IMG/VR virus record: IMGVR_UViG_3300024054_000549
Reading direction: 5' to 3' (one strand)
Source of the DNA: a virus
Taxonomy: Duplodnaviria > Heunggongvirae > Uroviricota > Caudoviricetes
Length of the DNA: 64,000 bases
The position numbers were made by a program, and so were the translations under genes. Each line of letters begins with the position of its first letter. Within the stretch, counting starts at the first letter, position 1. This document shows, one piece after another, positions 1 through 64,000 of this stretch. The notes beneath the pieces were generated by a model. It was not told the DNA's origin. It saw only the letters and a list, made by a program, of their open reading frames with translations, and searched no databases.

Positions 1-20
1 TCTCAATTATCATAGTGTAC

Positions 21-60
21 TCAATTTAACTCAATTCAACTCAATTTAACTCAATTCAAA
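21..60. repeat. short tandem repeat (ctcaattYaa x4 / 20-bp unit x2) at window edge
   Basis: direct reading: ctcaatttaa ctcaattcaa ctcaatttaa ctcaattcaa. Confidence 0.6.
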
Positions 61-743
61 ACAAATCTATCAATAACGTCTTGTGTAATTGTGGAAATCT
101 GATAGAAACTGCCATTAAGAATATATGGTGTTTCAGATAGTTTCATTAATCTATCTTTTTCATGGAATATATTGAAATTCAATTCAACTTCTAATTCTGT
201 TATATTCTTGAACGTCTTACTCTTAACAAGAATTTGTTCGGCTTTAAGAAAGTTCATAATAATCAGGTTATCCGTAAAAAATATCCTGTACTTTTTATCA
301 AAGTATTTACCCATGTAGAATATTTTTCTTGGATATTTCTTAGAGATTCTTAGAATCTCATCTCTCGTGCTCGTGAAGAAAATTCCTTCTGAACTTTTTG
401 CGCCGCTCAATAATGCATCGTTAATAGCGTACTGATTGATTCCCTTTAATTCAGAAAATGAATCCCGTCTAAGTAAAAGATTTTTGGCGTTGGGGGTCAA
501 TCCCTTAGTCAAAGTCACAAGCCATTTACTGTAAGCATCTGGTGCTTGGTCGTAATTAATAAATGCCGGCGAAGAATTTACCTCAAAGTAAAAATAAAAT
601 GGTGCTTTAGTACTTATGTACTCTTTATATGAAACACCATTATTGTTCAATGCCTCTTTGCATTCATTATAGAATTGAACATTATAATATGGGTCTATAG
701 TAACAAACATGAGGTTAAAGTTCTGATTCCCAGATATTCTCAA
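51..743 (-). CDS. hypothetical protein (230 aa)
   Basis: long ORF downstream of gp52; no motif recognised; likely true start at internal Met (MFVTIDPYY). Confidence 0.4.
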   Translation of the reverse strand: MRISGNQNFNLMFVTIDPYYNVQFYNECKEALNNNGVSYKEYISTKAPFYFYFEVNSSPAFINYDQAPDAYSKWLVTLTKGLTPNAKNLLLRRDSFSELKGINQYAINDALLSGAKSSEGIFFTSTRDEILRISKKYPRKIFYMGKYFDKKYRIFFTDNLIIMNFLKAEQILVKSKTFKNITELEVELNFNIFHEKDRLMKLSETPYILNGSFYQISTITQDVIDRFVLN

Positions 744-2022
744 TTGTTCTCTTTTGGAGAGAATCTAATTCGTTTTTCTTGTTCTTGATTTCTTGTTCCA
801 ATTTTTTTACCCTCTCCTCAGTTAAAGACATGATTCCCATATTCAGCAAATAATCATACGAACCATCCTTTTCTAGGATGTTAGGAATTGATTTCATATC
901 GTTAACTACATCGTTTTTTTGTCTGTTGTTAATGGTTAATTCATTACTAACTATTTTCTTGATGAATGTGTACTTGGAAAAATCATACCTGATACTTTCC
1001 GTTAATTCACTAATGAGATTTGCTTTTCGAAGATCTAAATAGTGCTTTTTAACACTGATATATTTATTAAGGATCGACTGAATATCATCGAAAACTGCTA
1101 TTTTATTGTTCTCATCTAGAACAGTATAATTTTCAGTTACGCGCTTGATTAATTTAAGCTTTGAGAGTAACGTATCTTCGTCCCACTCAGCTAACATTTT
1201 ACTGGGAATGGTAACTTCGAATTTGAAATTATCATCTTCAGATTTATCGTTATATGACTGAATGATCTTTTTGTCTTCCAAATCATCAAGAACGTCCAGA
1301 TACCCTCGAAGATCATATCCAATTGGAACCTCGGTAATCAGAACCTTATTGATTCCGACTTTTTGCACTGTGCCTTTGATGATCCATTGAGCCGAATTTT
1401 CACCTTGAATAATTTTACCCTTAAATCCCTTAAAGAAAGGAACCAACGCAGTCTTAGATTCTTTACCATTAATGGTATTTTTAATATAAGATTTGACATC
1501 TTCGGGATTTCTAGGAAGAATTTTTTGCGCGAAACCTGAAGAAACACCTTCCGAGCCATTAATCAGTAAAATAGGAAGGCTCGGAACATAGAACATTGGT
1601 TCAATTTTTTCACCCTCGAAGAACTGATGCTTTAGAATTGGCGAATCTTCTTGTTTGAAAAGGCTAAAAAACTCATCAGTGCCTGAGGCATAGATATACC
1701 TAGATGCTGAGGCTTCTTGTGAAAACCTGGTACCAAAATTACCACTCTTTTTCACTAATGGTATATTATTACTTCCGGGAAAATCTTGTCCAAGATTAAC
1801 GATAACACCATCTAGGTTACCGTGAAGATATTCTGAAAATTCAGCAACCTTCGATCCAAGTTGGGATACCTTAACCTTCTCTTTGATATTTTTTTCTAAA
1901 ATTGTATAGAGAATTTTTCGTGAGGCATTCTTTTGGCCATCGACTAAACTGGCAATTTTGCGAAGGTTATCATATGAACTGAAGTTCACATAATCCTTTT
2001 TAAAGAATTCGGTAATTTTCAT
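715..2022 (-). CDS. 52: DNA topoisomerase II medium subunit (GyrA-like), T4 gp52 homolog
   Basis: GNFGTRFSQEASASRYIYA aligns with T4 gp52 GNFGSRTVQKAAASRYIFA; overall colinear similarity. Confidence 0.9.
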   Translation of the reverse strand: MKITEFFKKDYVNFSSYDNLRKIASLVDGQKNASRKILYTILEKNIKEKVKVSQLGSKVAEFSEYLHGNLDGVIVNLGQDFPGSNNIPLVKKSGNFGTRFSQEASASRYIYASGTDEFFSLFKQEDSPILKHQFFEGEKIEPMFYVPSLPILLINGSEGVSSGFAQKILPRNPEDVKSYIKNTINGKESKTALVPFFKGFKGKIIQGENSAQWIIKGTVQKVGINKVLITEVPIGYDLRGYLDVLDDLEDKKIIQSYNDKSEDDNFKFEVTIPSKMLAEWDEDTLLSKLKLIKRVTENYTVLDENNKIAVFDDIQSILNKYISVKKHYLDLRKANLISELTESIRYDFSKYTFIKKIVSNELTINNRQKNDVVNDMKSIPNILEKDGSYDYLLNMGIMSLTEERVKKLEQEIKNKKNELDSLQKRTIENIWESEL

Positions 2023-2074
2023 AATTTCATTCCATTCATAAAATAATTATAACACCATTTTTGAATTTTGTAAA

Positions 2075-3889
2075 TTACAATTTAGCGATGCTGAAGTCAT
2101 TTTCGAGAATGTATTTCTTGCGGGGCTCTGAATCGTCCCCTAACCATTCCTCGATGATTTCTGAAGAATCAAATTCAATGATGTTAATCATTTTAGACAT
2201 TCCGTCAACCTTAACCACCTCAAGAAGATCATCGGTATTCCACGAACCGAGGCCCTTATAATAATTTGAAACTTCACCGGGTTTAAGTTCGATTTCCGAA
2301 TTCAGGTCATAGTACCAATGAACTAACTTTTCCTTTTTAGTAATACCAATTACTGGGGTTTGAAGCATTCCAATTTTCCCCTTTAGTTCTGGTAAGTACC
2401 TTTCAAAGAATCCAGTAAGTAATCCCCTAATATGAAACCCATCAAGATCTTGATCTGTAGCATAAATCACAAAGTCATAGTTCTCATTATTGATGATTTG
2501 GTACAATTCAGAGAGTTCTGTATTGGCCGTAAATTTAGACTGATGAGCTGAATAAGCGTTCAGTGGTTTACCTTTAAGGCAATAGAATCCGCATTCTTTC
2601 CTTCCGAGAACAGGCATAAGCCCACCAAGAGCAGATTGTCCTTCAACCAGGAGCAAATACTTTTTAGCACCAATGCTTGGGAAGTATTTATCTGACTTAA
2701 TTCTTTTAACTGTTTTAGTCAGGTTCTTCATTTCCTGACGTTTCTTAAGTTCTTCCTTGATCCGATAAACTTCAGTGATTGGCCCAATGATATTGTCGTT
2801 TTTGTAAATTTTGTAAACTATAGAATCAAATGGCACCGAACCAAAGTAAGCACTGATCTCGCTAGAACTGTTTGTAATCTTTTCCTTAGACTGAGAATTG
2901 AATTTCGTGTTCTTCACATTCTTAAGGAATGCAATAACCATCAATTTATTCTTAATATCACCGGGTTTGATGTCTTTGTATTTTTTAACTAACTTATCCC
3001 GGAGTTTAGATACGATACTCCCAGCAATGATGTCGATGTGTGTACCACCATCTGGAATTTTCAAACCGTTAACATAGCTGAATTGTTTAAAATCGTCATC
3101 TTCATTGGGAAGAATTGCGAATTTGTAATCTTCAGTTTCATAAATTTCGTAGTTTTCAGAAAACAGCGAAACGTACTTCTTGAATGAGTTAACATTAATT
3201 TTCACTCCGTTGAATTTAAATGTAATCTCCGGGAATGATAAACTTAGATTAATCAGACGCTGTTTAATGATGTTCTTATGAGAATCATCAATTTCTGTTA
3301 ACTTGAATTTCGACAAGTCCGGATAAAAGAGTACTGTTGTTCCTTTACCCTTAGATTTTCCGAAAGATTCTTTAAACCTTTCAGCATTATTGCTGAATGT
3401 AATTGTGTACCGTTGATTTCCATCATCCGTGGTTCCTATGAACTCTTTAGAAAAACAGTTCGTAGCGAATGAACCAACACCGTTCATACCAATTTGAGTT
3501 CTATTCTCATCGTCCTCAAAGTTCGAACCGGCTCGGGCATGTCCCCAACACAATTCTGGGTACCAATGACCTTGATTATTCTGTTTAATGGGAATGCCAG
3601 GTCCATTATCTTGAACAGACACATGGTCGTTCATGATGTGAACTTTTATCTCATCACAACCTTGAAAATTAGTCTTGATAGCCACATCAACGGAATTATC
3701 AATTATCTCGTTGATGATTTTTATCAGACCAGGAACGTATTCAATTTCCTTGTGTACGATTTTATCATTTTCGAAAATGTATTCGATAGTTTTCGTGGAA
3801 TCGACCGAACCTATGTACATGCTTGGGCGTTGAATGATATGTTCACGCTCTGTAAGTTTCTTAATCATCAAAAATTTCCTTCTTGTCAA
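2075..3889 (-). CDS. 39: DNA topoisomerase II large subunit (GyrB-like ATPase), T4 gp39 with gp60 portion fused
   Basis: N-terminal EHIIQRPSMYIGS GHKL ATPase signature; 604 aa = gp39+gp60 length; true start possibly Met8 (3868). Confidence 0.9.
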   Translation of the reverse strand: MTRRKFLMIKKLTEREHIIQRPSMYIGSVDSTKTIEYIFENDKIVHKEIEYVPGLIKIINEIIDNSVDVAIKTNFQGCDEIKVHIMNDHVSVQDNGPGIPIKQNNQGHWYPELCWGHARAGSNFEDDENRTQIGMNGVGSFATNCFSKEFIGTTDDGNQRYTITFSNNAERFKESFGKSKGKGTTVLFYPDLSKFKLTEIDDSHKNIIKQRLINLSLSFPEITFKFNGVKINVNSFKKYVSLFSENYEIYETEDYKFAILPNEDDDFKQFSYVNGLKIPDGGTHIDIIAGSIVSKLRDKLVKKYKDIKPGDIKNKLMVIAFLKNVKNTKFNSQSKEKITNSSSEISAYFGSVPFDSIVYKIYKNDNIIGPITEVYRIKEELKKRQEMKNLTKTVKRIKSDKYFPSIGAKKYLLLVEGQSALGGLMPVLGRKECGFYCLKGKPLNAYSAHQSKFTANTELSELYQIINNENYDFVIYATDQDLDGFHIRGLLTGFFERYLPELKGKIGMLQTPVIGITKKEKLVHWYYDLNSEIELKPGEVSNYYKGLGSWNTDDLLEVVKVDGMSKMINIIEFDSSEIIEEWLGDDSEPRKKYILENDFSIAKL

Positions 3890-3935
3890 ACGCGTTCATT
3901 ATATTATATGGAATTAAAAATGTACACTCAAAAGT

Positions 3936-3943
3936 TATAAATA
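3936..3943 (+). promoter_or_regulatory. T4-type late promoter TATAAATA
   Basis: exact TATAAATA 28 nt upstream of ATG 3972. Confidence 0.6.
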
Positions 3944-3971
3944 GTTAAAAAATTTTCAACAGGACTAACAA

Positions 3972-5702
3972 ATGTTCCATCATGGCACAATAAGAAAATA
4001 CACGGCTGCATTACTCGACATATTCAATGATCTTGAGATTCAGCACAAAACCAGTTCTGGTGAATTACTTAGTAAAAAAATCCCAATAAGATATTCTACC
4101 AGAGAAAAGGCTACAATTTTCGATGAGTACTCAACCGAGCAATTACTTTCTGGAAATTATTCAATTCTTCCCAGAGCAAGTCTCGCTATGGCGTCGATGG
4201 CGAAATCTGAGCAAAGGGTAACAAATAAGAACACGAAAATAAATCAGTTCAAAACTGATTCAACTATAGAATTTTCATATAATTCTGTACCTTACGAATT
4301 CTCATATGAAATTATCATTCAATGCAGAGGCATGAATGAGGTAACACAGATAATAGAACAAATAGCTCCTAAATTTAACCCAACTCTTAATGTAGATATT
4401 TGGGACGCACAAAATCTAAGTGAGCCAACTAGAGTACCTATAAAATTAACAGATATTCAGTTCTCGTCAGAAGAATATGAAGAACTTTCATCTAACATAT
4501 TCACCATTACGATATCTATAGCATTAATAGGTAATTTATATCCTCCAATAAAATCTCAGGAACGAGTTCAAACGTTCATGATGATGATTAATGGCTTAGA
4601 TGGCGATTATTATACCCAAAAAGAAATGCTAGAATGGGATGTTAATCTTGATGGGTACCTTTTTAATGAAACCTTAGATAATTCTATAGATGGCACTGAA
4701 TACCCAGGAACGTCCGTACCACCAAAACCATCAGGAACGGCATTAACAGCATCGAGAATAAGTGTTCTTGATATTGGTGATTTCTTTACCGGAACAAACT
4801 TAGAGGAAATTCTTCAAGAACTTGGCTTAGAATCAGCTAAACATGAATTAAAATCAAATAAGGGCGTACCACACGGCTATGCACCACTCGATGATTATGG
4901 AAGAATACCTGCTAATTTTTTACCATCTTATGTCGATGATGTCCTAGAGTACGATACCGTTTCATTATTTCCTGAAATTGGTGAAACCGGTAAGATATAT
5001 GTGGATTTGGAATTCAACGAGACATATAGATGGGGTGGTTCTAGCTATATCTATATAACTTCAGGTGCAGTTGATTCAGTTGCTGGAAAAACTGGTGTTG
5101 TGACTTTAGCTAAAGCCGACGTTGGACTTGGCAATGTAGATAATACATCCGACCTGAATAAGCCTATCTCAACTGCTACTCAAACAGCTCTAGATGGTAA
5201 ATCAGGTACAAGCCATACACATAGTGATGCCACCACAACTGCTTCTGGATTAATGTCAAGTACAGATAAATCTAAGCTAGATGGTATTGCTTCTGGGGCA
5301 ACAGCTTATGTGCATCCAAGTGCAGATGGTTCATTACATGTACCAGCTACTGGAACAACTAATGCTGGTAAAGTTCTAACTGCTGGTGCAACAGCTGGTT
5401 CATTGTCATGGACTACTTTACCTGCTGATGCTGTTTCTTCAGTTGCTGGAAAAACTGGTGCAGTAACCTTAGCCAAAGGTGATGTTGGACTTGGTAATGT
5501 AGATAATACTTCTGACCTAAGCAAACCTATATCAACAGCTACTCAAACAGCTCTTGATTCTAAAATTAGCACATCTGGTGTCGCTGGTGATATTCTTTAT
5601 CATAATGGCACCACATTTGTTAAATTAGCAAAAGGCACTAATGGTCAAATTCTAAGTTTAGTAAATGGTCTTCCAGCTTGGGTTAACCCAGTCATTGGTT
5701 GA
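3972..5702 (+). CDS. tail fiber/baseplate-associated structural protein with two phage tail-fibre repeats
   Basis: two copies of SVAGKTG(A/V)VTLAK(A/G)DVGLGNVDNTSDL(N/S)KPISTATQTALD (Phage_fiber_2-like GLGNVDN motif); late promoter upstream; terminator downstream. Confidence 0.65.
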   Translation: MFHHGTIRKYTAALLDIFNDLEIQHKTSSGELLSKKIPIRYSTREKATIFDEYSTEQLLSGNYSILPRASLAMASMAKSEQRVTNKNTKINQFKTDSTIEFSYNSVPYEFSYEIIIQCRGMNEVTQIIEQIAPKFNPTLNVDIWDAQNLSEPTRVPIKLTDIQFSSEEYEELSSNIFTITISIALIGNLYPPIKSQERVQTFMMMINGLDGDYYTQKEMLEWDVNLDGYLFNETLDNSIDGTEYPGTSVPPKPSGTALTASRISVLDIGDFFTGTNLEEILQELGLESAKHELKSNKGVPHGYAPLDDYGRIPANFLPSYVDDVLEYDTVSLFPEIGETGKIYVDLEFNETYRWGGSSYIYITSGAVDSVAGKTGVVTLAKADVGLGNVDNTSDLNKPISTATQTALDGKSGTSHTHSDATTTASGLMSSTDKSKLDGIASGATAYVHPSADGSLHVPATGTTNAGKVLTAGATAGSLSWTTLPADAVSSVAGKTGAVTLAKGDVGLGNVDNTSDLSKPISTATQTALDSKISTSGVAGDILYHNGTTFVKLAKGTNGQILSLVNGLPAWVNPVIG

Positions 5703-5733
5703 TATTTAGTAAATTTTAGTACTTTCGCTTAAA

Positions 5734-5758
5734 AGGTTCGCTTCGGCGGACCTTTTTC
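5734..5758 (+). terminator. rho-independent terminator (8-bp stem, UUCG loop, T5)
   Basis: aggttcgc-ttcg-gcggacct followed by ttttt, 32 nt after stop of 3972..5702. Confidence 0.7.
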
Positions 5759-6090
5759 ATATTCACGAATTGTTAGAAATAAATTTCAATCCTGGACAGA
5801 AAATTTTCGAACTGATATAGGAGATTAGATCAGAATGATTTGAAGTTCTTGAAATGGATGTTTAATTTGATTTGAAAAATTTGATTTAAATCAAAATAAA
5901 CAAAAAAAAAATAATGATTTTGATATATAAAAGATGGGGCATTTTACGTTTAAGCTGAAAAAACATTTTGAGAATCAGATTAAAATTATATGGAACACTC
6001 ACTGTTTAAGCTGAAAAATTAAAAATGCCTAAAATTCCAGTCTAAATCTCTAAGTTACTTTTTTACTTTTCAATAGAAAAAGATGTTAAA

Positions 6091-6121
6091 AAATGGGAGT
6101 CATTTGACTCCCATTCTTTTT
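6091..6121. terminator. bidirectional rho-independent terminator downstream of gp18
   Basis: gggagtc-attt-gactccc hairpin flanked by A-run upstream and T-run downstream. Confidence 0.65.
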
Positions 6122-6129
6122 ACGGTATT

Positions 6130-8061
6130 TTAACCGCCAATGATTTCACTAAAAGAATTAGTTCCAGCATTGGTGAATTTAAGATGTATAAATTCAGCAA
6201 CATATGTTGGTTTAATGTAAATATCAACAACTAGTTGATTTCTTGAAATTACATCTGGTGTATTATTAGATGTATCGCAAATAACCAAAAATTCCTGAAT
6301 ACCTCTTCCAGCTTGAACAGAACCTAAGAATGGTTTTATCATTGATAGAATTCTATTTCTTGTGAAATTATCGTTAAATTCCATGACTTGGTACTTAGCC
6401 ATTTTGCTCAATGATCTCTCTAATGTATTAAAGAGACCTCTCACGTTTGCACGATCGAATGAACTTGGCTTATCAAGTAAAGTCTTTTGACCCCAGACTA
6501 CGTTACCTTGACCTGGGAACGAAACGATTGGGTTAATTCCATTTTTGTACAGAAGATCTCTATGGCCTTGAGTTGGATTGAATGCTAATTTCTTAACGTT
6601 TCCAATCTGACCACGTTCGAGACCAGCTGAAGCCCACCATGATGCTCTTGTCGTACTTGTTTGAGCACGCAAACCAGCAACGTCACCGGCTATATTAACC
6701 CATCTGTTTTTATCGTTGTACCGATCATATTGATACTTGTAATTACCACAAGCAACGATGAACATGTTGTTATAATTCAAAGAACCGGTTTGTCTCCAGT
6801 CAATCAGTTTTCCAACAGCTTCTGAAGATTTTTTACCAACAACATCACCGTAATTAGCACCGATAAATCCTAAGCAATCTTTACGAGTGTTGCACAATGA
6901 AACAGCTGAAGCACCTGAATCTAGTTCGTTAGCAATAACAATATCAATATCTACTGATTCTTTATTATTCCAAAGATCATAAGCGTTCATAAGATCATCA
7001 GCCTGAATATCAGAATCTAATGAACCGTATAGCTTAACTGTTGAACCTGCAACGCCATTAACTGAGAAACAATAGTTTTTGATATCTTCAGCATTACCTG
7101 TATTATCTTTAACAAAGATTATACTTGACTGTGTGTTAATGACTGATTCAATATATGTTGATTTACCATTGAAGTCTTTAGCTGATGGATTAAAATCAAC
7201 TGTAAAGATTTCTTTAATAGAATCACCAAGTTTAACAACAATACCAATCTCTGAACCAGTTGGGAAGTACTCGAATAGATCCTTAACTAAAATTCCATCA
7301 AATGCTTCTGTTGGAGTAGCAGTTTTGAATGCTGCTGGTTTAGCGATAGCAATTTCAATGTCTTGAGCCCAATTTCCTGGGTTTCTTGACATGAACTTAA
7401 TTTTCGCTTTATCATTTGTCATAGCAATTGATTGCTCTTTAGATTCAAAATCTGAAGCATTAAGAATTGTTATGTTCTTTTCAAAATATGCTGATGAAGA
7501 TTTAATATCTGTTCCAGAAGTTGAAACAGCTTCGAACACACCATTTTTTGAAACAATAACTGAATTAACAACGTCACCGTTTACTAATGTGTCTTGAATA
7601 TTTCTATCAAGTGTAAGTTTCTTCAACGCAGAATCAACAGCTGTAACTTCATAGAATGTTCCAGAAGTATCTGAACCACCAAAAGAAATTAACATATTAA
7701 CTGAATAATTAGCACCATCAGAAATTGAAACAACGTTAGTAGTACCGGCTGTTACACCAGCTGTTACAGTTTCACCAGAAATTGGTGTTGCTGCGCCATT
7801 GATGTTAGATGCCCTAGCTACATATAACTTGTTTCCGTACTGTAAAAAATTATAAGCCTGATACCAGTCGTTATAATTTGAGTCACCTGGTAAACCATAG
7901 AATGCAATTAGTTCATCAACTGAAGTAATTAGCATATAAGAATCAACGGGACCCTTATCAAAGTTACCAGCAAAAACGGCTATACTATTAGATACAGATG
8001 GGGCTATTGTACTCGCATCGATTTCGGTAATATATACGCCGGGTGAAAGCATTTCTGCCAT
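6130..8061 (-). CDS. 18: tail sheath protein, T4 gp18 homolog
   Basis: MAEMLSPGVYITEID.. matches the T4 gp18 N-terminus MTLLSPGIELKE; NFLQYGN shared; RBS AAGGAG before ATG at 8061 (ORF track extends to 8115). Confidence 0.9.
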   Translation of the reverse strand: MAEMLSPGVYITEIDASTIAPSVSNSIAVFAGNFDKGPVDSYMLITSVDELIAFYGLPGDSNYNDWYQAYNFLQYGNKLYVARASNINGAATPISGETVTAGVTAGTTNVVSISDGANYSVNMLISFGGSDTSGTFYEVTAVDSALKKLTLDRNIQDTLVNGDVVNSVIVSKNGVFEAVSTSGTDIKSSSAYFEKNITILNASDFESKEQSIAMTNDKAKIKFMSRNPGNWAQDIEIAIAKPAAFKTATPTEAFDGILVKDLFEYFPTGSEIGIVVKLGDSIKEIFTVDFNPSAKDFNGKSTYIESVINTQSSIIFVKDNTGNAEDIKNYCFSVNGVAGSTVKLYGSLDSDIQADDLMNAYDLWNNKESVDIDIVIANELDSGASAVSLCNTRKDCLGFIGANYGDVVGKKSSEAVGKLIDWRQTGSLNYNNMFIVACGNYKYQYDRYNDKNRWVNIAGDVAGLRAQTSTTRASWWASAGLERGQIGNVKKLAFNPTQGHRDLLYKNGINPIVSFPGQGNVVWGQKTLLDKPSSFDRANVRGLFNTLERSLSKMAKYQVMEFNDNFTRNRILSMIKPFLGSVQAGRGIQEFLVICDTSNNTPDVISRNQLVVDIYIKPTYVAEFIHLKFTNAGTNSFSEIIGG

Positions 8062-8255
8062 ATTTTTCTCCTTTATGAATTGAATAGCATTACTTTCTGT
8101 ATATTCAAAAGACAAGAATGTCTAATGTACAGAAAACCAAATAATTCATCTGAACATTCATAATATTCAGAACTAAATGGACTAACCTATCTAGTAATAT
8201 CTGGTTCTTTAAGGTCCGCTAAAATTTTAGTTTAGTGACATTTTCGGTCAATTCT

Positions 8256-8486
8256 TTAATCTTTTTTGGCCATTTGGAATGAAGCGTTCTTCATGATGTT
8301 CTGAAGACCGGAAACTTGATTCGGATGAAATGAACCGTTTTCCTTAAAATAATTAAGCATGCCTTGTGCAAATTCCTTAGCTTTAGAATCACCATTCTTT
8401 ACTAGAGTTTGACAGGCTGATTTAATTTCTTCATTAGTCATTTTAGCTTCATTAATGCTATTAGTTAAATATTCTTTAAAGTTCAT
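8256..8486 (-). CDS. hypothetical small protein (MNFKEYL.. family)
   Basis: ORF; N-terminus shared with neighbouring small ORFs. Confidence 0.4.
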   Translation of the reverse strand: MNFKEYLTNSINEAKMTNEEIKSACQTLVKNGDSKAKEFAQGMLNYFKENGSFHPNQVSGLQNIMKNASFQMAKKD

Positions 8487-8649
8487 TTTGTTCCTTCTTT
8501 TTCATTTTCTAAAATTTTGAGAATTTTCTTTAAATCTGATAGTTCAGCTAAGCCTAATAAAGCACCTATTTTTGTAATAAGTTCTAATTTCAGTTGAGCT
8601 GATTCGGAAAGTTCTTTTGCTGTTTCTATGTAATTTTTAAATTTCATAC
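8487..8649 (-). CDS. hypothetical small protein (MKFKNYI.. family, 54 aa)
   Basis: hand translation MKFKNYIETAKELSESAQLKLELITKIGALLGLAELSDLKKILKILENEKEGTK; not in ORF track (<60 aa). Confidence 0.3.
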
Positions 8650-8946
8650 GAATTGTTCATTTTCAATAGCAGCAATAAATTCTTTTAATCTTGAAATACC
8701 TAAACTATAATTAGTTATTTCACCATCTTTATATAGCTTTTGAGTTTTTATAATTTTGCCATCCATATCCTTCAGAACATAATCTTCTCCGGATATTAGT
8801 ACAGTTGCCTTTTGACCGTCGTTTTTAACCCATACTAGATTATCACCAACAACTGTATCAAATAAGGTTGCAACCTTATCTAACAAATCCGAATATTCTT
8901 TCTCGGATTCCTCATTTAAGAATTGTTTAAAATTAAATTTTTTCAT
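8644..8946 (-). CDS. hypothetical protein (MKKFNFKQFL.. family)
   Basis: ORF. Confidence 0.4.
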   Translation of the reverse strand: MKKFNFKQFLNEESEKEYSDLLDKVATLFDTVVGDNLVWVKNDGQKATVLISGEDYVLKDMDGKIIKTQKLYKDGEITNYSLGISRLKEFIAAIENEQFV

Positions 8947-9256
8947 TGTAATCTTTCAGAATTTTTGATATTTTGTTTAGAACTAGAATTAAACTAATTT
9001 GATCTTTTGTTGAAATATAGATTGCTGAATGATTATCTTCATTTTTTATTTGAACATGAGTTCCTCTTGAATCATCTTGAACAATATTCTTTATTTTGTT
9101 AGCAAGAAACTTATCTTCAATATATATTATTGTTCGTCTATTCTTTTCTTCTTCCTTATCTGGATGCTCTATAGCGAACTTTTTAAGTTTTATTGAACCC
9201 GTATATTCTTCTATAAGATAATCCAGATAACTTATTTTATTTATAACCTTTACCAT
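8933..9256 (-). CDS. hypothetical protein
   Basis: ORF overlapping stop of portal gene. Confidence 0.4.
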   Translation of the reverse strand: MVKVINKISYLDYLIEEYTGSIKLKKFAIEHPDKEEEKNRRTIIYIEDKFLANKIKNIVQDDSRGTHVQIKNEDNHSAIYISTKDQISLILVLNKISKILKDYNEKI

Positions 9257-10764
9257 TTCGATTCTCCATCATCTGTTCCGCCATAGAATTTATTAAATAA
9301 CGGATTCTTTTCTTCTTTTTTGATTTCTTCAAATTCTTTTATAATCTCATCTTGAGTCATTTTGAATATATCAGTGAGAATCTTATTAACAGAGAACAGT
9401 TTTCCTTGATGCTCAGATGCTGTCGTATATATCTCTAGTTTACTCATGAAATTATCAAGTTTCATTTTCTCTATGAATTTATTCTCATTAACGAATTGCA
9501 CTCGTATCGAATCCTCAAGATTATTCCATTCTGTTTCAGAAAGAATACCAGTAGAAATGATTTCCCTTTTAAGTATTTCCTTGAATAATGAAGAATAAAC
9601 CTGTCTTAATCTTGAAATGAACATAAAGAATTTCATATCTTCTTTAGTTGTTCTTGTTTCATCGTAACTAAAATCTTTATCACCTTCTGGGTTGATATCA
9701 ATTCTATTACTTGGAATTTTCATAGATCTGTATAATTTCTTAGCAAAGTATAAAATGTCGTTCATTTCACCAAGATTACCGGTTTCATCTAGAACATCAA
9801 CTGTAGTTCCTTTTCCACCGGAGCGGTTAGCGAACCAATAATCCTCAACCATCGATGTAATGTGTTGCTGATTAGAAACTTCTCCAGTTTCGTTATTATA
9901 GAATTTTTTGTACTTGAATTTACTCTGGTACTCACTCATTACCTCAGTACCACGCTTGTGAGGCAAATCTCCAATATCAACGTTAAATACTCTTCTAGAA
10001 ATTGATCTACTAAATCTCAAAGGTATTAGTAAATCTTCTAGAGTTTTTAACATATTTGCTGGTTTAACAGCATACTCTAAATAGCTTAGAGATATTAATC
10101 CATCTCGTAATCCAAAATCTTCTTTGATCAATTCTTCAATAGTATATTCTTCTTCAGAGTTTTGAAAACTATTTTTAATCTTTAGTTTATCTTCCTTCAG
10201 GTACTTATATGTTTTTGACTTTTTATCAAAATACAACATACAAGGCTCAATCATTTTTATTGATTTGATTCCGTTCTTTGTGTTATTCTTGTCGTAAGCG
10301 CAATGAATGATAATTTGACCATCAATATATGAATTCTTTACTAATGAAAATAAATTTTTTCTTATTTTGGTTAGTTTAATTATCTTATCGAATTTTTCTG
10401 AAATTGTTTTAATTATCTTTTCATTCTCTGTGTCAATTTCTATTTTTAATGGAATCTGATCGTCATAACTGAATATGATCTCATTAACAATTTCATCTAT
10501 AGCATCTGTAACATCAGCTGTCATAGATAACTGTCTATATGTCATTATTTTATTTTTTTGTTTTAGTATAACATCATCTATTTCACCAAAATTGAAAAAT
10601 CCATTTTGAGAATCATTAGAATCAAAAAAAGAGCCACTTATTGGATACAAATCTTCATTAGATAAATCTAAAAGAACATTCTGTTGTTTCACATTTGAAC
10701 TATTTTTTTTAGAATTATCTTCGGGCTGTTTTAGAAAATTCTTTACAATTTCTGTTAGAATCAT
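9250..10764 (-). CDS. 20: portal vertex protein, T4 gp20 homolog
   Basis: YLEYAVKPANMLKTLEDL...NQQHITSMVEDYWF aligns with T4 gp20 YLHRAVKPANQLKLLEDA...NQQHNMSMTEDYWL. Confidence 0.85.
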   Translation of the reverse strand: MILTEIVKNFLKQPEDNSKKNSSNVKQQNVLLDLSNEDLYPISGSFFDSNDSQNGFFNFGEIDDVILKQKNKIMTYRQLSMTADVTDAIDEIVNEIIFSYDDQIPLKIEIDTENEKIIKTISEKFDKIIKLTKIRKNLFSLVKNSYIDGQIIIHCAYDKNNTKNGIKSIKMIEPCMLYFDKKSKTYKYLKEDKLKIKNSFQNSEEEYTIEELIKEDFGLRDGLISLSYLEYAVKPANMLKTLEDLLIPLRFSRSISRRVFNVDIGDLPHKRGTEVMSEYQSKFKYKKFYNNETGEVSNQQHITSMVEDYWFANRSGGKGTTVDVLDETGNLGEMNDILYFAKKLYRSMKIPSNRIDINPEGDKDFSYDETRTTKEDMKFFMFISRLRQVYSSLFKEILKREIISTGILSETEWNNLEDSIRVQFVNENKFIEKMKLDNFMSKLEIYTTASEHQGKLFSVNKILTDIFKMTQDEIIKEFEEIKKEEKNPLFNKFYGGTDDGESKW

Positions 10765-10890
10765 AATTCCTCTTAAGTTTATTTGTAACTGTTATATATT
10801 TAAAATCGTATACCTTACTCTTCAGAAGAGCAAGAAATTGTTTTGTATTTATTATTTATAACAAAAATGATTCTTGTGTTTGCATGTTTA

Positions 10891-10898
10891 TATAAATA
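10891..10898 (+). promoter_or_regulatory. T4-type late promoter TATAAATA
   Basis: exact TATAAATA 28 nt upstream of ATG 10927. Confidence 0.6.
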
Positions 10899-10926
10899 GT
10901 TTTGCAAATTAAGGATCAAATTACAT

Positions 10927-11628
10927 ATGAATTTCAATTTTTCAAATTCAGCTGATTATCAATTAAATACTTCTTTAATAGAAGAAATGATTAGATTATA
11001 TGGATTTTTGGTAAAATTTTTAATTACAGAAAAAATAAATAGAGATGATCTTGTTTTTGGTGATTATTCGCATCTAAAATCAGATAGTTCAAAAATTTAT
11101 GACATATATATGATGCCTGAGAATACAGAAGACTGGGATTCTGGGAATTATTCTCTAACAAGTTTTGGTTTAGTTAATTTTGAGAATATAGTTCTTTATG
11201 CTGCTAAAAGTTCTTTTGACCCAAAGCCAAATGACACAATTAACGACCCTCTCGAAATAATAAACAATTTGGTTATTCTTCCTAACAATAAAATAATGGA
11301 AATAACAAATGTTGATGCAACAGTTCCCGGTGTGAATAATTTATTCACCTTTAATGATGCAAAATCAGTTTATAAGTTAACATGCAAGCCTTACGATTTT
11401 AAGCTTATAAATGAATTAGATTCTAACGATATCTCAGTAACTCCTAACATTCCTTATGATACTCTGGATCACTATTTTGAAGAATTGATTGGAACTGCCA
11501 TATCACAGAACGACGAAGCAGAAGTAGTTCTAGATACAATTACTATAAAAACAGATCCTATAAATGTGAAAGTTCAAAAGCCATTAATTGATAAAACTGA
11601 AGATGATGTATGGGGAAGTTTTAAGTAG
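10927..11628 (+). CDS. neck protein-like virion protein (possible gp14 homolog)
   Basis: late promoter; position beside gp13; weak resemblance to T4 gp14 middle region. Confidence 0.4.
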   Translation: MNFNFSNSADYQLNTSLIEEMIRLYGFLVKFLITEKINRDDLVFGDYSHLKSDSSKIYDIYMMPENTEDWDSGNYSLTSFGLVNFENIVLYAAKSSFDPKPNDTINDPLEIINNLVILPNNKIMEITNVDATVPGVNNLFTFNDAKSVYKLTCKPYDFKLINELDSNDISVTPNIPYDTLDHYFEELIGTAISQNDEAEVVLDTITIKTDPINVKVQKPLIDKTEDDVWGSFK

Positions 11629-12097
11629 ATTTTCTGTATAATTCCTTTTCTGTTAGAACTATGAATTTCATGTTATTATCTTCAGCGAATTTTTTAGCAG
11701 CAGTCCACTTAGCTTGATTTATACAAAATGTCATAAGAGATTTTTGATAGCTTATCGAGCTTTTTAATGATTCAGTTACAGGTTTCTTTGGTTGAATTGT
11801 ATCTTTAAATGGCTTGATTTCAACTATGAATTTATTCCCAGATTTGAATTCTAAGAACATATCAACGAAGTAACGATGAATTTTTTGATCAGTTGGTTTG
11901 GTATATTTAATGTTAAATGGTTCTATTGACCATTTTGAGATATTTTCATTCGTATCAGCGTATATAAATGCAGTTAATTCTAATTTAGACTTATACTTTA
12001 TGTGATTATCTTTGAACGAATTCATGTACTTATCTAATGGTTCTATGAACTTTTGATAATTAACTAGTTTATACCAACCTTTATAACTTTTGAACAT
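11621..12097 (-). CDS. PD-(D/E)XK nuclease resembling T7 endonuclease I
   Basis: RYFVDMFLEF..GNKFIVEIKP ~ T7 endo I YTPDFLLPNGIFVETKG; inserted on the opposite strand between the two neck genes. Confidence 0.45.
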   Translation of the reverse strand: MFKSYKGWYKLVNYQKFIEPLDKYMNSFKDNHIKYKSKLELTAFIYADTNENISKWSIEPFNIKYTKPTDQKIHRYFVDMFLEFKSGNKFIVEIKPFKDTIQPKKPVTESLKSSISYQKSLMTFCINQAKWTAAKKFAEDNNMKFIVLTEKELYRKST

Positions 12098-12122
12098 ATT
12101 GTATTTATACGTTCGAAAACTA

Positions 12123-12130
12123 TATAAATA
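12123..12130 (+). promoter_or_regulatory. T4-type late promoter TATAAATA
   Basis: exact TATAAATA 24 nt upstream of ATG 12154. Confidence 0.6.
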
Positions 12131-12153
12131 AGTTTAAATACTTGAGAAAGATT

Positions 12154-12891
12154 ATGTCCAGAATAAGAAGTAAACAAGAACTAACAGATTATATTAAATC
12201 ACAGTTGGGTTATCCAACGATCAATATTGAAGTTACAGATTCTCAAATTGGTGAAATTATTGATGATGCTGTTCAGAAGTTTACAGAATATGCATATGGC
12301 ACATTAGAAGATGTTATTATTTTACAGATAAATGGTGCTGGAACATATGACATGCCAGATAGAATCACAAATATCATAAAACTCTCAAGAGGAAATTCTG
12401 GATCGAATATCTTGAATTTTAATGTTAATTTTGGTGCGGGTTTGGTACCAAATATCTGGTCAGAACAATTCTTTACTGGCGGTGGAAGTATCATTGGGAA
12501 CATTATAGAAAATTTGGTTTCTATAAGTGCTAATAAATCAGTTCTTGAGAGATTTTTCGGTGATGATATTGTTTATAACTTCAATCATTTATCTAAAAAG
12601 ATGAAAGTTCTCGAGAACTTCGTTGGTGCGGCAGCTTTACACTATCAATACGAATACTTAGCTAATGAATCAGATGATCTTGTTTATAATCATGAATGGA
12701 TAAAGGGTTACTGTATTTCTAAAACTAAATTTTTGTGGGGAACTGTAACTGGTAAATACGATCAAACATTAATAGGTGGGTCGAGAATCAATTACAGCGA
12801 TATGAAAAATGAAGCTGGAACTGAAATTGAACGTTGGGATGAACAGTTATTATCCAAATGGAGTGATCCCTGCCCCATATCAGTAGCATAA
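12154..12891 (+). CDS. 13: neck protein, T4 gp13 homolog
   Basis: QELTDYIKSQLGYPTINIEVTDSQIGEIIDDAVQKFTEY aligns with T4 gp13 [39 protein letters not shown]; ATG at 12154 (ORF track uses an alternative start at 12142). Confidence 0.75.
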   Translation: MSRIRSKQELTDYIKSQLGYPTINIEVTDSQIGEIIDDAVQKFTEYAYGTLEDVIILQINGAGTYDMPDRITNIIKLSRGNSGSNILNFNVNFGAGLVPNIWSEQFFTGGGSIIGNIIENLVSISANKSVLERFFGDDIVYNFNHLSKKMKVLENFVGAAALHYQYEYLANESDDLVYNHEWIKGYCISKTKFLWGTVTGKYDQTLIGGSRINYSDMKNEAGTEIERWDEQLLSKWSDPCPISVA

Positions 12892-12892
12892 A

Positions 12893-12925
12893 AAATGAGG
12901 CCCATTAAGAGCCTCATTTAATTCG
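12893..12925. terminator. bidirectional terminator (strong on minus strand)
   Basis: atgaggc..gcctcat hairpin; minus-strand reading has TTTTTT after the stem, directly after stop of 12934..13197. Confidence 0.6.
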
Positions 12926-12933
12926 GTTTGAAT

Positions 12934-13197
12934 TTAATTCTGAACTGTAATATTAGAAGAATTGTCTGTTAGAATTTCTTCTGTTTTCTCGGGTTCAGTA
13001 GTAATCTTTTTCTTGCGCTTTTTAGATTCAGTTTGAGTATCTGTTTGAGTTTGCTCTAGAACTGTTTTAGCATTCGAAGAGTCAACAATTTTTTCCAATA
13101 ATCCCAAACCTACCATTCTATCTGTACCATCAGGGAACTCATCCCCAGCTTTGTAAGTCCAACCGTTGTAAGTAATTTCACTTTTTACCTTGTACAT
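12934..13197 (-). CDS. hypothetical protein
   Basis: ORF. Confidence 0.4.
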   Translation of the reverse strand: MYKVKSEITYNGWTYKAGDEFPDGTDRMVGLGLLEKIVDSSNAKTVLEQTQTDTQTESKKRKKKITTEPEKTEEILTDNSSNITVQN

Positions 13198-13198
13198 T

Positions 13199-13708
13199 TT
13201 ATTCCTTTTTTAGTTTTTTCATTAGTTCTAGTGTCGAAATAGCTTCAGAACCATGAATATGAAGATTATTGACAGTATGTCCAGATAATTTTTCCAATTC
13301 TTCAGCTTTTTTGATTTTATCTAAATTAAGCAATGTTCCGCTCATTTGTTTATATGAATCAACATATAATTTTTGAGCGTCAGTTATTGCTCTTGAAAGT
13401 TCAGCAAATGAAACAACTAAAGATGCCCGTTTATCACCATCATGATTTAATAACTCAAGGGTTATAGCGTTCTGAACTCTCCGAGCATTCTCTGTTATTT
13501 CTTTCAGAGTTTCCCTGACATAAGCAAAATCATCTGACATTATGCTAATATTCATTATGTCAGCATAATTTGCAGATGATATATTTTTAGATTCTGATTG
13601 AACGAATTCTGTAATGGAATCACCCTGAGATAGAAGTTCATCTGAAAGATCTAACTTTTTCGATAATTTTTCCATCCTATCTTGGAGTGATTCCACTTGT
13701 TCGATCAT
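13199..13708 (-). CDS. hypothetical coiled-coil protein
   Basis: ORF. Confidence 0.4.
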   Translation of the reverse strand: MIEQVESLQDRMEKLSKKLDLSDELLSQGDSITEFVQSESKNISSANYADIMNISIMSDDFAYVRETLKEITENARRVQNAITLELLNHDGDKRASLVVSFAELSRAITDAQKLYVDSYKQMSGTLLNLDKIKKAEELEKLSGHTVNNLHIHGSEAISTLELMKKLKKE

Positions 13709-14013
13709 TTCTTCTTAGAACCAATAATTGATTTATATCTCAATAGAACATATTGACCATCTAGAAATTCTAGATCTAAACCATCAGTCATTGGCCAAAG
13801 AACAAAATCTGATTCTTCAATATCCTTAATATCAGATCCAACACTAATAACAGTGCCTGAAGTTGGTCGTTCTAGTGAACTTTGTGGTTTCAATGAAATA
13901 ACCAATCCAGACTCTGTTACAACTTCCGTAACTAAATCTGTTGGTTTAACCAGAAGATATTCATTCTTTGGCTTAAATTCCGCACTTAGAATTTGTACTT
14001 TTTGAATACTCAT
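13705..14013 (-). CDS. 31: co-chaperonin GroES-like, T4 gp31 homolog
   Basis: LVKPTDLVTEVVTESGLVISL ~ T4 gp31 [22 protein letters not shown]; ~100 aa. Confidence 0.65.
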   Translation of the reverse strand: MSIQKVQILSAEFKPKNEYLLVKPTDLVTEVVTESGLVISLKPQSSLERPTSGTVISVGSDIKDIEESDFVLWPMTDGLDLEFLDGQYVLLRYKSIIGSKKK

Positions 14014-14312
14014 AGGATATCCGCAAATTCTTTAAATAAATCGAAGCCAACTTGAATCTGTTTAAGAACAGCTTCTTTTCCATCTGCCATGTTCGGCTCT
14101 GCAATTTGCATTTGTTTGTTATCAATGATTAACGCAAAACCAGAATCTGTTAGCATTTTCAAACAGAAGTTAATATTGTTCCCAATTGTTCCTTTTGATT
14201 TCACAGAATCACAGAACAACTGAAATGTTCGACCAGATTTCTTGTAAATTTCAGTAATGATAATATTATCGTCTGTTATTGTTTCAATTCGTTTACTTTT
14301 GCTAAAAAACAT
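14010..14312 (-). CDS. hypothetical protein
   Basis: ORF. Confidence 0.35.
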   Translation of the reverse strand: MFFSKSKRIETITDDNIIITEIYKKSGRTFQLFCDSVKSKGTIGNNINFCLKMLTDSGFALIIDNKQMQIAEPNMADGKEAVLKQIQVGFDLFKEFADIL

Positions 14313-14320
14313 ATTTTTCC

Positions 14321-14545
14321 TTATATGAATAATTCGGGATATTTTCCCTTTAAGATTAACAACTTTTCATTTTCTTTTTCAATATTTAATTTAAATTGAA
14401 AAATCAAATCCTTATCTTTAATTTTAGAAATAGAATTCTTATATATTTCAATTGACTTGTATATTATATTGATTTTTGTTAAGATTTTATCAATTTCTGA
14501 CATACTAGTGAACGATAACTTCATCCCATAAAGCTTCATCATCAA
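14321..14545 (-). CDS. hypothetical protein
   Basis: ORF. Confidence 0.3.
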   Translation of the reverse strand: MMMKLYGMKLSFTSMSEIDKILTKINIIYKSIEIYKNSISKIKDKDLIFQFKLNIEKENEKLLILKGKYPELFI

Positions 14546-14951
14546 TCATTACATCAAAAATTAATGATGCATACTTCAGTTGGTACTTATATGCAACATT
14601 GGAAATTAAATCTACCGTTTCGATTATTTGTTCTTTATTGTTAAAATCTTTAAGAATATCTTTTCCATTATCTGTGTTTATTTTGCTAATAAATTCTTTA
14701 CTAATGAGTACTTCAACATGTTTTAAATCATCTGGATTTTGAATATTCCCATTATTAAGCTGCTTAATATAAATTTTCTCATCTTGAATATCTTGGATAA
14801 TATCAATTTCGTTTTTAATGATACTAGAATATAATCTAGCATCATAAATTGTTATTCCATTCTGTTTAAGATATTCTTTAACGATAAAACTTCCTAAAGG
14901 TCTATGTTTTTCATAAAAATTAGCTGCTATAATGTAAGGTTCTAGTCTCAT
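14505..14951 (-). CDS. hypothetical protein
   Basis: ORF. Confidence 0.35.
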   Translation of the reverse strand: MRLEPYIIAANFYEKHRPLGSFIVKEYLKQNGITIYDARLYSSIIKNEIDIIQDIQDEKIYIKQLNNGNIQNPDDLKHVEVLISKEFISKINTDNGKDILKDFNNKEQIIETVDLISNVAYKYQLKYASLIFDVMIDDEALWDEVIVH

Positions 14952-16291
14952 TCTAATTCCATAGCCATATTCCGAAGCTTAAGTACTGTTTCTAAAGTAT
15001 CGGTTTCGGTTTTATCATTTCTGATTTCTATGAATCTCGGATGACACAAAGCATAATAATCATTCCCATCAGCTTTAGATAAATCGTTAAATTCAACTGT
15101 CATAATTTTATTGATATATTTTTCTGGGAACATAGTCATGTCGTCTAATTGTTCGTCTGTGAATCCAGATGTACGACCCTTAATAGTTCCTTCATCATTG
15201 CCAAAAATGATTGATCCAATCTTTCCTTCACGCTTTGTGCCGATAGATCCATCTTGGAATGAAAGAATTCGCATTTCTGTATCAATTTTCAGCTTAAGTT
15301 TTAATTGTTCCTTAGATGTTCCATCTTTGAATACGCCGGATTTATCCTTAAGAACAGCACCCTCGTATCCATCTTTCATATATTTAGAAGTGATTTCCAA
15401 AGCCTCCTTTAGAGAATTTACTTCGTGAGTATCAATTACTCTAATATTAGTATTAGATGAACCTTGGATAATTTCCTTTAACTTATTAAATCGTTCATTA
15501 TATTTAGTCAAACAAGGATTCTTTTTATCTTTTTTGCCAGCTGAACTGTATTCTTCCGGTGTAATATAATCCCAAAGATCTAGAATAATACTCTCATGAG
15601 GTGGATTAAGAGAATTGATCAATCCATTAGCCTTAGCACGATCGGGATAGCCAGCAATTGTTAACTCTCCGGTATAAACACCGTTTGGAAAATCCTTCAT
15701 AGATTCAAAAATGATTGGGTAATCATAAGATTCACCAGATCTTGAAGTACTAGAAACTGAACCATCTTGAACGAAAAACGATCTATACGTTCCGTCAGCC
15801 TTTAACTGAACCAAAGCTGGATATTTGATATTCTTAGATGTTTTCGATCCGTAAACATCACATCGCATATAAACAGGTTTAGTAATAAGATTCGACCAAA
15901 CCTTATTTATTTGTGTAGTACCAACATTAATCCTGAGATCACGATTGATGATTTTTTTGAGAATATCAGCATGTACTTCATTAAGTGAGCCGATAAGGTC
16001 CGAAACAATTTTCAGAGCATCATGTCCTGTGAATTTTCTAGAAGAAATATCATTTTCTAGAATATCAAGAGCATTTACAAGATTTAACCCAGGATAGTTA
16101 TTCTCTGGAGCTTTGAATTTAAGAGCATTTTTTACAGTTACGCCATATGTATAAGCAACATTGTCGTAAGTCATTTTAAGAACCCTTTGAAGAATTTCAG
16201 AGTTCTTGTATTTCTTTAGTACATCTAATTTAAAATTAGTACTGTTGCTTTCGTTGATTTCATTTAGAATGGTGTGTACTTCGGTAATCAT
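14948..16291 (-). CDS. 30: ATP-dependent DNA ligase, T4 gp30 homolog
   Basis: KYPALVQLKADGTYR ~ T4 ligase KFPAFAQLKADGARC (adenylation lysine motif KxDG); colinear N-terminus MITEVHTILNEI ~ MILKILNEI. Confidence 0.85.
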   Translation of the reverse strand: MITEVHTILNEINESNSTNFKLDVLKKYKNSEILQRVLKMTYDNVAYTYGVTVKNALKFKAPENNYPGLNLVNALDILENDISSRKFTGHDALKIVSDLIGSLNEVHADILKKIINRDLRINVGTTQINKVWSNLITKPVYMRCDVYGSKTSKNIKYPALVQLKADGTYRSFFVQDGSVSSTSRSGESYDYPIIFESMKDFPNGVYTGELTIAGYPDRAKANGLINSLNPPHESIILDLWDYITPEEYSSAGKKDKKNPCLTKYNERFNKLKEIIQGSSNTNIRVIDTHEVNSLKEALEITSKYMKDGYEGAVLKDKSGVFKDGTSKEQLKLKLKIDTEMRILSFQDGSIGTKREGKIGSIIFGNDEGTIKGRTSGFTDEQLDDMTMFPEKYINKIMTVEFNDLSKADGNDYYALCHPRFIEIRNDKTETDTLETVLKLRNMAMELE

Positions 16292-16344
16292 TTCGGGTTC
16301 CTTTTAAGATAATTCATTTTATTCGAAATTCATCAAAAAGTACA

Positions 16345-16896
16345 CTAAGAATGCTCAAAAATTTTCGATGTAAATAATTTCACTTCGGCTAAAATATTCT
16401 TATGAACAGAATTATCTATATAATAATGAAATTTGAAATCGTTAAGCTCATTTTCACTTCGATGAGAATCTCGATCTATATCGGTATTTTTATTTAAGAT
16501 TTTAACTGTAATTGAATCTGGAATGTGCTCAATCAAAAATCTAAAATCAGGAACAATTATAAAATCTTCATTTTCTTTTTTAGTCTTTTCCTTCAATAAA
16601 TTAACCCAAACATCAGCACCAAATTGCGATTGCATGGCCTCCGTTCCGAAGTTCTGAAGAAGCGACCTGAAATTAGTTAGAATTAAACTCCTGGCAAGAA
16701 TATCAGTGCATGAATTCTTATAATCATCCAGTTCATTAATAGAAATCCCGAATGATTTACTTATAATGTCTTTGATTGGATCAGCAAAAGCTACAATTCT
16801 TGAAGAATATCCAAGATTTTTTAATTCACCTTGGAGCAAAGTAGCAAAGAAATTCTTACCTGAACGCTTCTTACCGTTAATTAGAATATATTTCAT
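16345..16896 (-). CDS. 1: deoxynucleoside monophosphate kinase, T4 gp1 homolog
   Basis: NGKKRSGKNFFA...ADPIKD ~ T4 gp1 GVKRSGKDTTA...AGPIKD. Confidence 0.8.
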   Translation of the reverse strand: MKYILINGKKRSGKNFFATLLQGELKNLGYSSRIVAFADPIKDIISKSFGISINELDDYKNSCTDILARSLILTNFRSLLQNFGTEAMQSQFGADVWVNLLKEKTKKENEDFIIVPDFRFLIEHIPDSITVKILNKNTDIDRDSHRSENELNDFKFHYYIDNSVHKNILAEVKLFTSKIFEHS

Positions 16897-16914
16897 TTCT
16901 AGTACCTTAGCATC

Positions 16915-17409
16915 TTAGTACCAAACGAAGTATTTATTTTTTGATAATTTGATAGATCCTAGAATTTGTTTTTTCATTAAACACATTTTAGTTTCTTGCT
17001 CTGTTAGAATGTACCCAATTTTTCGGTGCATTGTACTAACAAAATTTTGATCAAATACAAAGAATTCTTTCCCTGCAATTCTAATCTTATCTTTTGCTAT
17101 TCCTGAACCGAATAATTCTTTGTCGCTAACCTCAAATTCCGTTCGGAACCATGAGCATGGAAGTTTATCCGTGATATCTGTGAAAGAATTGGTAGCTATT
17201 CCATTCTTGATATTATGCGGAAGAAGAACATTAGATGTATTGATAAATGTGCAATTATTAAGTTTAATAAATGCGTCACTTTCTTCGCTGTAGGATTTTA
17301 AAAGCATTGAAATATTAGCTATATGAATGTTCATTTTCTGAACAAGTTCGTTAGCCAAGATATACTTTTTATTTAAGAACATAATGATTCCTTTTTGGTT
17401 TAGGTGCAA
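16915..17409 (-). CDS. hypothetical protein (possible DNA-binding)
   Basis: ORF. Confidence 0.3.
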   Translation of the reverse strand: MHLNQKGIIMFLNKKYILANELVQKMNIHIANISMLLKSYSEESDAFIKLNNCTFINTSNVLLPHNIKNGIATNSFTDITDKLPCSWFRTEFEVSDKELFGSGIAKDKIRIAGKEFFVFDQNFVSTMHRKIGYILTEQETKMCLMKKQILGSIKLSKNKYFVWY

Positions 17410-17495
17410 CCATTATATAATCATTTTATCCAAATGTAAACATTTTTTTTGAAATATATGAAAAAACCTAACTCATAAGAGCTGGGGTTCAATAG

Positions 17496-17855
17496 TGGTG
17501 GACTCGGCGGGAATCGAACCCGCGTCCGAAAGCCCTCTACAGGCAGTTCTACATACTTAGTCCGGTCATTTGGTTTTAACCTGCGCGACGCCGGCCGAAC
17601 AGGCTGCGAACAGGCGATCCACCTTAGTTTTAGCGTTGCGACAAGTGACCCGGCGCATTGCGAGTTTCCTGATGTTACCGTACTGCCGGTTGCCCGGCCC
17701 AGCCCGGAAACTGGCTGGTGTACGGTCTGGCATTAAGCGGCCAGAGCGAAACGCTCGTCGTTGGCGTTTGTTTGTTTCCAGTAGATTTACGAGGGAACTG
17801 GTCCTCGGTATGCACTACGCTGCTTCGCGACCCCCGTCGAAACCAGGTCGAGCCC
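17496..17855 (-). ncRNA. ssrA: tmRNA (ssrA), full length, one-piece
   Basis: 5' GGGCUCGACCUGGUUUCGACGGGGGUCGCGAAGCAGCGUAGUGCAUACCGAGG.. and 3' ..GGACGCGGGUUCGAUUCCCGCCGAGUCCACCA; acceptor stem GGGCUCG/CGAGUCC with G3-U pair; tag reading frame GCC AAC GAC GAG CGU UUC GCU CUG GCC GCU UAA (ANDERFALAA); ~58% GC in a ~33% GC genome. Confidence 0.9.
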
Positions 17856-17865
17856 AAAAAATCAA

Positions 17866-19440
17866 TTAAATGCCAAGTTCCTTATACAATTTTTCAATAT
17901 CATTTTCAAATGGATTTTGAGTTTTGAATTCTGAATCAATTTCTTTCAATTTCTTAAAATCATCTTTAATAATATTCTTAATCTCTCGATCAGCAAAGTT
18001 TTCAGCATTTTTTTGTTTATTTAATTCTGTTAACCCAAAGTCATCCGAAATATTCTTCTTTCGACCAGAAGGCTTATAAACACCTATTTCCAATTCTTGA
18101 TCAATTTGACCAGGTTGAACAAGAACTTCATTAAATCTCATATGATCATAATCAATTCCCATTATCCATGTATCTGTTCGACCGTTATATCTATTCTTAG
18201 TTATTTTACATACAATTTCTTTTTTGGCTTTCATTTCTTCATTCTGAAGCAAGAACATCATGAAATCCGCAGTCATTGCTGTTCCCATAGAATCAGAAAC
18301 ATTGGAATTATCAGCATTATCAATATTGTTAGTTGCCCCTCGATTTAACTGGCTTGCTGAAATGATTGGAATGTTTTGTTTCTTTGCAACTGCTCGAACC
18401 TCTTCACCAATAGATTTTACATAACTATATAACCCAGCGCTTGGTGAAACAAGATCAGATTTCATGATTCCGATGTAATCAACGAACACTAAATCAAATA
18501 CAACGTTCTGCTCAATTCTGTAAGTTTCAATTAATTGTTCTAGCATTAACGGACTGAATGAACCGGCTGGATAATCCTTAACATAGAACTTTCCACAAGT
18601 TCCAGACGTTTTAATTCTCTCGTAAGCAGCCAGAATCATTTCTTTAGTTAGTACAGGGCGATCTAATTGAGAAATTTCACCTGGAGTTTTTGACAGATCA
18701 ATTAAACTATTGATGGGGAGATCCATGGCATTAGCATGAACACGCTTCATAATCTCCTTATCAGCCATTTCTAGTGATACTAAAAGAATGTTCTTATTCT
18801 GTTTAAAGATTCCACTGATTAAATCAGTCATTAGTAGTGATTTACCAACACCCTGAGCGGCTAGAATTATATTCAAAGTTCCTGGTAAAAATCCAGGACC
18901 AAGACGTTTATTGAGTTCTTTATGTTGTGTTCTAATGCCAAGCATTCTGGCACTATAGTACTCAATCATCGTCTCGATATCATCGAAATCTAGTCCAAGA
19001 TCAGCATCGATAGAAACCTTCGCCCGCTCATCCATAAGCTCCTGAGCTTTTAGCTTAAGTTTATCATCTTTTCGCATTAACCCATCTGAACCAACTTGGA
19101 GTGCTTCCAAATACAGAGAATCTTTTACCCATGTTATAGTTTCATCACACAAGAATTGAATGGAACTTACTTCATCAGTTTTTGATATAACTTGAAGCGC
19201 TTTGATTATTTCATTTCTAATATCTGCGTTACTGACATTTTTAACCTGAGCTACTAATTCAGTTAGTTCTGGGCGATTTTTATATTTCCCGTAGTACTCT
19301 TTGATTAAACCAAATAATTCTTGGTTACCAATATTCATAAAGTACTTCTTCTTCAGAATGGGCATAACCTTTCCGAAGAACTCACCGTTCAGTACTAATT
19401 TTTTTAACAAAATATATTCGAACTGTTCAAACTCTTGCAT
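17866..19440 (-). CDS. 41: replicative DNA helicase (DnaB-like), T4 gp41 homolog
   Basis: Walker A QGVGKS, SLEMA, VDYIGI ~ T4 gp41 GVNVGKS, SMEMA, VDYLGI. Confidence 0.9.
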   Translation of the reverse strand: MQEFEQFEYILLKKLVLNGEFFGKVMPILKKKYFMNIGNQELFGLIKEYYGKYKNRPELTELVAQVKNVSNADIRNEIIKALQVISKTDEVSSIQFLCDETITWVKDSLYLEALQVGSDGLMRKDDKLKLKAQELMDERAKVSIDADLGLDFDDIETMIEYYSARMLGIRTQHKELNKRLGPGFLPGTLNIILAAQGVGKSLLMTDLISGIFKQNKNILLVSLEMADKEIMKRVHANAMDLPINSLIDLSKTPGEISQLDRPVLTKEMILAAYERIKTSGTCGKFYVKDYPAGSFSPLMLEQLIETYRIEQNVVFDLVFVDYIGIMKSDLVSPSAGLYSYVKSIGEEVRAVAKKQNIPIISASQLNRGATNNIDNADNSNVSDSMGTAMTADFMMFLLQNEEMKAKKEIVCKITKNRYNGRTDTWIMGIDYDHMRFNEVLVQPGQIDQELEIGVYKPSGRKKNISDDFGLTELNKQKNAENFADREIKNIIKDDFKKLKEIDSEFKTQNPFENDIEKLYKELGI

Positions 19441-19526
19441 ACAATTTCCTAAAAAATTAATTCTATACCGCGACTGATTAAATCTAAATCACTAATGACG
19501 AATAATTCCAGCAATAACCCAAAAAT

Positions 19527-19889
19527 TCATTTCAATCTTAAAATTCTAATTAGCCATATTATTGAAAATGCAACAATTCCATATTGAACATTTGAACTCA
19601 ATTCAGAATACATCGTAATTCCTGGAGGAATAGATTCTACGATATAGAATACTAACCATAACTGAAGAATCAATGGCAAAATAATGACGAAATTAAATAT
19701 AACAAATGCAGGTACTTTCTTTAATGGTTCATCGAATAAATCTAACCCTAAACTAGCAATTAAAAAAGCAAAAACAGTAATTTCGAAATATAAAGCGTAC
19801 TTAGCAAATTCAAACGCAGAAATTAAATTACTTCCAAATGAAGAATTTTCCCAAAAGAATCCTAATATAAATGCAACAGCGATAATCAT
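19527..19889 (-). CDS. hypothetical integral membrane protein
   Basis: hydrophobic throughout. Confidence 0.45.
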   Translation of the reverse strand: MIIAVAFILGFFWENSSFGSNLISAFEFAKYALYFEITVFAFLIASLGLDLFDEPLKKVPAFVIFNFVIILPLILQLWLVFYIVESIPPGITMYSELSSNVQYGIVAFSIIWLIRILRLK

Positions 19890-20854
19890 TTAAAATCTTT
19901 CAAAGTATTAATTATTTTCTTAACTTCATCCATAAGTTTTTGCATTGAAACATTATTTATTTTATAAGTAAATGCATTCATATGTCCTATAGATTCAGTA
20001 CCAGTTAATTCAAGTCTTAGACTATTTTTCTGCTCTGGTGTATACGCTGAAGATTCTTTAATTCTAATCCTAACGATTCCACTAGGTGTAATACCAATAA
20101 CAACATCTTGCCCTTTTTTCATTTCTGAAATTAAGATTTGATTGAACCAATTCTGAACAAAAGCAACGGTGATATTGTCGAATCTGTGAATTAAATTTCT
20201 TCGCTCAAAATCAGCAATTTCACTATTATATTTTAATTTAATTTCATTAATCTTATCAGAATAATCCTCTGGAAGTTCAAAATTTCGTTGATAAATCTCA
20301 TCAATAAGACTATCTAAATTATTGTACTGAACCTTCAGCCAAAAGTACTCATTCAAATCTTGTGAATCATCGAAATTTTTATTCTCAGTCTGCCACAGAT
20401 CATAAACATCAATCAGATATGTTAATTCATCTAAGTTCTTATTTTTACCGGTATTTCCAAAGTACTCATTACAAAGTTTTGCACCAGATTTAGATTTATC
20501 GTGCAGTACTTTCATATTCTTGAATTCATCCCAGAAATTATCTGGATATAAATGATGATCTATGAGAGTGCATTTACCTATAGTATTAAGTTCAATTAGA
20601 GAATCTTTTGAATCAGAAAACGAAACATCAGCAATAAGAATATGAATATTCTCATAATCCTTACAATATTCTTTAATTTCTTGAACGATTTCCTTTATAT
20701 TAGCATAATTAGTGTAGAAATATTTCTTCTTGATACTCGGAAATTTATATTCTACATTTAGAGCACATCCAAGTGCATCTAAATCATTATGCGTAAGAAC
20801 AATCAGTTCGTTTAAATTATTTCTTTGATTCATATTCTTCGTACATTTTAACAA
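19886..20854 (-). CDS. DHH-family phosphoesterase (RecJ/NrnA-like)
   Basis: motifs THNDLDALG and IDHH. Confidence 0.6.
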   Translation of the reverse strand: MLKCTKNMNQRNNLNELIVLTHNDLDALGCALNVEYKFPSIKKKYFYTNYANIKEIVQEIKEYCKDYENIHILIADVSFSDSKDSLIELNTIGKCTLIDHHLYPDNFWDEFKNMKVLHDKSKSGAKLCNEYFGNTGKNKNLDELTYLIDVYDLWQTENKNFDDSQDLNEYFWLKVQYNNLDSLIDEIYQRNFELPEDYSDKINEIKLKYNSEIADFERRNLIHRFDNITVAFVQNWFNQILISEMKKGQDVVIGITPSGIVRIRIKESSAYTPEQKNSLRLELTGTESIGHMNAFTYKINNVSMQKLMDEVKKIINTLKDFK

Positions 20855-21194
20855 TTCGATTCAATTCTGTTCTATCCATTAATTCACAATATTCTTTGGC
20901 TTTTTGAATTGATATCTTAAAGAAATCAGAAATGTAACCAATCATTTTTTCTTCGTTCTCTGATTCTGCTTTTGGATAAGGGATATATTTTACCTTCCCT
21001 GCGAATGATTTCTTAATCAAAAAGTACTGATTCTCAACTGGGATATCAAAATACATATTTATGAGATTCGCAGCACCAATAGTATAAGGATTTCCAGATA
21101 GCCATTTACAGAATATAAAAGATGGTATTTTTTGAATTTCTTCTAATTCTGGTGTTTTCTTTAGATCTAACGCTGACGTTATAATTTTGAACAT
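20817..21194 (-). CDS. hypothetical protein (possibly clamp-loader small subunit-like)
   Basis: ORF immediately downstream of pol C-part; weak resemblance only. Confidence 0.3.
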   Translation of the reverse strand: MFKIITSALDLKKTPELEEIQKIPSFIFCKWLSGNPYTIGAANLINMYFDIPVENQYFLIKKSFAGKVKYIPYPKAESENEEKMIGYISDFFKISIQKAKEYCELMDRTELNRIVKMYEEYESKK

Positions 21195-22312
21195 TACCAG
21201 TCCTCTAACTTTTCAGTTTCTTTATATAGATCATAACCCAATGGCTCAACCATCAGTTCTAGAGGTTTAAGAAAATTCTTGACGAATTGTTCATCGTAAT
21301 TAACCAAATCTCCTATCTCTGAAATGAAGTTATCATTAGTATAAGCGATAATTTCTGTATCGAATTTGTTAGGTTCAACTAGAAAAAGTCGTTTGCATTT
21401 ATCACCAGCTTGAATCGGGGCGTATTTATTTTCAATTGAATTCTTTTTGATGTACAAATTATGTTTAATGGCAGCCCTTGAGCCAAATGGAACACCTTTA
21501 TCAGAAAGATCGTAATCAATTCTAGATACTGCTCCAACTGAAGCTATGTCGTTTAAATCAGAATTCTTAAATTCTGATTTGATTTTTCCAATCCAATCTT
21601 TAAGATTACTTTCATTACCGTCGAGAATAATTGGAATAGATTCTTTAAGATATTTTTTAGACCATTTCGGTGTTGAACTTTTAATGATTTCTAAACCTGT
21701 GACCTTGATTTTCGGCTCAGAATCAGCATAACGAGTTCCCTCATTATCCCTTAGTCTAATATAGTATTTTTTCTTAGCTGTAAATACCCCAACATCGGCA
21801 ATAGCTTCTCGTTCTACACCAATTTTATCTTTGTTATAAGCGTTTAATTCAGATGCAAAGTCATCGATAGTTTTTTTGATAACTGGTTGAATGATTTTTT
21901 TCTCAAATGCATCAGCCCAATCGACATATTCATTTATACTTAAGTTTGGGTTATTTACCTTGAACCTTTCCATAAATGGGTTAATTGTATAATAAACGGA
22001 ATCAGTATCTCCACTTACGATGTACGTTCCATCTATTTTGAGCAGATTTTGGAGCGTACTCTCAATATTGTTAGCTAATTTTCGAATAAAGTACCGACCA
22101 TTACCTGTAATAGCGGCAGCCATATCTTCGTTGAATAATGAGAACCATCTATTCGCCATAGCGCCATACAGAGAGTTCATAATGGTCTTTAGAGCTAACT
22201 GATTCGTTTTATACAGCGACTCCTTAGATTCTGCTTCAGCGTACAATTTCTTAAGTTCAGAATCTGATAATTCCCTGAGTTCAGATTCAGTGTATTCAAG
22301 AACGTCATTCAT
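21194..22312 (-). CDS. 43: DNA polymerase (family B) C-terminal part, gp43B (motifs B and C)
   Basis: NSLYGAMAN (KxxxNSxYG) and VSGDTDSVYY (DTDS); N-terminus aligns to T4 gp43 residues just after its motif A region. Confidence 0.9.
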   Translation of the reverse strand: MNDVLEYTESELRELSDSELKKLYAEAESKESLYKTNQLALKTIMNSLYGAMANRWFSLFNEDMAAAITGNGRYFIRKLANNIESTLQNLLKIDGTYIVSGDTDSVYYTINPFMERFKVNNPNLSINEYVDWADAFEKKIIQPVIKKTIDDFASELNAYNKDKIGVEREAIADVGVFTAKKKYYIRLRDNEGTRYADSEPKIKVTGLEIIKSSTPKWSKKYLKESIPIILDGNESNLKDWIGKIKSEFKNSDLNDIASVGAVSRIDYDLSDKGVPFGSRAAIKHNLYIKKNSIENKYAPIQAGDKCKRLFLVEPNKFDTEIIAYTNDNFISEIGDLVNYDEQFVKNFLKPLELMVEPLGYDLYKETEKLEDW

Positions 22313-22520
22313 TTAGTAACCCAATCGTTCGGACAATTCTATTGATGTATTCAAGTTGTTTCATTTTTCGCTCGGCCCTTGAGTATTTAGAATAACATTC
22401 TATACAAAAGTATGTTAATCTTTTCGATCGCGCGTGAAAAGAAAACTCAGTTTCCTTTTTGTTCTCATAACAGCATTGACAAAATTTTAATTTGTCACTT
22501 GTTCCTCTAGCTATTTTCAT
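22305..22520 (-). CDS. small CxxC..CxxC zinc-ribbon-like protein inserted at the polymerase split
   Basis: FCQCCYEN....FCIECYSKY; start overlaps stop of 43A (ATGA), end overlaps start of 43B. Confidence 0.45.
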   Translation of the reverse strand: MKIARGTSDKLKFCQCCYENKKETEFSFHARSKRLTYFCIECYSKYSRAERKMKQLEYINRIVRTIGLLNE

Positions 22521-24106
22521 TGTTTTCTTTCATTTAGAATAGAACCAATAAGAACTTTTCGTTTTTCATAATCGAACATAATCTTTTTCGATTTTTTACG
22601 ATCGTCATAAATTTCTTGAACCATTTCAGGAATCATACCAAGTTTATCTTTAGAAAAAACAGCACCATTAATACCTAATGAATAGTTGTATTTCTTTATA
22701 AGCTCAGTTACTGCTCCAAAGATATTCTGATCCAATTCTAATCTGGCACCCTCGTCTTGATCATTAAAATATGACAAGATAAGATCCCGCAAATCGCTCG
22801 GAAGCTTATACTTAGGGACAAAAGTCTCAGGACTCATATTAAATCCGACCATACCCAATAATGGGTACATGGAATTAACGTCACCAGAAAGAATCCATTT
22901 GTGTCTACCTTTAACTGGATCCCTAACATAACCGCCCACAACAGATGGTTGAGAATTATCTGACCTAGGAGGCATAACCCGTTTATTCAGCATGGATTTA
23001 TTCATGATGTACTGACTCCATGGTTTAACTGTTCCCATGGCATCGCTAATCTGAACGCCCATTTTTTCGGCAATCATATTCATAAGAACAGTAAGATTCT
23101 TAGAATCATCAATTTTCTTAATAAGATATGTATCTTTTACACCATAATAAACAAAGTCAGAGTGAGCTAATTCCTTTACCTCTTCATTTAGTGAATTAAT
23201 TGCAGCGTTATAAATTTTTGAAGATTTTTGTTCATCAGTTGGATTGTTCGGTACAATATATTTTCCAGTATAGAAATCATCAAAACTTGCATATTCTGTA
23301 TGCTGTACCTTATTTTCCTTTAACTCGATTTCAGCAATAGTATCCAAAGAATATGATGGCCTAGGGTCAAGAACGAATTTTTTATACACAATCATTAAAT
23401 CGGTATAAAAATGACCATCAGCATTGAAATTAAATTCTATTTTACCGTCCTGAACAGCTTCAGAATATGAAACATTCCCATAATTCGATAAATCGTTAAC
23501 ATTCATTCCCAAATTTTTAATTCGATTGTAAATGAATGGGAAGTCGAATCCAGCACCGTTCCAAGCGTAAATGATCAATGGATCTAATTTTTTAAAGAAT
23601 GAAATGTAAGTTTTGAGTAACTGAACTTCATCCTTGCAATTGATGTACTCAATCTCGTAAGGGAACTCATAATCACTCTGATGTTTCCAATCTTTCAATC
23701 CTAATGCGAACATTTTGTTCTCTTTAGAATCGAAAAATTGCATTAGAGTAATCTGTTGATCGGCTTTCTCGGGCAATGGAAAACCATTTTTAGATCGTGT
23801 TTCAATATCTAGGTACCAGATTCTTGGTGAAGAATTGTAAGCATTCTTATTCCAATAATTATCACGGATATTTCTATAAATTGGATCGAGGAATCCGTAA
23901 GAATCTCTTCCCTCTTTAGCATTACCTTGTTTTTTATCTAAAGTAATATCTTCATCAAGGATGAATTTATAAAGACCCCTCGAGCTTGGCTCGTACCATT
24001 CATACGGTAACGTTATTTCTGATTTAACAGATTTTTTAAGTTCAGTGTCGTAATATCTCTCGAAAAATGAGAATTTGTTCTTATATGCTGACTCGAATAA
24101 TTTCAT
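22517..24106 (-). CDS. 43: DNA polymerase (family B) N-terminal part, gp43A (3'-5' exonuclease domain + motif A)
   Basis: YAWNGAGFDFPFIYNRI ~ T4 gp43 FTGWNIEGFDVPYIMNRV (Exo II); SGDVNSMYPLLG ~ SFDLTSLYPSII (motif A). Confidence 0.9.
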   Translation of the reverse strand: MKLFESAYKNKFSFFERYYDTELKKSVKSEITLPYEWYEPSSRGLYKFILDEDITLDKKQGNAKEGRDSYGFLDPIYRNIRDNYWNKNAYNSSPRIWYLDIETRSKNGFPLPEKADQQITLMQFFDSKENKMFALGLKDWKHQSDYEFPYEIEYINCKDEVQLLKTYISFFKKLDPLIIYAWNGAGFDFPFIYNRIKNLGMNVNDLSNYGNVSYSEAVQDGKIEFNFNADGHFYTDLMIVYKKFVLDPRPSYSLDTIAEIELKENKVQHTEYASFDDFYTGKYIVPNNPTDEQKSSKIYNAAINSLNEEVKELAHSDFVYYGVKDTYLIKKIDDSKNLTVLMNMIAEKMGVQISDAMGTVKPWSQYIMNKSMLNKRVMPPRSDNSQPSVVGGYVRDPVKGRHKWILSGDVNSMYPLLGMVGFNMSPETFVPKYKLPSDLRDLILSYFNDQDEGARLELDQNIFGAVTELIKKYNYSLGINGAVFSKDKLGMIPEMVQEIYDDRKKSKKIMFDYEKRKVLIGSILNERKQ

Positions 24107-24127
24107 CGATTGACTCCAAAAATGATA

Positions 24128-25312
24128 TTATAAAGCAATTTTCTTTCGAGATACAGCTTTTATTACCTTAGAAATACCATCTTCAAGCAAATATGTTGCT
24201 AAGGAATTATCAATTCTCTTATTCAATTGTTTGGAAATTTCAGAGCCAAGAATTGATGGAAGAATTTCATGGGATGTAAAAATCTTATTGAAGTATTCCT
24301 TGTTTAAATTATGCGATTCCCAAATCCTTAAAGCTTCTTTTTTATCTAAATGTCTAAGCTCAAGAATATCAAATAGTCTTCCTTTTCTGAGTAATGCTGT
24401 GTCGATATTCTCATATGATTGGTTAGTTGTAATGATGAATTTCGTTCGGTATTTTTCAACACCATCTGTAAAACTAAGAAATTGATTAAGAAATAAATTC
24501 TTTTTAATATCTTCATGTGAAGAAACTTCAGAATCGCGCTTAGTTAACATATAATCAAGATCATCAATTATAACAAGATCATCTTGACTTGATTCCAAAT
24601 TTCGCCAGAACTTATCTTCAGAAAGAACATCAACACTTTTAACATAAACAATACTTAAGTACTGATTCTCAAGAGAAGGATTATCAATCCTTTTATCATA
24701 AGGAAGTTTATCAGTATTGCTATAAGCATGTTTGATGGCTAAAGATGCCATTTTTGATTTACCAAGACCAGGTTCTCCAACTAAGAGTAAAATATTTTCA
24801 TTGCCAGTAAAGAATTGATCGAACATCACATCAGTATTGATGTAAGGATAATACAATTCAGAAATGTACTCAAAGTCTTCGTACTTAATATTTTTAATTC
24901 GTTCAACTAATTTTCCATTATCCATGTAAAATGTTTTTACAAAGATATCAGCTTGAGTATCTTCTGTTTTGTACCGTTTGTAAATTTTCCATAATTTTTC
25001 AGCATATTCTTCTGAAACAGCATATGGAGTAACAAAAATTTCAATCGAATTACCAACGGCATAAAGTTTATAAAACTCTGAAGTGTACCTAATAAGAAAA
25101 TTATTCTTACTGTCAGAAAAGTCATATTCCGTTAGAACACAAAGTTCAGCATTGACATCAGAAATGAATTTCTTGAAATTGTTGTATTTAAGTGAAAAAT
25201 TAGGAAATGAGCATACATACCCAGATTTAGTATCAGAATAAGCACTTAAAGCTTCTTCAAAAGAAAAATCTTCGACAGAATGATTGATATTTAGGATTAA
25301 GTCTTTTTGCAT
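24128..25312 (-). CDS. AAA-family ATPase
   Basis: Walker A GEPGLGKS, Walker B LVIIDDLD, SRH-like LLRKGRLFD. Confidence 0.65.
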   Translation of the reverse strand: MQKDLILNINHSVEDFSFEEALSAYSDTKSGYVCSFPNFSLKYNNFKKFISDVNAELCVLTEYDFSDSKNNFLIRYTSEFYKLYAVGNSIEIFVTPYAVSEEYAEKLWKIYKRYKTEDTQADIFVKTFYMDNGKLVERIKNIKYEDFEYISELYYPYINTDVMFDQFFTGNENILLLVGEPGLGKSKMASLAIKHAYSNTDKLPYDKRIDNPSLENQYLSIVYVKSVDVLSEDKFWRNLESSQDDLVIIDDLDYMLTKRDSEVSSHEDIKKNLFLNQFLSFTDGVEKYRTKFIITTNQSYENIDTALLRKGRLFDILELRHLDKKEALRIWESHNLNKEYFNKIFTSHEILPSILGSEISKQLNKRIDNSLATYLLEDGISKVIKAVSRKKIAL

Positions 25313-25314
25313 GA

Positions 25315-26250
25315 TTATTTAAGTTTTAACCGCATTAATTCTGTACAACATGCTGCAAGATTAAGATTTTTATCTCTCACTGAATCAGACATGTGTTGAT
25401 ATTTAGCTGCTATAATAACAACATCTGGATAAGAATTCTGTGGAAAATATTTTGACGCATTTCCATAGATATAAGAGAACATATTATCTGGGCTATTAAG
25501 TTTATTGATCTGAACGATCATTTCGGTGAATGTACTAGGAGAAACAAGTTCCATGATTTTTCCAAATACATTGATATCGTCAAGTTCATGTTCACTAACT
25601 GAAAATACTCCATCTTTCGAGTACTTCTGCAATGCTCCAACCATACTACGGATTCGTGGGTAATATGTATTGATTACCGGAATCAGAGCCTTAGGATCGT
25701 ATTGAATTTTTTCATTATCGAGAATGAATCTTAGTCGCTCGAATATCGGTTTAATCATTTCCGATTTATCGAATGAATTGAAATCATGAACCTCAAGACG
25801 ATCTAACAAAGGCTGAATGATTTTTTCTTTATAATTCCCAGTAAAAATGAATCGACAGTTCTCACTGAATTCATCAATAAATCCTCGAAATGCCGCCTGA
25901 CCATCTTTACTGAAATGATCAAATTCATCCATGACAACGATTTTTATGTTATCATCGAAGCTTGTTTGCGATGCGAATTTACTAACCTTCCCGCGGAGAA
26001 CGTCGATACCTTTCTCCATCGAAGCATTTATCCAAAGAGCCTCGCCGTTGATTTCCTTAATGATCGCATGAGCCGTCGAGCTTTTACCCGTGCCAGGATT
26101 AGATGAAAATAAACCGATGTTAGGAATATCTTGAGTTTTAACATAATTCAATAACTTTTCTTTAATTTGTTGTGGAATAATCAAATCTTCGATACAGCTT
26201 GGTTTGTATCGTTCATAAAATACACTCTTCGATAGGTCGAACTTTTTCAT
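25315..26250 (-). CDS. 44: clamp loader large subunit, T4 gp44 homolog
   Basis: YKPSCIEDLI..SNPGTGKSS..FDDNIKIVVMDEFD ~ T4 gp44 YRPSTIDECI..SPGTGKTT..FDGRQKVIVIDEFD. Confidence 0.85.
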   Translation of the reverse strand: MKKFDLSKSVFYERYKPSCIEDLIIPQQIKEKLLNYVKTQDIPNIGLFSSNPGTGKSSTAHAIIKEINGEALWINASMEKGIDVLRGKVSKFASQTSFDDNIKIVVMDEFDHFSKDGQAAFRGFIDEFSENCRFIFTGNYKEKIIQPLLDRLEVHDFNSFDKSEMIKPIFERLRFILDNEKIQYDPKALIPVINTYYPRIRSMVGALQKYSKDGVFSVSEHELDDINVFGKIMELVSPSTFTEMIVQINKLNSPDNMFSYIYGNASKYFPQNSYPDVVIIAAKYQHMSDSVRDKNLNLAACCTELMRLKLK

Positions 26251-26262
26251 AATTTCTTTCAG

Positions 26263-26673
26263 TTATTTCAAAAAACTTTCTTTTGTGAAGAATTCTAAAT
26301 TCTCTTTTAAGAAGTACTGATTACCTGGATTTCCCTGTTTCTCATCACAGATCAGTTTATCGGAGTCTGGTAATTTACCGTATCTGACAAAAGATCCATC
26401 AACATTTAGACCTTTACGGAACTCAATGATGTTAAATGCTTTTTCGAGACATTCCTCTGCATTCATATTAACTGTTTTAGCTAAGTTAATCAATGTAACG
26501 ATTGTATCTCCAATGGCATCAGATACCTCGTGCATATCATCGTCGTTAAATGCATCATGAATTTCAACAACTTCTTGGAGAACTCGTTGATACTGCCTTT
26601 GGAACGATGCCGTTTCTAATCCCCTGACAAGTCCCCAATTTCTAACATTTTCGAATTTTTCAATTACAGTCAT
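26263..26673 (-). CDS. MazG-like nucleotide pyrophosphohydrolase
   Basis: EVVEIHDAF...DAIGDTIVTLINLA pattern typical of MazG/HisE all-alpha NTP-PPase. Confidence 0.55.
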   Translation of the reverse strand: MTVIEKFENVRNWGLVRGLETASFQRQYQRVLQEVVEIHDAFNDDDMHEVSDAIGDTIVTLINLAKTVNMNAEECLEKAFNIIEFRKGLNVDGSFVRYGKLPDSDKLICDEKQGNPGNQYFLKENLEFFTKESFLK

Positions 26674-26682
26674 TATATATCC

Positions 26683-26940
26683 TTATGATTTAAAGCGATT
26701 ATGCGAACACATTGATTCTAACATTTGTTTTTTGCGCTCGATTCTTCCATATTGTTTAATTCCAAATTCTTCGAGTGTTTGTCTTTGGACTGCATCTAGC
26801 TTATATTCATTCATAAGCTCGATAGATTTTTCGGCTGCAATTTTCAGTTCCTTAAAATCTGTAGCATTAGCTAACATTTCTTTGATAATGTAATATCCAG
26901 AATTCCGTGAATTTTTAAGCTGACTCATGATGTTCTCCAA
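26683..26940 (-). CDS. hypothetical protein
   Basis: ORF with GGAG RBS. Confidence 0.4.
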   Translation of the reverse strand: MENIMSQLKNSRNSGYYIIKEMLANATDFKELKIAAEKSIELMNEYKLDAVQRQTLEEFGIKQYGRIERKKQMLESMCSHNRFKS

Positions 26941-26973
26941 AAACCAAAAAGGTGAACCGAATTACCGATTCAC
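26940..26973 (-). terminator. rho-independent terminator
   Basis: ggtgaaccg/cgattcacc hairpin; minus-strand reading followed by TTTTTGGTTTTT. Confidence 0.55.
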
Positions 26974-27008
26974 CTGTATTATATCAAAAGAGCCTTAATT
27001 TGTACAGT

Positions 27009-27338
27009 CTATCCTAAATTAATTTCCTTGTTTAACGCTATTTTTTTCTTTCCATTTTTTTCCATGAATTCAGCGAACCTTGCTAACGCTGCGATTTTAG
27101 TTTCGAGAGTACCTTTATAAACGATATGTTCAATGTCTTTATAGTTCTTGTCATCGATTTTTTTTAAAAGATTCTCAAAATCTCGTTTAATCGCTATTCT
27201 TAATGATTCTTCAGTCCAAGTACCAAAACCACCTGATGGTCTAATTTGAAATCCATCTGGTGTATTAATTAGAATGGCTTCATTTACTTCAACATTCTGG
27301 TCATTCGACGAATTTGTTAAAAAATTCTTAAATTTCAT
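27009..27338 (-). CDS. hypothetical protein (MKFKNFL.. family)
   Basis: ORF. Confidence 0.4.
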   Translation of the reverse strand: MKFKNFLTNSSNDQNVEVNEAILINTPDGFQIRPSGGFGTWTEESLRIAIKRDFENLLKKIDDKNYKDIEHIVYKGTLETKIAALARFAEFMEKNGKKKIALNKEINLG

Positions 27339-27709
27339 TTTTGTTCTTTCAAAAATGTTTTAAATGATTCAATATTTAAATTCTCTTTAAGTTTTACTTT
27401 CTTAGATGAACTCTTTTTATCATCTTTATCATCTTGATCGTTTAACTCTTTTACCTCTTTTACCTCTTCTGTATCTCCAACTTCAGCATCAGCGACATCG
27501 GGAATATATTTTTGAATGAATTCTCCAATCATTCCCGTTAATTCATTAATTTTTGTTTCTAATTCTTGTACTTCTTTTTTAGCAGGATTATTAGGACTCA
27601 TCACAGATAACATTTCTATGAATGTTAATTCAGCTAAACTTGTATGAATACTCTTAGCTATGGCTAAAGCTTGATATTTCATTTCACTCTCAAAAATGTT
27701 CTGATTCAT
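27335..27709 (-). CDS. hypothetical acidic protein
   Basis: ORF. Confidence 0.4.
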   Translation of the reverse strand: MNQNIFESEMKYQALAIAKSIHTSLAELTFIEMLSVMSPNNPAKKEVQELETKINELTGMIGEFIQKYIPDVADAEVGDTEEVKEVKELNDQDDKDDKKSSSKKVKLKENLNIESFKTFLKEQK

Positions 27710-28464
27710 GTTACCCTTTTAATTTTTCTTATATTTGTTATCAGAAGTTTTCCAATATCAGGATATTTGTTCTTAATTACTGTGTATATAATACTTACAG
27801 CAAATAAAAGTCCTGTACTTCCTGGCCAAGGGAACGTTAAATTAGTAATTGTCGCCGTTCCGATGAACATCAATAATTTCATTCCATCTTGAGATGCGAA
27901 TATATCAGCTAAAGAATAATTTCCATTTAGAGCATCAAATAATGTGCTTTGGTCAAAGTCAAAATTGATATTGCCGGTAAAGGAAATCATTGAAGTCCAG
28001 ATATATATTAATAATCCAGCAAGTAATACACCACCAATTTTCTTAACAATAGGATGATTTTGCAAGAATTCATCCAGTTTCTTAAGATGCTCGTTACCAA
28101 ATTTTACTATTTTGTTATCAGCTAGGTATTTAGCTATAACATTATGTAAATCATCCCAAGCATTGTAACCATCTTTTACGATTTTTACTAATTTAGATAA
28201 ACTCCATCCGATTTTACTAAAAAAAGCGTATATTACTTTCTCTTTAAAAACCTTCAAAAGATTAACGAGTTCAACACCAATGATTTCTGCTAATTCCTTA
28301 ATGAAAGAAATACCAGTCTTTATTTTGTCAGAAAATGTGTCTAACAATCCCTCGTTCAGAATACCGGTTTTACCGTATTCTAAGATTAAATGATCTAATG
28401 CTGAATTGAATTCAGCATATTCCTGTTCAAAAATATATTCTTTAAACGTATTCGTTCCATTCAT
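27706..28464 (-). CDS. hypothetical membrane protein
   Basis: several hydrophobic segments in C-terminal half. Confidence 0.45.
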   Translation of the reverse strand: MNGTNTFKEYIFEQEYAEFNSALDHLILEYGKTGILNEGLLDTFSDKIKTGISFIKELAEIIGVELVNLLKVFKEKVIYAFFSKIGWSLSKLVKIVKDGYNAWDDLHNVIAKYLADNKIVKFGNEHLKKLDEFLQNHPIVKKIGGVLLAGLLIYIWTSMISFTGNINFDFDQSTLFDALNGNYSLADIFASQDGMKLLMFIGTATITNLTFPWPGSTGLLFAVSIIYTVIKNKYPDIGKLLITNIRKIKRVT

Positions 28465-28473
28465 AAATATTAT

Positions 28474-29052
28474 TTATATCTTTGAATCGATCAATCCTAT
28501 TTTAATAGCTTCTTCATAACCCATGAAATAATCTCGTTGTGTTCGTTTTTTCATATCTTCTAATGTGCTTTTTCCTTTTGAAAAAGTTACCATATCCGAT
28601 AAAATTTTATCTTGTAAGTACTTTGATTCATTAAAATCAATTTCAATATCATGAATTGTACCATACATTCCTGAAGAAACACTGTGAATCATGATCCTTG
28701 TGTTCTCTGTGCACTTCCTAGTTCCTGTTCCAGAAGCTAATAGATATGCTCCCATACTAGCACAAAATTCGATTCCGTGTGTATTAACTTTAGATTCGAT
28801 TGAGTAAATGACATCTTTAATAGCTAAACCGGAATAAACCGAACCACCAACAGAACTAATATATAGATCAATCGGCTCGGTCGGATTATCTGAATTTAAC
28901 CATAACAGTTGCATAATAATGTTCGTGCAAGCACTATTATCAATTTCACCATTTAAGTAAATAATTCTATTCTGTAGTAATTTAGTTGGTAAATCAAAAG
29001 ATTTTGATGTCCGACCTAATTTTTCAATAACACTAGGAAAAAAACTCATCAA
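28474..29052 (-). CDS. clpP: ClpP-like ATP-dependent protease proteolytic subunit (S14 family)
   Basis: colinear with ClpP: RIIYLNGEID..DLYISSVGGSV..CASMGAYLLASG..RIMIHSVS (Ser/His catalytic residues in context). Confidence 0.8.
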   Translation of the reverse strand: MMSFFPSVIEKLGRTSKSFDLPTKLLQNRIIYLNGEIDNSACTNIIMQLLWLNSDNPTEPIDLYISSVGGSVYSGLAIKDVIYSIESKVNTHGIEFCASMGAYLLASGTGTRKCTENTRIMIHSVSSGMYGTIHDIEIDFNESKYLQDKILSDMVTFSKGKSTLEDMKKRTQRDYFMGYEEAIKIGLIDSKI

Positions 29053-29289
29053 TCTTTTTCCTTGTATAAATCTTTATCAGATCCTAGAATCTCTTTCAGA
29101 TGATTTCCTGTAAAAATAACCCATTGACGAGTACCATCACCTAAATAATTCCCAGATGGTAAATAGTCAGGCCACTTATTATTAACGAGTTTAAAGTTCA
29201 TAACATATTCTTTTGCATCGAAGTATTTCATTTTTTCCATCCTTAATTATACATTACCAAAATTACAAAAATTACAAAAAATTTACTAA

Positions 29290-29655
29290 TCATTTACCTT
29301 CATAATAGTCCTTGTACGATTTAATTATAATTCTTTGTTTGATAATTAATGACTTAATTTCAGCTAAATTCATAGCTAAATTTTCATATGAATCGTCAGT
29401 TAAACCGAAAATTACTGGACTGTAATTCTTTTCTTTTAAATCTTTAAATACACTTTCAGCATTATCAGATGTAACTATAATCCACTTCAGAGGCTTTAAT
29501 TCTACAATTTTAGGCTCTTTAATCCGTAATTCTTCCTTACGAATTGGAACTGTATCAACAACTATGGGTTTAACTGGTTCGGCAGCACACCCAATTATAA
29601 GACTACTTAGAATTGGAATGAAAAAGTTCTTGGCATTCACTATTTGTTTCTCCAT
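29290..29655 (-). CDS. lipoprotein, candidate o-spanin
   Basis: MEKQ..FFIPILSSLIIGC lipobox followed by Pro-rich region; gene overlaps 3' end of upstream TM/coiled-coil gene in another frame (Rz/Rz1-like). Start chosen at internal Met (track ORF extends to 29712). Confidence 0.4.
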   Translation of the reverse strand: MEKQIVNAKNFFIPILSSLIIGCAAEPVKPIVVDTVPIRKEELRIKEPKIVELKPLKWIIVTSDNAESVFKDLKEKNYSPVIFGLTDDSYENLAMNLAEIKSLIIKQRIIIKSYKDYYEGK

Positions 29656-30085
29656 CTTTAATTTCTGATCCACTAGATAATTCAAAACATCTAAGAACCT
29701 TATTAGATGCATTATTGATTATTTTTTCCATCAATTTAGTTTTAGCTATTGCTATTTCACCAATATCTCGTTGCTGACCATTAGCTTTAACGTTTAATCT
29801 GTTGTTTAAATCACTAACTTCTTTTTCTAAGGAAGAATTCATTGAAATCAATCTATCGTTGATATTAACTATTTTTTTAGCTTCAATAATTTTTTCGCTA
29901 AGAGCATTTTTTTCAAGTTCAAGAGATTTTTTCAAAATGCTAATATTAAATTCAGACATTTCTAAATTATATCGTGCATCTTTAAGATCAGATTTTAACG
30001 AATTAATATACATGAATAGACCGATGATGAGCAAAAATTCCCCGATTATCAGAGCTAATCTTGCATATGAAAATGTTAAATTCAT
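29603..30085 (-). CDS. type II membrane coiled-coil protein, candidate i-spanin
   Basis: N-terminal TM LALIIGEFLLIIGLFMY then coiled-coil. Confidence 0.4.
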   Translation of the reverse strand: MNLTFSYARLALIIGEFLLIIGLFMYINSLKSDLKDARYNLEMSEFNISILKKSLELEKNALSEKIIEAKKIVNINDRLISMNSSLEKEVSDLNNRLNVKANGQQRDIGEIAIAKTKLMEKIINNASNKVLRCFELSSGSEIKDGETNSECQELFHSNSK

Positions 30086-30086
30086 T

Positions 30087-31184
30087 TTATTTCCTGTCAG
30101 ATGATTGAATAATGCGTTTAAATAAATTCTTATTGTTTAATTCAGAATCATATTGTGCGAGTTTTTTATAAACATCTGGTTCATTTTTCTTCAAAGATTT
30201 AAGAAACGAAATACAAATTTCAATTTCTAATGAGTACAGATAACACAGAAGATAAAAAATATCACTTTCACCATATTTATTACTTAGCTGATTAGCCAAT
30301 TCAATTTTCTGTATTGCTTCAATCTTAGAAATTTTTTCTGAAATATATGAACCTAATTCTTCAATTGTTGATACGGAATTTTTATGCTTAAGAATTAAAT
30401 TCTCAATATCGGTTATCTTTATTGAATCTTTGTAATTTTTGAAGAATACATAAAACTGAGAAGCAACCTCTGTTCCAATTTTTCCTTTCATAACTTGGAA
30501 CAGAATGTCATTGCTTATTTTATCGGCATTATTAAGATAATTACTGAGTTTAGCCCATGATCTAGGAGTTGCTCCAGTTCCTTCGCTGGAAAGCCAGTGC
30601 AATCGATCTGGATGCTCAGAAATAAATCCAATTATGGTATCGTTAATACCTGATTTTCTAGCCCATTTTAACCAAGATTCAGCATCTGGTTCAATTTTTA
30701 CATGCAAGAATCTATCCAGTAAGGCAGTATCTAATTCATCAACTTGGTACTGATCTGCTGGATTAATTGCCGCAACAATTAAAGTTCTTGAACCAGAAGT
30801 AACGGGTAACTCGTGTTCATGAATTTTCCGTTCAAGAACTAATTGCATAGCAGATTGTCTAACGTCAGTTTGAGCTCGATTTAATTCATCTAAAAATAGA
30901 ATACATTTCTTGCCATTTTTTGAAGCATTTCTCAATCGTTGAAGCCAAATTGGAACACTCCATGTAGTTAATGTTAATCCATCTGATTGAACAATATGAG
31001 GAATTCCAATTAAATCACCGATTTCGTTGTGAGATAAAAACAATTCCTCGATGTGGTAATCATTTTCAGTAGCGAATTGATTAACTATTTGAGATTTTCC
31101 AATACCATGAACACCTTCTAAGATAACTGTGTCGTCAGCAATTGCTGCAGCACTGATGATATTCTTAGCTGTTTGAATATTCAT
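30087..31184 (-). CDS. MoxR-like AAA+ ATPase
   Basis: Walker A GVHGIGKSQ, Walker B ILFLDELNRA, sensor region IVAAINP. Confidence 0.75.
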   Translation of the reverse strand: MNIQTAKNIISAAAIADDTVILEGVHGIGKSQIVNQFATENDYHIEELFLSHNEIGDLIGIPHIVQSDGLTLTTWSVPIWLQRLRNASKNGKKCILFLDELNRAQTDVRQSAMQLVLERKIHEHELPVTSGSRTLIVAAINPADQYQVDELDTALLDRFLHVKIEPDAESWLKWARKSGINDTIIGFISEHPDRLHWLSSEGTGATPRSWAKLSNYLNNADKISNDILFQVMKGKIGTEVASQFYVFFKNYKDSIKITDIENLILKHKNSVSTIEELGSYISEKISKIEAIQKIELANQLSNKYGESDIFYLLCYLYSLEIEICISFLKSLKKNEPDVYKKLAQYDSELNNKNLFKRIIQSSDRK

Positions 31185-31208
31185 TGTTTACGAATTAGAA
31201 ATTAGGAA

Positions 31209-31487
31209 TTAGAAATCTTCGTTTTCATCACCGTCATAATACGAATAATCCTTCGAATCGTCGAAATCTTTTTCATATTCTTCGTACTCATTATATTCTT
31301 CATATTCAGATTCGTTAGAATCCTGAATCCAGGTAACGATAACTTCAAATTTTCCACGATGCAATCCGTATTCATCAACTGGAATACTTGACTCGTTCAA
31401 AGTCCAATGAATATCGTCATCGATTTCAACAATACTCTCTGCATCATAAACTTTTTCAAAAATAACTTGGGTTTTAAAATTCTTCAT
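31209..31487 (-). CDS. hypothetical acidic protein
   Basis: ORF. Confidence 0.4.
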   Translation of the reverse strand: MKNFKTQVIFEKVYDAESIVEIDDDIHWTLNESSIPVDEYGLHRGKFEVIVTWIQDSNESEYEEYNEYEEYEKDFDDSKDYSYYDGDENEDF

Positions 31488-31772
31488 TTCATTCTTTCCT
31501 ATTAAGGTACGTTGTTGTCAATTTCTTTAGCATATACATTCAATAAATTTGTATAAGCTGTTACTAAACTTTCCGGTAAATTATGATCGTCTTTAAGTAA
31601 AAGTTTTGTTATTTCATTTGCAAGAATCCTCGAACATTTAATTTCTTCAATATAATCTGTCATGTTAAACCTCGCTATAGTTTAAATCTAAACATTTAAA
31701 TATATCCACACATCAATACTATGATCTCTTACTACACAGTATTCTACCGTTATCTATTGAATAGAGAATTGA

Positions 31773-33998
31773 TTAAAACTTCATTTCAAATTTAGCTCCT
31801 ACAGAATAACCATTTACCCCACGCTCACCGTAGGATTTAATAATTTCAGCACTGAAATTCGACTGTTCATTAGAGCGGAAGATATAATTGAAGCCTAGGT
31901 TAACTTCGCGCTCTGAAGGTTTAATATTAACCTTCTCATTGTGATAAATGATATTCCCATCCATATCACGAGCTACTGGAACATGCAAATTCATCGATCC
32001 TTTAACAACACTAATCGGACTAGATAACCGAACTCGTGCATCGGATTTTTTATCAATTGACCATCCATACTGGACGCCAGCACCAATTCCATGGAAACTA
32101 GAAGTTTCAGAAATCAAACTGTTAGAATTTTTTGTCCCTGGGGAAACACCATAGTCAAGCCATGCTCCCCATCCTGTCCATTCTGAATTTCCTAGTAAGC
32201 CACGGAAATAATGAGTTCGAGTATTCTCTGTGTTCAATGCCCCGCTAGAAACAGTACCAAACATTCCAGCAGCTTGACCGTAATGAATGGTTAAATCACC
32301 TAATGTATAACCAACTGTAACCTCACTTGTTCCTTCTTTAAGACCAAGTTTGAAATTGCCGGCGTTTAGCTGTTTAAATTCACCAAAATTATATTTTGAG
32401 TTAGTTACAACAACAGCTTTAGTCAAATCAATGTTAAATGCCCTGTCAAAATCATCTAGCACAACAGCATCACGAAGTGAACTAGACTTAAGAGCTGAAG
32501 CAACAGCAGCAGGAACAACGATAACAGTTTTATTCAGAGATGCCGAATTTGAATCAATCTTGGATCCCAATGGGAGCTTAATATCACCGATTGGTTTCAT
32601 TGCTTTTGCTACATTCAGTGAACCATTACCGTAAACATCATCAATACCAGGTTCACCGAGATCATCGGCTGTGGCGAAAATAATTTTAGTGATTTGACCA
32701 CCAGTCAAATGAGGGAATTTTTCAATTAGCAATGCTGCGGCACCAGAAACAACCGGAGCAGCCATACTCGTACCACTGAGCTGAATGGTTTCGAGTAATT
32801 TATAAGAACTAGTTGAATTAATGGCTGAACCAGGCGCTGTGATGTACCAATTCTTTGTAACACCAGCCTTGTTTGAATAAGAGGCAAGTTTCCCGGTTTC
32901 GTCTAATGCCCCAACAGCTATAAATCCACCGATTCCTTTTACTAAACCTTCATAGCCTTTAATAATTGGCAAGGCAGCAGGAAATCCGCATGACACGATT
33001 CCGGTTGAATCTGGCAAACAAGATTTCTTATCATTACCAGCAGCTGTAACAACAATCATTCCAGCATTAACGGCCTGAATAAATCCAGATGTGCTGAAAT
33101 CGGGTGTTGAAGTAAACCCAGAGTCCGTATACATGAAATTGAAAATTTCTTCATTAACAGGAAGGGGATTAACAACATTATACTTCATGGCAACGCCCAA
33201 TGAAAGGTTAGCTACTTTAGCCCCTTCTTTTACGGCAAGTTTAAGTCCACGATGTACATCTGTTGGATATAAAGTCCGACCAGAATCACCAAGAACCTTA
33301 ATTGGAAGAATTGTTGAATTAAATGCCACACCGTGAATACCACGATCATTTTTTGCAGCACCAATAATACCAGCAACATGTGTCCCGTGAATATTCTTAT
33401 CAACAGCACCTTCGGTAATAACACCATTTATAACGGTATATCCCAATTTAGCATTGTTAAATTCTTCACGCCGACCAAGGCCGGTATCAAGAACAGCAAC
33501 AGTCACACCATTCCCGGTATATCCCTGCTTATAAGCACTGTCCGCTCCGATAGCCGACAAAGCTCTGTTAAACAGATATTCTTTTGTTTGGTAATTAATT
33601 TCTGTTTGGACTGTGTTTGGATTTTGAGTTGTTGGATTCAATACATCATTGACTCTAACCCGTTCAGCTTGGAATAATTCAAGCGTGTCCTTAGTATCTT
33701 GAAGTTTATTTTTGTATTCTTCAGATTTACCTGCATCTTTGAAGTACTTATTATTAGTATACAGGTTGAGAAGAGTTCCGTAAGATTTCTCTAAACCCGT
33801 ATAGTTTTTAATCATGTTATCAAGCAAATTTAACTTTTCTTTACCATCTTTTAGCTTTGAGAACATATTAAATGTTTTAACATCAGCTACTTGAGATTCC
33901 ATCTGAATGATGTTTAACTCAGCTTCAGAAGCTATTGCTATGTCAGACATAGGAAATGTTAACGCAAGAGAGAGAACTAAAGGTTTAATTTTGCTCAT
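31773..33998 (-). CDS. secreted subtilisin-like serine protease (S8) with C-terminal autotransporter-like beta-barrel
   Basis: signal peptide MSKIKPLVLSLALTF; catalytic triad motifs VAVLDTGL, HGTHVAGII, GTSMAAPVVSGAAAL; C-terminus ..VGAKFEMKF ending in Phe (OM beta-barrel signature). Confidence 0.8.
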   Translation of the reverse strand: MSKIKPLVLSLALTFPMSDIAIASEAELNIIQMESQVADVKTFNMFSKLKDGKEKLNLLDNMIKNYTGLEKSYGTLLNLYTNNKYFKDAGKSEEYKNKLQDTKDTLELFQAERVRVNDVLNPTTQNPNTVQTEINYQTKEYLFNRALSAIGADSAYKQGYTGNGVTVAVLDTGLGRREEFNNAKLGYTVINGVITEGAVDKNIHGTHVAGIIGAAKNDRGIHGVAFNSTILPIKVLGDSGRTLYPTDVHRGLKLAVKEGAKVANLSLGVAMKYNVVNPLPVNEEIFNFMYTDSGFTSTPDFSTSGFIQAVNAGMIVVTAAGNDKKSCLPDSTGIVSCGFPAALPIIKGYEGLVKGIGGFIAVGALDETGKLASYSNKAGVTKNWYITAPGSAINSTSSYKLLETIQLSGTSMAAPVVSGAAALLIEKFPHLTGGQITKIIFATADDLGEPGIDDVYGNGSLNVAKAMKPIGDIKLPLGSKIDSNSASLNKTVIVVPAAVASALKSSSLRDAVVLDDFDRAFNIDLTKAVVVTNSKYNFGEFKQLNAGNFKLGLKEGTSEVTVGYTLGDLTIHYGQAAGMFGTVSSGALNTENTRTHYFRGLLGNSEWTGWGAWLDYGVSPGTKNSNSLISETSSFHGIGAGVQYGWSIDKKSDARVRLSSPISVVKGSMNLHVPVARDMDGNIIYHNEKVNIKPSEREVNLGFNYIFRSNEQSNFSAEIIKSYGERGVNGYSVGAKFEMKF

Positions 33999-34016
33999 TT
34001 CATCACCCATTAAAAA

Positions 34017-34139
34017 CCGTAAATTGCTTTACCAATCAAAAACCCGATGATTATTGTGATGGTAAAATATACCAACTTGTCACCAAAGTTATGACTATTT
34101 GAATCAGTGTCGAAATTAATTGAGGGTTTCATTTTTGAA
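34017..34139 (-). CDS. small hydrophobic peptide (40 aa)
   Basis: hand translation MKPSINFDTDSNSHNFGDKLVYFTITIIIGFLIGKAIYGF, directly downstream of an early promoter. Confidence 0.3.
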
Positions 34140-34161
34140 TCCAGCTGTTTAACACGGGTTC

Positions 34162-34189
34162 ATTATAACACATTCTTTGAAAATGTAAA
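34162..34189 (-). promoter_or_regulatory. T4-early-type sigma70 promoter (GTTTACA -N17- TATAAT)
   Basis: plus-strand cattataacacattctttgaaaatgtaaacac. Confidence 0.6.
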
Positions 34190-34233
34190 CACTTTTTTGA
34201 ATTTTTTCAAATATATTTATATGACAGGTGAAT

Positions 34234-34440
34234 TTATTCGTTATCTAGATTCATCAGATAGTTGTAAACGACGATTGGGGTTAATGAATAGATTTGTTCA
34301 GGTGTGCTTCCGTTGAATGTCTCATTTGAACTATTCCACCACTCTTGAGCCATCTTTTTGCCTAATAGAGCAATGACTAACGCCTCGCATCTAGCTCGCA
34401 TATTTTCTGGACTGATGTAGAAACTATTTGGATATGACAT
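34234..34440 (-). CDS. small protein with DUF2384/ParS-MbcA antitoxin-like C-terminal domain
   Basis: ..WWNSSNETFNGSTPEQIYSLTPIVVYNYL pattern (W..pN..lgG.tP..l). Confidence 0.35.
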   Translation of the reverse strand: MSYPNSFYISPENMRARCEALVIALLGKKMAQEWWNSSNETFNGSTPEQIYSLTPIVVYNYLMNLDNE

Positions 34441-34466
34441 TTCTTATTCTCAATGATTAAAATTTA

Positions 34467-34649
34467 TTATACAAATCCCATTATTGTTCCGATTGGAAAA
34501 ATAAATATACCAATAACTCGGAGAAAAAGTTCTGCCGTTAATTCTAAATTTAGGCAGAATAGTTTAACTACATTAGCAATCCAAGCACCTATCGAAAGTA
34601 TTACTATCGAAATGAACAGGTAAATTGCGCCGGGTGATGGTATTCTCAT
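34467..34649 (-). CDS. small membrane protein
   Basis: two hydrophobic helices. Confidence 0.35.
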   Translation of the reverse strand: MRIPSPGAIYLFISIVILSIGAWIANVVKLFCLNLELTAELFLRVIGIFIFPIGTIMGFV

Positions 34650-34742
34650 TTTTAATCCTTAAGTATTTGTACTATAGCACCGTAGCACTATAGAATTTTG
34701 TTCCTTGTCGAATTGATTCAAAATATGAACTCGTAGATTATA

Positions 34743-34750
34743 TATAAATA
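34743..34750 (+). promoter_or_regulatory. T4-type late promoter TATAAATA
   Basis: exact TATAAATA 20 nt upstream of ATG 34771. Confidence 0.55.
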
Positions 34751-34770
34751 AATTTTCAAAGGTTCTAACA

Positions 34771-35301
34771 ATGTTCGATAAAATTTCACTTTCACCCAAT
34801 GATCTAGATTGTCGGATAACGATGATAACCGATAAATCTGGTAAAATTCAATACGTTAGCGACTATTTTTTATCAACTACCGGTTTCACTAGAGAAGAAT
34901 TAATCGGTCAAAATCCTAGAATATTCTCATCTGGTTTACATAACAAGCAATTCTGGGAAAGAGTTTTTAAACATATTGAGCAAAATGGTGAATGGTCAGG
35001 ATATATAACTAATCTTACCAAAGCAGGAACTCAATATGAAATGTTTGAAATAATTTTCGACATTGGTGAAATGTATGTCGTCGTTAGAGCTCCATCAAAT
35101 AATACGATGAGAGTTCAAACGAAATTATTTATTAAAGATCTCATTTACGAACTATCACAACCATTAACTTATCTTGTGTTCCTTTCTGGCATGCTAAAGA
35201 ATAATAAAACAGTTAATATAAACGATGAGAAAGAAATGTTAGTTGAAAGTATCAATAGATTAGATTTAATTCTAAATAACATCAAATCATTATCACTCTA
35301 A
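34771..35301 (+). CDS. PAS-domain protein
   Basis: GFTREELIGQNPRIFSSG...FW.......GEWSGYITNLTKAGTQY resembles PAS fold signature. Confidence 0.5.
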   Translation: MFDKISLSPNDLDCRITMITDKSGKIQYVSDYFLSTTGFTREELIGQNPRIFSSGLHNKQFWERVFKHIEQNGEWSGYITNLTKAGTQYEMFEIIFDIGEMYVVVRAPSNNTMRVQTKLFIKDLIYELSQPLTYLVFLSGMLKNNKTVNINDEKEMLVESINRLDLILNNIKSLSL

Positions 35302-35564
35302 TCTGTGCATTTAGAATAAGAACCAATACCACCAGCATTCAAAACAGTGAATCCTTTTGAACGTAAATGCTTTACAGCCATTTCACTTCGAGAACCACTT
35401 CGGCAGTACAATAAGTACTTATTGTTCACATTAAGTGAGTCAATTTCACTTAGTCTGACATTAATTGCACCTTTAATTTTTGCATATCCAAATTCGTGAG
35501 GTTCCCTCACATCAACAAGGATCCACCCGTCGTTTAAATAATCTTGTAGTACTTCACATGACAT
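35298..35564 (-). CDS. rhodanese-domain protein
   Basis: single rhodanese fold with active-site loop CRSGSRS. Confidence 0.7.
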   Translation of the reverse strand: MSCEVLQDYLNDGWILVDVREPHEFGYAKIKGAINVRLSEIDSLNVNNKYLLYCRSGSRSEMAVKHLRSKGFTVLNAGGIGSYSKCTD

Positions 35565-35579
35565 AAATTAACTCTTAAC

Positions 35580-36236
35580 TTAAAATTTCTTAGCTGTTTC
35601 AATAATCGAATTAAAAACGGCTTGACGTTTAACAAAATACTGAAAAAGCCGCATAGTATTAAATGCATCAATATCTGCACGATGTGCCAATCCTTTAAAA
35701 GGCATTTTATAGATACCCATGGCAGAACCTAACCCACCCGCTGGCTTTTTTCCCTTTGCGATTTGATTGAATAAATGAAAAGTCTTGACATCTATCCATC
35801 TACGACCAAAGAATGGAAATTCAACATTTCGATCTTTGAATTCTTGCAGCAATTCAACTGAATCTCCTCCACCCCATGTTACAGGGTTCACGAAACAGTT
35901 ATGCTCTGATATCAAATCACCAAGTTCTTTTGCAAGATCGCTGTGTGAAATGGCATAGGTTTCGATATCTTGATCGGTAATACCAGTTAATGCTGTAATT
36001 TCTGGATAAATTGGCTCGTTAGGATCAATGTACCATTTTTTAACGATCCATTCAGATTCGTCACTTTCAACGGAACCGATAGCAACACCAACCTGAATAA
36101 TTTTCGGTTTTGGTGTGCTACCATCGGCTGTATTATTAAGTTCTAAGTCAAGAGCAAGAAAGTTCATTTTACTCGTCTGATTTACTAATAGTCCAGGTTC
36201 CATCACTGTTATCTGTCCAAATAAGAGTGTCTCCAA
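35580..36236 (-). CDS. DEDDh-type 3'-5' exonuclease (DnaQ/oligoribonuclease-like)
   Basis: exo I LALDLELNN, exo III HRADIDAFNT; true start probably MNFLALDL (~36167). Confidence 0.7.
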   Translation of the reverse strand: METLLFGQITVMEPGLLVNQTSKMNFLALDLELNNTADGSTPKPKIIQVGVAIGSVESDESEWIVKKWYIDPNEPIYPEITALTGITDQDIETYAISHSDLAKELGDLISEHNCFVNPVTWGGGDSVELLQEFKDRNVEFPFFGRRWIDVKTFHLFNQIAKGKKPAGGLGSAMGIYKMPFKGLAHRADIDAFNTMRLFQYFVKRQAVFNSIIETAKKF

Positions 36237-36360
36237 TTTTCCAATTAACTTCGTCTAATACTTCGGGTGGAAATACTAAATAGAAATTTCCTTCCTCATC
36301 TTCGTCGATTGTTGCTAGATAATTGTTTGGCATGTCCATTTGGAAATCCTTAAGAATATG

Positions 36361-37149
36361 TTACTTCATCATCAATGAATTGAAATTAGCTGGCACAACA
36401 ATAGTCTGAACCTTCCCGTCACGAATTCCTTCAGAAATATTAATCATAGCCATAGCATTCATGTACTCAACTGCACCTTTGTTTGCATTCAAAGCAGCAA
36501 TACGTTCAGCCTCTTTCTTTGCTGTTGCAACTTCAACTTCTTTTTTCTTCAATTCATTTTGAGCTCGAACCAAATCATTAGCAGAAGCAATAATTGCATC
36601 AGCAGGAAGAATTTGACGAACTAGAACCTGTTGAACACTAATCGAGTCATCTAGTTTTTCAGATGCTAGAACTGCAACCATGGCTTCGCGAATTTCTTGT
36701 TCAATCTGAGTTCGAGCATCATTCATTTTCAATGCTTCGTACTTCCTTGCACTCTTATATGTTGCATTTCGTGCAATACGATAAATGTAGTTATACATTA
36801 GAAGAATGTCACCGTCTTTCGTTGCACTATGAAATTCTTTGTTCTTATCTATATATAGCTCTGCTACTTTTGCTGGATTGATTGAGTACACGATAGATAC
36901 ATCAAAGTCTTTAATTGTTGAGTTATCAGCTGCAAGCGGTGACATATCAGCAACATCAACTTGAACATCTTTTACACTGAAGGTTAATACTTCTCCGATA
37001 ATCGTTTGATTCCAGGAGCCAGGAAGCAGTTCTTCTTGTTTAATTTGTTTATCAAATCCTACCCGAACGCCAACCTCACCGGTTTCAATTCGAGTACAAC
37101 CAGAACTCATAATAGCCAATGCAATAGCAGACATCGCGAACATTTTCAT
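36361..37149 (-). CDS. SPFH/band-7 (prohibitin/HflKC-like) lipoprotein
   Basis: lipobox AIMSSGC; ETGEVGVRVGF.. SPFH domain; C-terminal Ala/Glu-rich coiled coil. Confidence 0.75.
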   Translation of the reverse strand: MKMFAMSAIALAIMSSGCTRIETGEVGVRVGFDKQIKQEELLPGSWNQTIIGEVLTFSVKDVQVDVADMSPLAADNSTIKDFDVSIVYSINPAKVAELYIDKNKEFHSATKDGDILLMYNYIYRIARNATYKSARKYEALKMNDARTQIEQEIREAMVAVLASEKLDDSISVQQVLVRQILPADAIIASANDLVRAQNELKKKEVEVATAKKEAERIAALNANKGAVEYMNAMAMINISEGIRDGKVQTIVVPANFNSLMMK

Positions 37150-37164
37150 ATTTAAATCTCTTTC

Positions 37165-37341
37165 TTAAAAAATTACAACAATAATTGACATTAAAACAAC
37201 TGCTAGTGCTGAAATAGTTCCACTGTACATAGCAATTTTAATTGCGCTCCAGCGTTCTTTACCTGAAGCATTTCTGAACGAGTAAATCATCAGGTGAATA
37301 ATCACCGCCAGAATTCCAAACCAGAGAATAAGTTTAACCAT
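37165..37341 (-). CDS. small membrane protein, possible NfeD-like partner of SPFH
   Basis: hand translation MVKLILWFGILAVIIHLMIYSF...; classic SPFH-NfeD operon arrangement. Confidence 0.35.
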   Translation of the reverse strand: MVKLILWFGILAVIIHLMIYSFRNASGKERWSAIKIAMYSGTISALAVVLMSIIVVIF

Positions 37342-37369
37342 TTACAATCTCCATTAAGTATTTGGTACT

Positions 37370-37693
37370 TTAGATTTCAAAGAATGCTTTATCTTCATAA
37401 CCCTTCACAGTCCACTTTCCATCTTTAAAAAGATATAGATAATCGATTCCTTTTTTCCCTGAAAAAATGTAAAAATAATCTGTAGAACTATCTGATCCAT
37501 CATTATAAAAGATGTTCTCAGCTATAGACGATGCATCACCACGAGCAATTAGTTCACGAACAGCTTGCTCGGTTAATACATGTTCTTTAAGGTATTGCCC
37601 TAGTCCATCTTTAATATATCCGTCGAAATGATTATAGATATAATCAACAGTGCCATTGTCGTTTGCAATACCTACCAATGCGCGAGTACTCAT
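37370..37693 (-). CDS. hypothetical protein
   Basis: ORF with AAGGA RBS. Confidence 0.4.
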   Translation of the reverse strand: MSTRALVGIANDNGTVDYIYNHFDGYIKDGLGQYLKEHVLTEQAVRELIARGDASSIAENIFYNDGSDSSTDYFYIFSGKKGIDYLYLFKDGKWTVKGYEDKAFFEI

Positions 37694-37707
37694 TACAGAT
37701 CCTTTTG

Positions 37708-37736
37708 AATTATACCAACAACAAAAGTTAGTTCAA
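37708..37736 (-). promoter_or_regulatory. sigma70-type promoter (TTGAAC -N17- TATAAT)
   Basis: plus-strand gaattataccaacaacaaaagttagttcaa. Confidence 0.5.
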
Positions 37737-37969
37737 ATAAATACTTCCAATTGCCAGAAGAAATGCAACCGACGATGCGGTTGTTCCAATTACGGTATAT
37801 CGCATGATCTCGTTTCGATATTCAGGAAAACCAAACCACGACACTTGTGCAACCAAATGTAACGAAACAATAAACACCATATACATAACAACGATCTCAA
37901 GCATATATCCACCTTAAATTAATATCTAGTTAACAAACGAATGTAATATACAAAAAAAGTTAGTTCTTG

Positions 37970-38257
37970 TCAACCTTTTTTAAGTATACTAACATTAAAA
38001 GTTGGTTCGAGCTTGACCCAAACCTCAACAAATACTGTGTTATTACTAGGACTCCAAATGGCAAATGTTAATGGCATATTTCCATATGCCCATTCGTTAA
38101 TGTTTCGTCCATAGTTCTGCCAGAAATGTTTTGCACATTCATCACTAAGATCTTTTATGTCAACATTACTGGAGAAATTGTACAGCTCGTCAGAGATAAT
38201 TTCCCTGTATTCATCATCACGGTGATATTCATAAACCGAATAGAAATATTTGTACAT
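37970..38257 (-). CDS. hypothetical protein
   Basis: ORF. Confidence 0.35.
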   Translation of the reverse strand: MYKYFYSVYEYHRDDEYREIISDELYNFSSNVDIKDLSDECAKHFWQNYGRNINEWAYGNMPLTFAIWSPSNNTVFVEVWVKLEPTFNVSILKKG

Positions 38258-38420
38258 AATTACACCTCGATAAATCCAACAGAAATAAAACGATCGAAAT
38301 ATGCAACTACATCATCGGACTTACGAACAGAGTATCCGAACTCGTCGACCTGAATATCGCTAACCGAAGTATTCAGAAAATCCATAACGTCAGAAGCCCA
38401 ATCAGAAAAATCCGTGTATT

Positions 38421-38645
38421 TCATATCTTGTCCTGTTTAAGTGAACTTTTATTACCTTCAACTGCCAGGCACAAACGATGAAAGGTATCAATAACATTCA
38501 TCATGTCCTGTGCGGTTTTATTACCATTATCTGCCTGGTCTTGCCATTCCTCGACCATTTCTCTCATATGCACAAAGTAATAACCATCGGCCATAACTTT
38601 TGAAATTTCACCTAACTTACGAGATACTTCAGAAGTTTGATACAT
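38421..38645 (-). CDS. hypothetical protein
   Basis: ORF downstream of early promoter. Confidence 0.4.
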   Translation of the reverse strand: MYQTSEVSRKLGEISKVMADGYYFVHMREMVEEWQDQADNGNKTAQDMMNVIDTFHRLCLAVEGNKSSLKQDKI

Positions 38646-38681
38646 GATACCGTTTCCTTTTAATCACTGTTTCAGTACTGT

Positions 38682-38709
38682 TATTATAACACAATTTCCT
38701 GAAATGTAA
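38682..38709 (-). promoter_or_regulatory. T4-early-type promoter copy
   Basis: gttattataacacaatttcctgaaatgtaaatac. Confidence 0.6.
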
Positions 38710-38730
38710 ATACCTTTTGAAAAAATATTT

Positions 38731-39096
38731 TCACTTAGTTTCTTGCAACCTGACTAGCGCGTAATTCAAGGCTGCCCATCCTGAACCATCTTCCGCTGTT
38801 AGCAACAGTGTCTGCTCATGGGTTTCACCAGTGATTGTGTGAACGGCCTGATAATCAGCGGCCAAACTTGGCAGCGTTATTTCCAGCGAAATTTCCCAAC
38901 CACCTAGTGTCCATTCAGCCTGTACGCAGCCTTCTGGTGTAGGGTACAAGTGCGGCAAAGGCAGAGTTCTTCCGAGATGTTTATCGAAAACCATCTCCAG
39001 ACGAGTAAGAGAATCTCGATCCAGTACACAGCCTTTACCGTCTAGCCAACCATCTTGCAGTTGCGCCAGTTCTTCAAAGCGGGTTTCGATGTCCAT
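38731..39096 (-). CDS. hypothetical protein, GC-rich (about 50% GC) probable recent acquisition
   Basis: start at MDIETRFEEL (internal Met of track ORF); composition contrasts with flanks. Confidence 0.45.
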   Translation of the reverse strand: MDIETRFEELAQLQDGWLDGKGCVLDRDSLTRLEMVFDKHLGRTLPLPHLYPTPEGCVQAEWTLGGWEISLEITLPSLAADYQAVHTITGETHEQTLLLTAEDGSGWAALNYALVRLQETK

Positions 39097-39103
39097 TGAT
39101 ATT

Positions 39104-39376
39104 TTAATCTGGATTATTAATGAAGCTAAGTTTCTTTTCTTTATCCCAAGATACAGCATATCCGTTATCTTCGTCGAAGATCCTAAGGTACTCTTCCTCA
39201 GAAACTGCACGGGTTGTTGTGAACACTTCATCGAGATGAGATTGAGACAATTCTTTAATAGAATCATCAGCTAACCCACATAGCACAGTATCATTCGCCC
39301 AGTTTTCGTTTTCTGTTCGAACGGCGTATCTCATCTTGAACATAGAAACAGTTTCAACAATAAAAATTTTAGACAT
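39104..39376 (-). CDS. hypothetical protein
   Basis: ORF. Confidence 0.35.
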   Translation of the reverse strand: MSKIFIVETVSMFKMRYAVRTENENWANDTVLCGLADDSIKELSQSHLDEVFTTTRAVSEEEYLRIFDEDNGYAVSWDKEKKLSFINNPD

Positions 39377-39644
39377 TATCTTTTCCTGTATTGTGATTAT
39401 CTACATTATTGTAACGGTCGTGATAGAACATTACTACCAATTCATATCCAAGTAACGAAAATTTTGCACTAAATCCTTTGTCGTATTGTTTTCCTAAAGT
39501 AACATTTAACCCCACCCCTATAATAGTTGTGGTTTTGTAAATCTCAATCTCTAAGATGTTGTTCCAAAAAATGAACTCATAACTTTTAAGTAAAGCAATA
39601 AACCTAGAGAATGGATTACCTAATGAAATGTTAATGTGCAGCAT
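39369..39644 (-). CDS. hypothetical protein
   Basis: ORF. Confidence 0.3.
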   Translation of the reverse strand: MLHINISLGNPFSRFIALLKSYEFIFWNNILEIEIYKTTTIIGVGLNVTLGKQYDKGFSAKFSLLGYELVVMFYHDRYNNVDNHNTGKDNV

Positions 39645-39646
39645 AC

Positions 39647-39832
39647 CTACTCGCCATTATTTTCTTCAAACGAAAAATATTCTGTAATTTCTGATGTAAC
39701 AGCATCGTAAATAGCATTTTTGATAACCTCTTCAGATGGATCTTCAACATGCTTATGAGCACGATTCCATCCGAGATTAATTCCACGATCAATGCATTCA
39801 GATAGAATAGCGTATTCACTGCGAATTTTCAT
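39647..39832 (-). CDS. hypothetical protein
   Basis: ORF. Confidence 0.3.
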   Translation of the reverse strand: MKIRSEYAILSECIDRGINLGWNRAHKHVEDPSEEVIKNAIYDAVTSEITEYFSFEENNGE

Positions 39833-39834
39833 TT

Positions 39835-40395
39835 TTAGTCCTTTACGTTAAAAGTTTCTTCATATTCCTGCTTCCAGTAAGGATCGCTCGTAATCGCTTT
39901 TTCACCTGGCGCCCATTTACCGTTAACAACATCACGAGCGTACATAAAGGAGCATTCAGCACTACTTGCAATAGCTTCTTCGCCCGGTTCCCATTGGTTT
40001 TTGATCAAATCCTGTGCGTACCAACATGAGTACATCGGGCTACTTGCAATTGCTTCTTCACCCGGAGACCAAGGCGCTTCGATTACAAAACGAGCATATT
40101 CAAATGAAAACCTTGGATCACTAGCAATAGCCTTTTCTCCAGGTGCCCAAGGACCTTTGATAATACGCCGGGCGTACTCACATGCATAATGCGCACTACT
40201 TGCTATTGCTTCTTCACCAGATGCCCACGGACCCTTAATGGTGTACCGAGCATACCAATATGAGTACTCCGGGCTTGTTGCCCACAAATGCTCCAGCTCT
40301 TGCTTCTTGTCTTTTGTGTCAGCCTTTATCCAAGCAAGGTCTAACGCATCATCGTTGTTGCGGTAATCCTTCATTTCTCTTAATCCTGTTCCCAT
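39835..40395 (-). CDS. 26-aa tandem-repeat family protein (5 repeats)
   Basis: ..LDLAWIKADTKDKKQELEHLW + 5x (P.YxY.YAR.VIKGPW.PGE.AIAS.) + DPYWKQEYEETFNVK. Confidence 0.7.
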   Translation of the reverse strand: MGTGLREMKDYRNNDDALDLAWIKADTKDKKQELEHLWATSPEYSYWYARYTIKGPWASGEEAIASSAHYACEYARRIIKGPWAPGEKAIASDPRFSFEYARFVIEAPWSPGEEAIASSPMYSCWYAQDLIKNQWEPGEEAIASSAECSFMYARDVVNGKWAPGEKAITSDPYWKQEYEETFNVKD

Positions 40396-40673
40396 TTGTA
40401 CACAGCGTAATAATCACCAGGTGCGCCAAACAAGTGTTCCATGATGGACTTCTTTACCGGAACGTATCCAGCAAAGAACTTTTCTTGCCTCCACCTACGC
40501 TTTGCCGGACGCACTCGGAACCAATGTCGGATTGGTTCGGTACCTTCTTCACCTGCCCATTCCATAAATTCCACAAGGATCTTATATCCATGCTTAGTAG
40601 CCAAGATATGGCCAGGAACTCTGCGGCTCCACTTACCATCGTAGCATACAGCAACAGTCTGTCCTCGCTTCAT
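40380..40673 (-). CDS. hypothetical protein, GC-enriched (about 46-50%)
   Basis: ORF directly downstream of early promoter copy. Confidence 0.4.
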   Translation of the reverse strand: MKRGQTVAVCYDGKWSRRVPGHILATKHGYKILVEFMEWAGEEGTEPIRHWFRVRPAKRRWRQEKFFAGYVPVKKSIMEHLFGAPGDYYAVYKWEQD

Positions 40674-40707
40674 TCCGAAATCCTTTCAATCACCGTTTCG
40701 GTAAGAT

Positions 40708-40735
40708 TATTATAACACAATTTCCTGAAATGTAA
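40708..40735 (-). promoter_or_regulatory. T4-early-type promoter copy
   Basis: gattattataacacaatttcctgaaatgtaaacac. Confidence 0.6.
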
Positions 40736-40806
40736 ACACTTCTGAAAAATATTTTTACAGGTTCGGATTAATTTTGATGTAGATGATTTGTAAAAAATTA
40801 AACATT

Positions 40807-41199
40807 TTACAATTTTACATCAAAGTATTGATTATAATGCTGTTTCCAATATGGATCACTAGCAATAGCTTTCTCGCCTTGTGGCCATTTACCTTTGATA
40901 ATATTGCGAGCATACCAGTATGAGAATTCTGGATTTTTTGCAATCACCTCTTCACCAGGAGACCAAGGGCCCTCAATAACATGATAAGTATACCAATATG
41001 AAAAATCTGGAGTTTTTGCAATCACCTCTTCACCAGGTACCCACGGGCCCTTAATAACATATCGAGCATATAAATATGCGTGTTCTGAACTTGTTGCCCA
41101 TACATGTTCTAGTTTTTGTTTCTTCTCTTTTGTGTTAGCTTTTTTCCATGCAAGGTCTAAAGCTTCAGACATTTTGGTATCTTGATTAACGCTTGACAT
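40807..41199 (-). CDS. 26-aa tandem-repeat family protein (3 repeats)
   Basis: conserved N-term ..LDLAWKKANTKEKKQKLEHVW, repeats, C-term DPYWKQHYNQYFDVKL. Confidence 0.7.
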   Translation of the reverse strand: MSSVNQDTKMSEALDLAWKKANTKEKKQKLEHVWATSSEHAYLYARYVIKGPWVPGEEVIAKTPDFSYWYTYHVIEGPWSPGEEVIAKNPEFSYWYARNIIKGKWPQGEKAIASDPYWKQHYNQYFDVKL

Positions 41200-41215
41200 T
41201 CAGAAATCCTTTCAA

Positions 41216-41650
41216 TCACTGTTGAGGCTTATACTTAGCCAAAGTAAATGCGGTCAACCAAATCTTACTGGCCTCATCTTTATCCCTGAATCCCCTAGGG
41301 AACAAGCGGAACAATTCTTCTTGTACAGCTTGTTTAAATTTAGCATCAAGAACAATTTGCACATGAACCTGATTACTGAGGTCATCAGAAGAGGGCTCAT
41401 TAAATGGTCTGTAGACAAAAACATCAATACACTGACCATCAGCGGCATATTCAGAATACCTGGAATAGTTAGTGAATCCACGTTTTGTTAAATACTCACG
41501 AACGGATTTGGAGTCTTGCACAAAGAAGTCCCAATCTGATTTTTCAGTGAAAGTTCCCCAATAACGAGAGCCTGTCAGATAGAACTCATAAAGTGAAGAT
41601 CGCATTTCAGAAATGATAGAGGGCATGATGTTTTGCATATTGAGCAACAT
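41216..41650 (-). CDS. putative minimal nucleotidyltransferase
   Basis: LTGSRYWGTFTEKSDWDFFV matches hG[GS]x9-13Dh[DE]h NTase-fold motif. Confidence 0.4.
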   Translation of the reverse strand: MLLNMQNIMPSIISEMRSSLYEFYLTGSRYWGTFTEKSDWDFFVQDSKSVREYLTKRGFTNYSRYSEYAADGQCIDVFVYRPFNEPSSDDLSNQVHVQIVLDAKFKQAVQEELFRLFPRGFRDKDEASKIWLTAFTLAKYKPQQ

Positions 41651-41678
41651 GAGATTCTCCTTGTAGTGAACAGTTTAG

Positions 41679-42184
41679 TTAAACATTTTGCAATTTTACG
41701 TTAAAAGTTTCTTCATATTGCTGTTTCCAGTAAGGGTAATTTGTTATCACCTTTTCACCAGGAGCCCATGGCCCCTTGATGACATAACGAGCATACCAGT
41801 ATGAAAACTCTGGATCTTTTGCAATTACTTCCTCACCAGGAGCCCATGGCCCGTTAATAGCATTGAGAGTATATATACCAGCATAATATGGATTACTTGC
41901 AATTACCTCTTCACCAGGTTCCCATGGGCCTTTAATAACATTAATGGCATATAAACATTAATGGCATATAATGCTGCATAATACTCATCATTGGCAATCG
42001 CTTTTTCACCAGGTTCCCATGGGCCCTTAATAACATCACGAGCGTACAGATAAGCATAGATCGGACTGTTAGTCCACAGATGTTCTAGTTCTTGTTTTTT
42101 CTCATCAGTATCTGCACTTTCCCAAGCAATCATTAGTTCTTTATTGGATTTAGGCGTTTTGGTCTCTTGATTAATGCTTGACAT
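41679..42184 (-). pseudogene. 26-aa tandem-repeat family member disrupted by a 17-bp tandem duplication
   Basis: perfect duplication acattaatggcatataa x2 at 41938..41971 shifts frame; downstream frame still encodes ..VIKGPWAPGEKVITNYPYWKQQYEETFNVKLQNV. Confidence 0.6.
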
Positions 42185-42217
42185 TTTGAAATCCTTCAAT
42201 TGCTGTTTCAGTAAGGT

Positions 42218-42245
42218 TATTATAACACAATTTCCTGAAATGTAA
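42218..42245 (-). promoter_or_regulatory. T4-early-type promoter copy
   Basis: ggttattataacacaatttcctgaaatgtaaacac. Confidence 0.6.
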
Positions 42246-42290
42246 ACACTTCTGAAAAATATTTTTACATTGTTAACTGTTAAACAATCT

Positions 42291-42620
42291 TTAGTCATGA
42301 ACAGCAGTTGATACTGTTTGATTATTCTTGTTGAATGCTACTTTGTAACGAGTCAACAAGTTAATCAATCTGTCAGCATCTTGTTCTTTTAGCGAAAAAT
42401 AATCCCAATGACCATACTTTGACTTGTACCCAAAGATATACATTATTGCAACAAAAATTCTTGAATACCATGGAATCCAGTCGTTCAAAAATACTGTTGT
42501 GTATAGTTCAGGATTTTCGCAACTTCCAAATTCATCCATATCAAGGGTGAACTTCAATGTATGTTCGTCTGAATGACAGGAACATTCGAAGAATTCTGTG
42601 CATGATTTATGATCGTTCAT
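42291..42620 (-). CDS. hypothetical protein
   Basis: ORF. Confidence 0.35.
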   Translation of the reverse strand: MNDHKSCTEFFECSCHSDEHTLKFTLDMDEFGSCENPELYTTVFLNDWIPWYSRIFVAIMYIFGYKSKYGHWDYFSLKEQDADRLINLLTRYKVAFNKNNQTVSTAVHD

Positions 42621-42943
42621 ATTACTCTTTCTAGTTTAAGAATTTTTCCATCCATACATAATGCGTTCCACGTTTCTGAGACATAAACGCCGTCCTTATC
42701 TTTGAAATAATCATAGAAACAAATATTTCCACTGAAGTCACCAAGAAATTCCCATATATGAGATACCTCTTCTAAGTATCCACCGAACTCACCATCGTCG
42801 TTCCATTCATACACAATATCTTTGAACCAAAGTTCATTGTCCCGTATTCCATATGTAGCGATGGACTGGCTTGGTGTATCTTTTGTTTGATATGTTTTTC
42901 CATTAAAAACAATATAGTCGAACATTCCCATGATTAATCCCAA
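42617..42943 (-). CDS. hypothetical protein
   Basis: ORF. Confidence 0.35.
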   Translation of the reverse strand: MGLIMGMFDYIVFNGKTYQTKDTPSQSIATYGIRDNELWFKDIVYEWNDDGEFGGYLEEVSHIWEFLGDFSGNICFYDYFKDKDGVYVSETWNALCMDGKILKLERVI

Positions 42944-43629
42944 AGTGCTTGAAAATAAGTACCAAACAGCCTTAAACCGTTAGTAATTCGTTCTTGATGT
43001 TTAGTACGACCGTCCCAATCACATTCACCTTTTACCTTCCAAACAACAGGAGAAACACCGTTGCTAGAATCCGACTTAGATAAATCTAATTCAGGTTTAA
43101 TGATCCAGTATTGATCTTCCCAATTGGAATCTGGCTGCAATTGCTCAAACGCCCAGATCATTTCATTAATAATCCACTCCCAACGACTATGAATATTGCA
43201 CTGAACATTTTGATTGCATAATTCAGAATCTTGGTAAAAATCAAAAGTCAGTTGAGAATCGTAATCTTCTGTTTCTATAAATCGCATTTCAAGAGGGACA
43301 TCACTTAATTCAACCATAGGTGAACCGTGCTTCTCTTGACTTAACTTTTTCAGCATAGGCAAAATAATCAACGCCAGTGTTGAGTACATTGACCAAATAT
43401 CGTAGTGATCAATATGAATCTTTACTTTCCTTTGCCTTGTCTCATTGATCCATTGACAAAGATCATCAACCCACGTTTCAGCTAACCATTCAGCAAAATC
43501 GTTATGGAATTTGTAATCCCACCGTTTTTCTAATTCATCCTCAGGATACTTTTCATGCCAGAAGAATAGTTTATCGGCAATTTGATATGGGCCAATGTAA
43601 TTAACGTAAGGACCAATTTTAACCTTCAT
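42934..43629 (-). CDS. hypothetical protein
   Basis: ORF. Confidence 0.4.
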   Translation of the reverse strand: MKVKIGPYVNYIGPYQIADKLFFWHEKYPEDELEKRWDYKFHNDFAEWLAETWVDDLCQWINETRQRKVKIHIDHYDIWSMYSTLALIILPMLKKLSQEKHGSPMVELSDVPLEMRFIETEDYDSQLTFDFYQDSELCNQNVQCNIHSRWEWIINEMIWAFEQLQPDSNWEDQYWIIKPELDLSKSDSSNGVSPVVWKVKGECDWDGRTKHQERITNGLRLFGTYFQALWD

Positions 43630-43898
43630 ATAATTAATACTCCTGTTGCTCTAGTCCTAGGAGTGTTATCTTTATCACCATCAAAATATGATTCTTCTTC
43701 ATGAGGACCATAATACCACTCATCATTCACATAAAGAAGTAAATTAATACTTTCTACAGTAACTGGATTATAGTACCCACCTTCATACCCCTTTTGAACT
43801 ATCTCAAGATTCCCATCGAATTCTTTTAAAAGTTCAATTAATTCTTTAACCTTCATTTTTACCCCCGAACTCATATTCTTCGAAAATATAATGCCCAC
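43626..43898 (-). CDS. hypothetical protein
   Basis: ORF. Confidence 0.35.
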   Translation of the reverse strand: MGIIFSKNMSSGVKMKVKELIELLKEFDGNLEIVQKGYEGGYYNPVTVESINLLLYVNDEWYYGPHEEESYFDGDKDNTPRTRATGVLII

Positions 43899-44262
43899 CT
43901 CGTCGCGATTGCACCCAATTAAAGTGCCACATCATTTCATTTTCTTGCATAGCTTTTATAATAGATTCATTACCTGACCAGCCGCATGTCGAAATGTAAT
44001 GCCTGTGTACCATTTTTTTCTTGAAGTCGTGCTCTTCATCTCGCTCATTCCATCGAATGTTACTATAGAACCAAACACTCTTGATGAATTGGAGATACCC
44101 GGAAGGATCTGACCAATGCCAAATTCTGATAATATCTAAACATTCGGTTGTTGGATATCCATCTTCATCAAGCATTTCACATTTCATTAGCTCCTGTACT
44201 TTGCTTTTTGATTCGGCAATGTCAAGCTGCAATTCTTCGTTGAAATCTCGTTCAATATTCAT
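43846..44262 (-). CDS. hypothetical protein
   Basis: ORF. Confidence 0.35.
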   Translation of the reverse strand: MNIERDFNEELQLDIAESKSKVQELMKCEMLDEDGYPTTECLDIIRIWHWSDPSGYLQFIKSVWFYSNIRWNERDEEHDFKKKMVHRHYISTCGWSGNESIIKAMQENEMMWHFNWVQSRRGGHYIFEEYEFGGKNEG

Positions 44263-44388
44263 TTTATTTTTTTGAAGTTTTAATTTTATCAGAAATATAT
44301 TCTATAAACATTTCTATGAAATTCAAAAACGGAAATACAAGTATTCCCAGAACTAAACCCAAAGCGAACATTTCTTCAATTTCCATAA

Positions 44389-45267
44389 TTATACCTCAAA
44401 TATTAGTGGTTCAAAATCATCTGCACTTGCCTCATGATTAGCGTAACCACGAGGATTACAAATGATACGAGTAGTTCCGATAAGATAATCGAACTTGTCA
44501 TGCGTATGTCCGTGTGTCCATACCTTAATTTGAGGATGATCAAGAATGAATTCCTCAAGTGAGCTAGAATACCCACCATTCATATGAAAGTCATCCAAAT
44601 ATCGCTGTTTAGTACTCAAACGACTCGGCGCATGGTGCGTACATACCACAAATGTCTCATCGGATTTCCCCTCAATCATATCTGTCAAATAATCAACGAA
44701 CTTATAGAACTCGTCAGCCGCATCATCTGGGCTGAAGTAACTTGGTTCTTTGACATATTTGTAGCTACTCTGAATTTTAATCCCTCGATCATCTTCTTCG
44801 TAAATAGGAACCTTTTTACTTGTCATAACATTACTGTTCTGAATAACACTAAAATCATTCAGGTTATTTTTCATGCGTTGAATGGTTATTGGATTCCTCG
44901 AGTTCATATTCGTCCACATAGTGCCACCAATAAAGGTAACTCCGTCGATACTAACCGATTCGTTGTCTAGAAAATGAATGTTTTTGTATTCCGCCATACA
45001 CTTACGAATATGTTGTGCGGACGTAGCAAAATCAGTATGGTAGTGCTCATGGTTCCCCATGATGTAAATTACATCCTTGAACTTCGAACTTACGTTTTTA
45101 AGAAACTCATGGAACCGTTTAGATTTAGGAATCTGAAAGAGGTTCAACGGCTCAAAATCCGAAGCCAAAAGGATATCACCACCGAGAATGAGCACATCTG
45201 CATCGACATCAGTAAATGCATATGACCCAAATTCAAGATGCATATCAGAGCATTGGGCTATTTTCAT
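44389..45267 (-). CDS. calcineurin-like metallophosphoesterase
   Basis: motifs DMHLE, GGDIL, GNHEHY, GHTHD; start taken at MKIAQCSD because the track start lies inside the promoter. Confidence 0.7.
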   Translation of the reverse strand: MKIAQCSDMHLEFGSYAFTDVDADVLILGGDILLASDFEPLNLFQIPKSKRFHEFLKNVSSKFKDVIYIMGNHEHYHTDFATSAQHIRKCMAEYKNIHFLDNESVSIDGVTFIGGTMWTNMNSRNPITIQRMKNNLNDFSVIQNSNVMTSKKVPIYEEDDRGIKIQSSYKYVKEPSYFSPDDAADEFYKFVDYLTDMIEGKSDETFVVCTHHAPSRLSTKQRYLDDFHMNGGYSSSLEEFILDHPQIKVWTHGHTHDKFDYLIGTTRIICNPRGYANHEASADDFEPLIFEV

Positions 45268-45300
45268 TTCAATACTTTCAACTGTTGTTTCAGTAAAATT

Positions 45301-45328
45301 ATTATAATACAATTTCTAAAAATGTAAA
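45301..45328 (-). promoter_or_regulatory. T4-early-type promoter copy
   Basis: attataatacaatttctaaaaatgtaaacac. Confidence 0.55.
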
Positions 45329-45334
45329 CACTTC

Positions 45335-45682
45335 TTAGAAAATTATTGATATATTTTTTTTCGCTCTTTCAACGAACTCTTCAATGGAATCTAATTCAGA
45401 AAAAGATACTACTGTTTCGTCATGCTGAACATATGTACTTTCTTCTTCGTTGTAAGCATTTCTAAAATTAGAATCAATCCATCGATAACCTGTTAATTCT
45501 GAATTATTGAATAACGACATTTCGTAAATATTCCCCGTCCGAACGTCATAGATACATTCAAGTTCTGAGAGAATATCACTGTACTTAATACTCCAGGCAT
45601 GATTGCCATAACATTTCCACAGGTACTTGTACCCTTCTGTGATTTTATTGTTAGTAATAGCGAAAAATTCTGTAAATTTCAT
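45335..45682 (-). CDS. hypothetical protein
   Basis: ORF. Confidence 0.35.
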   Translation of the reverse strand: MKFTEFFAITNNKITEGYKYLWKCYGNHAWSIKYSDILSELECIYDVRTGNIYEMSLFNNSELTGYRWIDSNFRNAYNEEESTYVQHDETVVSFSELDSIEEFVERAKKNISIIF

Positions 45683-45687
45683 GTCAC

Positions 45688-45990
45688 TTATCCTACGGTA
45701 TATTCAACGAACTTGATACCTGCTTCTTTAATTGCTAACTCACAAATCGGACAAGGTTTAGCATTTTTTGGTTCGCCATTTTTACCGTACCGTTCGATCT
45801 TAATTTTATATCCTTTTCCTTGAGCTTTGATTAAAGCATCTATTTCTGCATGTAAATACACCTTATGGATCTCCCCGACCCGTTTCGCATATTTCGATTG
45901 AATTGTATGTGTTTTAGTATACGAATTTTTTCCTACAGCAATAATATTTCCACGCTTATTATAAACTGTAGCTGTTAAATTATAGCACAT
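45688..45990 (-). CDS. minimal cytidine/deoxycytidylate deaminase-fold zinc protein
   Basis: HAEIDAL ... PCPICELAI (H[AC]E / PCxxC zinc ligands). Confidence 0.55.
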   Translation of the reverse strand: MCYNLTATVYNKRGNIIAVGKNSYTKTHTIQSKYAKRVGEIHKVYLHAEIDALIKAQGKGYKIKIERYGKNGEPKNAKPCPICELAIKEAGIKFVEYTVG

Positions 45991-46009
45991 GTTTTAACTT
46001 ACTTCAGTT

Positions 46010-46261
46010 TCAAAATTTTTTAGCAAAATCAACTACCGAATCCATTACAGCAGCAACTTCATCATATCCATATAATTCGCCCCGTTCACATGCCTGTGAA
46101 TAACAAGTGTTGAATATATCATCCGAAAGTTCGGACCAATGAGCTCGAAAATCAACAAACCAGTTGCTAGCTGCTTCACTCCACACTTCAGATGAAGTTT
46201 TATTCTCGGAATTAACTTCGGACATGTAAGTATCGAACGATTTCATTTTGCTTTCCTTCAA
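46010..46261 (-). CDS. hypothetical protein
   Basis: ORF after promoter copy. Confidence 0.35.
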   Translation of the reverse strand: MKESKMKSFDTYMSEVNSENKTSSEVWSEAASNWFVDFRAHWSELSDDIFNTCYSQACERGELYGYDEVAAVMDSVVDFAKKF

Positions 46262-46280
46262 TTGCTGTTTCGATAAGATT

Positions 46281-46308
46281 ATTATAACACAATTTCTAAG
46301 ATTGTAAA
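46281..46308 (-). promoter_or_regulatory. T4-early-type promoter copy
   Basis: gattattataacacaatttctaagattgtaaacac. Confidence 0.55.
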
Positions 46309-46646
46309 CACTTTTTGAACATATTTAAAACAATTACATCTCTGATATCAATTGCATGAATAAGAACTCCTTGTTTGCCAGCATTTTCCTGCATATTTGA
46401 CAAAATCTCAGAAGTTAATCCGGTTAATTTCTCTGAGTACTTTTCACAATTGAACACCGATTCAGAATCATAAATTTCATAGTACTCATCGTGCTCTACT
46501 ATTTTTGTAATATCAGAACTTAATTTCCAACAATACGTTTCTGCACAATCGCAGTGATAACTACCAAGAACCTTGTGAATATCATTGACATTTGTTCTAG
46601 ATATCTGAATGATGACCCAAGATTCGGGTTGATATTGAGCACTCAT
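46296..46646 (-). CDS. hypothetical protein
   Basis: ORF. Confidence 0.35.
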   Translation of the reverse strand: MSAQYQPESWVIIQISRTNVNDIHKVLGSYHCDCAETYCWKLSSDITKIVEHDEYYEIYDSESVFNCEKYSEKLTGLTSEILSNMQENAGKQGVLIHAIDIRDVIVLNMFKKCLQS

Positions 46647-46924
46647 TTAGCTTCTTTAAAAAGATTTTGGAGCCTAATAATAACATCAACAATGCCATCA
46701 TATTTACCCCGGACATAATCATCATCAGGTTCATAATCAGGTAGTTCGTTCCGGGCTTCTTTGAGACATTCTTCAATAATTAAGTCAACAAATTTAGTAA
46801 TGTCTAGTTCTGAACCATTATATTCCGGGGCACCATTCCAGATGTTAGTTTCCCAGATATCCTTTTGGGATTCTTCGAATAAATTTTCAAGTATTTCATT
46901 CATTTCATCTTCACTTACCTTCAT
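46643..46924 (-). CDS. hypothetical protein
   Basis: ORF. Confidence 0.35.
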   Translation of the reverse strand: MKVSEDEMNEILENLFEESQKDIWETNIWNGAPEYNGSELDITKFVDLIIEECLKEARNELPDYEPDDDYVRGKYDGIVDVIIRLQNLFKEAK

Positions 46925-47123
46925 TTGAATTATACATCTTATGATTCAATTTATATCCCTCTGTAGCTTCCTCAGCATAAATCATAACATCATCTGGATA
47001 CAAATCTTTTAATGCTGTGTGCATGAATTGCTTGCCCTTGCTCAAGGCATCTAAAGTATTTTCACCTTGAACAACGAATTCATATTCGATTGTTATTTTG
47101 AAAATATTCATTTCATTTCTCAA
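46911..47123 (-). CDS. hypothetical protein
   Basis: ORF. Confidence 0.3.
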   Translation of the reverse strand: MRNEMNIFKITIEYEFVVQGENTLDALSKGKQFMHTALKDLYPDDVMIYAEEATEGYKLNHKMYNSNEGK

Positions 47124-47443
47124 TCAATGCAAATTCCATCTGCAGAATATGCTGTTAAGTAAATACCAGAACCTTCCGTAACATTAGCAAAGACGTTAAG
47201 GAATTTTTGTTGTTCTTCCTCGGTATCGAAAAAGAAAACATCAGAATTAACCAATCCAGAAAGAATGTCGTGGTATTCATTTGTTTTTGTTCCGTACATT
47301 TTTCGAGCTTCTTCGATTACAGAACTCCAAATTGTGTTTTCGGTATCAGAGGTGTAATGTAATTCGTTAGAAACGTATACAGCAGGTTTGTTAATCGATT
47401 TAACGGCGAGTTCGAACAATTTATTCAGTGACATCCTGTTCAT
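47120..47443 (-). CDS. hypothetical protein
   Basis: ORF after promoter copy. Confidence 0.35.
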   Translation of the reverse strand: MNRMSLNKLFELAVKSINKPAVYVSNELHYTSDTENTIWSSVIEEARKMYGTKTNEYHDILSGLVNSDVFFFDTEEEQQKFLNVFANVTEGSGIYLTAYSADGICID

Positions 47444-47478
47444 TTCATTTCCTTTTCAAGGGGTGTTTCGGTATTTAC

Positions 47479-47506
47479 ATTATAACACAATTAGTGAAAA
47501 TATAAA
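47479..47506 (-). promoter_or_regulatory. T4-early-type promoter copy (variant -35 GTTTATA)
   Basis: tacattataacacaattagtgaaaatataaacg. Confidence 0.5.
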
Positions 47507-47534
47507 CGCAAATTTGTATAAAATGTTTTAATAA

Positions 47535-47759
47535 TTAAATCCGGTAAAAAATTCCAAATGCGTACACAGCAAGAAGCCCAGAATTAACAACGATTAGACT
47601 TTTTTCTTTCATCTGTATTGCTGCCATTAACCAAGCCGCCGAACCAAAATTAAAAAGAAGAACGTTCAGCGGATCAATATTCAATGATGTAAAAATAGCT
47701 CCGCAGAGTGTAAAAAATGTACCTAACCATTTTAGTACTTGTACAGATAGTGTACCCAT
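47535..47759 (-). CDS. small membrane protein
   Basis: two TM helices. Confidence 0.35.
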   Translation of the reverse strand: MGTLSVQVLKWLGTFFTLCGAIFTSLNIDPLNVLLFNFGSAAWLMAAIQMKEKSLIVVNSGLLAVYAFGIFYRI

Positions 47760-47877
47760 TTAACTCATACGAATAGAAATATCATTGCAAGCATTACTGC
47801 AACTATCATTGGTCCAAGTAAACTTGCTTTTTCTGAGCAAGAACAATTCTTTCCTTGATTGCAATCTTCAGAACACA

Positions 47878-48372
47878 TCATGCTTCCCATATTTCGACAT
47901 TTTTCAACCACACAATGTACTCATCAATGTTATTAATGATCGCTGTTTCTTCATTGAACGAAACTTCGAATCCTGGTTCCCATTCATTCAAGAACCAAAA
48001 AATCGATTCAGCAAAATCACCAAAAACGTAATAAATTAGCATGTCTAAATCCATCAATGCTGAATTAACATAGCTGTTATCAAAAAATGCCGATTTAATA
48101 TCATTAGGAATTGCATCAATATATGCATCCCGTTCCTTGGATGATTTATACAGTTCACGAAACAGTTTTTCCTTAGTTAACATATTCATTTCTCCTTTAC
48201 AGCAATCCATTGAATTCATTTGCTCCTTAAGAGCTCGACCCCACGCAAGTGCAGCTTCTTCCGATTGGAAAACGCTGGATACGACAACCTCTCGGCCATC
48301 TTTATTATAATCGTGTACCCAGAACCATGAATAGTCTGGGTCATGATCATCTTTATATTTAATTAGATTCAT
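47878..48372 (-). CDS. hypothetical protein
   Basis: ORF. Confidence 0.35.
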   Translation of the reverse strand: MNLIKYKDDHDPDYSWFWVHDYNKDGREVVVSSVFQSEEAALAWGRALKEQMNSMDCCKGEMNMLTKEKLFRELYKSSKERDAYIDAIPNDIKSAFFDNSYVNSALMDLDMLIYYVFGDFAESIFWFLNEWEPGFEVSFNEETAIINNIDEYIVWLKNVEIWEA

Positions 48373-48784
48373 AGTATTTCAAAAATTGCTCCGTTAGTAA
48401 GGTTTCAAGTTCGTATGCTTCTATTTCCCACGGTAAATATTCGTAATCGTAATTATCATAATTAACTGATCCCCAAAAAGAACCAAATTTATTCATCTTT
48501 AGTTTATTCTGCGCCATCTGTTTAACATGAACCATTTCATGCATTAGAGTCTCAATCATTTTTTCCTTTGAAAGATCCCGATGAATAAAGATTTCATAAG
48601 ATTTAGCACCAATTTTTGAGCAAAAACCGTAATATTCAAAATCTGAATTTGCCATTTGAATCTGAATATCAAGATTTTTAAATCTTTTCATTTTTGAGTT
48701 AATGAACCAGTTTACAGAAGACTTGATGAGATTCTTTTTCTTCGAGTAACAACCATTCACAGAAATTGTATTTGTGCTTACCAC
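48359..48784 (-). CDS. SprT-like zinc metallopeptidase
   Basis: HEMVH zinc-binding motif (TLMHEMVHVKQ) with downstream E/H. Confidence 0.45.
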   Translation of the reverse strand: MVSTNTISVNGCYSKKKNLIKSSVNWFINSKMKRFKNLDIQIQMANSDFEYYGFCSKIGAKSYEIFIHRDLSKEKMIETLMHEMVHVKQMAQNKLKMNKFGSFWGSVNYDNYDYEYLPWEIEAYELETLLTEQFLKYYESN

Positions 48785-48975
48785 GATTCAGTGCCTATTA
48801 CCTGATTAGTTACTTTAACCTTTTCACCGTTTAGTACAGTTTCAAATTCAACATCTAAACAGTACCCTATACCCGATTCGTTATGCTGTAGAAGTGTAAA
48901 TGAGTCGATTCCGAATACATCTAATTTTTTCAGAATTTCGACTAAATCGTCCCGTTTTAGTGAAATTTTAATCAT
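48778..48975 (-). CDS. hypothetical protein
   Basis: ORF. Confidence 0.3.
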   Translation of the reverse strand: MIKISLKRDDLVEILKKLDVFGIDSFTLLQHNESGIGYCLDVEFETVLNGEKVKVTNQVIGTESW

Positions 48976-49322
48976 TTAGATTTCCTTGGTAGTTCTAATC
49001 CAAAATGAGCCTTGATGAGATCAGCAGAATCCATAACGCCATGCTCCCACCCTGAGAAAAATTCACTATTTTGATCGACATCATTATTCTCATTATCTAG
49101 AATAACTTTGCATATTTCTCTGATAAGATATTCTGAGAATGCTATTTTTTCAGCATGATTCCATTGCGGATTAGGTGATTTGTATTCCTGAATAATGTCT
49201 GCAATTCTGGAATTTGTATATGTTCTCATTGTCATGGTATTAACCTTCGGTAGTATCAAGTTCAATGCCGTACGCTTCACGGAGAACACTAACGGAATCA
49301 AGAACTCCCCGCATCCACGCAT
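48972..49322 (-). CDS. hypothetical protein
   Basis: ORF. Confidence 0.35.
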   Translation of the reverse strand: MRGCGEFLIPLVFSVKRTALNLILPKVNTMTMRTYTNSRIADIIQEYKSPNPQWNHAEKIAFSEYLIREICKVILDNENNDVDQNSEFFSGWEHGVMDSADLIKAHFGLELPRKSK

Positions 49323-49506
49323 AGTGATGATGATCGCCGACTTCCCAACCTTCGAGTTTCATGAAGACTTCGTCGTCTGAGTTCAGCACGAGGTTAATAC
49401 AGTCCTCGGCTACAAGTTTTGCGAACTTAACTGTATCCAAACAGTTCCGTTGACTATCCCAGCACTCTCGCTCGAATCGCTTAATCTTGGTATTCATTTC
49501 GTTCAT
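49240..49506 (-). CDS. hypothetical protein
   Basis: ORF after promoter copy. Confidence 0.3.
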   Translation of the reverse strand: MNEMNTKIKRFERECWDSQRNCLDTVKFAKLVAEDCINLVLNSDDEVFMKLEGWEVGDHHHYAWMRGVLDSVSVLREAYGIELDTTEG

Positions 49507-49551
49507 TTCATTTTTCTTCAGGATATTTACAACAACTGTTTTAGTACTGTT

Positions 49552-49579
49552 ATTATAACACCATTTTTTGAAATGTAAA
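49552..49579 (-). promoter_or_regulatory. T4-early-type promoter copy
   Basis: tgttattataacaccattttttgaaatgtaaacaa. Confidence 0.55.
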
Positions 49580-49724
49580 CAAAAATTTTCAATATAAGCT
49601 GTTGTTAAATATTTGAGTCGTTATGTAATGTTCGACCTTCTGTGTCCTTACATTATGTTTCAAAAATTCACCAGACATTCTAATTTCCTTTTACGCAAAA
49701 TCAAAATTGTAAAAGTTAAGCATC

Positions 49725-50462
49725 TTATAATTTTACTTTGAAGTATTGTTCATACTCCTGTTTCCAGCGAGGATCACTTGCAATCGCTTTTTCTCCAGGT
49801 GGCCATGGGTTTTTGATAACATTGCGAGCATACTGATAAGCATAACATGCACTACTTGCAATCGCTTCTTCACCAGGTTCCCATGGACCATTGATGACAT
49901 GGTAAGCATACATATATGCATAATATGAATTACTTATAATCGCTTCCTCACCAGGTGGCCACACTCCGTTAACAACCTCACGAGCATATGTATACGCATA
50001 ATATGGCTTTCTTGCAATCACTTTTTCGCCAGGTTCCCACGGACCTTTGATTACGCGATGAGCATACATATATGCATATTTCGGATCGCTAGCTATTGCT
50101 TTTTCACCAGGTTCCCACGGACCTTTGATGACATGACAAGCATACATATACGCATATTCTGTGTTATTTGCAATAGCACTTTCTCCACGAGCCCATGGTC
50201 CTTTGGTAACATAATAAGCATACCAATATGCACATTTTGGATTACTAGCAATTGCTTCTTCACCTAGTGACCATGGTTTTCGAAGAACTTCATGGGAATA
50301 TTTAAATGCATATTCTGGATTACTTGCCCACAAATGTTCTAGTTCTTGTTTCTTCTCATTTGTATTTGCCACTTCCCAAGCAATCTCTGGCACTTTCAGG
50401 TGTGCATCTTTATATCCAAATAATGCATTTGGATCAGAATACAATTTGTAAAAGTTAAGCAT
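49725..50462 (-). CDS. 26-aa tandem-repeat family protein (7 repeats)
   Basis: MLNFYKLYSDPNALFGYKDAHLKVPEIAWEVANTNEKKQELEHLW + 7 repeats + DPRWKQEYEQYFKVKL. Confidence 0.75.
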   Translation of the reverse strand: MLNFYKLYSDPNALFGYKDAHLKVPEIAWEVANTNEKKQELEHLWASNPEYAFKYSHEVLRKPWSLGEEAIASNPKCAYWYAYYVTKGPWARGESAIANNTEYAYMYACHVIKGPWEPGEKAIASDPKYAYMYAHRVIKGPWEPGEKVIARKPYYAYTYAREVVNGVWPPGEEAIISNSYYAYMYAYHVINGPWEPGEEAIASSACYAYQYARNVIKNPWPPGEKAIASDPRWKQEYEQYFKVKL

Positions 50463-51045
50463 TTTGTAATTTTACATTAAAAGTTTTTTCATAATGCTGT
50501 TTCCAATATGGATCACTTGCAATCGCCTTCTCGCCTAGTGGCCATGAATTTTCGATAACATAATAAGCATATCTGTACGCACATTCTGAGTTACCTGCAA
50601 TCGCTTTCTCGCCCAATGGCCACGGTTTTTGAAGAACATAATGAGCATACCAATATGCATATCCCGGATTACTAGATATCGCTTTTTCACCAGATGGCCA
50701 CGGTTTTTTGATCACATCACGAGCATATAAAAATGCATATTTTGGATTATTAGCAAGCACTTTTTCTCCAAGCGGCCATTTACCTCCAACAATACCATAG
50801 GCGTACTCATAAGCATATTCTGTATTACTTGCAATCGCCATCTCTCCGGGCAACCACGGTTTTTTGATTACATAACAAGCATATAAAAACGCATGTTTTG
50901 GACTACTTACCCACAAATGTTCTAGTTCTTGTTTTTTCTCATTTGTATCTGCCACTTCCCATGCAACACTCGGTACTTTCAGGTGTGCATCTTTATATCC
51001 AAATAATTGATTTGGATCTGAATGCAATTTGTAAAAGTTAAGCAT
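50455..51045 (-). CDS. 26-aa tandem-repeat family protein (5 repeats)
   Basis: same architecture; start overlaps previous stop (AATGCTTAA). Confidence 0.75.
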   Translation of the reverse strand: MLNFYKLHSDPNQLFGYKDAHLKVPSVAWEVADTNEKKQELEHLWVSSPKHAFLYACYVIKKPWLPGEMAIASNTEYAYEYAYGIVGGKWPLGEKVLANNPKYAFLYARDVIKKPWPSGEKAISSNPGYAYWYAHYVLQKPWPLGEKAIAGNSECAYRYAYYVIENSWPLGEKAIASDPYWKQHYEKTFNVKLQNA

Positions 51046-51046
51046 T

Positions 51047-51550
51047 TTATAATTTTACTTTGAAGTGTTCTTCATAATACTGTTTCCACTCAGGATTATC
51101 AGCAATCGCTTTTTCCCCGGGTTCCCACGGGTTTTTAATTATCCTAAATGCATACCAAAAAGCATGGTATGAGCTTCTTGCAATCACCTTCTCACCAGGT
51201 TCCCATGGATTTTTGATAACATCACGGGCATACATATACGCATATGCCGAATCACTTGCAATCGCTTTTTCTCCAGGTTCCCATGGGTTTTTGATTACCT
51301 CACGGGCATACCAATATGCATATTTCGGATCACTTGAAATTACCTTCTCGCCCAATAACCATGGTTTTTTGATTACATCACAAGCATACCAATATGCATA
51401 TTCTAGATAACGTGCCCACAAATGTTCTAGTTCTTGTTTTTTCTCATTTGTATCTGCCACTTCCCAAGCAATCTCTGGTATTTTTAGATGTGCATCTTTG
51501 TATCCATTTAATTGATTTGGATCAGAATGTAATTTATAAAAGTTAAGCAT
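51047..51550 (-). CDS. 26-aa tandem-repeat family protein (4 repeats)
   Basis: same architecture. Confidence 0.75.
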   Translation of the reverse strand: MLNFYKLHSDPNQLNGYKDAHLKIPEIAWEVADTNEKKQELEHLWARYLEYAYWYACDVIKKPWLLGEKVISSDPKYAYWYAREVIKNPWEPGEKAIASDSAYAYMYARDVIKNPWEPGEKVIARSSYHAFWYAFRIIKNPWEPGEKAIADNPEWKQYYEEHFKVKL

Positions 51551-51977
51551 TTGAAAAATTCAATTTAAAGTGATTTTCATACTCCTGTTTCCAATCTGGA
51601 TCGCTTGCTATCGCTTTTTCACCAGATGGCCATGGTTTTCGAAGAACATAACAAGCATACATATATGCATATGCTGGATCACTAGATATTGCTTTTTCAC
51701 CAGGTTCCCATGGTTTTTTGATAACATAATAAGCATATTCATATGCATATCTTGGGTCACTTGTTATAACCTTCTCACCAGGTGACCATTTACCCCTAAC
51801 GATATCATAGGCATACTCATATGCATATCTTGGATCATGTATCCACAAATGTTCTAGTTCTTGTTTCTTTTCATTTGTGTCTGCCACTTCCCAAGCAATC
51901 TCTGGTATTTTTAGATGTGCATCTTTGTATCCATTTAATTGATTTGGATCAGAATGTAATTTATAAAAGTTAAGCAT
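51543..51977 (-). CDS. 26-aa tandem-repeat family protein (3 repeats)
   Basis: same architecture. Confidence 0.75.
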   Translation of the reverse strand: MLNFYKLHSDPNQLNGYKDAHLKIPEIAWEVADTNEKKQELEHLWIHDPRYAYEYAYDIVRGKWSPGEKVITSDPRYAYEYAYYVIKKPWEPGEKAISSDPAYAYMYACYVLRKPWPSGEKAIASDPDWKQEYENHFKLNFSNA

Positions 51978-52533
51978 TTGGTAATTTTACTTTGAAGTGT
52001 CGTTCATATTGCTGTTTCCAATATGAATCACTAGCAATCACCTTCTCACCGGGTTCCCATGGTCCTTTAATGACATCACGAGCATATCCATATGCAGATT
52101 CTGCATCACTCGCAATAGCTTTTTCACCTGGTTCCCATCGTCCTTTAACAATGTCTTGGGCATACATATATGCATAAAGTGGATCAGTTAAAATTGCATT
52201 CTCACCAGGTGACCATGGCTTTTTAATAATAAGGAGTGCATATGTATATGCAAATTGCGGAACACTTGCAATTGCTTCTTCCCCGGGTTCCCACCTTCCA
52301 TTGATAACATCAGTTGAATACCAACAAGCATACTCTGGGCTACTTGCAATAGCCTTTTCTCCAAGGGGCCAGGGCTTATTGAGTATAATATGTGCATATT
52401 CATATGCATACTTTGGACTTGCTGCCCATACATGCTCTAGTTCACGTTTTTTCTTTTTTGTGTTTGCATTTTTCCCGGTAACACTCGGTACTTCATTACA
52501 CAATGAAGAGTTAACCTCTTGAGTACTTGTCAT
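51970..52533 (-). CDS. 26-aa tandem-repeat family protein (5 repeats, divergent N-terminus)
   Basis: ..KKKKRELEHVW + repeats + DSYWKQQYERHFKVKLPNA; first gene after promoter copy. Confidence 0.7.
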   Translation of the reverse strand: MTSTQEVNSSLCNEVPSVTGKNANTKKKKRELEHVWAASPKYAYEYAHIILNKPWPLGEKAIASSPEYACWYSTDVINGRWEPGEEAIASVPQFAYTYALLIIKKPWSPGENAILTDPLYAYMYAQDIVKGRWEPGEKAIASDAESAYGYARDVIKGPWEPGEKVIASDSYWKQQYERHFKVKLPNA

Positions 52534-52568
52534 TCCATTTCCTTTACAAGTTGTGTTTCAAGGTTTGT

Positions 52569-52596
52569 ATTATAACACAGTTAGAGAAAATGTAAA
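52569..52596 (-). promoter_or_regulatory. T4-early-type promoter copy
   Basis: gtattataacacagttagagaaaatgtaaacaa. Confidence 0.55.
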
Positions 52597-52822
52597 CAAA
52601 AATCTGTATCTAAGAATTCTTCAAAATTTCACTGATCATGAAAAGTACAGATATCCATGTTCCAATAGTAACCAAGAAGTACCTGATAATTTTTTCCATA
52701 ATTAATTAAAGATTTTGGTCATCAGTACTGCTAAAACTGTTATCAAATATGATGCCGTGAAAAAACAAGAAAAGATAATAAGCAATGAAATTACAGAATT
52801 TTTGAAATTGCGTGTGAACATA

Positions 52823-53212
52823 TTAAGAGAACTCATTAACAGTGAAGAAATATCCATCCTTATCTTCCCACTCTTCCGCAGGATTGGGATCGTAAGCATA
52901 CTTTCTAGTGTCCTTGATATGACTCAAATTTTGTTTTCCTGTGTGGTGATTAACAAAGTTTGATGATCCGTTTGTTTCAATCATGTGTACGAACCAATCA
53001 TAAGGGACTTCAATTCCATCTTCGTCAACAATCATTTTATCTTTTAGGAACTCTTTCCAACTTTCCCAAGAGGTAATCCTCATCCATGTATATCCGCGAA
53101 AAGCAAACGCCCACCCATAACTAAGTTTTCCAATATGATACTCTTTGTCATAACGCTTACAGCATTCGCAGAAATTTTTAGAAACATAGTAATTCGTACC
53201 CATAATTGTCAC
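52823..53212 (-). CDS. hypothetical protein
   Basis: ORF after promoter-like element. Confidence 0.35.
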   Translation of the reverse strand: MTIMGTNYYVSKNFCECCKRYDKEYHIGKLSYGWAFAFRGYTWMRITSWESWKEFLKDKMIVDEDGIEVPYDWFVHMIETNGSSNFVNHHTGKQNLSHIKDTRKYAYDPNPAEEWEDKDGYFFTVNEFS

Positions 53213-53230
53213 CTTAGTAAATTAAAAATT

Positions 53231-53260
53231 ATTATAATACAATTCTTTATAAATTGTTAA
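53231..53260 (-). promoter_or_regulatory. sigma70-like promoter (TATAAT with TTAACA -35)
   Basis: attataatacaattctttataaattgttaa. Confidence 0.4.
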
Positions 53261-54086
53261 GCACAATATCAATTTTATCTGCACTTAATGTAAAACCTGC
53301 TGCATTCTTATGTCCGCCTCCACCGTAGATAGCTGCTATTTTTGCAACATCGTAATCACCATTGGAGCGCAGTGAGCATTTAATGGTTCTATCTTTGTCT
53401 AAATACCAAATAAGACCAAACGTGCCGGACTGATTTGCTAGTTCATGACCAACTTCTGAAATATTGGTATCAGTGTTTACTGCAAGTCCGACTTGGTCTG
53501 AAATAGTTATCGGATACGACTTCTTCGCTGTTGCTGTTACTTCCGCGTTCTGTGCCCTTAGGATTGCTGCACCTTCTGTAATAAACTGGCTGTATATATC
53601 ATGGTTTGTGTAATTATCCCACGCTCCAAATGTCCAGGGGCGGTGCGACCATAATGCAGCGGACACTTCTTTCGTTCCGCACATCTTGAACTGCCAGCGA
53701 TCCCTGTCATCGATGTGCTTAATTAGCAATGGGGCGTCTTTACCCGGATGAAAATACTCCCACGCGAGTATAGCTCCAGACTTGGTATCTGAATGGTTTA
53801 TATGGGCATTAGGGTAACTATTAACTAACTGTAACGCAGTTTCTTTACTTGTGGCATGATGATCTAACCATATCACTTTTTCTGCTTTGTCGCAAATATC
53901 TTCCATTATATTCAATGGAAAGCTGAAATCAAGAATGTAAACATTCCGGCCTTCTACTTGTACCTCTAACTTATCGGTATAATTCATCGGCAGATATTCC
54001 GCTAAATAGCTCATATTTAGCCATGCTGCGTATGCAGCACCAAAGCCATCTGCACAATCCTTATGGTATATTACTAGATCTTTCAT
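53247..54086 (-). CDS. DHH/DHHA1 phosphoesterase (NrnA-like)
   Basis: HKDCADGFGAA, LDHH, GGGGHKNAAGF (DHHA1 GGGH motif). Confidence 0.75.
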   Translation of the reverse strand: MKDLVIYHKDCADGFGAAYAAWLNMSYLAEYLPMNYTDKLEVQVEGRNVYILDFSFPLNIMEDICDKAEKVIWLDHHATSKETALQLVNSYPNAHINHSDTKSGAILAWEYFHPGKDAPLLIKHIDDRDRWQFKMCGTKEVSAALWSHRPWTFGAWDNYTNHDIYSQFITEGAAILRAQNAEVTATAKKSYPITISDQVGLAVNTDTNISEVGHELANQSGTFGLIWYLDKDRTIKCSLRSNGDYDVAKIAAIYGGGGHKNAAGFTLSADKIDIVLNNL

Positions 54087-54218
54087 TTAATTTCTCCTTG
54101 CGCTGTTTATGCTCAAGAAATTCATTGACCAGCTTTTCATGCTGATCTTTACTGCAATACAGGTTCCATTCTGTAATATTATTATCACCGTTTTTAAAGA
54201 AACTGATGATTGTATGGG

Positions 54219-54407
54219 TCACTTTGTCTCTTGTAATCCTTTCAATAGAAAAAACAGATACGGCATCGAAATCAAAAACAAAAGTACTTTTTTAGGATTT
54301 TTCAGTTCCTCAACTATCGCTTGTAATTCCTTAACTCGTGATTGAAGCATATCAATTTCCCAACTTTTTTCTTTAAGCAACTCAGCGGTCTTGTTAAATC
54401 CAAACAT
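54219..54407 (-). CDS. small coiled-coil protein (copy A of duplicated cassette)
   Basis: paralogous to 55404..55574 (MF..K..ELLKEK...). Confidence 0.4.
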   Translation of the reverse strand: MFGFNKTAELLKEKSWEIDMLQSRVKELQAIVEELKNPKKVLLFLISMPYLFFLLKGLQETK

Positions 54408-54421
54408 TTTATTTCTCCTTG

Positions 54422-54685
54422 TTAAACAGATACTTCTTCGTATGTCTCTTTAAAAATATCGGGTTTGCATGGGTAGATTTCGCCTTTAACACCTTGAATA
54501 ATGAAATCTCCTATACTTGCTCGATAAGTCCCCTCTAATGTGTCTATTCTTAGTTTATTATCAACAAAATAGACGACATTATTTTGCATGGCTTCTAAGA
54601 ACCAACTTGGTGCTGAGTATCTATTAATAGTACCGAACCACTGAAAGGCCTCAATGGCTACAGGTTTTTTACGGTAATACGACAT
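54422..54685 (-). CDS. hypothetical protein
   Basis: ORF. Confidence 0.35.
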   Translation of the reverse strand: MSYYRKKPVAIEAFQWFGTINRYSAPSWFLEAMQNNVVYFVDNKLRIDTLEGTYRASIGDFIIQGVKGEIYPCKPDIFKETYEEVSV

Positions 54686-54687
54686 TT

Positions 54688-54996
54688 CTATTTCTCCTCC
54701 ATTTTCATAATCTTCATCGCAAGTGCTTGCAGTGCTACATGGTCTGTTCCGTGATGTGCCCCAGTAGCGTATCGGTCAAGCAATGCTCGATCATCATCAG
54801 TGACTCCATTTACGTCTTTTGTAACTCTCAATGCATTGCCAAAATAACCATCTCCCATCGCAGTTCTCTCAAGTTCCCAGATAATACGTTGTGCTTCAAA
54901 GATTTGTTTTTCATGATTCACATTATGTTCTGTTATGTCAAATTTCACTTGCACACCCCTTCCAGTTGTAAGCAGTCCACCCAGCTTGCCCGTCAA
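54688..54996 (-). CDS. hypothetical protein (GC-enriched)
   Basis: ORF. Confidence 0.35.
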   Translation of the reverse strand: MTGKLGGLLTTGRGVQVKFDITEHNVNHEKQIFEAQRIIWELERTAMGDGYFGNALRVTKDVNGVTDDDRALLDRYATGAHHGTDHVALQALAMKIMKMEEK

Positions 54997-55268
54997 TCTG
55001 ATTCCACAGTTTCGTTATGGCGCAGTACTTGTCCTGCTAACGCTGTTCTTTTTCTTTGGATTGATAAACCTTGTTTCCACTTAGTAACATTTTTCTGCCA
55101 TTCCGGGCCTAGATTATCTGGGCCTTGGACAAGCATTCCGCCAAAAATATCTTCCTTGAACAGATTCTCAGTATGCCAATCATCGGCTTGTTCTCTGGTA
55201 TCAAACGGACCGGCAATAGTCATTAAAACTAAGTCTGATCTCCTGTGTGCGCTTACATACCACTTCAT
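54993..55268 (-). CDS. hypothetical protein
   Basis: start taken at MKWYVSAHRR after RBS GGAAAGAAAAATAAA; the track ORF extends into the duplicated segment. Confidence 0.35.
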   Translation of the reverse strand: MKWYVSAHRRSDLVLMTIAGPFDTREQADDWHTENLFKEDIFGGMLVQGPDNLGPEWQKNVTKWKQGLSIQRKRTALAGQVLRHNETVESD

Positions 55269-55403
55269 TTTATTTTTCTTTCCGCTGTTTATGCTCAAAG
55301 TATTCCTTAACCAGCTTTTCATGTTGTTCTGCGCTGCAATACAAGCGCCATTCTGCAATACTAACACCATCGTTTTTAAAGAAGCCAATGACTGTACAGA
55401 CTA

Positions 55404-55574
55404 TTCCATCCTTGCTAATCCGTTCGATAGAAAAACAGGTACAGCATCGAAATTAAAAACAAAAGTACATTCCTGAGCCTTGATATTACTTTCTAGTTCA
55501 TCAATCTTCGCACGCATCGCTCTAATTTGCTCGTCTTTTTCTTCTAGTAATTTAGTGGGTTTAGATTCGAACAT
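55404..55574 (-). CDS. small coiled-coil protein (copy B of duplicated cassette)
   Basis: hand translation MFESKPTKLLEEKDEQIRAMRAKIDELESNIKAQECTFVFNFDAVPVFLSNGLARME. Confidence 0.35.
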
Positions 55575-55598
55575 TTCATTTCTCCTTATTCCAGTTGA

Positions 55599-55877
55599 TT
55601 ACATCGCGTACACTACTACGCTCTTAGCCTTGTTTAGTGCTTCAGTAACTGCTTTGATATGTGCATACTTTCCCTGCTGGTACGCTTTAATTTCTTGCCC
55701 AAACGACATACCACGAACATATTCAAGGTAACAATTAACTGCTCGAATTGCTTTGTTACTAGTTACTTCACTATTAATTCCGCTGGCACCCATTAAACAC
55801 ATATAAGTGATGTAAGTAGGAGTTTGATAAACTTCTTGATCCACACCATCAAACTCAATATGCAAGTTCATACTCAT
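55599..55877 (-). CDS. hypothetical protein
   Basis: ORF after promoter copy. Confidence 0.35.
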   Translation of the reverse strand: MSMNLHIEFDGVDQEVYQTPTYITYMCLMGASGINSEVTSNKAIRAVNCYLEYVRGMSFGQEIKAYQQGKYAHIKAVTEALNKAKSVVVYAM

Positions 55878-55922
55878 GACATCTTCCTTTACAACGTTTT
55901 CAATAACTGTTTCAGTACCGTT

Positions 55923-55950
55923 ATTATAACATCATTTTTGAAAATGTAAA
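55923..55950 (-). promoter_or_regulatory. T4-early-type promoter copy
   Basis: cgttattataacatcatttttgaaaatgtaaacaa. Confidence 0.55.
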
Positions 55951-56015
55951 CAAAATTTTGCATATTTTTGATATTTGATTTCAGATAGTATCTTGATTAA
56001 TGTAACCCGTAAAGA

Positions 56016-56373
56016 TTAAACATCTGGTAGTTTTACATTAAATATTTTTTCATAATGCTGTTTCCAATATGGTCTACTTGCAATCGCTTTTTCTCCAAGT
56101 TCCCATGGATGTTTTGATTACAAAACGAGCATACAAAAACGCATACATAGATTCACGGGCTATCGCCTCCTCACCTGGTTCCCATGGTTCCCGAAGAACT
56201 TCATAGGCATATTTAAACGCATATTCTGCATCACTTGCCCACAAATGTTCTAGTTTTTGTTTCTTCTTATTTGTATTTGCTACTTTCCAAGCAATACTAG
56301 GTACTTTCAAGTGTGCATCTTTGTATCCAAACAATTCATTTGGATTGGTATGTAATTTGTAGAAGTTAAGCAT
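56016..56373 (-). pseudogene. 26-aa tandem-repeat family member with internal frameshift
   Basis: in-frame ORF stops after 99 aa (..RFVIKTSMGTWRKSDCK); other frame continues ..RFVIKHPWELGEKAIASRPYWKQHYEKIFNVKL. Confidence 0.55.
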
Positions 56374-56374
56374 T

Positions 56375-57034
56375 TTATAATGTTACATTAAAAGTTTCTT
56401 CGTACACCTGTTTCCAGTATGGATTACTTGCAATTGCTTTCTCTCCCGGTTCCCATTGTTTTTTGATTACATAAAGAGCATACCTATATGCATATTCTTG
56501 ATCACTGGCAATCACTTTCTCACCCAATTCCCATGGCCCCTTGATAACATTAACAGCATACCAGTATGCATATTTCGAATTACTTGCAATAGCTTCCTCT
56601 CCGGGTTTCCATGGTTTTTTAATTATATCACGAGCATATAAAAATGCATAATATAGATTTCTTGCAATAGCTTCCTCACCAAGAGACCAAGGTTTTTTGA
56701 TGATATCACGAATATACCTATATGAATATTCTGGGTTTCTGGAAATCACATTTTCACCAGGTTCCCATGGTTTTTTGATTACATCATTGGCATACAAATA
56801 TGCATACCTTGGATTACTAGCAATAGCTTCCTCTCCAGGTGGCCATGGTTTTTGAAGAATATAGCGTGCATACCAATATGAGTATTCTGGACTTGTTGTC
56901 CATAAATGCTCTAGCTCTTGTTTTTTCTCTTTTGTGTCAGCCACTTTCCAAGCAATACTTGGTACTTTCAGATGTGCATCTTTGTATCCAAATAATGTAT
57001 TTGGAACAGAATGTAATTTGTAGAAGTTAAGCAT
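56375..57034 (-). CDS. 26-aa tandem-repeat family protein (6 repeats)
   Basis: same architecture. Confidence 0.75.
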   Translation of the reverse strand: MLNFYKLHSVPNTLFGYKDAHLKVPSIAWKVADTKEKKQELEHLWTTSPEYSYWYARYILQKPWPPGEEAIASNPRYAYLYANDVIKKPWEPGENVISRNPEYSYRYIRDIIKKPWSLGEEAIARNLYYAFLYARDIIKKPWKPGEEAIASNSKYAYWYAVNVIKGPWELGEKVIASDQEYAYRYALYVIKKQWEPGEKAIASNPYWKQVYEETFNVTL

Positions 57035-57035
57035 T

Positions 57036-57539
57036 TTATAATGTTACATTAAACGTTTTTTCATATCGCTGTTTCCAATATGGATTTCTTGCAATAGCTT
57101 TCTCGCCAGGTGCCCATGGTTGTTTGATTACATGGTAAGCATACATATATGCATAATATGGATTACTTGCAATAGCTTTCTCTCCAAGTTCCCATGGTTG
57201 TTTGATTACATGGTAAGCATACATATATGCATAATATGGATCACTAGATATTGCCTTCTCTCCAGGTTCCCATGGATGTTTGATTACATCACGAGCATAC
57301 AAAAATGCATACGCCGTGATACTTGCTATTACCTTCTCACCTGGTGACCATGGTTTTTTGATAACATCACGAGCATACACATATGCGTGTTCTGGGTTAC
57401 TTACCCACAAATATTCTATTTTTCGTTTCTTTTCATTTGTGTTTGCTACTTCCCAAGCAATTTCTGGTATTTTCAGATGTGCATCTTTGTATCCAAACAA
57501 TTCATTTGGATCAGAATGCAATTTGTAAAAGTTAAGCAT
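57036..57539 (-). CDS. 26-aa tandem-repeat family protein (4 repeats)
   Basis: start at MLNFYKL; contains two identical adjacent repeats (YYAYMYAYHVIKQPW). Confidence 0.75.
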   Translation of the reverse strand: MLNFYKLHSDPNELFGYKDAHLKIPEIAWEVANTNEKKRKIEYLWVSNPEHAYVYARDVIKKPWSPGEKVIASITAYAFLYARDVIKHPWEPGEKAISSDPYYAYMYAYHVIKQPWELGEKAIASNPYYAYMYAYHVIKQPWAPGEKAIARNPYWKQRYEKTFNVTL

Positions 57540-57558
57540 TTTACTAATTAAATTCAAA

Positions 57559-58281
57559 CTACTTAAAATACTGACTGTAATGCTTTTTGATCAAAAAGTT
57601 AAGAAATTTGGTATATTCCGGAATCTTGCTCAATTCAGCAATATCGGCGGGCGATACAGCTAAGTCGTTTTTATCCATGAACTGATTTGATTCTGCATGA
57701 AGTTGGAATTTTTTGATTTTACAATTAATAGTAGCCAAAATAATATACAGATCACCTTGTGATGCATAATAATCGTACCGATTATGCTCTTCATCCGGCG
57801 TAGAAGTACACCATTTGGTGTCTTTGCCGTACATATATGCATCTTCTTTGGTTCTAGGAATAATTACCTTGAAATTTTGAGTATAAATTAACCGAACAGA
57901 TTTGTTGTTTGATGTCATCTCGTAATTGTCAATATCATCAACCGATTCTTCATCATCAGTTAAAGAGTACAGCTGAGCCAAATCTTTGATCTGGTTTAGA
58001 TCTTTAATGGGCAATCTAGCCCGACGTTGTAAAAAGATACTAATGGAATTCTTAATACGATGAACATCTTCCAGCTTAAATTGATTTTTGGCGTACATAT
58101 TAGCAATGAACTGGATATTTTTTCCAGATTCAGGATCAGCTTGCTGCAACTGTGTTAACAATTCTGCTGTACAGATGTTATGCCCTAAATCCCGTATTGA
58201 CGACTCAGTAAGACGAGTTCTCATTGATTGTGCAATATAATCCACTCTGCGATTAACAAATGGTGTTTCGATGTTGTTCAT
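57559..58281 (-). CDS. hypothetical protein (240 aa) embedded in the array
   Basis: ORF; unrelated to repeat family. Confidence 0.4.
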   Translation of the reverse strand: MNNIETPFVNRRVDYIAQSMRTRLTESSIRDLGHNICTAELLTQLQQADPESGKNIQFIANMYAKNQFKLEDVHRIKNSISIFLQRRARLPIKDLNQIKDLAQLYSLTDDEESVDDIDNYEMTSNNKSVRLIYTQNFKVIIPRTKEDAYMYGKDTKWCTSTPDEEHNRYDYYASQGDLYIILATINCKIKKFQLHAESNQFMDKNDLAVSPADIAELSKIPEYTKFLNFLIKKHYSQYFK

Positions 58282-58289
58282 ATTTCACT

Positions 58290-58690
58290 TTCTGATTGGC
58301 AATTTACGTTGAAAATTTCTTCGTATTTCTATTTTAACCACGGCTTACTTGCTACTGCTTTTTTTCACCGAGTTCTTCTTTCTGTTCTTCTCTTTTTCCT
58401 TAGCTGCTTCTTCTGTTTTGTGCTTGACATCCAATGCTTTGTGATTAATTCACCAATTTTTCAAATCAACACGGGTGATACCCTCTTCTTTGTAGTCGAT
58501 TGTATCCAAAGGGATCAACATCAATCAGCACAACACGCTCTAATGCTGCCAAAGTTTGACACAGCGCCGACTGCGGCGAAAGATACCTACTTCTTCAATC
58601 CACTAATTTCTGATTGGTAGTAGGAATTTGGATACTCATCATAATAGTCTCTGCAAGGCATTTTCACTTGCTCCTTTAAAGTATGAATAC
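58290..58690 (-). pseudogene. degraded coding region downstream of promoter copy
   Basis: only short frame-hopping ORF fragments (..ERVVLIDVDP / LIPLDTIDYKEEGITRVDLKNW / Lys-rich tail). Confidence 0.35.
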
Positions 58691-58704
58691 GTTTAGGTAA
58701 AATC

Positions 58705-58732
58705 ATTATAACACAATTTCTAAGAATGTAAA
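58705..58732 (-). promoter_or_regulatory. T4-early-type promoter copy
   Basis: atcattataacacaatttctaagaatgtaaacaa. Confidence 0.55.
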
Positions 58733-58802
58733 CAAAATTTTACATATTTTTGATATTTAATTTCAGACAATCACTTAAATTAATATGTTAAAGTTAATCA
58801 TT

Positions 58803-59384
58803 TTACAGTTTTACCTTAAAGTATTGTTCATACTGCTGTTTTAAATATGGATCACTAGATATTGCCTTCTCTCCAGGTTCCCATGGATGTTTGATTACAT
58901 CACGAGCATATCTGTAAGCATATTCTGGACTTGTTGCAATCGCTTCCTCACCAGGTTCCCATGGTTCCCGAAGAATATAATAAGCATACACATACGCATA
59001 TTTCGGATCACTAGATATTGCTTTCTCACCAGGTTCCCATGGTTTTTTAAGAACATAACAAGCATATTTAAACGAATGTTCTGGATTACTTGCAATAGCT
59101 TTCTCTCCAAGTTCCCATGGTTGTTTGATTACATGGTAAGCATACACATACGCATATTTCGGATCACTAGATATTGCCTTCTCTCCAGGTTCCCATGGTT
59201 CCCGAAGAACTTCATAGGCATATTTAAATGCATATTTCGGACTACTTACCCACAAATGTTCTAGTTTTTGTTTCTTCTCTTTTGTGTCAGCCATTTCCCA
59301 AGCAATACTTGGTACTTTCAGATGTGCATCTTTGTATCCAAATAATGTATTTGGATCAGAATGTAATTTGTAGAAGTTAAGCAT
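58803..59384 (-). CDS. 26-aa tandem-repeat family protein (5 repeats)
   Basis: same architecture. Confidence 0.75.
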   Translation of the reverse strand: MLNFYKLHSDPNTLFGYKDAHLKVPSIAWEMADTKEKKQKLEHLWVSSPKYAFKYAYEVLREPWEPGEKAISSDPKYAYVYAYHVIKQPWELGEKAIASNPEHSFKYACYVLKKPWEPGEKAISSDPKYAYVYAYYILREPWEPGEEAIATSPEYAYRYARDVIKHPWEPGEKAISSDPYLKQQYEQYFKVKL

Positions 59385-59967
59385 TTGGTAATTTTACATT
59401 AAAAGTTTTTTCATACTGCTGCTTCCATTTTGGATCACTCACTATTGCTTTCTCGCCAGGTGCCCATGGTTGTTTGATTACATGGTAAGCATACATATAT
59501 GCATAATATGGATTACTTGCAATAGCTTTCTCTCCAAGTTCCCATGGATGTTTGATTAATTCACGGGCATACCTATATGAATAATATGAACTACTTGCAA
59601 TTGCTCTCTCACCAGGCTCCCATGGTTTTTTGATTACATCACGAGTATACCTATATGAATATTCTGGGTTACTGGAAATCACCTTTTCTCCAAGAGGCCA
59701 CAAATTTTCAATTACATTGTAAGCATACATATATGAATACCTTGGATCACTTGCAATCGCGTTCTCACCCGGTGGCCATGGTTTCTTGATAACCGTTTGT
59801 ACATACCAATATGCATACCTCGGATCACTTGCCCACAAATATTCTAGTTCTTGTTTCTTCTCAGTTGTGTCTGCAAAATCCCATGCAACACTCGGCACTT
59901 TTAAATGTGCATCTTTGTATCCAAATAATGTATTTGGAACAGAATGTAATTTGTAGAAGTTAAGCAT
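59377..59967 (-). CDS. 26-aa tandem-repeat family protein (5 repeats)
   Basis: same architecture. Confidence 0.75.
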   Translation of the reverse strand: MLNFYKLHSVPNTLFGYKDAHLKVPSVAWDFADTTEKKQELEYLWASDPRYAYWYVQTVIKKPWPPGENAIASDPRYSYMYAYNVIENLWPLGEKVISSNPEYSYRYTRDVIKKPWEPGERAIASSSYYSYRYARELIKHPWELGEKAIASNPYYAYMYAYHVIKQPWAPGEKAIVSDPKWKQQYEKTFNVKLPNA

Positions 59968-60604
59968 TTGGTAATTTTACATTAAATGCTTTTTCATACT
60001 GTGATTTCCAGTCAGGATCACTCGCTATTGCTTTCTCTCCAAGAGACCATGGATTTTTAATATAAAAACGAGCATACCAATATGCATAACCTGGATCACT
60101 AGATATTGCTTCCTCGCCAGGTTCCCATGGTCCTTTGATTACATTACAAGCGTACTTATATGAGTATTCTGGATTACTTGCAATCGCTGTCTCACCTAGT
60201 GGCCATGGTTTTTGAAGAACATAATGAGCGTACATATACGCATGTTCTGGACTACTTGCAATTACATTCTCGCCCGGTGGCCATGCGTCTTTAATGACAT
60301 AAAGAGCGTACCTATATGTATATCTTGCGTTACTTGCAATCGCTGTCTCACCTAGTGGCCATGGTTTTTGAAGAACATAATGAGCATATTCATACGCATA
60401 TTTCGGATCACTAGCAATTACCTTTTCACCTGGTTCCCATGGATTTTGAAGAACGAAACGAGCATACCTATAAGCATAAATAAGATTGCTTGCCCACAGA
60501 TGTTCTAGTTCTTGTTTCTTCTCTTTTGCAACTGCTTTTTCCCAAGCTATACTTAGTAATTTATCGTATAAAGATGATTCAGTATTTTGATTGGTACTTG
60601 ACAT
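59960..60604 (-). CDS. 26-aa tandem-repeat family protein (6 repeats, divergent N-terminus)
   Basis: first gene after promoter copy. Confidence 0.7.
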   Translation of the reverse strand: MSSTNQNTESSLYDKLLSIAWEKAVAKEKKQELEHLWASNLIYAYRYARFVLQNPWEPGEKVIASDPKYAYEYAHYVLQKPWPLGETAIASNARYTYRYALYVIKDAWPPGENVIASSPEHAYMYAHYVLQKPWPLGETAIASNPEYSYKYACNVIKGPWEPGEEAISSDPGYAYWYARFYIKNPWSLGEKAIASDPDWKSQYEKAFNVKLPNA

Positions 60605-60637
60605 TTTGGTTCTTTACAGAAACTATTTCAGTAAAGT

Positions 60638-60666
60638 TATTATAACACAATTTCTAAGAATATAAC
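60638..60666 (-). promoter_or_regulatory. T4-early-type promoter copy (weaker -35)
   Basis: agttattataacacaatttctaagaatataaccac. Confidence 0.5.
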
Positions 60667-60685
60667 CACTTCTTGAAAAATATTT

Positions 60686-61054
60686 TTACGTTTCGAACAT
60701 TTTTCGTTCCATAGAATAAAGTGAATCTAATGCTTTATTCATGTCGCGATCATAAATTGCCTTTTCGATCATTCGGAAATCTGTTCTAAATTCACCAAAA
60801 ATAGCTTCGATTACTTGTTTCTTTGTTCTTTCTACAGCAGCAGACAAATCTGAATTTGCATCGCGTTTTTGCAGCATATCACTAATTGTGACCCTTGCAC
60901 CAAGAGTTACAGAAATTTGATATGTTTTTGCATCAGACGACGAAGAGTTAATCCACCTTGCCTCCGCATCGAACATTTCATTGAACAGTACCTGAGGAAC
61001 TACTCCGTGTTCTGTAACTCCTAGAACTGAAATTGCTTTTACTACATTACTCAT
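60686..61054 (-). CDS. hypothetical protein
   Basis: ORF. Confidence 0.4.
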   Translation of the reverse strand: MSNVVKAISVLGVTEHGVVPQVLFNEMFDAEARWINSSSSDAKTYQISVTLGARVTISDMLQKRDANSDLSAAVERTKKQVIEAIFGEFRTDFRMIEKAIYDRDMNKALDSLYSMERKMFET

Positions 61055-61154
61055 AATTCTCTTTAATCAAATTTTCATTTATAAAATACAATCGAACCAA
61101 ATTCAAAAGCATCATTAATCCTTGAACTAATGATGCTTTTTCATATCAATATAA

Positions 61155-61409
61155 TTATTGTTCTGAACTCTGTGTCATGGGTCGTAGCCCACGATATCGA
61201 CTAATGAAAAACGTTCGACCCTCTGCATCTTTGCAGTGTCCCACAAAAATCCCACCAGGGAAAGACCGGGCAAAACTTTGCTTGTACTGTTCAGAAGCAA
61301 CTACACACTCGTATTGCGACCTGAATTGAATATACCGATTTGCTTCTGCTGGTGATTCAGCAGTTTTTGCAAAACTAAATACTAGAAAAGATGCTGTTAC
61401 AAAATCCAT
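61155..61409 (-). CDS. small secreted protein (signal peptide, 2 Cys), GC-enriched
   Basis: MDFVTASFLVFSFAKTA signal-like N-terminus; about 45% GC. Confidence 0.4.
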   Translation of the reverse strand: MDFVTASFLVFSFAKTAESPAEANRYIQFRSQYECVVASEQYKQSFARSFPGGIFVGHCKDAEGRTFFISRYRGLRPMTQSSEQ

Positions 61410-61457
61410 GATAACTCCATAAAAAAAAATTAATTTAAATTGTTTATTTAACTCTAT

Positions 61458-62477
61458 TTATTCCTTGCTTTTCAACAAGAAACGATTAGAAATTGCTTTA
61501 AAATGAATATTCGGGTCTGTTAAACACTTGAAAACTAATCCTTCGCGTTCTGTACCAGGGTTCAGTACAGATTTTCCCTCGGCAAGATTAAGTAAAAATT
61601 CAACATTCATTTCGTACCCATTATGATTGATATCATTAGTTAAAATAGGTACATGAGGAACAGAAAGTTCTTGCGCTAGATTAACTCGCTCACTTCCAAA
61701 ATAGTACCGTTTTTCTTTCTCTGAATAAACATCAAAAACATAGAAATCTTGACCATGCAGTTTGTATGGGTTTCCTTGAATCCCTTCACCAATAAGTTCA
61801 CCCTGGATGGCTATACCGAATAAACCCATCGCGCGCATTTTGTTCTCGATATCATACTTGATTGCCATCTTCCAAAAACTATTTGATTCAGATGGTTTTA
61901 AATCAATGTTCCGAGAGCACACATGAAAGTTCCCATCTACGTCAAGATAAAATGTACATGATGAACCATCTAGTTTTTCGGTAATTTCGAACTCTTTACC
62001 TTCCCATTCTTTGATTTCTTTGGTTAAGTTCTGGCACCGTTCTTGATCAGTTTTTGGAATCTCCGATGGGAACATTCCAATAATTTCACCGGCTAATTCC
62101 GCAGGAATTGGAGCTTCCCATTTAATAATGCCAAGTTGCTCGGATACGTCGGCTCCTTCTTCGTGAACATAAATCTTGTTCTGAAGAACATGCAAAGGAA
62201 GGATTAGTCCTTGTGATACTTGCCCACGAAGTTTCACTGTACGGAGACGATTGCCTTTGATGTTCTCATATTCCTTTGGTTCATTTTTAGTTAAAAATGG
62301 TGCAATTTCATGCGGAACCCAAGAATCAATTTCAAGATAGATAACTAAATCTCCTACAGAGAATTCGCCCTTTTTAACTACTACTTTCCAACCATCGACT
62401 ACGGCTATTTCAATCGCATCTGCATTTGGAATTGATTCAATACCAGAAATACACCGGATTGTTGCTAATTTACGCAT
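61458..62477 (-). CDS. RNA ligase, DraRnl/Rnl5-like (N-terminal OB domain + nucleotidyltransferase)
   Basis: N-terminal MRKLATIRCISGIESIPNADAIEIAVVDGWKVVVKKGEF (OB-like) and ligase motif I KLDGS. Confidence 0.6.
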   Translation of the reverse strand: MRKLATIRCISGIESIPNADAIEIAVVDGWKVVVKKGEFSVGDLVIYLEIDSWVPHEIAPFLTKNEPKEYENIKGNRLRTVKLRGQVSQGLILPLHVLQNKIYVHEEGADVSEQLGIIKWEAPIPAELAGEIIGMFPSEIPKTDQERCQNLTKEIKEWEGKEFEITEKLDGSSCTFYLDVDGNFHVCSRNIDLKPSESNSFWKMAIKYDIENKMRAMGLFGIAIQGELIGEGIQGNPYKLHGQDFYVFDVYSEKEKRYYFGSERVNLAQELSVPHVPILTNDINHNGYEMNVEFLLNLAEGKSVLNPGTEREGLVFKCLTDPNIHFKAISNRFLLKSKE

Positions 62478-62490
62478 TTTTATTCACTTA

Positions 62491-62691
62491 TCAAAAAATT
62501 ACCTTTTCGTAGCCAGATTCTTCAAGATAATTATGAACGTCTCCCAGAGATGTATTATTGAACTTTAATACAACCTGAAACGGCTGTATATTTGAACTCA
62601 ATTCGTAAGAATAAGAACCCTTGCGCCAAAGAACAAATGTTTTACCGTTTTTGTCATACTTAGAAATAAATTGAGTTTCGTACATGATCAT
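62491..62691 (-). CDS. hypothetical protein
   Basis: ORF after promoter copy. Confidence 0.35.
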   Translation of the reverse strand: MIMYETQFISKYDKNGKTFVLWRKGSYSYELSSNIQPFQVVLKFNNTSLGDVHNYLEESGYEKVIF

Positions 62692-62713
62692 CTCTTACTG
62701 TTTTGGTAATGTT

Positions 62714-62742
62714 ATTATAACAGCATAATTTGAAAAGTAAAC
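62714..62742 (-). promoter_or_regulatory. T4-early-type promoter copy (variant)
   Basis: gttattataacagcataatttgaaaagtaaaca. Confidence 0.5.
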
Positions 62743-62777
62743 ATAATTCTGTATAAAATGTTTTAATAGAGAATGTT

Positions 62778-62806
62778 ACTCAATCAGCTTAATCTGCTTA
62801 ATCTGC
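62778..62806. repeat. 9-bp tandem repeat cttaatctg x3
   Basis: direct reading. Confidence 0.5.
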
Positions 62807-62989
62807 TTAATCTGTACTATCTTTTGTAATTGTTTTCTTTGTTTCTTTTCGACTGTATTGTTTATTCTTAGAATTATCTGAAACGCTGTAAATTTCAGCT
62901 AGATTATCCCAATCTTCATCAATTTCTCTTAAATCATTGTTGGAAAACTTTCGTAATTTTTGCGATAGATTAGAATCTTTTTTTGACAT
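62807..62989 (-). CDS. hypothetical protein
   Basis: ORF. Confidence 0.3.
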   Translation of the reverse strand: MSKKDSNLSQKLRKFSNNDLREIDEDWDNLAEIYSVSDNSKNKQYSRKETKKTITKDSTD

Positions 62990-63002
62990 TTTTTAAAATT
63001 CG

Positions 63003-63392
63003 TTATGCTTTTGCGTGAAAATGTGTTTCTTTGTGTGCTGCGGTATATGCTGAATTAACTTTTTTAGCTTTAGCATTCATCTCTACACGATGATCATTCC
63101 CAGCCTGTTCAATTTTATCCATTTTCTGAAGAAATTTTTCAGAGACTTTTTTATCTATTTTTTTACGATGTTCTGAACGCTCGGTGAACTTTTCTTTTTC
63201 AATATTTTCTCGACGTTCTTGGGCTTGCTGGGTGTTTTTATCATTTCTTGCCCGTACTGAATCTATTAGACCGTTGCCATTTGAAATAGTATTTTCCATG
63301 TTAGTTAACCTTGAAGAATCGGATGTTTTAGAGAAAATCATTTTAACATATTTAGTACTATCTGTAAAATATTTTTTACAGAGCAATAACAT
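63003..63392 (-). CDS. hypothetical basic protein
   Basis: ORF. Confidence 0.4.
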   Translation of the reverse strand: MLLLCKKYFTDSTKYVKMIFSKTSDSSRLTNMENTISNGNGLIDSVRARNDKNTQQAQERRENIEKEKFTERSEHRKKIDKKVSEKFLQKMDKIEQAGNDHRVEMNAKAKKVNSAYTAAHKETHFHAKA

Positions 63393-63780
63393 TTACTCCA
63401 GATTTTTTTAGGAATTCTAAACCATCAGTGCTTCTGTACTGTTCTTTATAGTACACTGATTTAATTCCAGCTTGATGAATTAATTTAGCACATTCCATAC
63501 ATGGACTATGTGTTACGAATAATTCTGAGTCTTTTCCACTACTATGACTTTTAGCTAACTTCGAGATAGCATTACTTTCGGCATGAAGAACTTCTGGCTT
63601 TGTTAAACCATTTTCATCTTCACAATCATTATCCCATCCAGAGGGCATTCCATTATAACCATAACTGATTACGGAATCATCTTTAACAATAACCGCACCG
63701 ACATGAAGTCTCTTAGCATGACTTAATTCAGCTACCCTGGTAGCCCAATCTATATAAAGATTTACATATTTTTGTTTCAT
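63376..63780 (-). CDS. cd: dCMP deaminase
   Basis: HAESNAI ... PCMECAKLI zinc-binding motifs of the CMP/dCMP deaminase family. Confidence 0.8.
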   Translation of the reverse strand: MKQKYVNLYIDWATRVAELSHAKRLHVGAVIVKDDSVISYGYNGMPSGWDNDCEDENGLTKPEVLHAESNAISKLAKSHSSGKDSELFVTHSPCMECAKLIHQAGIKSVYYKEQYRSTDGLEFLKKSGVNVIAL

Positions 63781-63849
63781 TATGGTATTGATTAGACTAA
63801 GAATCTAAATGCCGGTGAATAATCGGTTAATATTATGCTCAGTTCTTAA

Positions 63850-64000
63850 ATTACTTCCCGGCAGTGACAGAAGGGATTACAGGAGCAGGTGCTGAATCAA
63901 CTACTTGAGCAGTTGCTGGAGCAGGTGCTGATTCTTCTTGCTTTGTACATCCTGTAAAAGCAATAAGAGCTAATAGAGAAGCAATAATTCCAAATTTCAT
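63850..64000 (-). CDS. small Pro-rich lipoprotein (possible o-spanin/OM lipoprotein)
   Basis: hand translation MKFGIIASLLALIAFTGCTKQEESAPAPATAQVVDSAPAPVIPSVTAGK; lipobox FTGC; start codon at window edge. Confidence 0.4.

Follow-up and report, generated by a model that had tools for sequence, protein, structure and literature searches.

A one-piece tmRNA (ssrA) gene of 360 nucleotides is located between a DnaB/gp41-like replicative helicase gene and a conserved phage gene, ORF155, in a 64-kb window of viral DNA (the whole stretch that was analyzed). The features of the locus are collected in Table 1. The tmRNA was identified using ARAGORN, for which it is the sole gene called across the window, and using Rfam cmscan, where RF00023 aligns over the full model (1–374) with a score of 207.3 bits (E = 3.5e-83, GC 0.58). 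The gathering score of RF00023 is 47 bits, and chance is no concern because the tmRNA scores so high. The gene is unpermuted (no asterisk in the ARAGORN call), unlike L142, L143, and phage XacN1.

The tRNA-like domain is made of a 7-bp acceptor stem (GGGCUCG/CGAGUCC) with a G3·U354 pair, the T-arm GCGGGUUCGAUUCCCGC, and an encoded ACCA end. The PK1 signature GUGCAUACCGAGG...CCCUCGUAAA is present in the tmRNA sequence. The PK1 hairpin appears in the cmscan consensus and its second stem (CCAGU/ACUGG) was read by eye; the RF00023 model is without the second stems of pseudoknots. The tag peptide called by ARAGORN is ANDERFALAA*, encoded at tmRNA positions 91–123. Its frame opens at the alanine resume codon GCC without an AUG and closes with ...ALAA, and the UAA is located in the loop of helix 5, a hairpin seen as CUGGC-CGCUUAAU-GCCAG in the cmscan alignment. 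PK1 lies upstream of the resume codon and PK2–PK4 downstream, with the long helix 2 closing the structure, and all of the consensus hairpins align. Canonical pairs are formed at 74 of the 87 consensus pairs, both in the phage tmRNA and in the bacterial copy described below. The GC content of the gene is 0.57–0.585 against 0.34 for the window, of which it is the strongest GC peak.

What the phage carries is a true one-piece tmRNA gene with its structure intact. An earlier note had proposed a full-length tmRNA on this strand, with a G3-U acceptor stem, T-arm, PK1 motifs, an ANDERFALAA tag frame, and a GC content of about 58% against a far lower value for the phage. All of these elements are found where they had been placed, and two of the checks that it had named, ARAGORN and the RF00023 covariance model, both call a tmRNA.

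Table 1. Features of the tmRNA locus (window coordinates; tmRNA positions count from the mature 5' end).
Feature	Coordinates	Strand	Evidence or remark
One-piece tmRNA (ssrA) gene, 360 nt, 3' CCA encoded	17496..17855	(-)	ARAGORN and Rfam RF00023
Acceptor 5' strand GGGCUCG, tmRNA positions 1-7, including G3 of the G3·U alanine identity pair	17849..17855	(-)	Sequence and cmscan alignment
T-arm (GCGGG-UUCGAUU-CCCGC), acceptor 3' strand CGAGUCC, discriminator A, and CCA, tmRNA positions 333-360	17496..17523	(-)	Sequence and cmscan; same in bacterial copy
PK1 region CCGAGG ACCAGUU CCCUCG UAAAUCU ACUGG, tmRNA positions 48-78	17778..17808	(-)	Same in bacterial copy
Tag frame GCC AAC GAC GAG CGU UUC GCU CUG GCC GCU UAA, positions 91-123	17733..17765	(-)	ARAGORN, cmscan
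Variable part relative to the bacterial copy	17547..17673	(-)	Sole differing region, six substitutions
DnaB/gp41-like replicative helicase gene	17866..19440	(-)	Pfam DnaB_C, 94.8 bits; presumed transcription unit carrying the tmRNA
10-nt spacer UUGAUUUUUU, presumed RNase P leader, U at -1	17856..17865	(-)	Sequence; same in five independent assemblies
3' trailer hairpin followed by U6, terminator-like	17461..17490	(-)	RNA fold -8.8 kcal/mol, z -2.5
Strong sigma-70-like promoter of the next gene, TTTACA-17-TATAAT (11/12)	17412..17440	(-)	Promoter scan; downstream edge of the foreign segment
ORF155, downstream neighbor, conserved phage tandem winged-helix protein	16915..17382	(-)	84 homologs; AlphaFold pLDDT 91

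The phage and the insertion site

The source phage is a T4-like myophage with a genome of ~160 kb, distantly related to the Vibrio phages pv27, phiKT1024, and Va1 and to the Campylobacter CP220-like phages. The window encodes a tail sheath, portal, topoisomerase II, clamp loader, split PolB, and the helicase, together with an Rnl2-like RNA ligase, an RNase T-like exonuclease, and a ClpP-family protease. No tRNA genes were found in the 64-kb window using ARAGORN. The relatives pv27 and phiTY18 have 23–24 tRNAs, and the cultured relatives are reported to be lytic and without lysogeny genes (PMC12063606). The tmRNA is assigned to the phage, as in the earlier note, because of these structural and replication genes and because both phage junctions recur in independent assemblies.

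The helicase is 66% identical in amino acid sequence to those of pv27 and phiKT1024, and the relatives annotate it as gp41-like. Its TAA stop codon is at 17866–17868, exactly 10 nt from tmRNA position 1 (17855), as had been claimed for the gp41 stop, and the upstream reading frame belongs to the DnaB_C family. A promoter-like site is located ahead of the helicase at 19488–19460, and the promoter scan found none between this site and the tmRNA. A candidate picked by eye, TTGAAA-17-TATAAG at 17909–17881, fails the -7 T criterion of the scan. The hairpin and U6 that follow the tmRNA were not flagged by the consensus terminator scan. In the relative L162, a promoter equivalent to that of the next gene precedes the ORF155 homolog.

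The neighbors of the tmRNA are the helicase on one side and ORF155 and a dNMP kinase on the other. ORF155, which is adjacent and of the size of SmpB, was considered as a divergent SmpB and rejected; it has no match to the SmpB profile and adopts a tandem winged-helix, CheP/CheQ-like fold (best Foldseek match, 6a51 CheP/CheQ). It was also rejected as a part of the tmRNA acquisition, being a conserved phage family whose homologs follow nrdAB in relatives without a tmRNA there. Judged by its flanking genes, the tmRNA occupies a point of rearrangement specific to this lineage. Synteny breaks off 3' of the helicase in all relatives and thus offers no check of the join. No tmRNA was found near the helicase in two cultured relatives (pv27 and Va1) and 18 IMG/VR relatives, and the gene is considered lineage-specific because 0 of these 20 carry one at the helicase locus.

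Bacterial source and the two junctions

Among the matches listed, the best ssrA genes of reference genomes are only ~75% identical to the phage tmRNA, with other Betaproteobacteria of the examined sample reaching 76% at most, and for this reason the donor was sought in a metagenome scan. Two bacterial chromosome contigs (L145 and L147) carry a tmRNA that is identical at 354 of 360 positions (98.3%). These contigs have a GC content of 59–60%. GroEL/GroES, Dxs, and FolE2 are encoded on them, and the GroEL shares 92% identity with its counterpart in Parasulfuritortus cantonensis. The Thiobacillaceae-like metagenome contigs that carry this ssrA copy are Ga0233425_10000169 and Ga0233424_10000015. 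Contig L146 was recovered through a 21-mer match, contains no tmRNA, and was set aside as irrelevant.

The chromosomal gene resembles the phage copy in its PK1–PK4 architecture, tag, acceptor stem, encoded CCA, and Rfam score (206.3 bits for the bacterial copy versus 207.3 bits for that of the phage). It differs in setting: the bacterial gene adjoins groESL in a chromosome of 60% GC, whereas the phage copy lies between the helicase and ORF155 in DNA of 34% GC, lacks the bacterial promoter, is followed by a weaker terminator, and carries six substitutions. The acceptor stem shared by the two copies is unusual and departs from that of other Betaproteobacteria (GGGGCCG/CGGCUCC) by two compensated pairs. 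ANDERFALAA is encoded at no fewer than 120 loci in genome_contigs, as counted with a degenerate tag pattern, and most of these are titled Burkholderiales or other Betaproteobacteria; by this comparison the tag appears typical of Burkholderiales. In IMG sample 3300023208, the bacterial allele (L147) and the phage allele (L152/L155) are present on separate contigs.

As judged from these sequences, the donor appears to be a betaproteobacterium of ~60% GC, Thiobacillaceae/Parasulfuritortus-like, from which the ssrA locus was captured recently as DNA. Capture from a proteobacterium of higher GC content had been proposed in the earlier note, and the 98.3% identical copy in co-occurring Thiobacillaceae-like contigs of 59–60% GC bears this out. 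The same bacterium is most likely the host of the phage, an assignment made only from gene sharing and co-occurrence; the GC gap of 25 points between phage and bacterium is large and counts against it.

A blastn search of 50,697 phage records returned matches of only 35–42 nt at the 3' end (XacN1, QDWS359, and Phass-1). The exact patterns of the tag and of the 5' end are absent from IMG/VR, and a search with the 3' 25-mer matched only one tRNA-Ala and two unrelated permuted tmRNAs. Since matches among the phage records of the collection are confined to the last ~40 nt, the acquisition is regarded as independent.

The 5' junction and the helicase DNA are identical in five independent assemblies or samples, and the 3' junction is present in four further contigs (L153, L155, L156, and L157). 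Three of the four (L153, L155, and L157) reach the variable region and all of these carry the six phage variants; L156 covers just the last 15 nt of the gene. A chimera with host DNA, which the earlier note had named as grounds for rejecting its proposal, would require that bacterial ssrA reads were misjoined to phage sequence or that two phage contigs were misbridged through the bacterial repeat. Each short-read assembly examined does break within the tmRNA, one or more of the same samples also contain the bacterial copy (L147), and synteny with all relatives is interrupted at the site. However, AT-rich phage DNA adjoins the tmRNA on both sides in three pipelines (ENA, Logan, and JGI), with five observations of the 5' junction and four of the 3' junction. 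The phage-side copy has its six variants and a different 3' flank, which are absent from the co-occurring bacterial contig. Since the bacterial path is spanned by the long contigs L145 and L147, only a pairing of phage-in with phage-out is consistent. The ENA contig ends (L148 stops at position 140 and L153 begins at position 42), taken with the shared 182 nt, fit a k = 141 de Bruijn junction, as a genuine shared repeat would produce. The two ENA contigs total ~160.6 kb, in agreement with the 160,076-bp contig listed for ORF155. An assembly artefact is thus exceedingly improbable, and the identity, integrity, and origin of the tmRNA, taken jointly, are close to certain. As a practical caution, a gene that is 98% shared by phage and host breaks short-read assemblies exactly there.

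The captured segment and its six substitutions

From the alignment of the two copies, the transferred segment is read as the part encoding the mature RNA, beginning within 1 nt of the 5' end, and the bacterial ssrA terminator was probably carried over too. The upstream region and promoter of the bacterial gene are absent from the phage copy. The 3' flanks of the phage and bacterial genes are identical at 24 of 33 positions, with indels (score of 21 versus 12.4 ± 2.0 for shuffles, P ~0.0015). The terminator hairpin of the phage, at -8.8 kcal/mol against -17.6 kcal/mol for the bacterial one, has diverged and is weaker.

The homology starts at most ~6 nt from the expected start of the bacterial transcript, with the promoter excluded, and stops at the U-run of the terminator; T6 runs flank the foreign segment. 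Transcript-bounded edges, T6 flanks, and exact siting at a rearrangement junction are the expected footprint of a capture through RNA. By that route, the tmRNA precursor, from its 5' end to the terminator, would have been reverse-transcribed or would have served as a template or bridge while a double-strand break of the phage genome was repaired. The chance of this is slim.

The identity with the bacterial gene is unbroken over tmRNA positions 1–182 (182 nt) and 310–360 (51 nt). These stretches could be homology for recombination with the host chromosome, or the 3' end could act as an attB decoy or attP, so that the value of the segment to the phage would lie in its DNA. The 3' ends of tmRNA genes are common integration sites of islands and prophages, and the ssrA 3' fragments found in temperate phages and islands share identity with the 3' end of the host gene (PMC12595487; PMC9004378). 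The gene described here is complete (model 1–374) and no mere 3' fragment, and an attachment site needs no conserved 5' half, PK1, or tag. No integrase was found beside the tmRNA or among the ~50 reading frames of the window that were scanned. The phage is T4-like with cultured relatives reported as lytic, and membership of the full-length gene among the ssrA-derived attachment sites was rejected. A use of the segment as a DNA element is very improbable.

The substitutions are located at window positions 17673, 17648, 17626, 17610, 17584, and 17547, which correspond to tmRNA positions 183, 208, 230, 246, 272, and 309. The phage allele reads A183, U208, U230, U246, G272, and A309. The substitutions fall in the PK2–PK3 linker, PK3, PK4, and helix 2, and they lean toward AT. 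Positions 246 and 272 form a compensatory pair in PK4 (A-U to U·G, P ~0.007), and at position 309 a G·U pair becomes A-U. All six are outside of the tRNA-like domain, PK1, tag, and helix 5 (P ~0.011 by chance). The test that no helix is broken by six random substitutions gave P = 0.15, which is not significant alone.

With an identity of 98.3%, the gene may be a neutral passenger of very recent arrival, brought in by illegitimate recombination at the rearrangement junction, of no benefit to the phage, and with no time yet for decay or loss. Such an origin would agree with just six differences in 360 nt, the absence of the gene from 20/20 relatives, and a position at a break in synteny, where superfluous DNA might do no harm, and the result of the helix test is compatible with it. 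The tmRNA is seen only in one clonal phage population, with the same helicase DNA across samples, and its retention in the phage lineage may be short-term. On the other side, the flanks that were apparently transferred along with the gene (24/33, with indels) are far more diverged than the gene itself (354/360), the substitutions avoid the functional core, and they include the compensatory pair. If the true donor was a relative of the L145/L147 organism, these signs of selection could instead reflect changes in the bacteria. The layout of stop codon, RNA, terminator, and promoter is tidy, phage genomes face deletion pressure, and many phages that are unrelated to one another possess tmRNA genes (PMC9004378). 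A neutral passenger is therefore unlikely, though its share of the probability is appreciable and exceeds that of the other alternatives.

Proposed function and relation to other phage RNAs

The whole of the evidence is best explained, with a probability of roughly 0.6, by a recently captured, intact host tmRNA that is used in ordinary trans-translation. The tmRNA would be made as the 3' tail of the helicase message. Its 5' end would be cut by host RNase P, and its 3' end would be trimmed to the encoded CCA by host exonucleases. Host AlaRS would charge the RNA through the G3·U pair, and the charged tmRNA would work with host SmpB and EF-Tu. The phage copy would thereby keep ribosome rescue and ...ALAA tagging supplied during takeover of the cell. 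The expression, processing, and benefit of the gene to the phage are held at somewhat better than even odds.

The tmRNA is probably cotranscribed with the helicase. In keeping with this, the scan shows no intervening promoter, a hairpin and U6 follow the gene, and the promoter of the bacterial gene was left behind. The phage tmRNA should act as the host tmRNA does, because the tRNA-like domain, PK1, resume codon, and tag are identical. The demand for rescue could be high, since the codon usage of the phage is very unlike that of the bacterium (GC3 of 0.27 for the phage versus 0.71); the argument from stalling at rare codons is weaker if this phage too has 23–24 tRNAs as its relatives do. A role in supplementing host trans-translation during infection is likely, as gauged from these features.

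Partner genes were sought in the window. A tblastn search of the 64-kb window of the ~160-kb genome with E. coli SmpB, a query confirmed as SmpB by Pfam (194 bits), returned nothing below E = 3. A self-sufficient trans-translation module of tmRNA and SmpB is thus absent from the window, and on this finding any function of the tmRNA would rely wholly on the host. No SspB was found in the window. Two further candidates were rejected. The phage Cpn10 was considered as co-acquired from the bacterial groES-groEL-ssrA region; it is 26% identical to the bacterial GroES versus 56–59% for the GroES of Vibrio phages. The phage ClpP was considered as a co-acquired degradation partner and is 50–53% identical to the head maturation protease of the lineage.

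The tmRNA might instead be used to manipulate the host, by tagging host proteins for recycling of amino acids, by sensing translational stress, or by countering abortive-infection toxins that stall ribosomes through cleavage of mRNA or tRNA. Such roles were suggested for the tmRNAs of other phages (PMC9004378; PMC7162821), and the RNA ligase, RNase T-like exonuclease, and ClpP-family protease of the window would be in keeping with them. However, nothing about the RNA hints at a changed specificity, since its resume region, tag, and tRNA-like domain match those of the bacterium. The ClpP-like gene is an ancestral one in this lineage, where relatives list it as their head maturation protease, and the window is without SspB or SmpB. 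Host manipulation is accordingly considered improbable.

Ordinary trans-translation is also the role proposed for other phage tmRNAs (PMC9004378; PMC7162821; PMC12656738). A tmRNA was reported in 402 of 18,146 phage genomes, about 2.3% (Buchholz et al. 2022, PMC9004378), and some huge phages encode a tmRNA plus SmpB (PMC7162821). Examples include OM43 phage Melnitz and pelagimyophages (two-piece) and Bradyrhizobium elkanii phages, and the Xanthomonas jumbo phage XacN1 has a permuted tmRNA with the tag ANANTFDYALAA. As with phage tmRNAs in general, the gene described here is a complete gene of bacterial origin in a lytic-type tailed phage with a presumed role in trans-translation. The tmRNA of Melnitz is likewise located inside an early or replication-related transcription unit; it points to a former host, whereas the present tmRNA is near-identical to the gene of a co-occurring bacterium. 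Relative to phage tmRNAs in general, the present tmRNA is distinct in being one-piece and unpermuted, and it is accompanied by neither a riboswitch nor, within the window, SmpB. Its donor, the two junctions, and the absence of the promoter can also be pinned to single nucleotides.

Phage T4 has a cluster of tRNA genes. The tRNAs of T4-like phages are likewise host-type translation RNAs in large lytic phages, transcribed by the phage and matured by host RNase P and exonucleases, and are thought to aid translation of an AT-rich genome. They decode codons, whereas a tmRNA rescues stalled ribosomes, tags proteins, and needs SmpB. The tRNA genes are clustered, in contrast to the single tmRNA gene that follows the helicase.

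Phage tmRNAs are already documented, and the present gene is a further, cleanly resolved example. It is no new kind of element, and the understanding of trans-translation is unchanged. The finding provides a concrete host prediction for an uncultivated ~160-kb T4-like phage, namely a sulfur-oxidizing betaproteobacterium that is Thiobacillaceae/Parasulfuritortus-like. If true, the link would be notable given the GC gap of ~25 points. A capture by way of RNA, if true, would be an unrecognized route to stable-RNA genes in a T4-like phage. The donor and phage alleles of the capture event are both known and coexist in one sample, and thus the boundaries, the loss of the promoter, the presumed co-option into the helicase unit, and the first substitutions can be read to the nucleotide. 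The six allele-specific positions could separate the phage tmRNA from that of the host in RNA-seq. The long-standing question of whether phage tmRNAs are used would thereby become directly testable in this system.

Identity of the tmRNA gene and its bacterial counterpart

The sole RNA gene called by ARAGORN in the 64-kb window is a tmRNA with the tag peptide ANDERFALAA* at tmRNA positions 91–123. Rfam family RF00023 matches the same coordinates over the full model (positions 1–374) with a score of 207.3 bits (gathering score, 47), an E value of 3.5e-83, and a GC content of 0.58. The full-length one-piece tmRNA that an earlier note had read from the sequence is thus returned end to end by both searches which that note had proposed, and the acceptor stem with its G3.U pair, T-arm, CCA end, PK1 pseudoknot region, and tag are all present. 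The high GC content was also borne out (0.57–0.585 in the gene vs 0.34 in the window, whose top GC peak it forms), as was the spacer of exactly 10 nt from the TAA of the 524-aa DnaB_C-family, gp41-like helicase to the tmRNA start.

Features of the tmRNA gene and of the surrounding window
Feature	Coordinates	Strand	Remark
tmRNA (ssrA) gene	17496-17855	(-)	ARAGORN; RF00023
Acceptor stem GGGCUCG/CGAGUCC with G3.U		(-)	Read from sequence
T-arm GCGGG-UUCGAUU-CCCGC		(-)	Read from sequence
ACCA end, encoded		(-)	Read from sequence
PK1 region CCGAGG...CCCUCGUAAA		(-)	Read from sequence
Tag frame end GCU CUG GCC GCU UAA		(-)	Read from sequence
ORF155	16915-17382	(-)	Downstream neighbor of the tmRNA
Family-B DNA polymerase, two ORFs	21194-24106	(-)	Exonuclease and N-terminal part, 22517-24106; C-terminal polymerase part, 21194-22312
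ClpP-family protease	28474-29052	(-)	150 bits; 50-53% identity to "head maturation protease" of Vibrio-phage relatives
MoxR-like AAA ATPase	30087-31184	(-)	
Subtilase (Peptidase_S8)	31773-34010	(-)	745 aa
RNase T-like exonuclease	35580-36236	(-)	
SPFH/Band 7 protein	36361-37149	(-)	
Paralogous ORFs	39835-41199, 49725-51045, 58803-60604	(-)	At least seven, 130-245 aa, with a common short repeated motif
Rnl2-type RNA ligase	61458-62477	(-)	PHA02142 OB domain + RNA_ligase

The bacterial donor was sought by two routes. The tag was back-translated to a degenerate pattern and run against bacterial genomes, where it matched at least 120 species, nearly all Burkholderiales or other Betaproteobacteria; the best identity to the phage tmRNA among the matches listed was only ~75%. 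Two compensated base pairs set the phage acceptor stem apart from the GGGGCCG/CGGCUCG-type stem usual in Betaproteobacteria. Metagenome contigs were also scanned for the unusual tmRNA 5′ end. Two were obtained, Ga0233425_10000169 (167.5 kb) and Ga0233424_10000015 (253 kb), which are mutually identical across 5.5 kb and whose tmRNAs both have the phage-type tag and stem, with 354 of 360 positions identical to the phage gene. They are assigned to a bacterial chromosome because of their GC content (59–60%) and their gene content (GroEL/GroES, DXP synthase, FolE2, glycosyltransferases, and an aminotransferase). The GroEL encoded there shares 92% identity with the Parasulfuritortus cantonensis protein, and the next named matches come from MAGs of Thiobacillaceae and Hydrogenophilales. 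That the tmRNA gene passed from bacterium to phage is indicated by its composition, its context, and its tag of typical betaproteobacterial type, in agreement with the capture from a higher-GC proteobacterium suggested in the earlier note. The sampled bacterium may itself be a relative of the true donor.

The bacterial and phage copies score 206.3 and 207.3 bits, respectively, and each forms 74 of 87 canonical consensus pairs. The six changes, written from bacterium to phage, are C183A, C208U, C230U, A246U, U272G, and G309A. Positions 246 and 272 are pair partners in the PK4 stem (A-U to U.G), and 309 pairs with 42 (G.U to A-U). Positions 183, 208, and 230 are unpaired in the consensus; C208U would convert C-G to U.G in a plausible second PK3 stem identified by eye. 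Simulation of six random substitutions gave P = 0.15 for breaking no canonical pair, P of about 0.011 for none falling in the tRNA-like domain, PK1, tag, and helix 5 (191 nt), and P of about 0.007 for two changes at both partners of one pair that stays canonical. Four of the six changes are G/C to A/U and one is the reverse, a direction that matches the phage AT bias. These patterns indicate structural selection since the copies diverged, in whichever lineage the changes arose, and no decay.

Location in the phage genome

The window encodes a tail sheath, a portal, both topoisomerase II subunits, a clamp loader, a split family-B DNA polymerase, an ATP-dependent ligase, a dNMP kinase, a GroES-like co-chaperonin, and an RNA ligase. 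The nearest cultured relatives are the Vibrio myophages pv27, phiKT1024, phiTY18, Va1, and TDDLMA (~191–196 kb), with 66% amino acid identity in the helicase, followed by Campylobacter CP220-like phages (~43%); the phage is therefore placed as a distant, uncultivated member of that T4-like group.

An assembly chimera with host DNA would also place a bacterial-type tmRNA in a phage contig. Five assemblies, produced by three pipelines (ENA ERZ27250187 and ERZ27250211, Logan SRR35367208 and SRR7617225, and JGI 3300023208), contain contigs that encode the identical helicase protein. Each carries helicase DNA that matches the window exactly, followed by the same 10-nt spacer, 8 to 140 nt of tmRNA, and the contig end. 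On the ORF155 side, four contigs (ENA k141_495521, 61.6 kb; JGI Ga0233424_10037995, Ga0438288_0202492, and Ga0438325_0184220) begin within the tmRNA at positions 42, 82, 83, and 346 and then extend through ORF155 toward dNMP kinase and ligase, differing from the window by no more than one mismatch. All six phage-specific variants are present in the three of these contigs that cover the variable region, and in sample 3300023208 the two alleles lie on separate contigs, L147 for the bacterial one and L152 and L155 for the phage one. One ENA contig ends at tmRNA position 140 (k – 1) and the other starts at position 42 (183 – 141), the break points that a k = 141 de Bruijn graph is bound to give for a shared repeat covering positions 1–182. 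The bacterial path is spanned by long contigs, and therefore phage-in to phage-out is the only consistent pairing left. The two ENA contigs together comprise ~160.6 kb, and a 160,076-bp contig with ORF155 is listed in the cluster metadata. A chimera was rejected, since both junctions recur in independent assemblies and the phage variants are kept apart from the bacterial allele; the tmRNA is phage-encoded, as first proposed. Every short-read assembly of the phage breaks within the tmRNA (L148, L149, L152, L153, L155, and L157), and across samples and pipelines several of the other breaks fall at positions 81/82/83.

The block from DHH phosphoesterase to helicase is kept in all relatives, and in the 4 kb downstream of it none of them encodes ORF155, dNMP kinase, or ligase. 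In relatives, nrdB-nrdA and small ORFs precede the ORF155 homolog (L159–L162 compared), and dNMP kinase comes after it, an order also seen for ORF155 in the window; nrdAB is absent from the 64-kb window. At 16915–19440 the helicase and ORF155 blocks are directly fused, a lineage-specific synteny breakpoint relative to L001–L020 and L159–L162, and the tmRNA therefore lies exactly at the new join of two conserved blocks. This junction fits a genome of ~160 kb compared with 191–205 kb in relatives.

Several IMG/VR relatives have an interrupted helicase gene (L014, 2111–6177; L018, 3–3733; L019, 1710–4969; L020, 187–1945) with two protein segments ~0.5–2.5 kb apart, which suggests an intein, intron, or homing-endonuclease insertion in this group. 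The ~200-nt gap between the polymerase halves contains a called 71-aa ORF (seen in L148). The repeated motif of the paralogous ORFs gives spurious multihit matches to HTH_35 and 1-cysPrx_C; two of these ORFs lie in a 46–49% GC stretch (~39.9–40.7 kb), the second-highest GC region of the window.

Capture boundaries, transcription signals, and neighboring genes

Homology with the bacterial locus starts 1 nt 5′ of the first tmRNA G. The upstream 70 nt show no similarity to that locus (P = 0.93), and hence the bacterial promoter region was not transferred. On the 3′ side, 5 nt are identical beyond the CCA, followed by patchy identity across a hairpin and U-run (24 of 33 with indels; local score 21 vs 12.4 ± 2.0 in shuffles, P about 0.0015). 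A donor related to the sampled bacterium would equally account for a flank far more diverged than the gene. The edges resemble those of a transcript, from its 5′ end to the terminator U-run, with T6 on either side; that they reflect RNA-templated capture is assigned a low probability.

The bacterial 3′ hairpin is strongly terminator-like (–17.6 kcal/mol, z –5.3), and the phage hairpin is weaker (–8.8 kcal/mol, z –2.5) and followed by U6. Directly next is a near-consensus promoter, TTTACA-17-TATAAT (11/12), which belongs to ORF155 and also precedes the ORF155 homolog in a relative. A consensus scan found no promoter between the promoter-like site of the helicase (19488–19460) and the tmRNA; a by-eye candidate, TTGAAA-17-TATAAG (17909–17881), lacks the conserved T at the last –10 position. 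From these signals the unit likely runs from the helicase promoter through the helicase, the 10-nt spacer, and the tmRNA to the hairpin with U6, after which the next promoter lies, and the tmRNA is probably cotranscribed with the helicase, as the earlier note had proposed.

A tblastn search of the 64-kb window with E. coli SmpB, a query verified by Pfam (SmpB, 194 bits), gave nothing below E = 3. ORF155 was tested as SmpB because it is of the same size. Its family (~156 aa) is conserved in this phage group and counts at least 84 phage proteins, and its profile gave no SmpB match among solved structures. The predicted fold is a tandem winged helix (AlphaFold pLDDT 91) with the Campylobacter chemotaxis regulators CheP/CheQ (6a51) as top structural match. 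ORF155 was rejected as SmpB on these grounds and is probably a DNA-binding regulator. In the absence of SmpB from the window, the host would have to provide SmpB, AlaRS, EF-Tu, RNase P, and proteases for any tmRNA function, unless the other ~96 kb encodes partners.

The minus-strand genes for the ClpP-family protease, the MoxR-like AAA ATPase, the subtilase, and the SPFH/Band 7 protein (between 28474 and 37149) form a proteostasis-type cluster. Host origin of the ClpP-like and GroES-like genes was rejected; both are ancestral to the phage lineage. Taken with the tmRNA, the RNA ligase and exonuclease could point to a phage that invests in repairing RNA or in maintaining translation.

Comparison with other phage tmRNAs and proposed role

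Phage tmRNAs as such are already documented. Of 18,146 phage genomes, Buchholz et al. found a tmRNA in 402, with 133 unique forms (PMC9004378), and tmRNAs are also present in Bradyrhizobium elkanii phages (PMC12656738). Unlike the window gene, the tmRNA of the T4-like phage Melnitz is two-piece (PMC9004378) and that of XacN1 is permuted; huge phages encode tmRNA with SmpB (PMC7162821), which the window phage lacks in its 64 kb. Phage records gave no match to the window tmRNA beyond the last ~40 nt, and the gene is an independent acquisition. An att-site fragment was rejected, as the gene is full length with no integrase nearby. Three unrelated IMG/VR contigs (L141, L142, and L143) have the same last 25 nt; in one, the tRNA-Ala of an array of 15 tRNAs has the matching acceptor and T-arm, and the other two have permuted (two-piece) tmRNAs whose tags are ATNSVSAKSAKVLAFPARDAAALPMAA and ATTKPLAMAAAA. 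A metagenome contig of 48% GC (L144) contains a shorter tmRNA (366–684 (-), 319 nt, 87.8 bits) with the first 21 nt and last 36 nt of the phage gene and a long, unusual tag, AKTKNVLAVSPKFRATSMGLQFANAA. The present case adds a donor allele that occurs in the same sample as the phage and a prediction of the host, along with capture edges at a rearrangement junction defined to the nucleotide and allele-specific markers by which phage tmRNA usage would become testable.

An intact tmRNA, near-identical to a bacterial copy, lies within a phage transcription unit. It would be transcribed with the helicase as the 3′ portion of one RNA, matured at the 5′ end by RNase P (U at –1, the same in the bacterium), trimmed back to the encoded CCA, and charged with alanine, and would then join normal trans-translation. 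The codon usage of the phage is far from that of the bacterium, with GC3 of 0.27 and 0.71, UUA at 26 and 2 per 1000 codons, and AGA at 11 and under 2 per 1000 codons, respectively. Rare-codon stalls and truncated mRNAs are classic tmRNA substrates. Relatives have 23–24 tRNAs (PMC12063606), so tRNAs may also offset codon usage in the window phage. Normal development of lambda-P22 hybrid phages and Mu is reported to require tmRNA (references cited in PMC12656738). Since the specificity determinants and the tag are all unchanged, the simplest role would be supply, with ribosome rescue upheld during infection.

Follow-up and report, generated by a model that had tools for sequence, protein, structure and literature searches.

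Organisation of the locus

The window, by which we mean the whole 64,000-nucleotide stretch of Caudoviricetes DNA that was analysed, carries on its minus strand a family-B DNA polymerase gene in two parts, with a small cistron between them. The genes and junctions of this region are listed below.

25315..26250, minus strand: clamp-loader large subunit, gp44-like, 311 aa, upstream of the polymerase (Pfam AAA and Gp44_lid and PHROG phrog_11907 for the two upstream neighbours together)
24128..25312, minus strand: AAA+ ATPase, 394 aa, upstream
22517..24106, minus strand: PolB-N cistron, ORF of 529 aa with the N-terminal domain, the 3'-5' exonuclease, the first part of the palm with motif A, and the first fingers helix
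22517..22520, minus strand: ATGA overlap of the PolB-N stop codon (TGA) with the mini-cistron start codon (ATG), read from the sequence
22305..22520, minus strand: mini-cistron, ORF of 71 aa, pI 9.5, with a predicted four-Cys zinc ribbon, an ERK motif and a long C-terminal helix; type A
22305..22312, minus strand: ATGAATGA, 8-nt overlap of the mini-cistron end with the PolB-C start codon, read from the sequence; the second coupling junction
21194..22312, minus strand: PolB-C cistron, ORF of 372 aa with the second fingers helix and motif B, the remaining palm with motif C, and the thumb
20817..21194, minus strand: clamp-loader small subunit, gp62-like, 125 aa, downstream and in the same direction (PHROG phrog_225, clamp loader of DNA polymerase, 1.2e-17)

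The region is a three-cistron part of a T4-like replication operon, and its upstream neighbours (24128..26250) are syntenic with those of Vibrio phages Va1 and pv27 (L001, L002, L007 and L008). The ATG of PolB-N is preceded by GGAG 8 nt upstream, and the protein ends in ...KRKVLIGSILNERKQ*. The ATGA junction that follows is of the termination-reinitiation type, with no strong Shine-Dalgarno (SD) sequence upstream of it; in the window, both downstream cistrons (mini-cistron and PolB-C) are preceded by weak SDs. A similar overlap or near-abutment is seen in relatives at the junction between PolB-N and the mini-cistron, and on the minus strand no terminator-like site separates the three cistrons. 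Given that the mini-cistron start and stop overlap both polymerase cistrons, that the SDs are weak and that a terminator is absent, we infer that the mini-protein is made by translational coupling, its amounts being tied to those of the two polymerase halves.

The polymerase is cut at the fingertip

Both halves are recognisable as a family-B polymerase. PolB-N matches Pfam DNA_pol_B_exo1 (1.9e-20) and DNA_pol_B (positions 20-142), PolB-C matches DNA_pol_B (6.9e-15), and the DIET exonuclease motif is visible in the PolB-N translation. Motif A (DVNSMYPL) lies in PolB-N, motif B (KTIMNSLYG) and motif C (SGDTDS) lie in PolB-C, and all of them align to the T4 motifs. When the polymerase parts were aligned by MAFFT with T4, CP220 and Aes012, the ends of PolB-N and PolB-C abutted at about T4 gp43 residues 509-512. 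The fingers of the RB69 enzyme comprise residues 472-571 (PMC3012046), and the alignment places the cut in the loop that joins the two fingers helices at the tip of their hairpin, at about T4 gp43 residue 510. Thus, the reading in the initial annotation of a gp43 homologue divided between motifs A and B, whose parts end at adjacent T4 positions, is borne out by the ORFs, the Pfam matches and the alignment to T4, and the sequence bears out its 71-residue ORF with two cysteine pairs overlapping both polymerase parts.

Relatives of the locus were found only at the protein level: a megablast search of 50,697 phage records found nothing, and the IMG/VR relatives were retrieved with an alignment of PolB-C. 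The latter shares 63-70% identity with the PolB-C parts of the closer relatives and 56% with that of L023. Moreover, a 3.1-kb contig of Logan assembly SRR7617225 encodes identical PolB-N, mini and (partial) PolB-C proteins in the same layout; therefore, the split is not a frameshift or an assembly artefact. Sequencing error, which the initial annotation had named as a way in which its reading could fail, is ruled out by this second assembly, and >25 related loci with the same split, among them those of six cultured phages that were sequenced independently, likewise refute stop codons created by error.

No rejoining of the two halves

PolB-N and PolB-C are separate cistrons, each with its own stop and start, and no signal for rejoining them was seen. 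In the window and in pv27, the two halves share a reading frame while the mini-ORF lies in the -1 frame, and the polymerase gene of relatives holds a group-I-intron-like element and inteins at other places: in Va1, a group I intron match at motif B is full-length but sub-threshold, and L024 has an Intein_splicing match at motif C. These observations could favour restoration of a single polypeptide, whether through splicing of the RNA or the protein, ribosomal bypass or programmed frameshifting. However, Rfam gave no match in 22305..22520 at E<=1, the only match at that threshold in 20500..25000 being a spurious snoRNA outside the insert, and Pfam found no intein (Hint) domain in PolB-N, the mini-protein or PolB-C. 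There is also no room for split-intein halves, as the PolB-N and PolB-C ends abut on T4 without spare residues. The polymerase reading frame meets 7 stop codons across the insert, which codes for a conserved protein in its own frame. A programmed frameshift (-1 then +1) was considered because of the shared frame in the window and pv27, but the frames differ at other loci; frame relationships vary among the relatives, so a conserved recoding signal is absent. Restoration of a single chain is thus so improbable that it can be set aside, there is no RNA- or protein-level rejoining of the halves, and the absence of an intron or intein signature noted in the initial annotation holds.

Relationship to other split polymerases

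The bicistronic split of gp43 in Aeromonas and Acinetobacter phages is reportedly the subject of papers by Petrov et al. from 2006 and 2010. Fingertip-split gp43 genes (43A/43B) are present in the T4-related Aeromonas phages 25, 31, 44RR and 65 and the Acinetobacter phages 133/Acj9 (PMC2988022, PMC3061061), in agreement with the earlier remark that split gp43 genes occur in other T4-related phages. The cut is the same, with the exonuclease and motif A in the N part and motifs B and C in the C part, and the 43A/43B junction of Aes012 falls within 5 alignment columns of that in the window. As in the clade of the window, the intercistronic space is variable and invaded by HEGs; in the Aeromonas phages, however, it is an untranslated spacer (53 nt in Aes012) or holds a seg-like HEG, and a conserved zinc-ribbon cistron has not been reported.

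In a bootstrapped neighbour-joining (NJ) tree of the PolB N parts, Aes012 groups with T4, whereas the clade of the window is sister to the unsplit CP220 with 100% support. Common descent with the split lineage of Aeromonas and Acinetobacter phages was considered and is contradicted by this tree; on this phylogenetic evidence, the split described here arose independently of that in the Aeromonas phages.

In Aeromonas phage 25, the gp43A and gp43B proteins are purified together and show activity (PMC2988022). Similarly, a Pfu polymerase engineered with a split near the fingertip retains its activity fully when both fragments are made from a single mRNA with an AUGA termination-reinitiation junction (PMC3061061), although this construct is artificial and archaeal and has two cistrons only, with no intervening gene. 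Since both of these split enzymes assemble, the replicase halves of the window very probably do likewise, forming an active polymerase non-covalently.

The mini-gene encodes a conserved putative zinc ribbon

The mini-protein contains the cysteines C14-x-C16-C17 and C39-x-x-C42, of which C14, C17, C39 and C42 make up the four-Cys ribbon, with C16 in addition. An AF2 model (pLDDT 86) places beta-strands at residues 11-39 and helices at 40-45 and 48-69, and the protein is confidently predicted to be a zinc ribbon followed by an amphipathic helix. It belongs to a family of small phage proteins with 34 clusters among 1.84 billion representatives, a collection in which none is fused to a polymerase half; the window holds one member only. 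Across 31 members, only the four cysteines are invariant and R51, the R of the ERK motif, is nearly so; the family-specific motif is Y[TS]xxERK. A homologue is found at this position in 6 cultured Vibrio phages and in >14 metagenomic viral contigs, and dN/dS among relatives is 0.11-0.27 for the mini-gene compared to 0.04-0.09 for the polymerase. Given this constant position and a dN/dS below 0.3, the mini-ORF is not a chance ORF: it is a genuine protein-coding gene under purifying selection. This conserved mini-gene appears to be undescribed in the literature searched.

Neither the mini-protein nor its alignment had a credible match in Pfam (E<=10), NCBIfam or PDB sequences, and a degenerate-pattern scan of IMG/VR with the alignment had no find. 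Word-indexed protein searches with the alignments returned family members only, with no HNH-fused relatives. Matches were obtained among the PHROG profiles: phrog_2255 (HNH endonuclease) is matched by 15 of the 31 type-A members and 6 of the 7 type-B members (best E 2.5e-7), and other members match phrog_2633/1035 (EndoVII) and phrog_2340. Each match covers a sub-region of ~50 residues of a longer profile, with E-values of 1e-4 to 2.5e-7 that are modest for a Cys-rich 70-mer. Among the best 50 structural neighbours in BFVD, ~14 are annotated as HNH, EndoVII or restriction endonucleases.

Judged by these profile matches, the nearest detectable relatives of the mini-protein are the non-catalytic N-terminal zinc-ribbon modules of phage HNH/EndoVII endonucleases. 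These modules (phrog_2255, 2633, 1035 and 2340) and the Lar-like phrog_5558, profiles that members of both subtypes match recurrently, appear to have the same four-Cys spacing and predicted beta-hairpin ribbon. The likeness is weak, however, and the mini-protein differs in standing alone, in having no His-Me/HNH catalytic motif and in adding the Y[TS]xxERK motif and the C-terminal helix. No nuclease catalytic motif was found in its 71 residues; there is no Pfam nuclease domain and no His or Asn is conserved in the family. Because its nearest relatives are HNH/EndoVII ribbons, the mini-gene is most likely a retained piece of endonuclease-type mobile elements, which repeatedly colonise the intercistronic gap. 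Intact HNH homing endonucleases directly adjoin the mini-gene in Va1, TDDLMA and L023.

Distribution and history of the mini-gene

The clade is marine and includes Vibrio phages Va1 and pv27. The mini-gene lies within the split in 16/16 of the distinct crown-clade lineages sampled, and so does not show the sporadic presence and absence typical of homing endonucleases. The adjoining HNH ORFs are themselves sporadic, being present in Va1 and TDDLMA and absent from pv27 and phiKT1024, phages whose polymerases are ~98% identical. Additional cargo precedes the mini-gene in L012 and L025 and follows it in Va1 and L023, while the mini-gene stays put. In L036-38, the polymerase halves abut directly through a GTGA overlap, and the operon carries the mini-gene just upstream of PolB-N.

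The same split position is found in two deeper relatives, L044/L048 and L046/L047, which have no family member within +/-10 kb. Given these relatives, and the short untranslated spacer with which Aeromonas phages manage, the mini-gene is not required for the split, and a fingertip-split PolB cannot depend on its product as an obligatory subunit. Some family members (L040-42 and L034-35) lie at a distance from any polymerase gene.

Two homologous subtypes of the mini-gene, A and B, are found. Swaps have taken place between polymerases of 85-87% identity whose N-tail and C-head show no accompanying change, and L031 is nested in the type-B clade with 100% bootstrap. In the L020/L021 pair, dS of the mini-gene is 1.4 compared to 0.5-0.6 in its flanks. 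Type-B loci have a gap of 6-28 nt before PolB-C, and in pv27 PolB-C has a GGAGG of its own upstream.

Possible roles of the mini-protein

Overall, the best explanation is that an endonuclease-type zinc ribbon has been retained, is co-expressed with a two-piece polymerase and probably acts as an accessory factor; taken as a whole, we give this reading an even chance. The steps other than the accessory role are all highly probable. That the mini-protein is a trans-acting partner of the split polymerase is plausible, if somewhat short of even odds: its C-terminal helix may dock on the open fingertip, or its ribbon may bind nucleic acid there, and it would help with assembly or template handling but would not be indispensable. 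A tie to the polymerase rather than to the site is suggested by L036-38, which keep the mini-gene in the operon with the halves abutting, and by its persistence whether cargo lies before or after it. Conversely, types A and B are exchanged without visible effect on the N-tail or C-head, which speaks against an interface that has closely co-evolved. Both fates that the initial annotation had offered for the mini-ORF, remnant of a mobile element or accessory subunit, find support, the former in the likeness to HNH/EndoVII ribbons and the latter in purifying selection, and they do not exclude each other.

There are precedents for such a history in the genes-in-pieces made by HEGs (Aeh1 nrdA-a/mobE/nrdA-b and T4 gene 60/mobA/39), where an essential gene is fragmented at a conserved site with an HNH HEG and the products assemble non-covalently. 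In Aeh1, sequences left by the element have turned into interaction tails (PMC3045599), a precedent for the co-option of element-derived sequence in assembly. The window differs from these cases in that no nuclease remains and the element-like sequence is a separate 71-aa protein instead of tails on the fragments; moreover, basal relatives of its clade keep the split with nothing inside.

The mini-gene might instead serve mobile elements, as a nuclease-less DNA-binding module in a safe harbour formed by a gap inside an essential conserved gene, the polymerase being a plain two-subunit enzyme. The module could then act in targeting or immunity when phages compete with one another, or simply be carried along through co-conversion as neighbouring HEGs home. 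This is consistent with a split that predates the mini-gene inside it (the basal L044 and L046 are without one), with a site that hosts HNH HEGs as well as the other cargo of L012 and L025, with the swapping of the A/B cassette between near-identical polymerases, as at L031, with the raised dS in L020/L021, with the endonuclease-ribbon likeness and with family members at unrelated loci. On the other hand, the mini-gene has been lost in 0/16 crown lineages and is under purifying selection, its GC content equals that of its flanks, and L036-38 keep it in the polymerase operon though the split site is empty. We know of no drive mechanism for a selfish remnant that has lost its nuclease, which also counts against this possibility, and we consider it rather unlikely. 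The mini-ORF could also be a mere translated spacer that lets ribosomes reinitiate at PolB-C, with a functionless peptide decaying as a remnant; the overlapping stop and start signals and weak SDs of the window fit this, as does the AUGA junction that suffices for coupled expression of split Pfu polymerase. Yet the four cysteines and the ERK motif are conserved across families <30% identical, the fold prediction is confident and dN/dS is 0.11-0.27. Moreover, in L046 and L036 PolB-N is coupled straight to PolB-C with no mini-ORF between them, the type-B loci are gapped before PolB-C and pv27 has its own GGAGG there. A spacer is thus disfavoured as very improbable.

With the retained and co-expressed ribbon as the preferred reading, a more specific version is that the mini-protein is the third subunit of a heterotrimeric family-B replicase, a domesticated homing-endonuclease DNA-binding domain capping or extending the fingertip. 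We put this forward tentatively and regard it as doubtful. If correct, the subunit could adjust fidelity, the choice of dNTP or the tolerance of lesions, or it could link the polymerase to a further part of the replisome, and the exchangeable A/B alleles would mean adaptation to host or competitor and not drift.

Implications

A split polymerase is in itself a known phenomenon; what is new is a second, independent phage lineage with a fingertip split and, across a deep divergence, the same small zinc-ribbon gene carried in the gap. If the mini-protein binds the polymerase, a domain from a mobile element would clearly have been recruited as a subunit of a replicative polymerase, and it would be a natural handle on the fingers, the domain in control of nucleotide selection. 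Without such binding, the locus would offer a well-sampled natural experiment on how selfish genes come to be lodged for long periods in a gap within an essential gene. In this clade, a single gene displays HEGs, a probable intron, inteins and swapped cassettes.

Published descriptions of the cultured Vibrio phages give the halves only as "two DNA polymerases" (PMC12063606). As pv27, phiKT1024 and Va1 are in culture and share the arrangement, the question is directly testable. A split DNA polymerase with a small unknown ORF has also been described in the OM43 phages MEP401/402 (PMC10580990), which belong to a different phage lineage.

A split polymerase gene with a small cistron at the junction

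The gp43-type family-B DNA polymerase is encoded in two parts (PolB-N and PolB-C), with a mini-gene in the split:

22517..24106, minus strand, PolB-N, ORF of 529 aa
22305..22520, minus strand, mini-ORF of 71 aa
21194..22312, minus strand, PolB-C, ORF of 372 aa

According to Pfam, the 529-aa product contains a family-B exonuclease domain together with the beginning of DNA_pol_B, the 372-aa product matches DNA_pol_B, and the 71-aa product has no match. In a MAFFT alignment with T4 gp43 and the polymerases of Campylobacter phage CP220 and Aeromonas phage Aes012, the latter split, motif A falls in the N part, the C part holds motifs B and C, and the ends of the two parts adjoin at approximately T4 residues 509-512. 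The junction is midway through the fingers domain (RB69 residues 472-571; PMC3012046), thus the cut lies at the tip of the helical hairpin. The PolB-N stop and the mini-ORF start share an ATGA overlap, the mini-ORF end is overlapped over 8 nt by the PolB-C start (ATGAATGA), and no terminator-like site was found between the cistrons. The division of motifs, the adjacent ends and the double overlap all bear out the initial annotation.

That annotation had also seen no intron or intein, and had named a sequencing error as an alternative. Rejoining of the halves by splicing or recoding is unlikely: the polymerase frame holds 7 stop codons over the 207-nt insert, no intron was matched in Rfam at E<=1, no intein domain was found with Pfam, and in the alignment the fragment ends leave no space for split-intein halves. 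The window comes from a 99-kb ENA metagenome contig, and a Logan assembly (run SRR7617225) shows the same layout with identical encoded proteins, so the split is confirmed and is no artefact.

Relatives of the locus

The phage collection contained no DNA-level match to the locus. By protein, the closest cultured relatives are six Vibrio phages (Va1, phiKT1024, phiTY18, pv27, TDDLMA and SRILMA; ~62-66% identity, genomes of 191-196 kb), followed by Campylobacter CP220-type phages (35% protein identity), in which the polymerase is unsplit. A split at the same place enclosing a 61-64-aa four-cysteine ORF was observed in all five Vibrio phage loci examined (Va1, phiKT1024, phiTY18, pv27 and TDDLMA); 14 IMG/VR loci (PolB-C identity 56-70%) and further metagenomic contigs share the arrangement. 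The mini-gene product is labelled a hypothetical protein in GenBank, and the pv27 paper names the polymerase halves just "two DNA polymerases" (PMC12063606).

The mini-gene family and its apparent ancestry

When 1.84 billion representatives were searched exhaustively with HMMER, 34 clusters matched the mini-protein at E<1e-3, nearly all of them stand-alone proteins 53-71 aa long. In 31 family members, invariance is limited to the start Met and four cysteines, and the R in a Y[TS]xxERK motif is nearly invariant; most members are basic (pI ~9). With the family alignment as input, AlphaFold2 modelled the protein (pLDDT 86) as short cysteine-bearing beta-strands over residues 11-39, followed by helices 40-45 and 48-69. 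A second subtype, type B (PMERHRY...CPxC...CxxC), takes the same site in other loci and is homologous to the type A of the window (profile-profile probability 91%, E 1e-6; reciprocal HMM matches). In informative pairs, dN/dS was 0.11-0.27 for the mini-gene, compared with 0.04-0.09 for the polymerase parts on either side. The mini-ORF is a genuine gene with a family of its own; that it is a pure translated spacer is unlikely.

The sole long match of the profile, a 477-aa metagenomic protein (P0014), comprises seven tandem copies of a related zinc-ribbon unit (CxxC...F...DGL...CxxC), which suggests that the module can serve in arrays to bind nucleic acid.

Both subtypes match a ~50-residue sub-region of longer endonuclease profiles in PHROG; the matches are singly weak and very consistent:

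phrog_2255, HNH endonuclease, matched by 15/31 type A and 6/7 type B proteins (best E 2.5e-7)
phrog_2633 and phrog_1035, endonuclease VII
phrog_2340, endonuclease
phrog_5558, Lar-like

Across the 31 family members, neither a catalytic His nor a catalytic Asn is conserved. Given these matches, the mini-protein seems to be a free-standing copy of the zinc ribbon that phage HNH/EndoVII nucleases carry as an accessory module.

Intact HNH-type homing endonuclease ORFs (NUMOD3 or HNH_4 matches) directly follow the mini-gene in three relatives, between it and PolB-C, with an ATGA overlap in Va1:

L002 (Va1), 5793..6521
L008 (TDDLMA), 5793..6524
L023, 1345..2130

The near-identical pv27 and phiKT1024 lack this ORF, a classic homing presence/absence pattern. 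Unrelated cargo precedes the mini-gene in two other loci. In L012, a 529-aa ORF with DUF7487 and a Mom-like region (1874..3463) lies between PolB-N and the mini-gene; in L025 this place is held by 185-aa and 106-aa ORFs without assigned function.

History of the split and of the mini-gene

In a bootstrapped NJ tree of polymerase N parts, the clade of the window is recovered as monophyletic (100%), with the unsplit CP220 as its sister, whereas the likewise split Aes012 clusters with T4, indicating an independent fingertip split here. L044 branches off first in the clade, followed by L036, L046, L039, the window, the Va1 group and the remainder (supports 96, 95, 96 and 85). The deeper relatives L044 and L046 are cut at the position identical to that of the window; the halves are separated by a 46-nt spacer in L044 and overlap as ATGA in L046, and no family member was found within +/-10 kb. 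In L036-38, the halves abut with a GTGA overlap, and a mini-gene homologue lies directly upstream of PolB-N, across a 27-nt spacer with AAAGGAG:

L036, 1403..1612
L037, 478..687
L038, 2257..2466

The mini-gene is in the split in 16/16 distinct crown lineages. The split is therefore older than this arrangement, and the mini-less L044 and L046 indicate that the mini-gene is not required for the split enzyme.

The type A locus L031 is nested among type B loci (100% support); it shares 85-87% identity with L013 and L018 in the polymerase halves but only 24-29% in the mini-proteins, indicating that the cassette was exchanged between close relatives. A dS of 1.4 between the mini-genes of L020 (3789..4004) and L021 (3798..4004), against 0.5-0.6 for the flanking halves, hints, from few sites, at recombinational replacement even inside one subtype. 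Family members also occur without a polymerase nearby (L040-42, L034-35).

Possible role of the mini-protein

A two-piece family-B replicase with a fingertip cut is firmly supported, as is its expression from one operon that also encodes a small zinc-ribbon protein, under selection and descended from an endonuclease module. From precedent, the two parts are expected to form an active enzyme: gp43A/43B of phage 25 are active and co-purify (PMC2988022), and Pfu polymerase with a fingertip split, translated via an AUGA junction, has full activity (PMC3061061).

We tentatively consider that the mini-protein could be a trans-acting accessory partner of the split polymerase. Such a role is suggested by the start and stop overlaps with weak SDs, by the constancy of the mini-gene while adjoining cargo varies, and by its retention in the operon even where it stands outside the split (L036). 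A subunit that is obligatory or has tightly co-evolved is argued against by the basal lineages lacking the mini-gene, by the A/B swap, which leaves adjacent polymerase tails unaltered, and by family copies elsewhere. The main rival, in which the mini-gene serves mobile elements using the gap as a safe harbour, appears somewhat less likely to us.

Split gp43 is already known, and the independent origin of the fingertip split is an incremental addition. The literature searched held no mention of the conserved zinc-ribbon cistron, of its two swappable alleles or of its apparent endonuclease-module ancestry. The question of the mini-gene is readily testable in the cultured Vibrio phages.

Further interruptions and other genes

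PolB-C carries additional interruptions in the clade:

L002 (Va1), 6688..6949, and L008 (TDDLMA), ~6712..6934, second interruption of ~220-260 nt
L024, 2530..3192, and L025, 2512..3186, intein at motif C (GDTDS; Pfam Intein_splicing)
L043, 2190..4666, stretch with an intein-bearing PolB-C head

The Va1-type gap sits exactly at motif B (LINSL / YGAL), and its flanks are separate DNA polymerase CDSs in GenBank; in Va1 it gives a sub-threshold match (23.8 bits, E 0.002) that spans the group I intron model from end to end. The motif-C intein accompanies the fingertip split in many metagenomic relatives, and is also found in many proteins among P0037-P0101. A split, a mini-gene, a homing endonuclease gene, an intron-like element and an intein can thus all reside in one gene across the clade. 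In L043, PolB-C is preceded by a 197-nt non-coding spacer and a 537-aa gene. With 19% identity and no Pfam match, this gene does not encode the polymerase N part, which must be located at another place on the 164-kb contig.

Two other genes of the window were noted:

24128..25312, minus strand, AAA+ ATPase of 394 aa (phrog_11907)
17496..17855, minus strand, full-length tmRNA gene (Rfam RF00023, 207 bits, E 3.5e-83)

The ATPase gene is inserted between the polymerase and the gp44-like clamp loader, a position where T4 has regA and gene 62. Va1-like phages conserve the ATPase, and in Va1 it is annotated as similar to a Campylobacter phage NCTC12673 protein (gp016). The tmRNA gene, with a predicted tag peptide ANDERFALAA (ARAGORN), adjoins a DnaB-like helicase gene. 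This tmRNA, and the SmpB encoded in the relative L047 (3020..3445), suggest that the phage group may possess its own trans-translation system.

Follow-up and report, generated by a model that had tools for sequence, protein, structure and literature searches.

A predicted outer-membrane subtilase with an autotransporter-like architecture encoded by a T4-like phage

The protease gene, its promoter and its assembly

We analysed a 64,000-nucleotide stretch of viral DNA (IMG/VR record IMGVR_UViG_3300024054_000549; hereafter, the window). An earlier reading of the letters alone (the sequence-only reading) had assigned this DNA to a T4-related phage, and had described one of its genes as encoding a secreted subtilisin-like (S8) autotransporter protease. 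The core genes of the window, which include topoisomerase II, tail sheath, portal, a gp41-like helicase and a split DNA polymerase, are those of a T4-like myovirus. The protease ORF is real and lies on the minus strand where it had been placed (Table 1). In full it spans 31773..34010 and encodes 745 aa counted from the first ATG; we used the 741-aa version, which starts at the ATG at 33998, and the alternative start at 34010 would add the residues MGDE. No intrinsic terminator was predicted 3' of the gene. Two overlapping ORFs with weak similarity to Rz-like spanins lie ~2 kb downstream (29290-30085).

Table 1. Features of the protease gene and its upstream region, in window coordinates.
Feature	Residues	Position	Strand	Basis
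Sigma-70 / T4-early-type promoter, GTTTACATTTTCAAAGAATGTGTTATAAT		34162..34190	-	-35 GTTTACA, 16-nt spacer, extended -10 TG-TATAAT
40-aa ORF, MKPSINFDTDSNSHNFGDKLVYFTITIIIGFLIGKAIYGF		34010..34132	-	First ORF after the promoter; putative coding
Protease gene, 741 codons + stop	1-741	31773..33998	-	ORF; start matches MFKK/MKK starts in homologue alignment
Predicted Sec signal peptide	1-23	33930..33998	-	Hydropathy and sequence inspection; A-x-A conserved in alignment
N-terminal helical region	24-135	33594..33929	-	Long helices in model, moderate confidence
Peptidase S8 (subtilase) catalytic domain	162-459	32622..33515	-	Pfam profile match
Catalytic Asp	D171	33486-33488	-	Invariant in 60 homologues
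Catalytic His	H204	33387-33389	-	Invariant in 60 homologues
Oxyanion Asn	N322	33033-33035	-	Invariant in 60 homologues
Catalytic Ser	S411	32766-32768	-	Invariant in 60 homologues
Linker mini-domain	465-540	32379..32606	-	Short strands and short helices; pLDDT >90
Predicted C-terminal outer-membrane beta-barrel	541-741	31776..32378	-	DSSP of model, pLDDT 94; dyad hydrophobic alternation

The early-type promoter reported upstream of the gene matches 11 of 12 consensus positions and carries the TG extension, and it is one of 11 near-identical sites: GTTTAC-N16-19-TATAAT occurs 11 times in the window, always on the minus strand, against a chance expectation of 0.14. Both features that mark an early gene of a T4-like phage, T4-type core genes and a sigma-70-type early promoter belonging to a family of the phage's own, are found here, and by this analogy we infer that the protease is transcribed early in infection. 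Strong extended -10 promoters also precede the genes of relatives at three loci (L005, L006 and L009); the number of promoter-like sites at the relatives' loci was no higher than in shuffled sequence. We also found a T4 late-promoter motif, TATAAATA, 82 nt upstream of the 40-aa ORF. Across the window this motif occurs about as often as chance predicts (10 found, 9.9 expected), and we make no claim of late expression.

Between the promoter and the protease gene lies the 40-aa ORF, which ends in a stop codon that shares bases with the protease's first ATG (TAATG). It had been called a hydrophobic leader peptide. The ORF and the hydrophobic character of its C-terminal half stand, but the leader role does not, because the upstream regions of the relatives' genes are unrelated and contain no equivalent ORF. 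Searches of Pfam and PHROG with the 40-aa sequence gave no match.

We considered whether bacterial DNA had been joined to a phage contig by misassembly. The gene is somewhat richer in GC (38.6%) than the window as a whole (34.2%), and S8 proteins with the same barrel are known from bacteria. By contrast, two public datasets contain independent assemblies that encode the identical protein: the 745-aa product is recorded from a 160-kb contig, and a separate 10.9-kb Logan contig (SRR7617317) carries the gene beside the same neighbours as in the window. The gene shares strand and spacing with its neighbours and carries the phage's own type of early promoter, its codon usage (r=0.87 versus core genes) falls inside the range of the core genes themselves (0.80-0.95), and T4-like gene clusters likewise surround its nearest relatives. 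We therefore regard misassembly as extremely improbable.

Predicted architecture of the protein

The N-terminus has the three parts of a Sec signal peptide that the sequence-only reading had recognised: an n-region (MSKIK), a 12-residue h-region (PLVLSLALTFPM) and a c-region (SDIAIA). Cleavage is predicted after AIA, before SE, at a position that aligns with the AVA, AIA and VSA sites of relatives. Some relatives have instead a lipobox and a poly-Gly stretch, as in lipidated surface proteases. The helical region that follows may be a pro-region or a stalk; an I9-type subtilase propeptide was considered for it and excluded.

The S8 domain matched PF00082 (Peptidase_S8) over all profile positions (1-288 of 288) with an E-value of 3.4e-48 and 164.9 bits, against a cut-off of 21.8 bits. 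All three D/H/S motifs quoted in the sequence-only reading are present. The triad is in the order Asp-His-Ser and is accompanied by the oxyanion-hole Asn, with the codons verified, and the domain has the subtilisin alpha/beta fold, with a cysteine pair at C327/C337. Judged by this conservation, the active site is intact. The closest proteases are broad-specificity secreted subtilases (thermitase, subtilisin E and Pseudoalteromonas proteases). Among S8 models of anti-phage defence systems, IetS matched at E=2.5e-5 (20.8 bits) and IteS at 14.8 bits against a cut-off of 900, in both cases over the S8 domain only; a defence role was ruled out because the PADLOC matches reflect generic S8 similarity. 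We likewise rejected a role as a virion or prohead protease, against which the signal peptide, membrane barrel and early promoter all speak.

Between the protease and the barrel lies a mini-domain that contains the most conserved non-catalytic motif of the family, LDDFDR, in which D515 is invariant and R519 nearly invariant across 60 sequences. DSSP assignment of the AlphaFold model (pLDDT >90) revealed no long or pore-spanning alpha-helix in the 76 residues before the barrel, where the helices are only 4-8 residues long (497-504, 507-510 and 525-528).

The C-terminal domain is predicted with high confidence to be an outer-membrane barrel. The sequence-only reading had drawn the same conclusion from the FEMKF end; in the model the C-terminal ~200 residues form the barrel, and the chain ends in GAKFEMKF, which resembles a beta-signal. 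Almost all of the 60 sequences share this terminal F, and most IMG/VR relatives end in F, W or Y. The DSSP string of the model gives 13 strands, with periplasmic turns of 2, 4, 2, 7, 2 and 2 residues and external loops of 6, 7, 1, 15, 16 and 5 residues, lengths that are consistent with the topology of an outer-membrane protein. The best fold matches include the 12-stranded NalP translocator; porins score equally high, and the 14-stranded OmpG and FadL have similar scores.

Kinship with autotransporters and distribution of the family

The sequence-only reading had labelled the protein an autotransporter, and had taken the absence of an autotransporter-domain match as an outcome that would speak against the label. 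PF03797 (Autotransporter) was indeed unmatched in the protease and in 60 of 60 family members, even at E≤1, and comparison of the barrel by hhalign with C-termini of other S8 proteins that carry PF03797 gave a probability of 0.2%. A phmmer search of the protein against PDB sequences returned nothing relevant. The autotransporter label thus holds for the overall architecture but not for membership in PF03797: the lack of a PF03797 match, the hhalign result and the lack of a helix before the barrel indicate an autotransporter-like protein that is not demonstrably a member of the classical family. The barrel belongs to a sequence family of its own.

The protein might still be a bona fide type Va subtilase autotransporter, of the kind represented by NalP, SphB1, Ssp and EprS, with a beta-domain that has diverged too far for Pfam. 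The failure of all 60 family members to match PF03797 and the near-zero hhalign probability both argue against this. NCBIfam models for the subtilase autotransporters EprS (NF051851; 92.4 bits versus a cut-off of 1700) and fusolisin (NF033865; 51.9 bits versus 999) were matched far below their cut-offs and over the protease part only. In addition, an alpha-helical linker is not predicted, a beta-helix stalk is absent, and the fold comparison scores porins as high as autotransporters. We consider a diverged type Va protein distinctly unlikely.

Megablast of the gene and of the surrounding 24 kb against 50,697 phage records returned no match, and as judged by these searches no close relative of the phage has been sequenced. 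Nearest to it are the Vibrio phages Va1, phiKT1024 and pv27, with 54% protein identity in a MoxR-like ATPase; within the 19 kb inspected around the ATPase gene, none of the three encodes a protease. When the whole protein was used as a tblastn query against phages, only the S8 domain was matched, at coverage of ≤45% and mostly in Bacillus phages. The barrel alone had no match in the 50,697 deposited phage records at E≤1. Genes of this kind had been described as highly unusual in T4-related phages, which is true of deposited genomes (0 in 50,697) but not of IMG/VR, where we found 76 ORFs with S8 and barrel on the 80 loci kept. Several of these relatives lie in verified T4-like contexts, between gp45 and gp44/62, beside RNR and SegE, or beside RnlA/gp63.

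The barrel was C-terminal in all of 314 cluster representatives, with S8 upstream of it in 9/9 sampled proteins; one uncultured-phage protein carries a VCBS-repeat region in place of S8. On this sampling, fusion to S8 is the rule for the barrel family with few exceptions, and several clades of uncultivated phages maintain it. Bacteria also encode proteins that combine S8 with the barrel, and the cellular homologues occur in free-living marine bacteria such as Pelagibacter. Among the matches listed in a scan of genome contigs, in which generic S8 matches prevail, there was no close full-length bacterial homologue and nothing that pointed to a host. BFVD contains entries from uncultured phages that are described as porin-like or "autotransporter beta-domain" proteins, and outer-membrane pore genes together with tmRNA are already known from marine T4-like myophages (PMC9004378). 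Our literature searches yielded no account of an S8-barrel protein from a phage; the gene family recurs in uncultivated phages and is hitherto undescribed.

Possible function and comparison with known systems

We cautiously favour a model in which the gene encodes a non-canonical, autotransporter-like subtilase that is made early, is embedded in the outer membrane and remodels proteins of the envelope or surface. The host sigma-70 RNA polymerase would read the early promoter at 34190-34162, a site identified in the sequence and with timing assigned by analogy with T4. Sec would export the pre-protein, and the signal peptide would be removed after AIA. With the help of BAM, the C-terminal ~200 residues would then form a 12- or 13-stranded barrel in the outer membrane of the host, a fold for which a confident prediction and the fold comparison speak, and the S8 domain (D171/H204/S411, N322) would thereby be tethered to that membrane. 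Most probably the S8 domain would be displayed at the cell surface in the manner of type V secretion, and would there cleave proteins of the host's envelope or surface.

With the odd count of 13 strands in the DSSP strings, the chain preceding the barrel would lie outside, a placement relative to the barrel that is read from strand parity alone. An outer-membrane-anchored protease that faces the periplasm, with the barrel as an anchor only, would instead cut periplasmic or envelope-tethering proteins (equivalents of Lpp, OmpA or Pal), and so weaken or remodel the envelope, for example ahead of lysis or to keep out the DNA of other phages. If the number of strands is even, the N-terminus of the barrel stays periplasmic except when a segment passes through the pore, and the model predicts no pore helix; the 76-residue linker domain would be larger than the interior of a 12-stranded barrel. 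Envelope-acting genes also lie nearby, in the form of the weakly spanin-like ORFs downstream. We nevertheless consider a periplasmic protease unlikely.

A third possibility is that a surface or released protease digests external protein and supplies the phage with amino acids in nutrient-poor water, as a nutrient-scavenging auxiliary gene. The similarity of the S8 domain to broad-specificity secreted subtilases is consistent with this, as are the abundance of the family on environmental viral contigs and the homologues in Pelagibacter-type marine bacteria. However, a single infected cell would gain little per infection cycle because the products would diffuse away, the outer-membrane tether and the lipidated variants suggest a target on the cell surface, and no gene for peptide or amino-acid uptake is linked to the protease in the neighbourhood. 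Scavenging thus appears very unlikely.

Under the favoured model of a surface-displayed subtilase, the most plausible benefit is that surface proteins such as phage receptors would be removed or altered enzymatically. Removal or alteration of receptors would exclude superinfecting phages and would keep infected cells and debris from binding progeny. There is precedent in NalP, a lipidated subtilase autotransporter that sheds other surface proteins (PMC5472700). Superinfection exclusion and receptor trimming, both suggested in the sequence-only reading, are plausible functions. A more specific proposal is that a phage module resembling type V systems yet distinct from them, with a barrel family of ~200 residues and a D/R linker in place of a pore helix, displays an early subtilase that shaves the receptors of the phage itself or of its competitors, in T4-like phages whose hosts are marine or other Gram-negative bacteria. 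Superinfection exclusion and progeny protection would then be enzymatic, a form that is not known to have been described for any phage; we put this proposal forward tentatively and consider it unlikely.

If the model is correct, virulent-type phages install an active protease in the host outer membrane early in infection, which goes beyond the blocking or masking of receptors. Host-surface takeover of this kind would form a new mechanistic class, and it would bear on superinfection, phage-phage competition, loss of progeny to debris and possibly the dispersal of marine biofilms or aggregates. For secretion biology, the barrel family lies outside Pfam and has a small conserved domain where classical autotransporters have a helix, and it could reveal a different solution for the translocation or anchoring of passengers. 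The abundance of the family in metagenomic viral contigs and its absence from deposited phage genomes point to a recurrent function that culture collections have missed.

The subtilase autotransporters NalP, SphB1, Ssp, EprS, AasP and fusolisin have PF03797 barrels, to which the phage barrel has no detectable sequence kinship. Unlike the NalP-type proteins, the phage protein has neither a predicted pore alpha-helix nor a beta-helix stalk, and it joins protease to barrel through a 76-residue alpha/beta mini-domain (D515, R519); moreover, it is encoded by a phage, behind an early promoter. EstA of Pseudomonas aeruginosa and AaaA are autotransporters that carry a globular enzyme passenger directly on the barrel. 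Their enzymes differ, however, being a GDSL esterase and an M28 aminopeptidase, respectively, and both have the canonical PF03797 barrel, in which a helix runs through the pore. Small 12-stranded porins and channels (the KdgM/NanC family, PcoB and FapF) have only 6-12% sequence identity to the phage barrel, and the porins KdgM and NanC lack an N-terminal enzyme domain.

Other phage genes also place proteins in the host envelope, among them lambda Lom and Bor, T5 Llp, T4 Imm and Sp, and the CsgGF pore of pelagimyophages and of Melnitz, but none of these is a protease. Lom and Bor are prophage morons rather than early genes of a virulent-type phage. Llp and Imm/Sp provide exclusion or receptor masking, the same benefit that we propose for the phage subtilase; by contrast, their exclusion operates by binding or blocking, not by cleavage.

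An intact S8 subtilase with an export signal in a T4-like phage

The 741-residue open reading frame described in the sequence-only reading is present as described, on the minus strand, from the second ATG of the gene, at 33998. Homologues have their MFKK/MKK starts aligned with this ATG, from which the n-region is positively charged; starting at the upstream ATG would put MGDE in front. Residues 162–459 form the S8 domain (Pfam Peptidase_S8, E=3.4e-48), and an alignment of 60 sequences shows no variation at the catalytic residues D171, H204 and S411 or at the oxyanion Asn, N322 (codons verified), bearing out the D/H/S motifs that had been proposed. Every feature of the S8 family that we tested is found, the protein is a member of that family, and an intact subtilase is strongly supported. 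The same holds for the export signal: the N-terminus has predicted n-, h- and c-regions (MSKIK / PLVLSLALTFPM / SDIAIA|SE), and its A-x-A position matches AVA, AIA and VSA in aligned relatives. Export would be through Sec, with cleavage after AIA.

Core genes in the window include those for both topoisomerase II subunits, tail sheath, sheath stabiliser, portal, DNA ligase, a gp41-like helicase and a split family-B DNA polymerase. The window is that of a T4-like myovirus, with no close sequenced relative, since none was found by megablast, and assignment of the protease to this phage is strongly supported. That the gene owes its place to misassembly is hardly credible: the identical 745-aa product is recorded independently from several sources, on a 160-kb contig, and a separate 10.9-kb Logan assembly has the same neighbours, indicating that the gene is not an assembly artefact. 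Its codon usage has a correlation of r=0.87 with the core genes, whose own values span 0.80–0.95; GC content is slightly higher (38.6% vs 34.2%).

Genes for ClpP-like, MoxR-like, Band_7/SPFH and RNase T-like proteins form an accessory cluster around the protease. The MoxR-like ATPase has its 54% identical homologues in Vibrio phages Va1, phiKT1024 and pv27 (~191–195 kb). The ClpP and MoxR genes are common to the window phage and the phiKT1024 group, and the protease was not found in the 19 kb of phiKT1024 inspected around its MoxR-like ATPase gene. From their sequence matches, the two overlapping ORFs beside the ATPase gene are a possible i-/o-spanin pair; their phiKT1024 homologues are annotated as hypothetical. 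The PAS gene is the sole sizeable plus-strand gene within a long minus-strand run, and a PAS sensor is unusual cargo for a phage. The polymerase split recurs in L005, a T4-like locus carrying a relative's gene. No riboswitch adjoining the tmRNA was found with Rfam; there are precedents for phage tmRNAs among marine T4-like myophages, Melnitz for one (PMC9004378).

Positions of the protease gene and other features (L numbers, IMG/VR loci carrying relatives' genes)
Feature	Position	Strand	Evidence or remark
Protease ORF	31773..34010	-	745 aa from first ATG
ClpP-like protease	28474-29052	-	Pfam E=6e-44
Two overlapping ORFs directly downstream of MoxR-like ATPase	29290-29712 and 29603-30085	-	weak Rz-like spanin PHROG matches, E=9e-6 and 9e-4
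MoxR-like AAA+ ATPase	30087-31184	-	54% identity to Vibrio phage homologues
PAS-domain protein	34771-35301	+	Pfam, precomputed annotation
Rhodanese-domain gene	35298-35564	-	Pfam, precomputed annotation; converges with PAS gene
RNase T-like exonuclease	35580-36236	-	precomputed annotation of Logan contig
Band_7/SPFH protein	36361-37149	-	precomputed annotation of Logan contig
Family-B DNA polymerase, exonuclease/N-terminal part and polymerase C-terminal part	21194-22312 and 22517-24106	-	
One-piece tmRNA, full length, tag peptide ANDERFALAA	17496-17855	-	ARAGORN; Rfam RF00023, 207 bits
Near-identical early promoters, GTTTACATTT...A..TG(T/A)TTATAAT	11 sites between 17412 and 62742	-	e.g. 40709-40737, 42219-42247, 45301-45329
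Lipobox/poly-Gly protease ORFs	L011-L013, L015, L018, L026, L028, L041, L066-L069, L077		

The C-terminal barrel and its relation to autotransporters

We modelled the whole protein with AlphaFold2 from the 60-sequence alignment (pLDDT 86, pTM 0.78), and residues 465–741 alone (pLDDT 94.4, pTM 0.86). The predicted models strongly support a C-terminal outer-membrane barrel; for comparison with a classical autotransporter, its strand number is ~12 by fold and 13 by DSSP, the latter between residues 541 and 739 and most with dyad hydrophobic alternation. The chain ends in GAKFEMKF, with a terminal aromatic residue that is nearly invariant in the family. Ahead of the barrel, 76 residues fold into a mini-domain predicted with confidence and made of short strands and of helices 4–8 residues long; it carries an invariant D515 and a nearly invariant R519 (LDDFDR).

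Of the autotransporter label given by the sequence-only reading, the outer-membrane barrel stands as a prediction and the family name does not. The Pfam Autotransporter model (PF03797) had no match at E<=1 in the window protein or in any of 60 family members, and local profile-profile comparison of the family C-termini with those of 14 PF03797-bearing S8 proteins gave a probability of 0.2%. The NCBIfam models of EprS and fusolisin, both autotransporter subtilases, match in the protease part only, at scores well short of the cut-offs; phmmer against PDB sequences returned nothing relevant. Whereas classical autotransporters have a long pore helix, the predicted model has none ahead of the barrel and has the mini-domain instead. 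Structural scores for the barrel did not separate autotransporters from porins. Given the profile results and the missing helix, a true but diverged classical autotransporter is distinctly unlikely. Among the defining features tested, two speak against membership of the classical family, namely a beta-domain of PF03797 type and a helix in the pore, and we therefore file the protein as autotransporter-like rather than as an autotransporter.

To our knowledge, the C-terminus is periplasmic in all outer-membrane proteins. With the C-terminus so placed, turns in the DSSP strings alternate as expected (periplasmic, 2, 4, 2, 7, 2 and 2 residues; external, 6, 7, 1, 15, 16 and 5), and the odd strand count would place the chain entering the barrel on the outside. 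Such entry, predicted from the model, is what an autotransporter-like topology would require. Insertion of the barrel would be BAM-dependent. An anchored protease that faces the periplasm is unlikely, and a nutrient-scavenging auxiliary enzyme very unlikely; we favour a protease that is displayed on the cell surface and acts on host surface proteins.

Promoters and the upstream 40-aa ORF

The intergenic region 5' of the protease unit contains GTTTACA-N16-TG-TATAAT, matching 11/12 consensus positions. The motif GTTTAC-N16-19-TATAAT has 11 copies in the window, all on the minus strand, with 0.14 expected by chance; those at 40709 and 42219 are identical 29-mers. Judged by sequence, this is a genuine sigma-70/T4-early-type promoter family that maps the phage's early transcription units, and the early-type promoter claimed ahead of the protease gene is strongly supported. 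The genes of relatives in L005, L006 and L009 also have strong extended -10 sigma-70 promoters 5' of them, with a site number not above shuffled expectation in these short regions. The first ORF after the promoter of the protease unit would specify a 40-aa product whose tail is hydrophobic; it has no family match, and its stop overlaps the first protease ATG. The ORF exists as reported; its description as a leader peptide is unsupported, since nothing resembling it precedes the relatives' genes.

Overall, the window has no excess of the T4 late-promoter motif (10 found vs 9.9 expected), and one copy lies at 34214–34221, 5' of the protease unit. Five copies of TATAAATA, at 3936, 10853, 10891, 12102 and 12123, lie 5–89 nt 5' of gene starts in the morphogenesis region, including those of a sheath-stabiliser-like gene (3972) and the portal gene (10764); from their sequence and position, these are probably real late promoters.

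A recurrent phage-borne family and its possible role

An exhaustive phmmer search with the C-terminal 277 residues against 1.84 billion cluster representatives found 314 proteins at E<=1e-3; among the matches listed, the barrel is C-terminal in essentially every full-length protein, and S8 lies upstream of it in 9/9 sampled cluster proteins. The closest proteins share just 33–40% identity with the window protein. Scanning IMG/VR gave 443 relatives, with 76 ORFs matching the barrel profile on 80 loci kept. A Sec signal, or else a lipobox with poly-Gly after it, is present in nearly all 76; most retain the S8 motifs and end in F/W/Y. At several loci the surroundings include a T4-type polymerase, MoxR-like ATPase, helicase, thymidine kinase or phage-only PHROG families. 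The gene for the homologue P0006 lies between gp45 clamp/DsbA and gp44/gp62 clamp loader genes, and after these come RegA and a split DNA polymerase; that for P0005 adjoins RNR and a SegE-like endonuclease, that for P0008 sits among DNA ligase, SAM lyases and a SprT-like protein, and that in L009 (IMG/VR) adjoins RnlA/gp63 and RNA ligase 2. In a crude neighbour-joining tree (no bootstrap), the window protein groups with relatives from T4-like contexts, the remaining viral sequences fall into clades of their own, and proteins on long bacterial contigs stand apart. Membership of a recurrent phage-borne family is strongly supported. The barrel is absent from deposited phage genomes, even at E<=1, and the supposed rarity in T4-related phages is true of those genomes only.

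Two proteins of uncultured phages in BFVD share this barrel, one with an S8 domain (TM 0.74) and one with a VCBS-repeat N-terminal region instead (TM 0.70). Of the entries A0A6J5L9S5 and A0A6J5KUW0 (uncultured Caudovirales), one combines barrel and VCBS-repeat and another has a classical autotransporter beta-domain in its annotation; type-V-like surface proteins of more than one kind may occur in phages. In L004 and L005, tRNA-like sequences with a GGTTCGA(G/A)TCC T-arm motif lie directly 5' of the protease gene (~9830–9900 and ~5360–5560, respectively), which may mark a tRNA-cluster insertion hot spot. In many viral relatives the Sec signal gives way to a lipobox followed by poly-glycine (e.g. 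...LTACGGGGGG...); these S8-barrel proteins would be lipidated and in that resemble NalP.

In the literature we found no account of this barrel family, nor of a phage-encoded subtilase anchored in the outer membrane. Phage-encoded outer-membrane proteins themselves have precedents, among them Lom and Bor of phage lambda. Others are the porin-like and 'autotransporter beta-domain' phage entries in BFVD, and the CsgGF pore carried, with tmRNA, by marine T4-like myophages (PMC9004378). For function, NalP offers the best analogy: from the surface of the meningococcus, this lipidated subtilase autotransporter sheds other proteins (PMC5472700). By this analogy, the phage enzyme could shave receptors or other surface proteins off the infected cell, which would exclude superinfecting phages and spare progeny futile adsorption.
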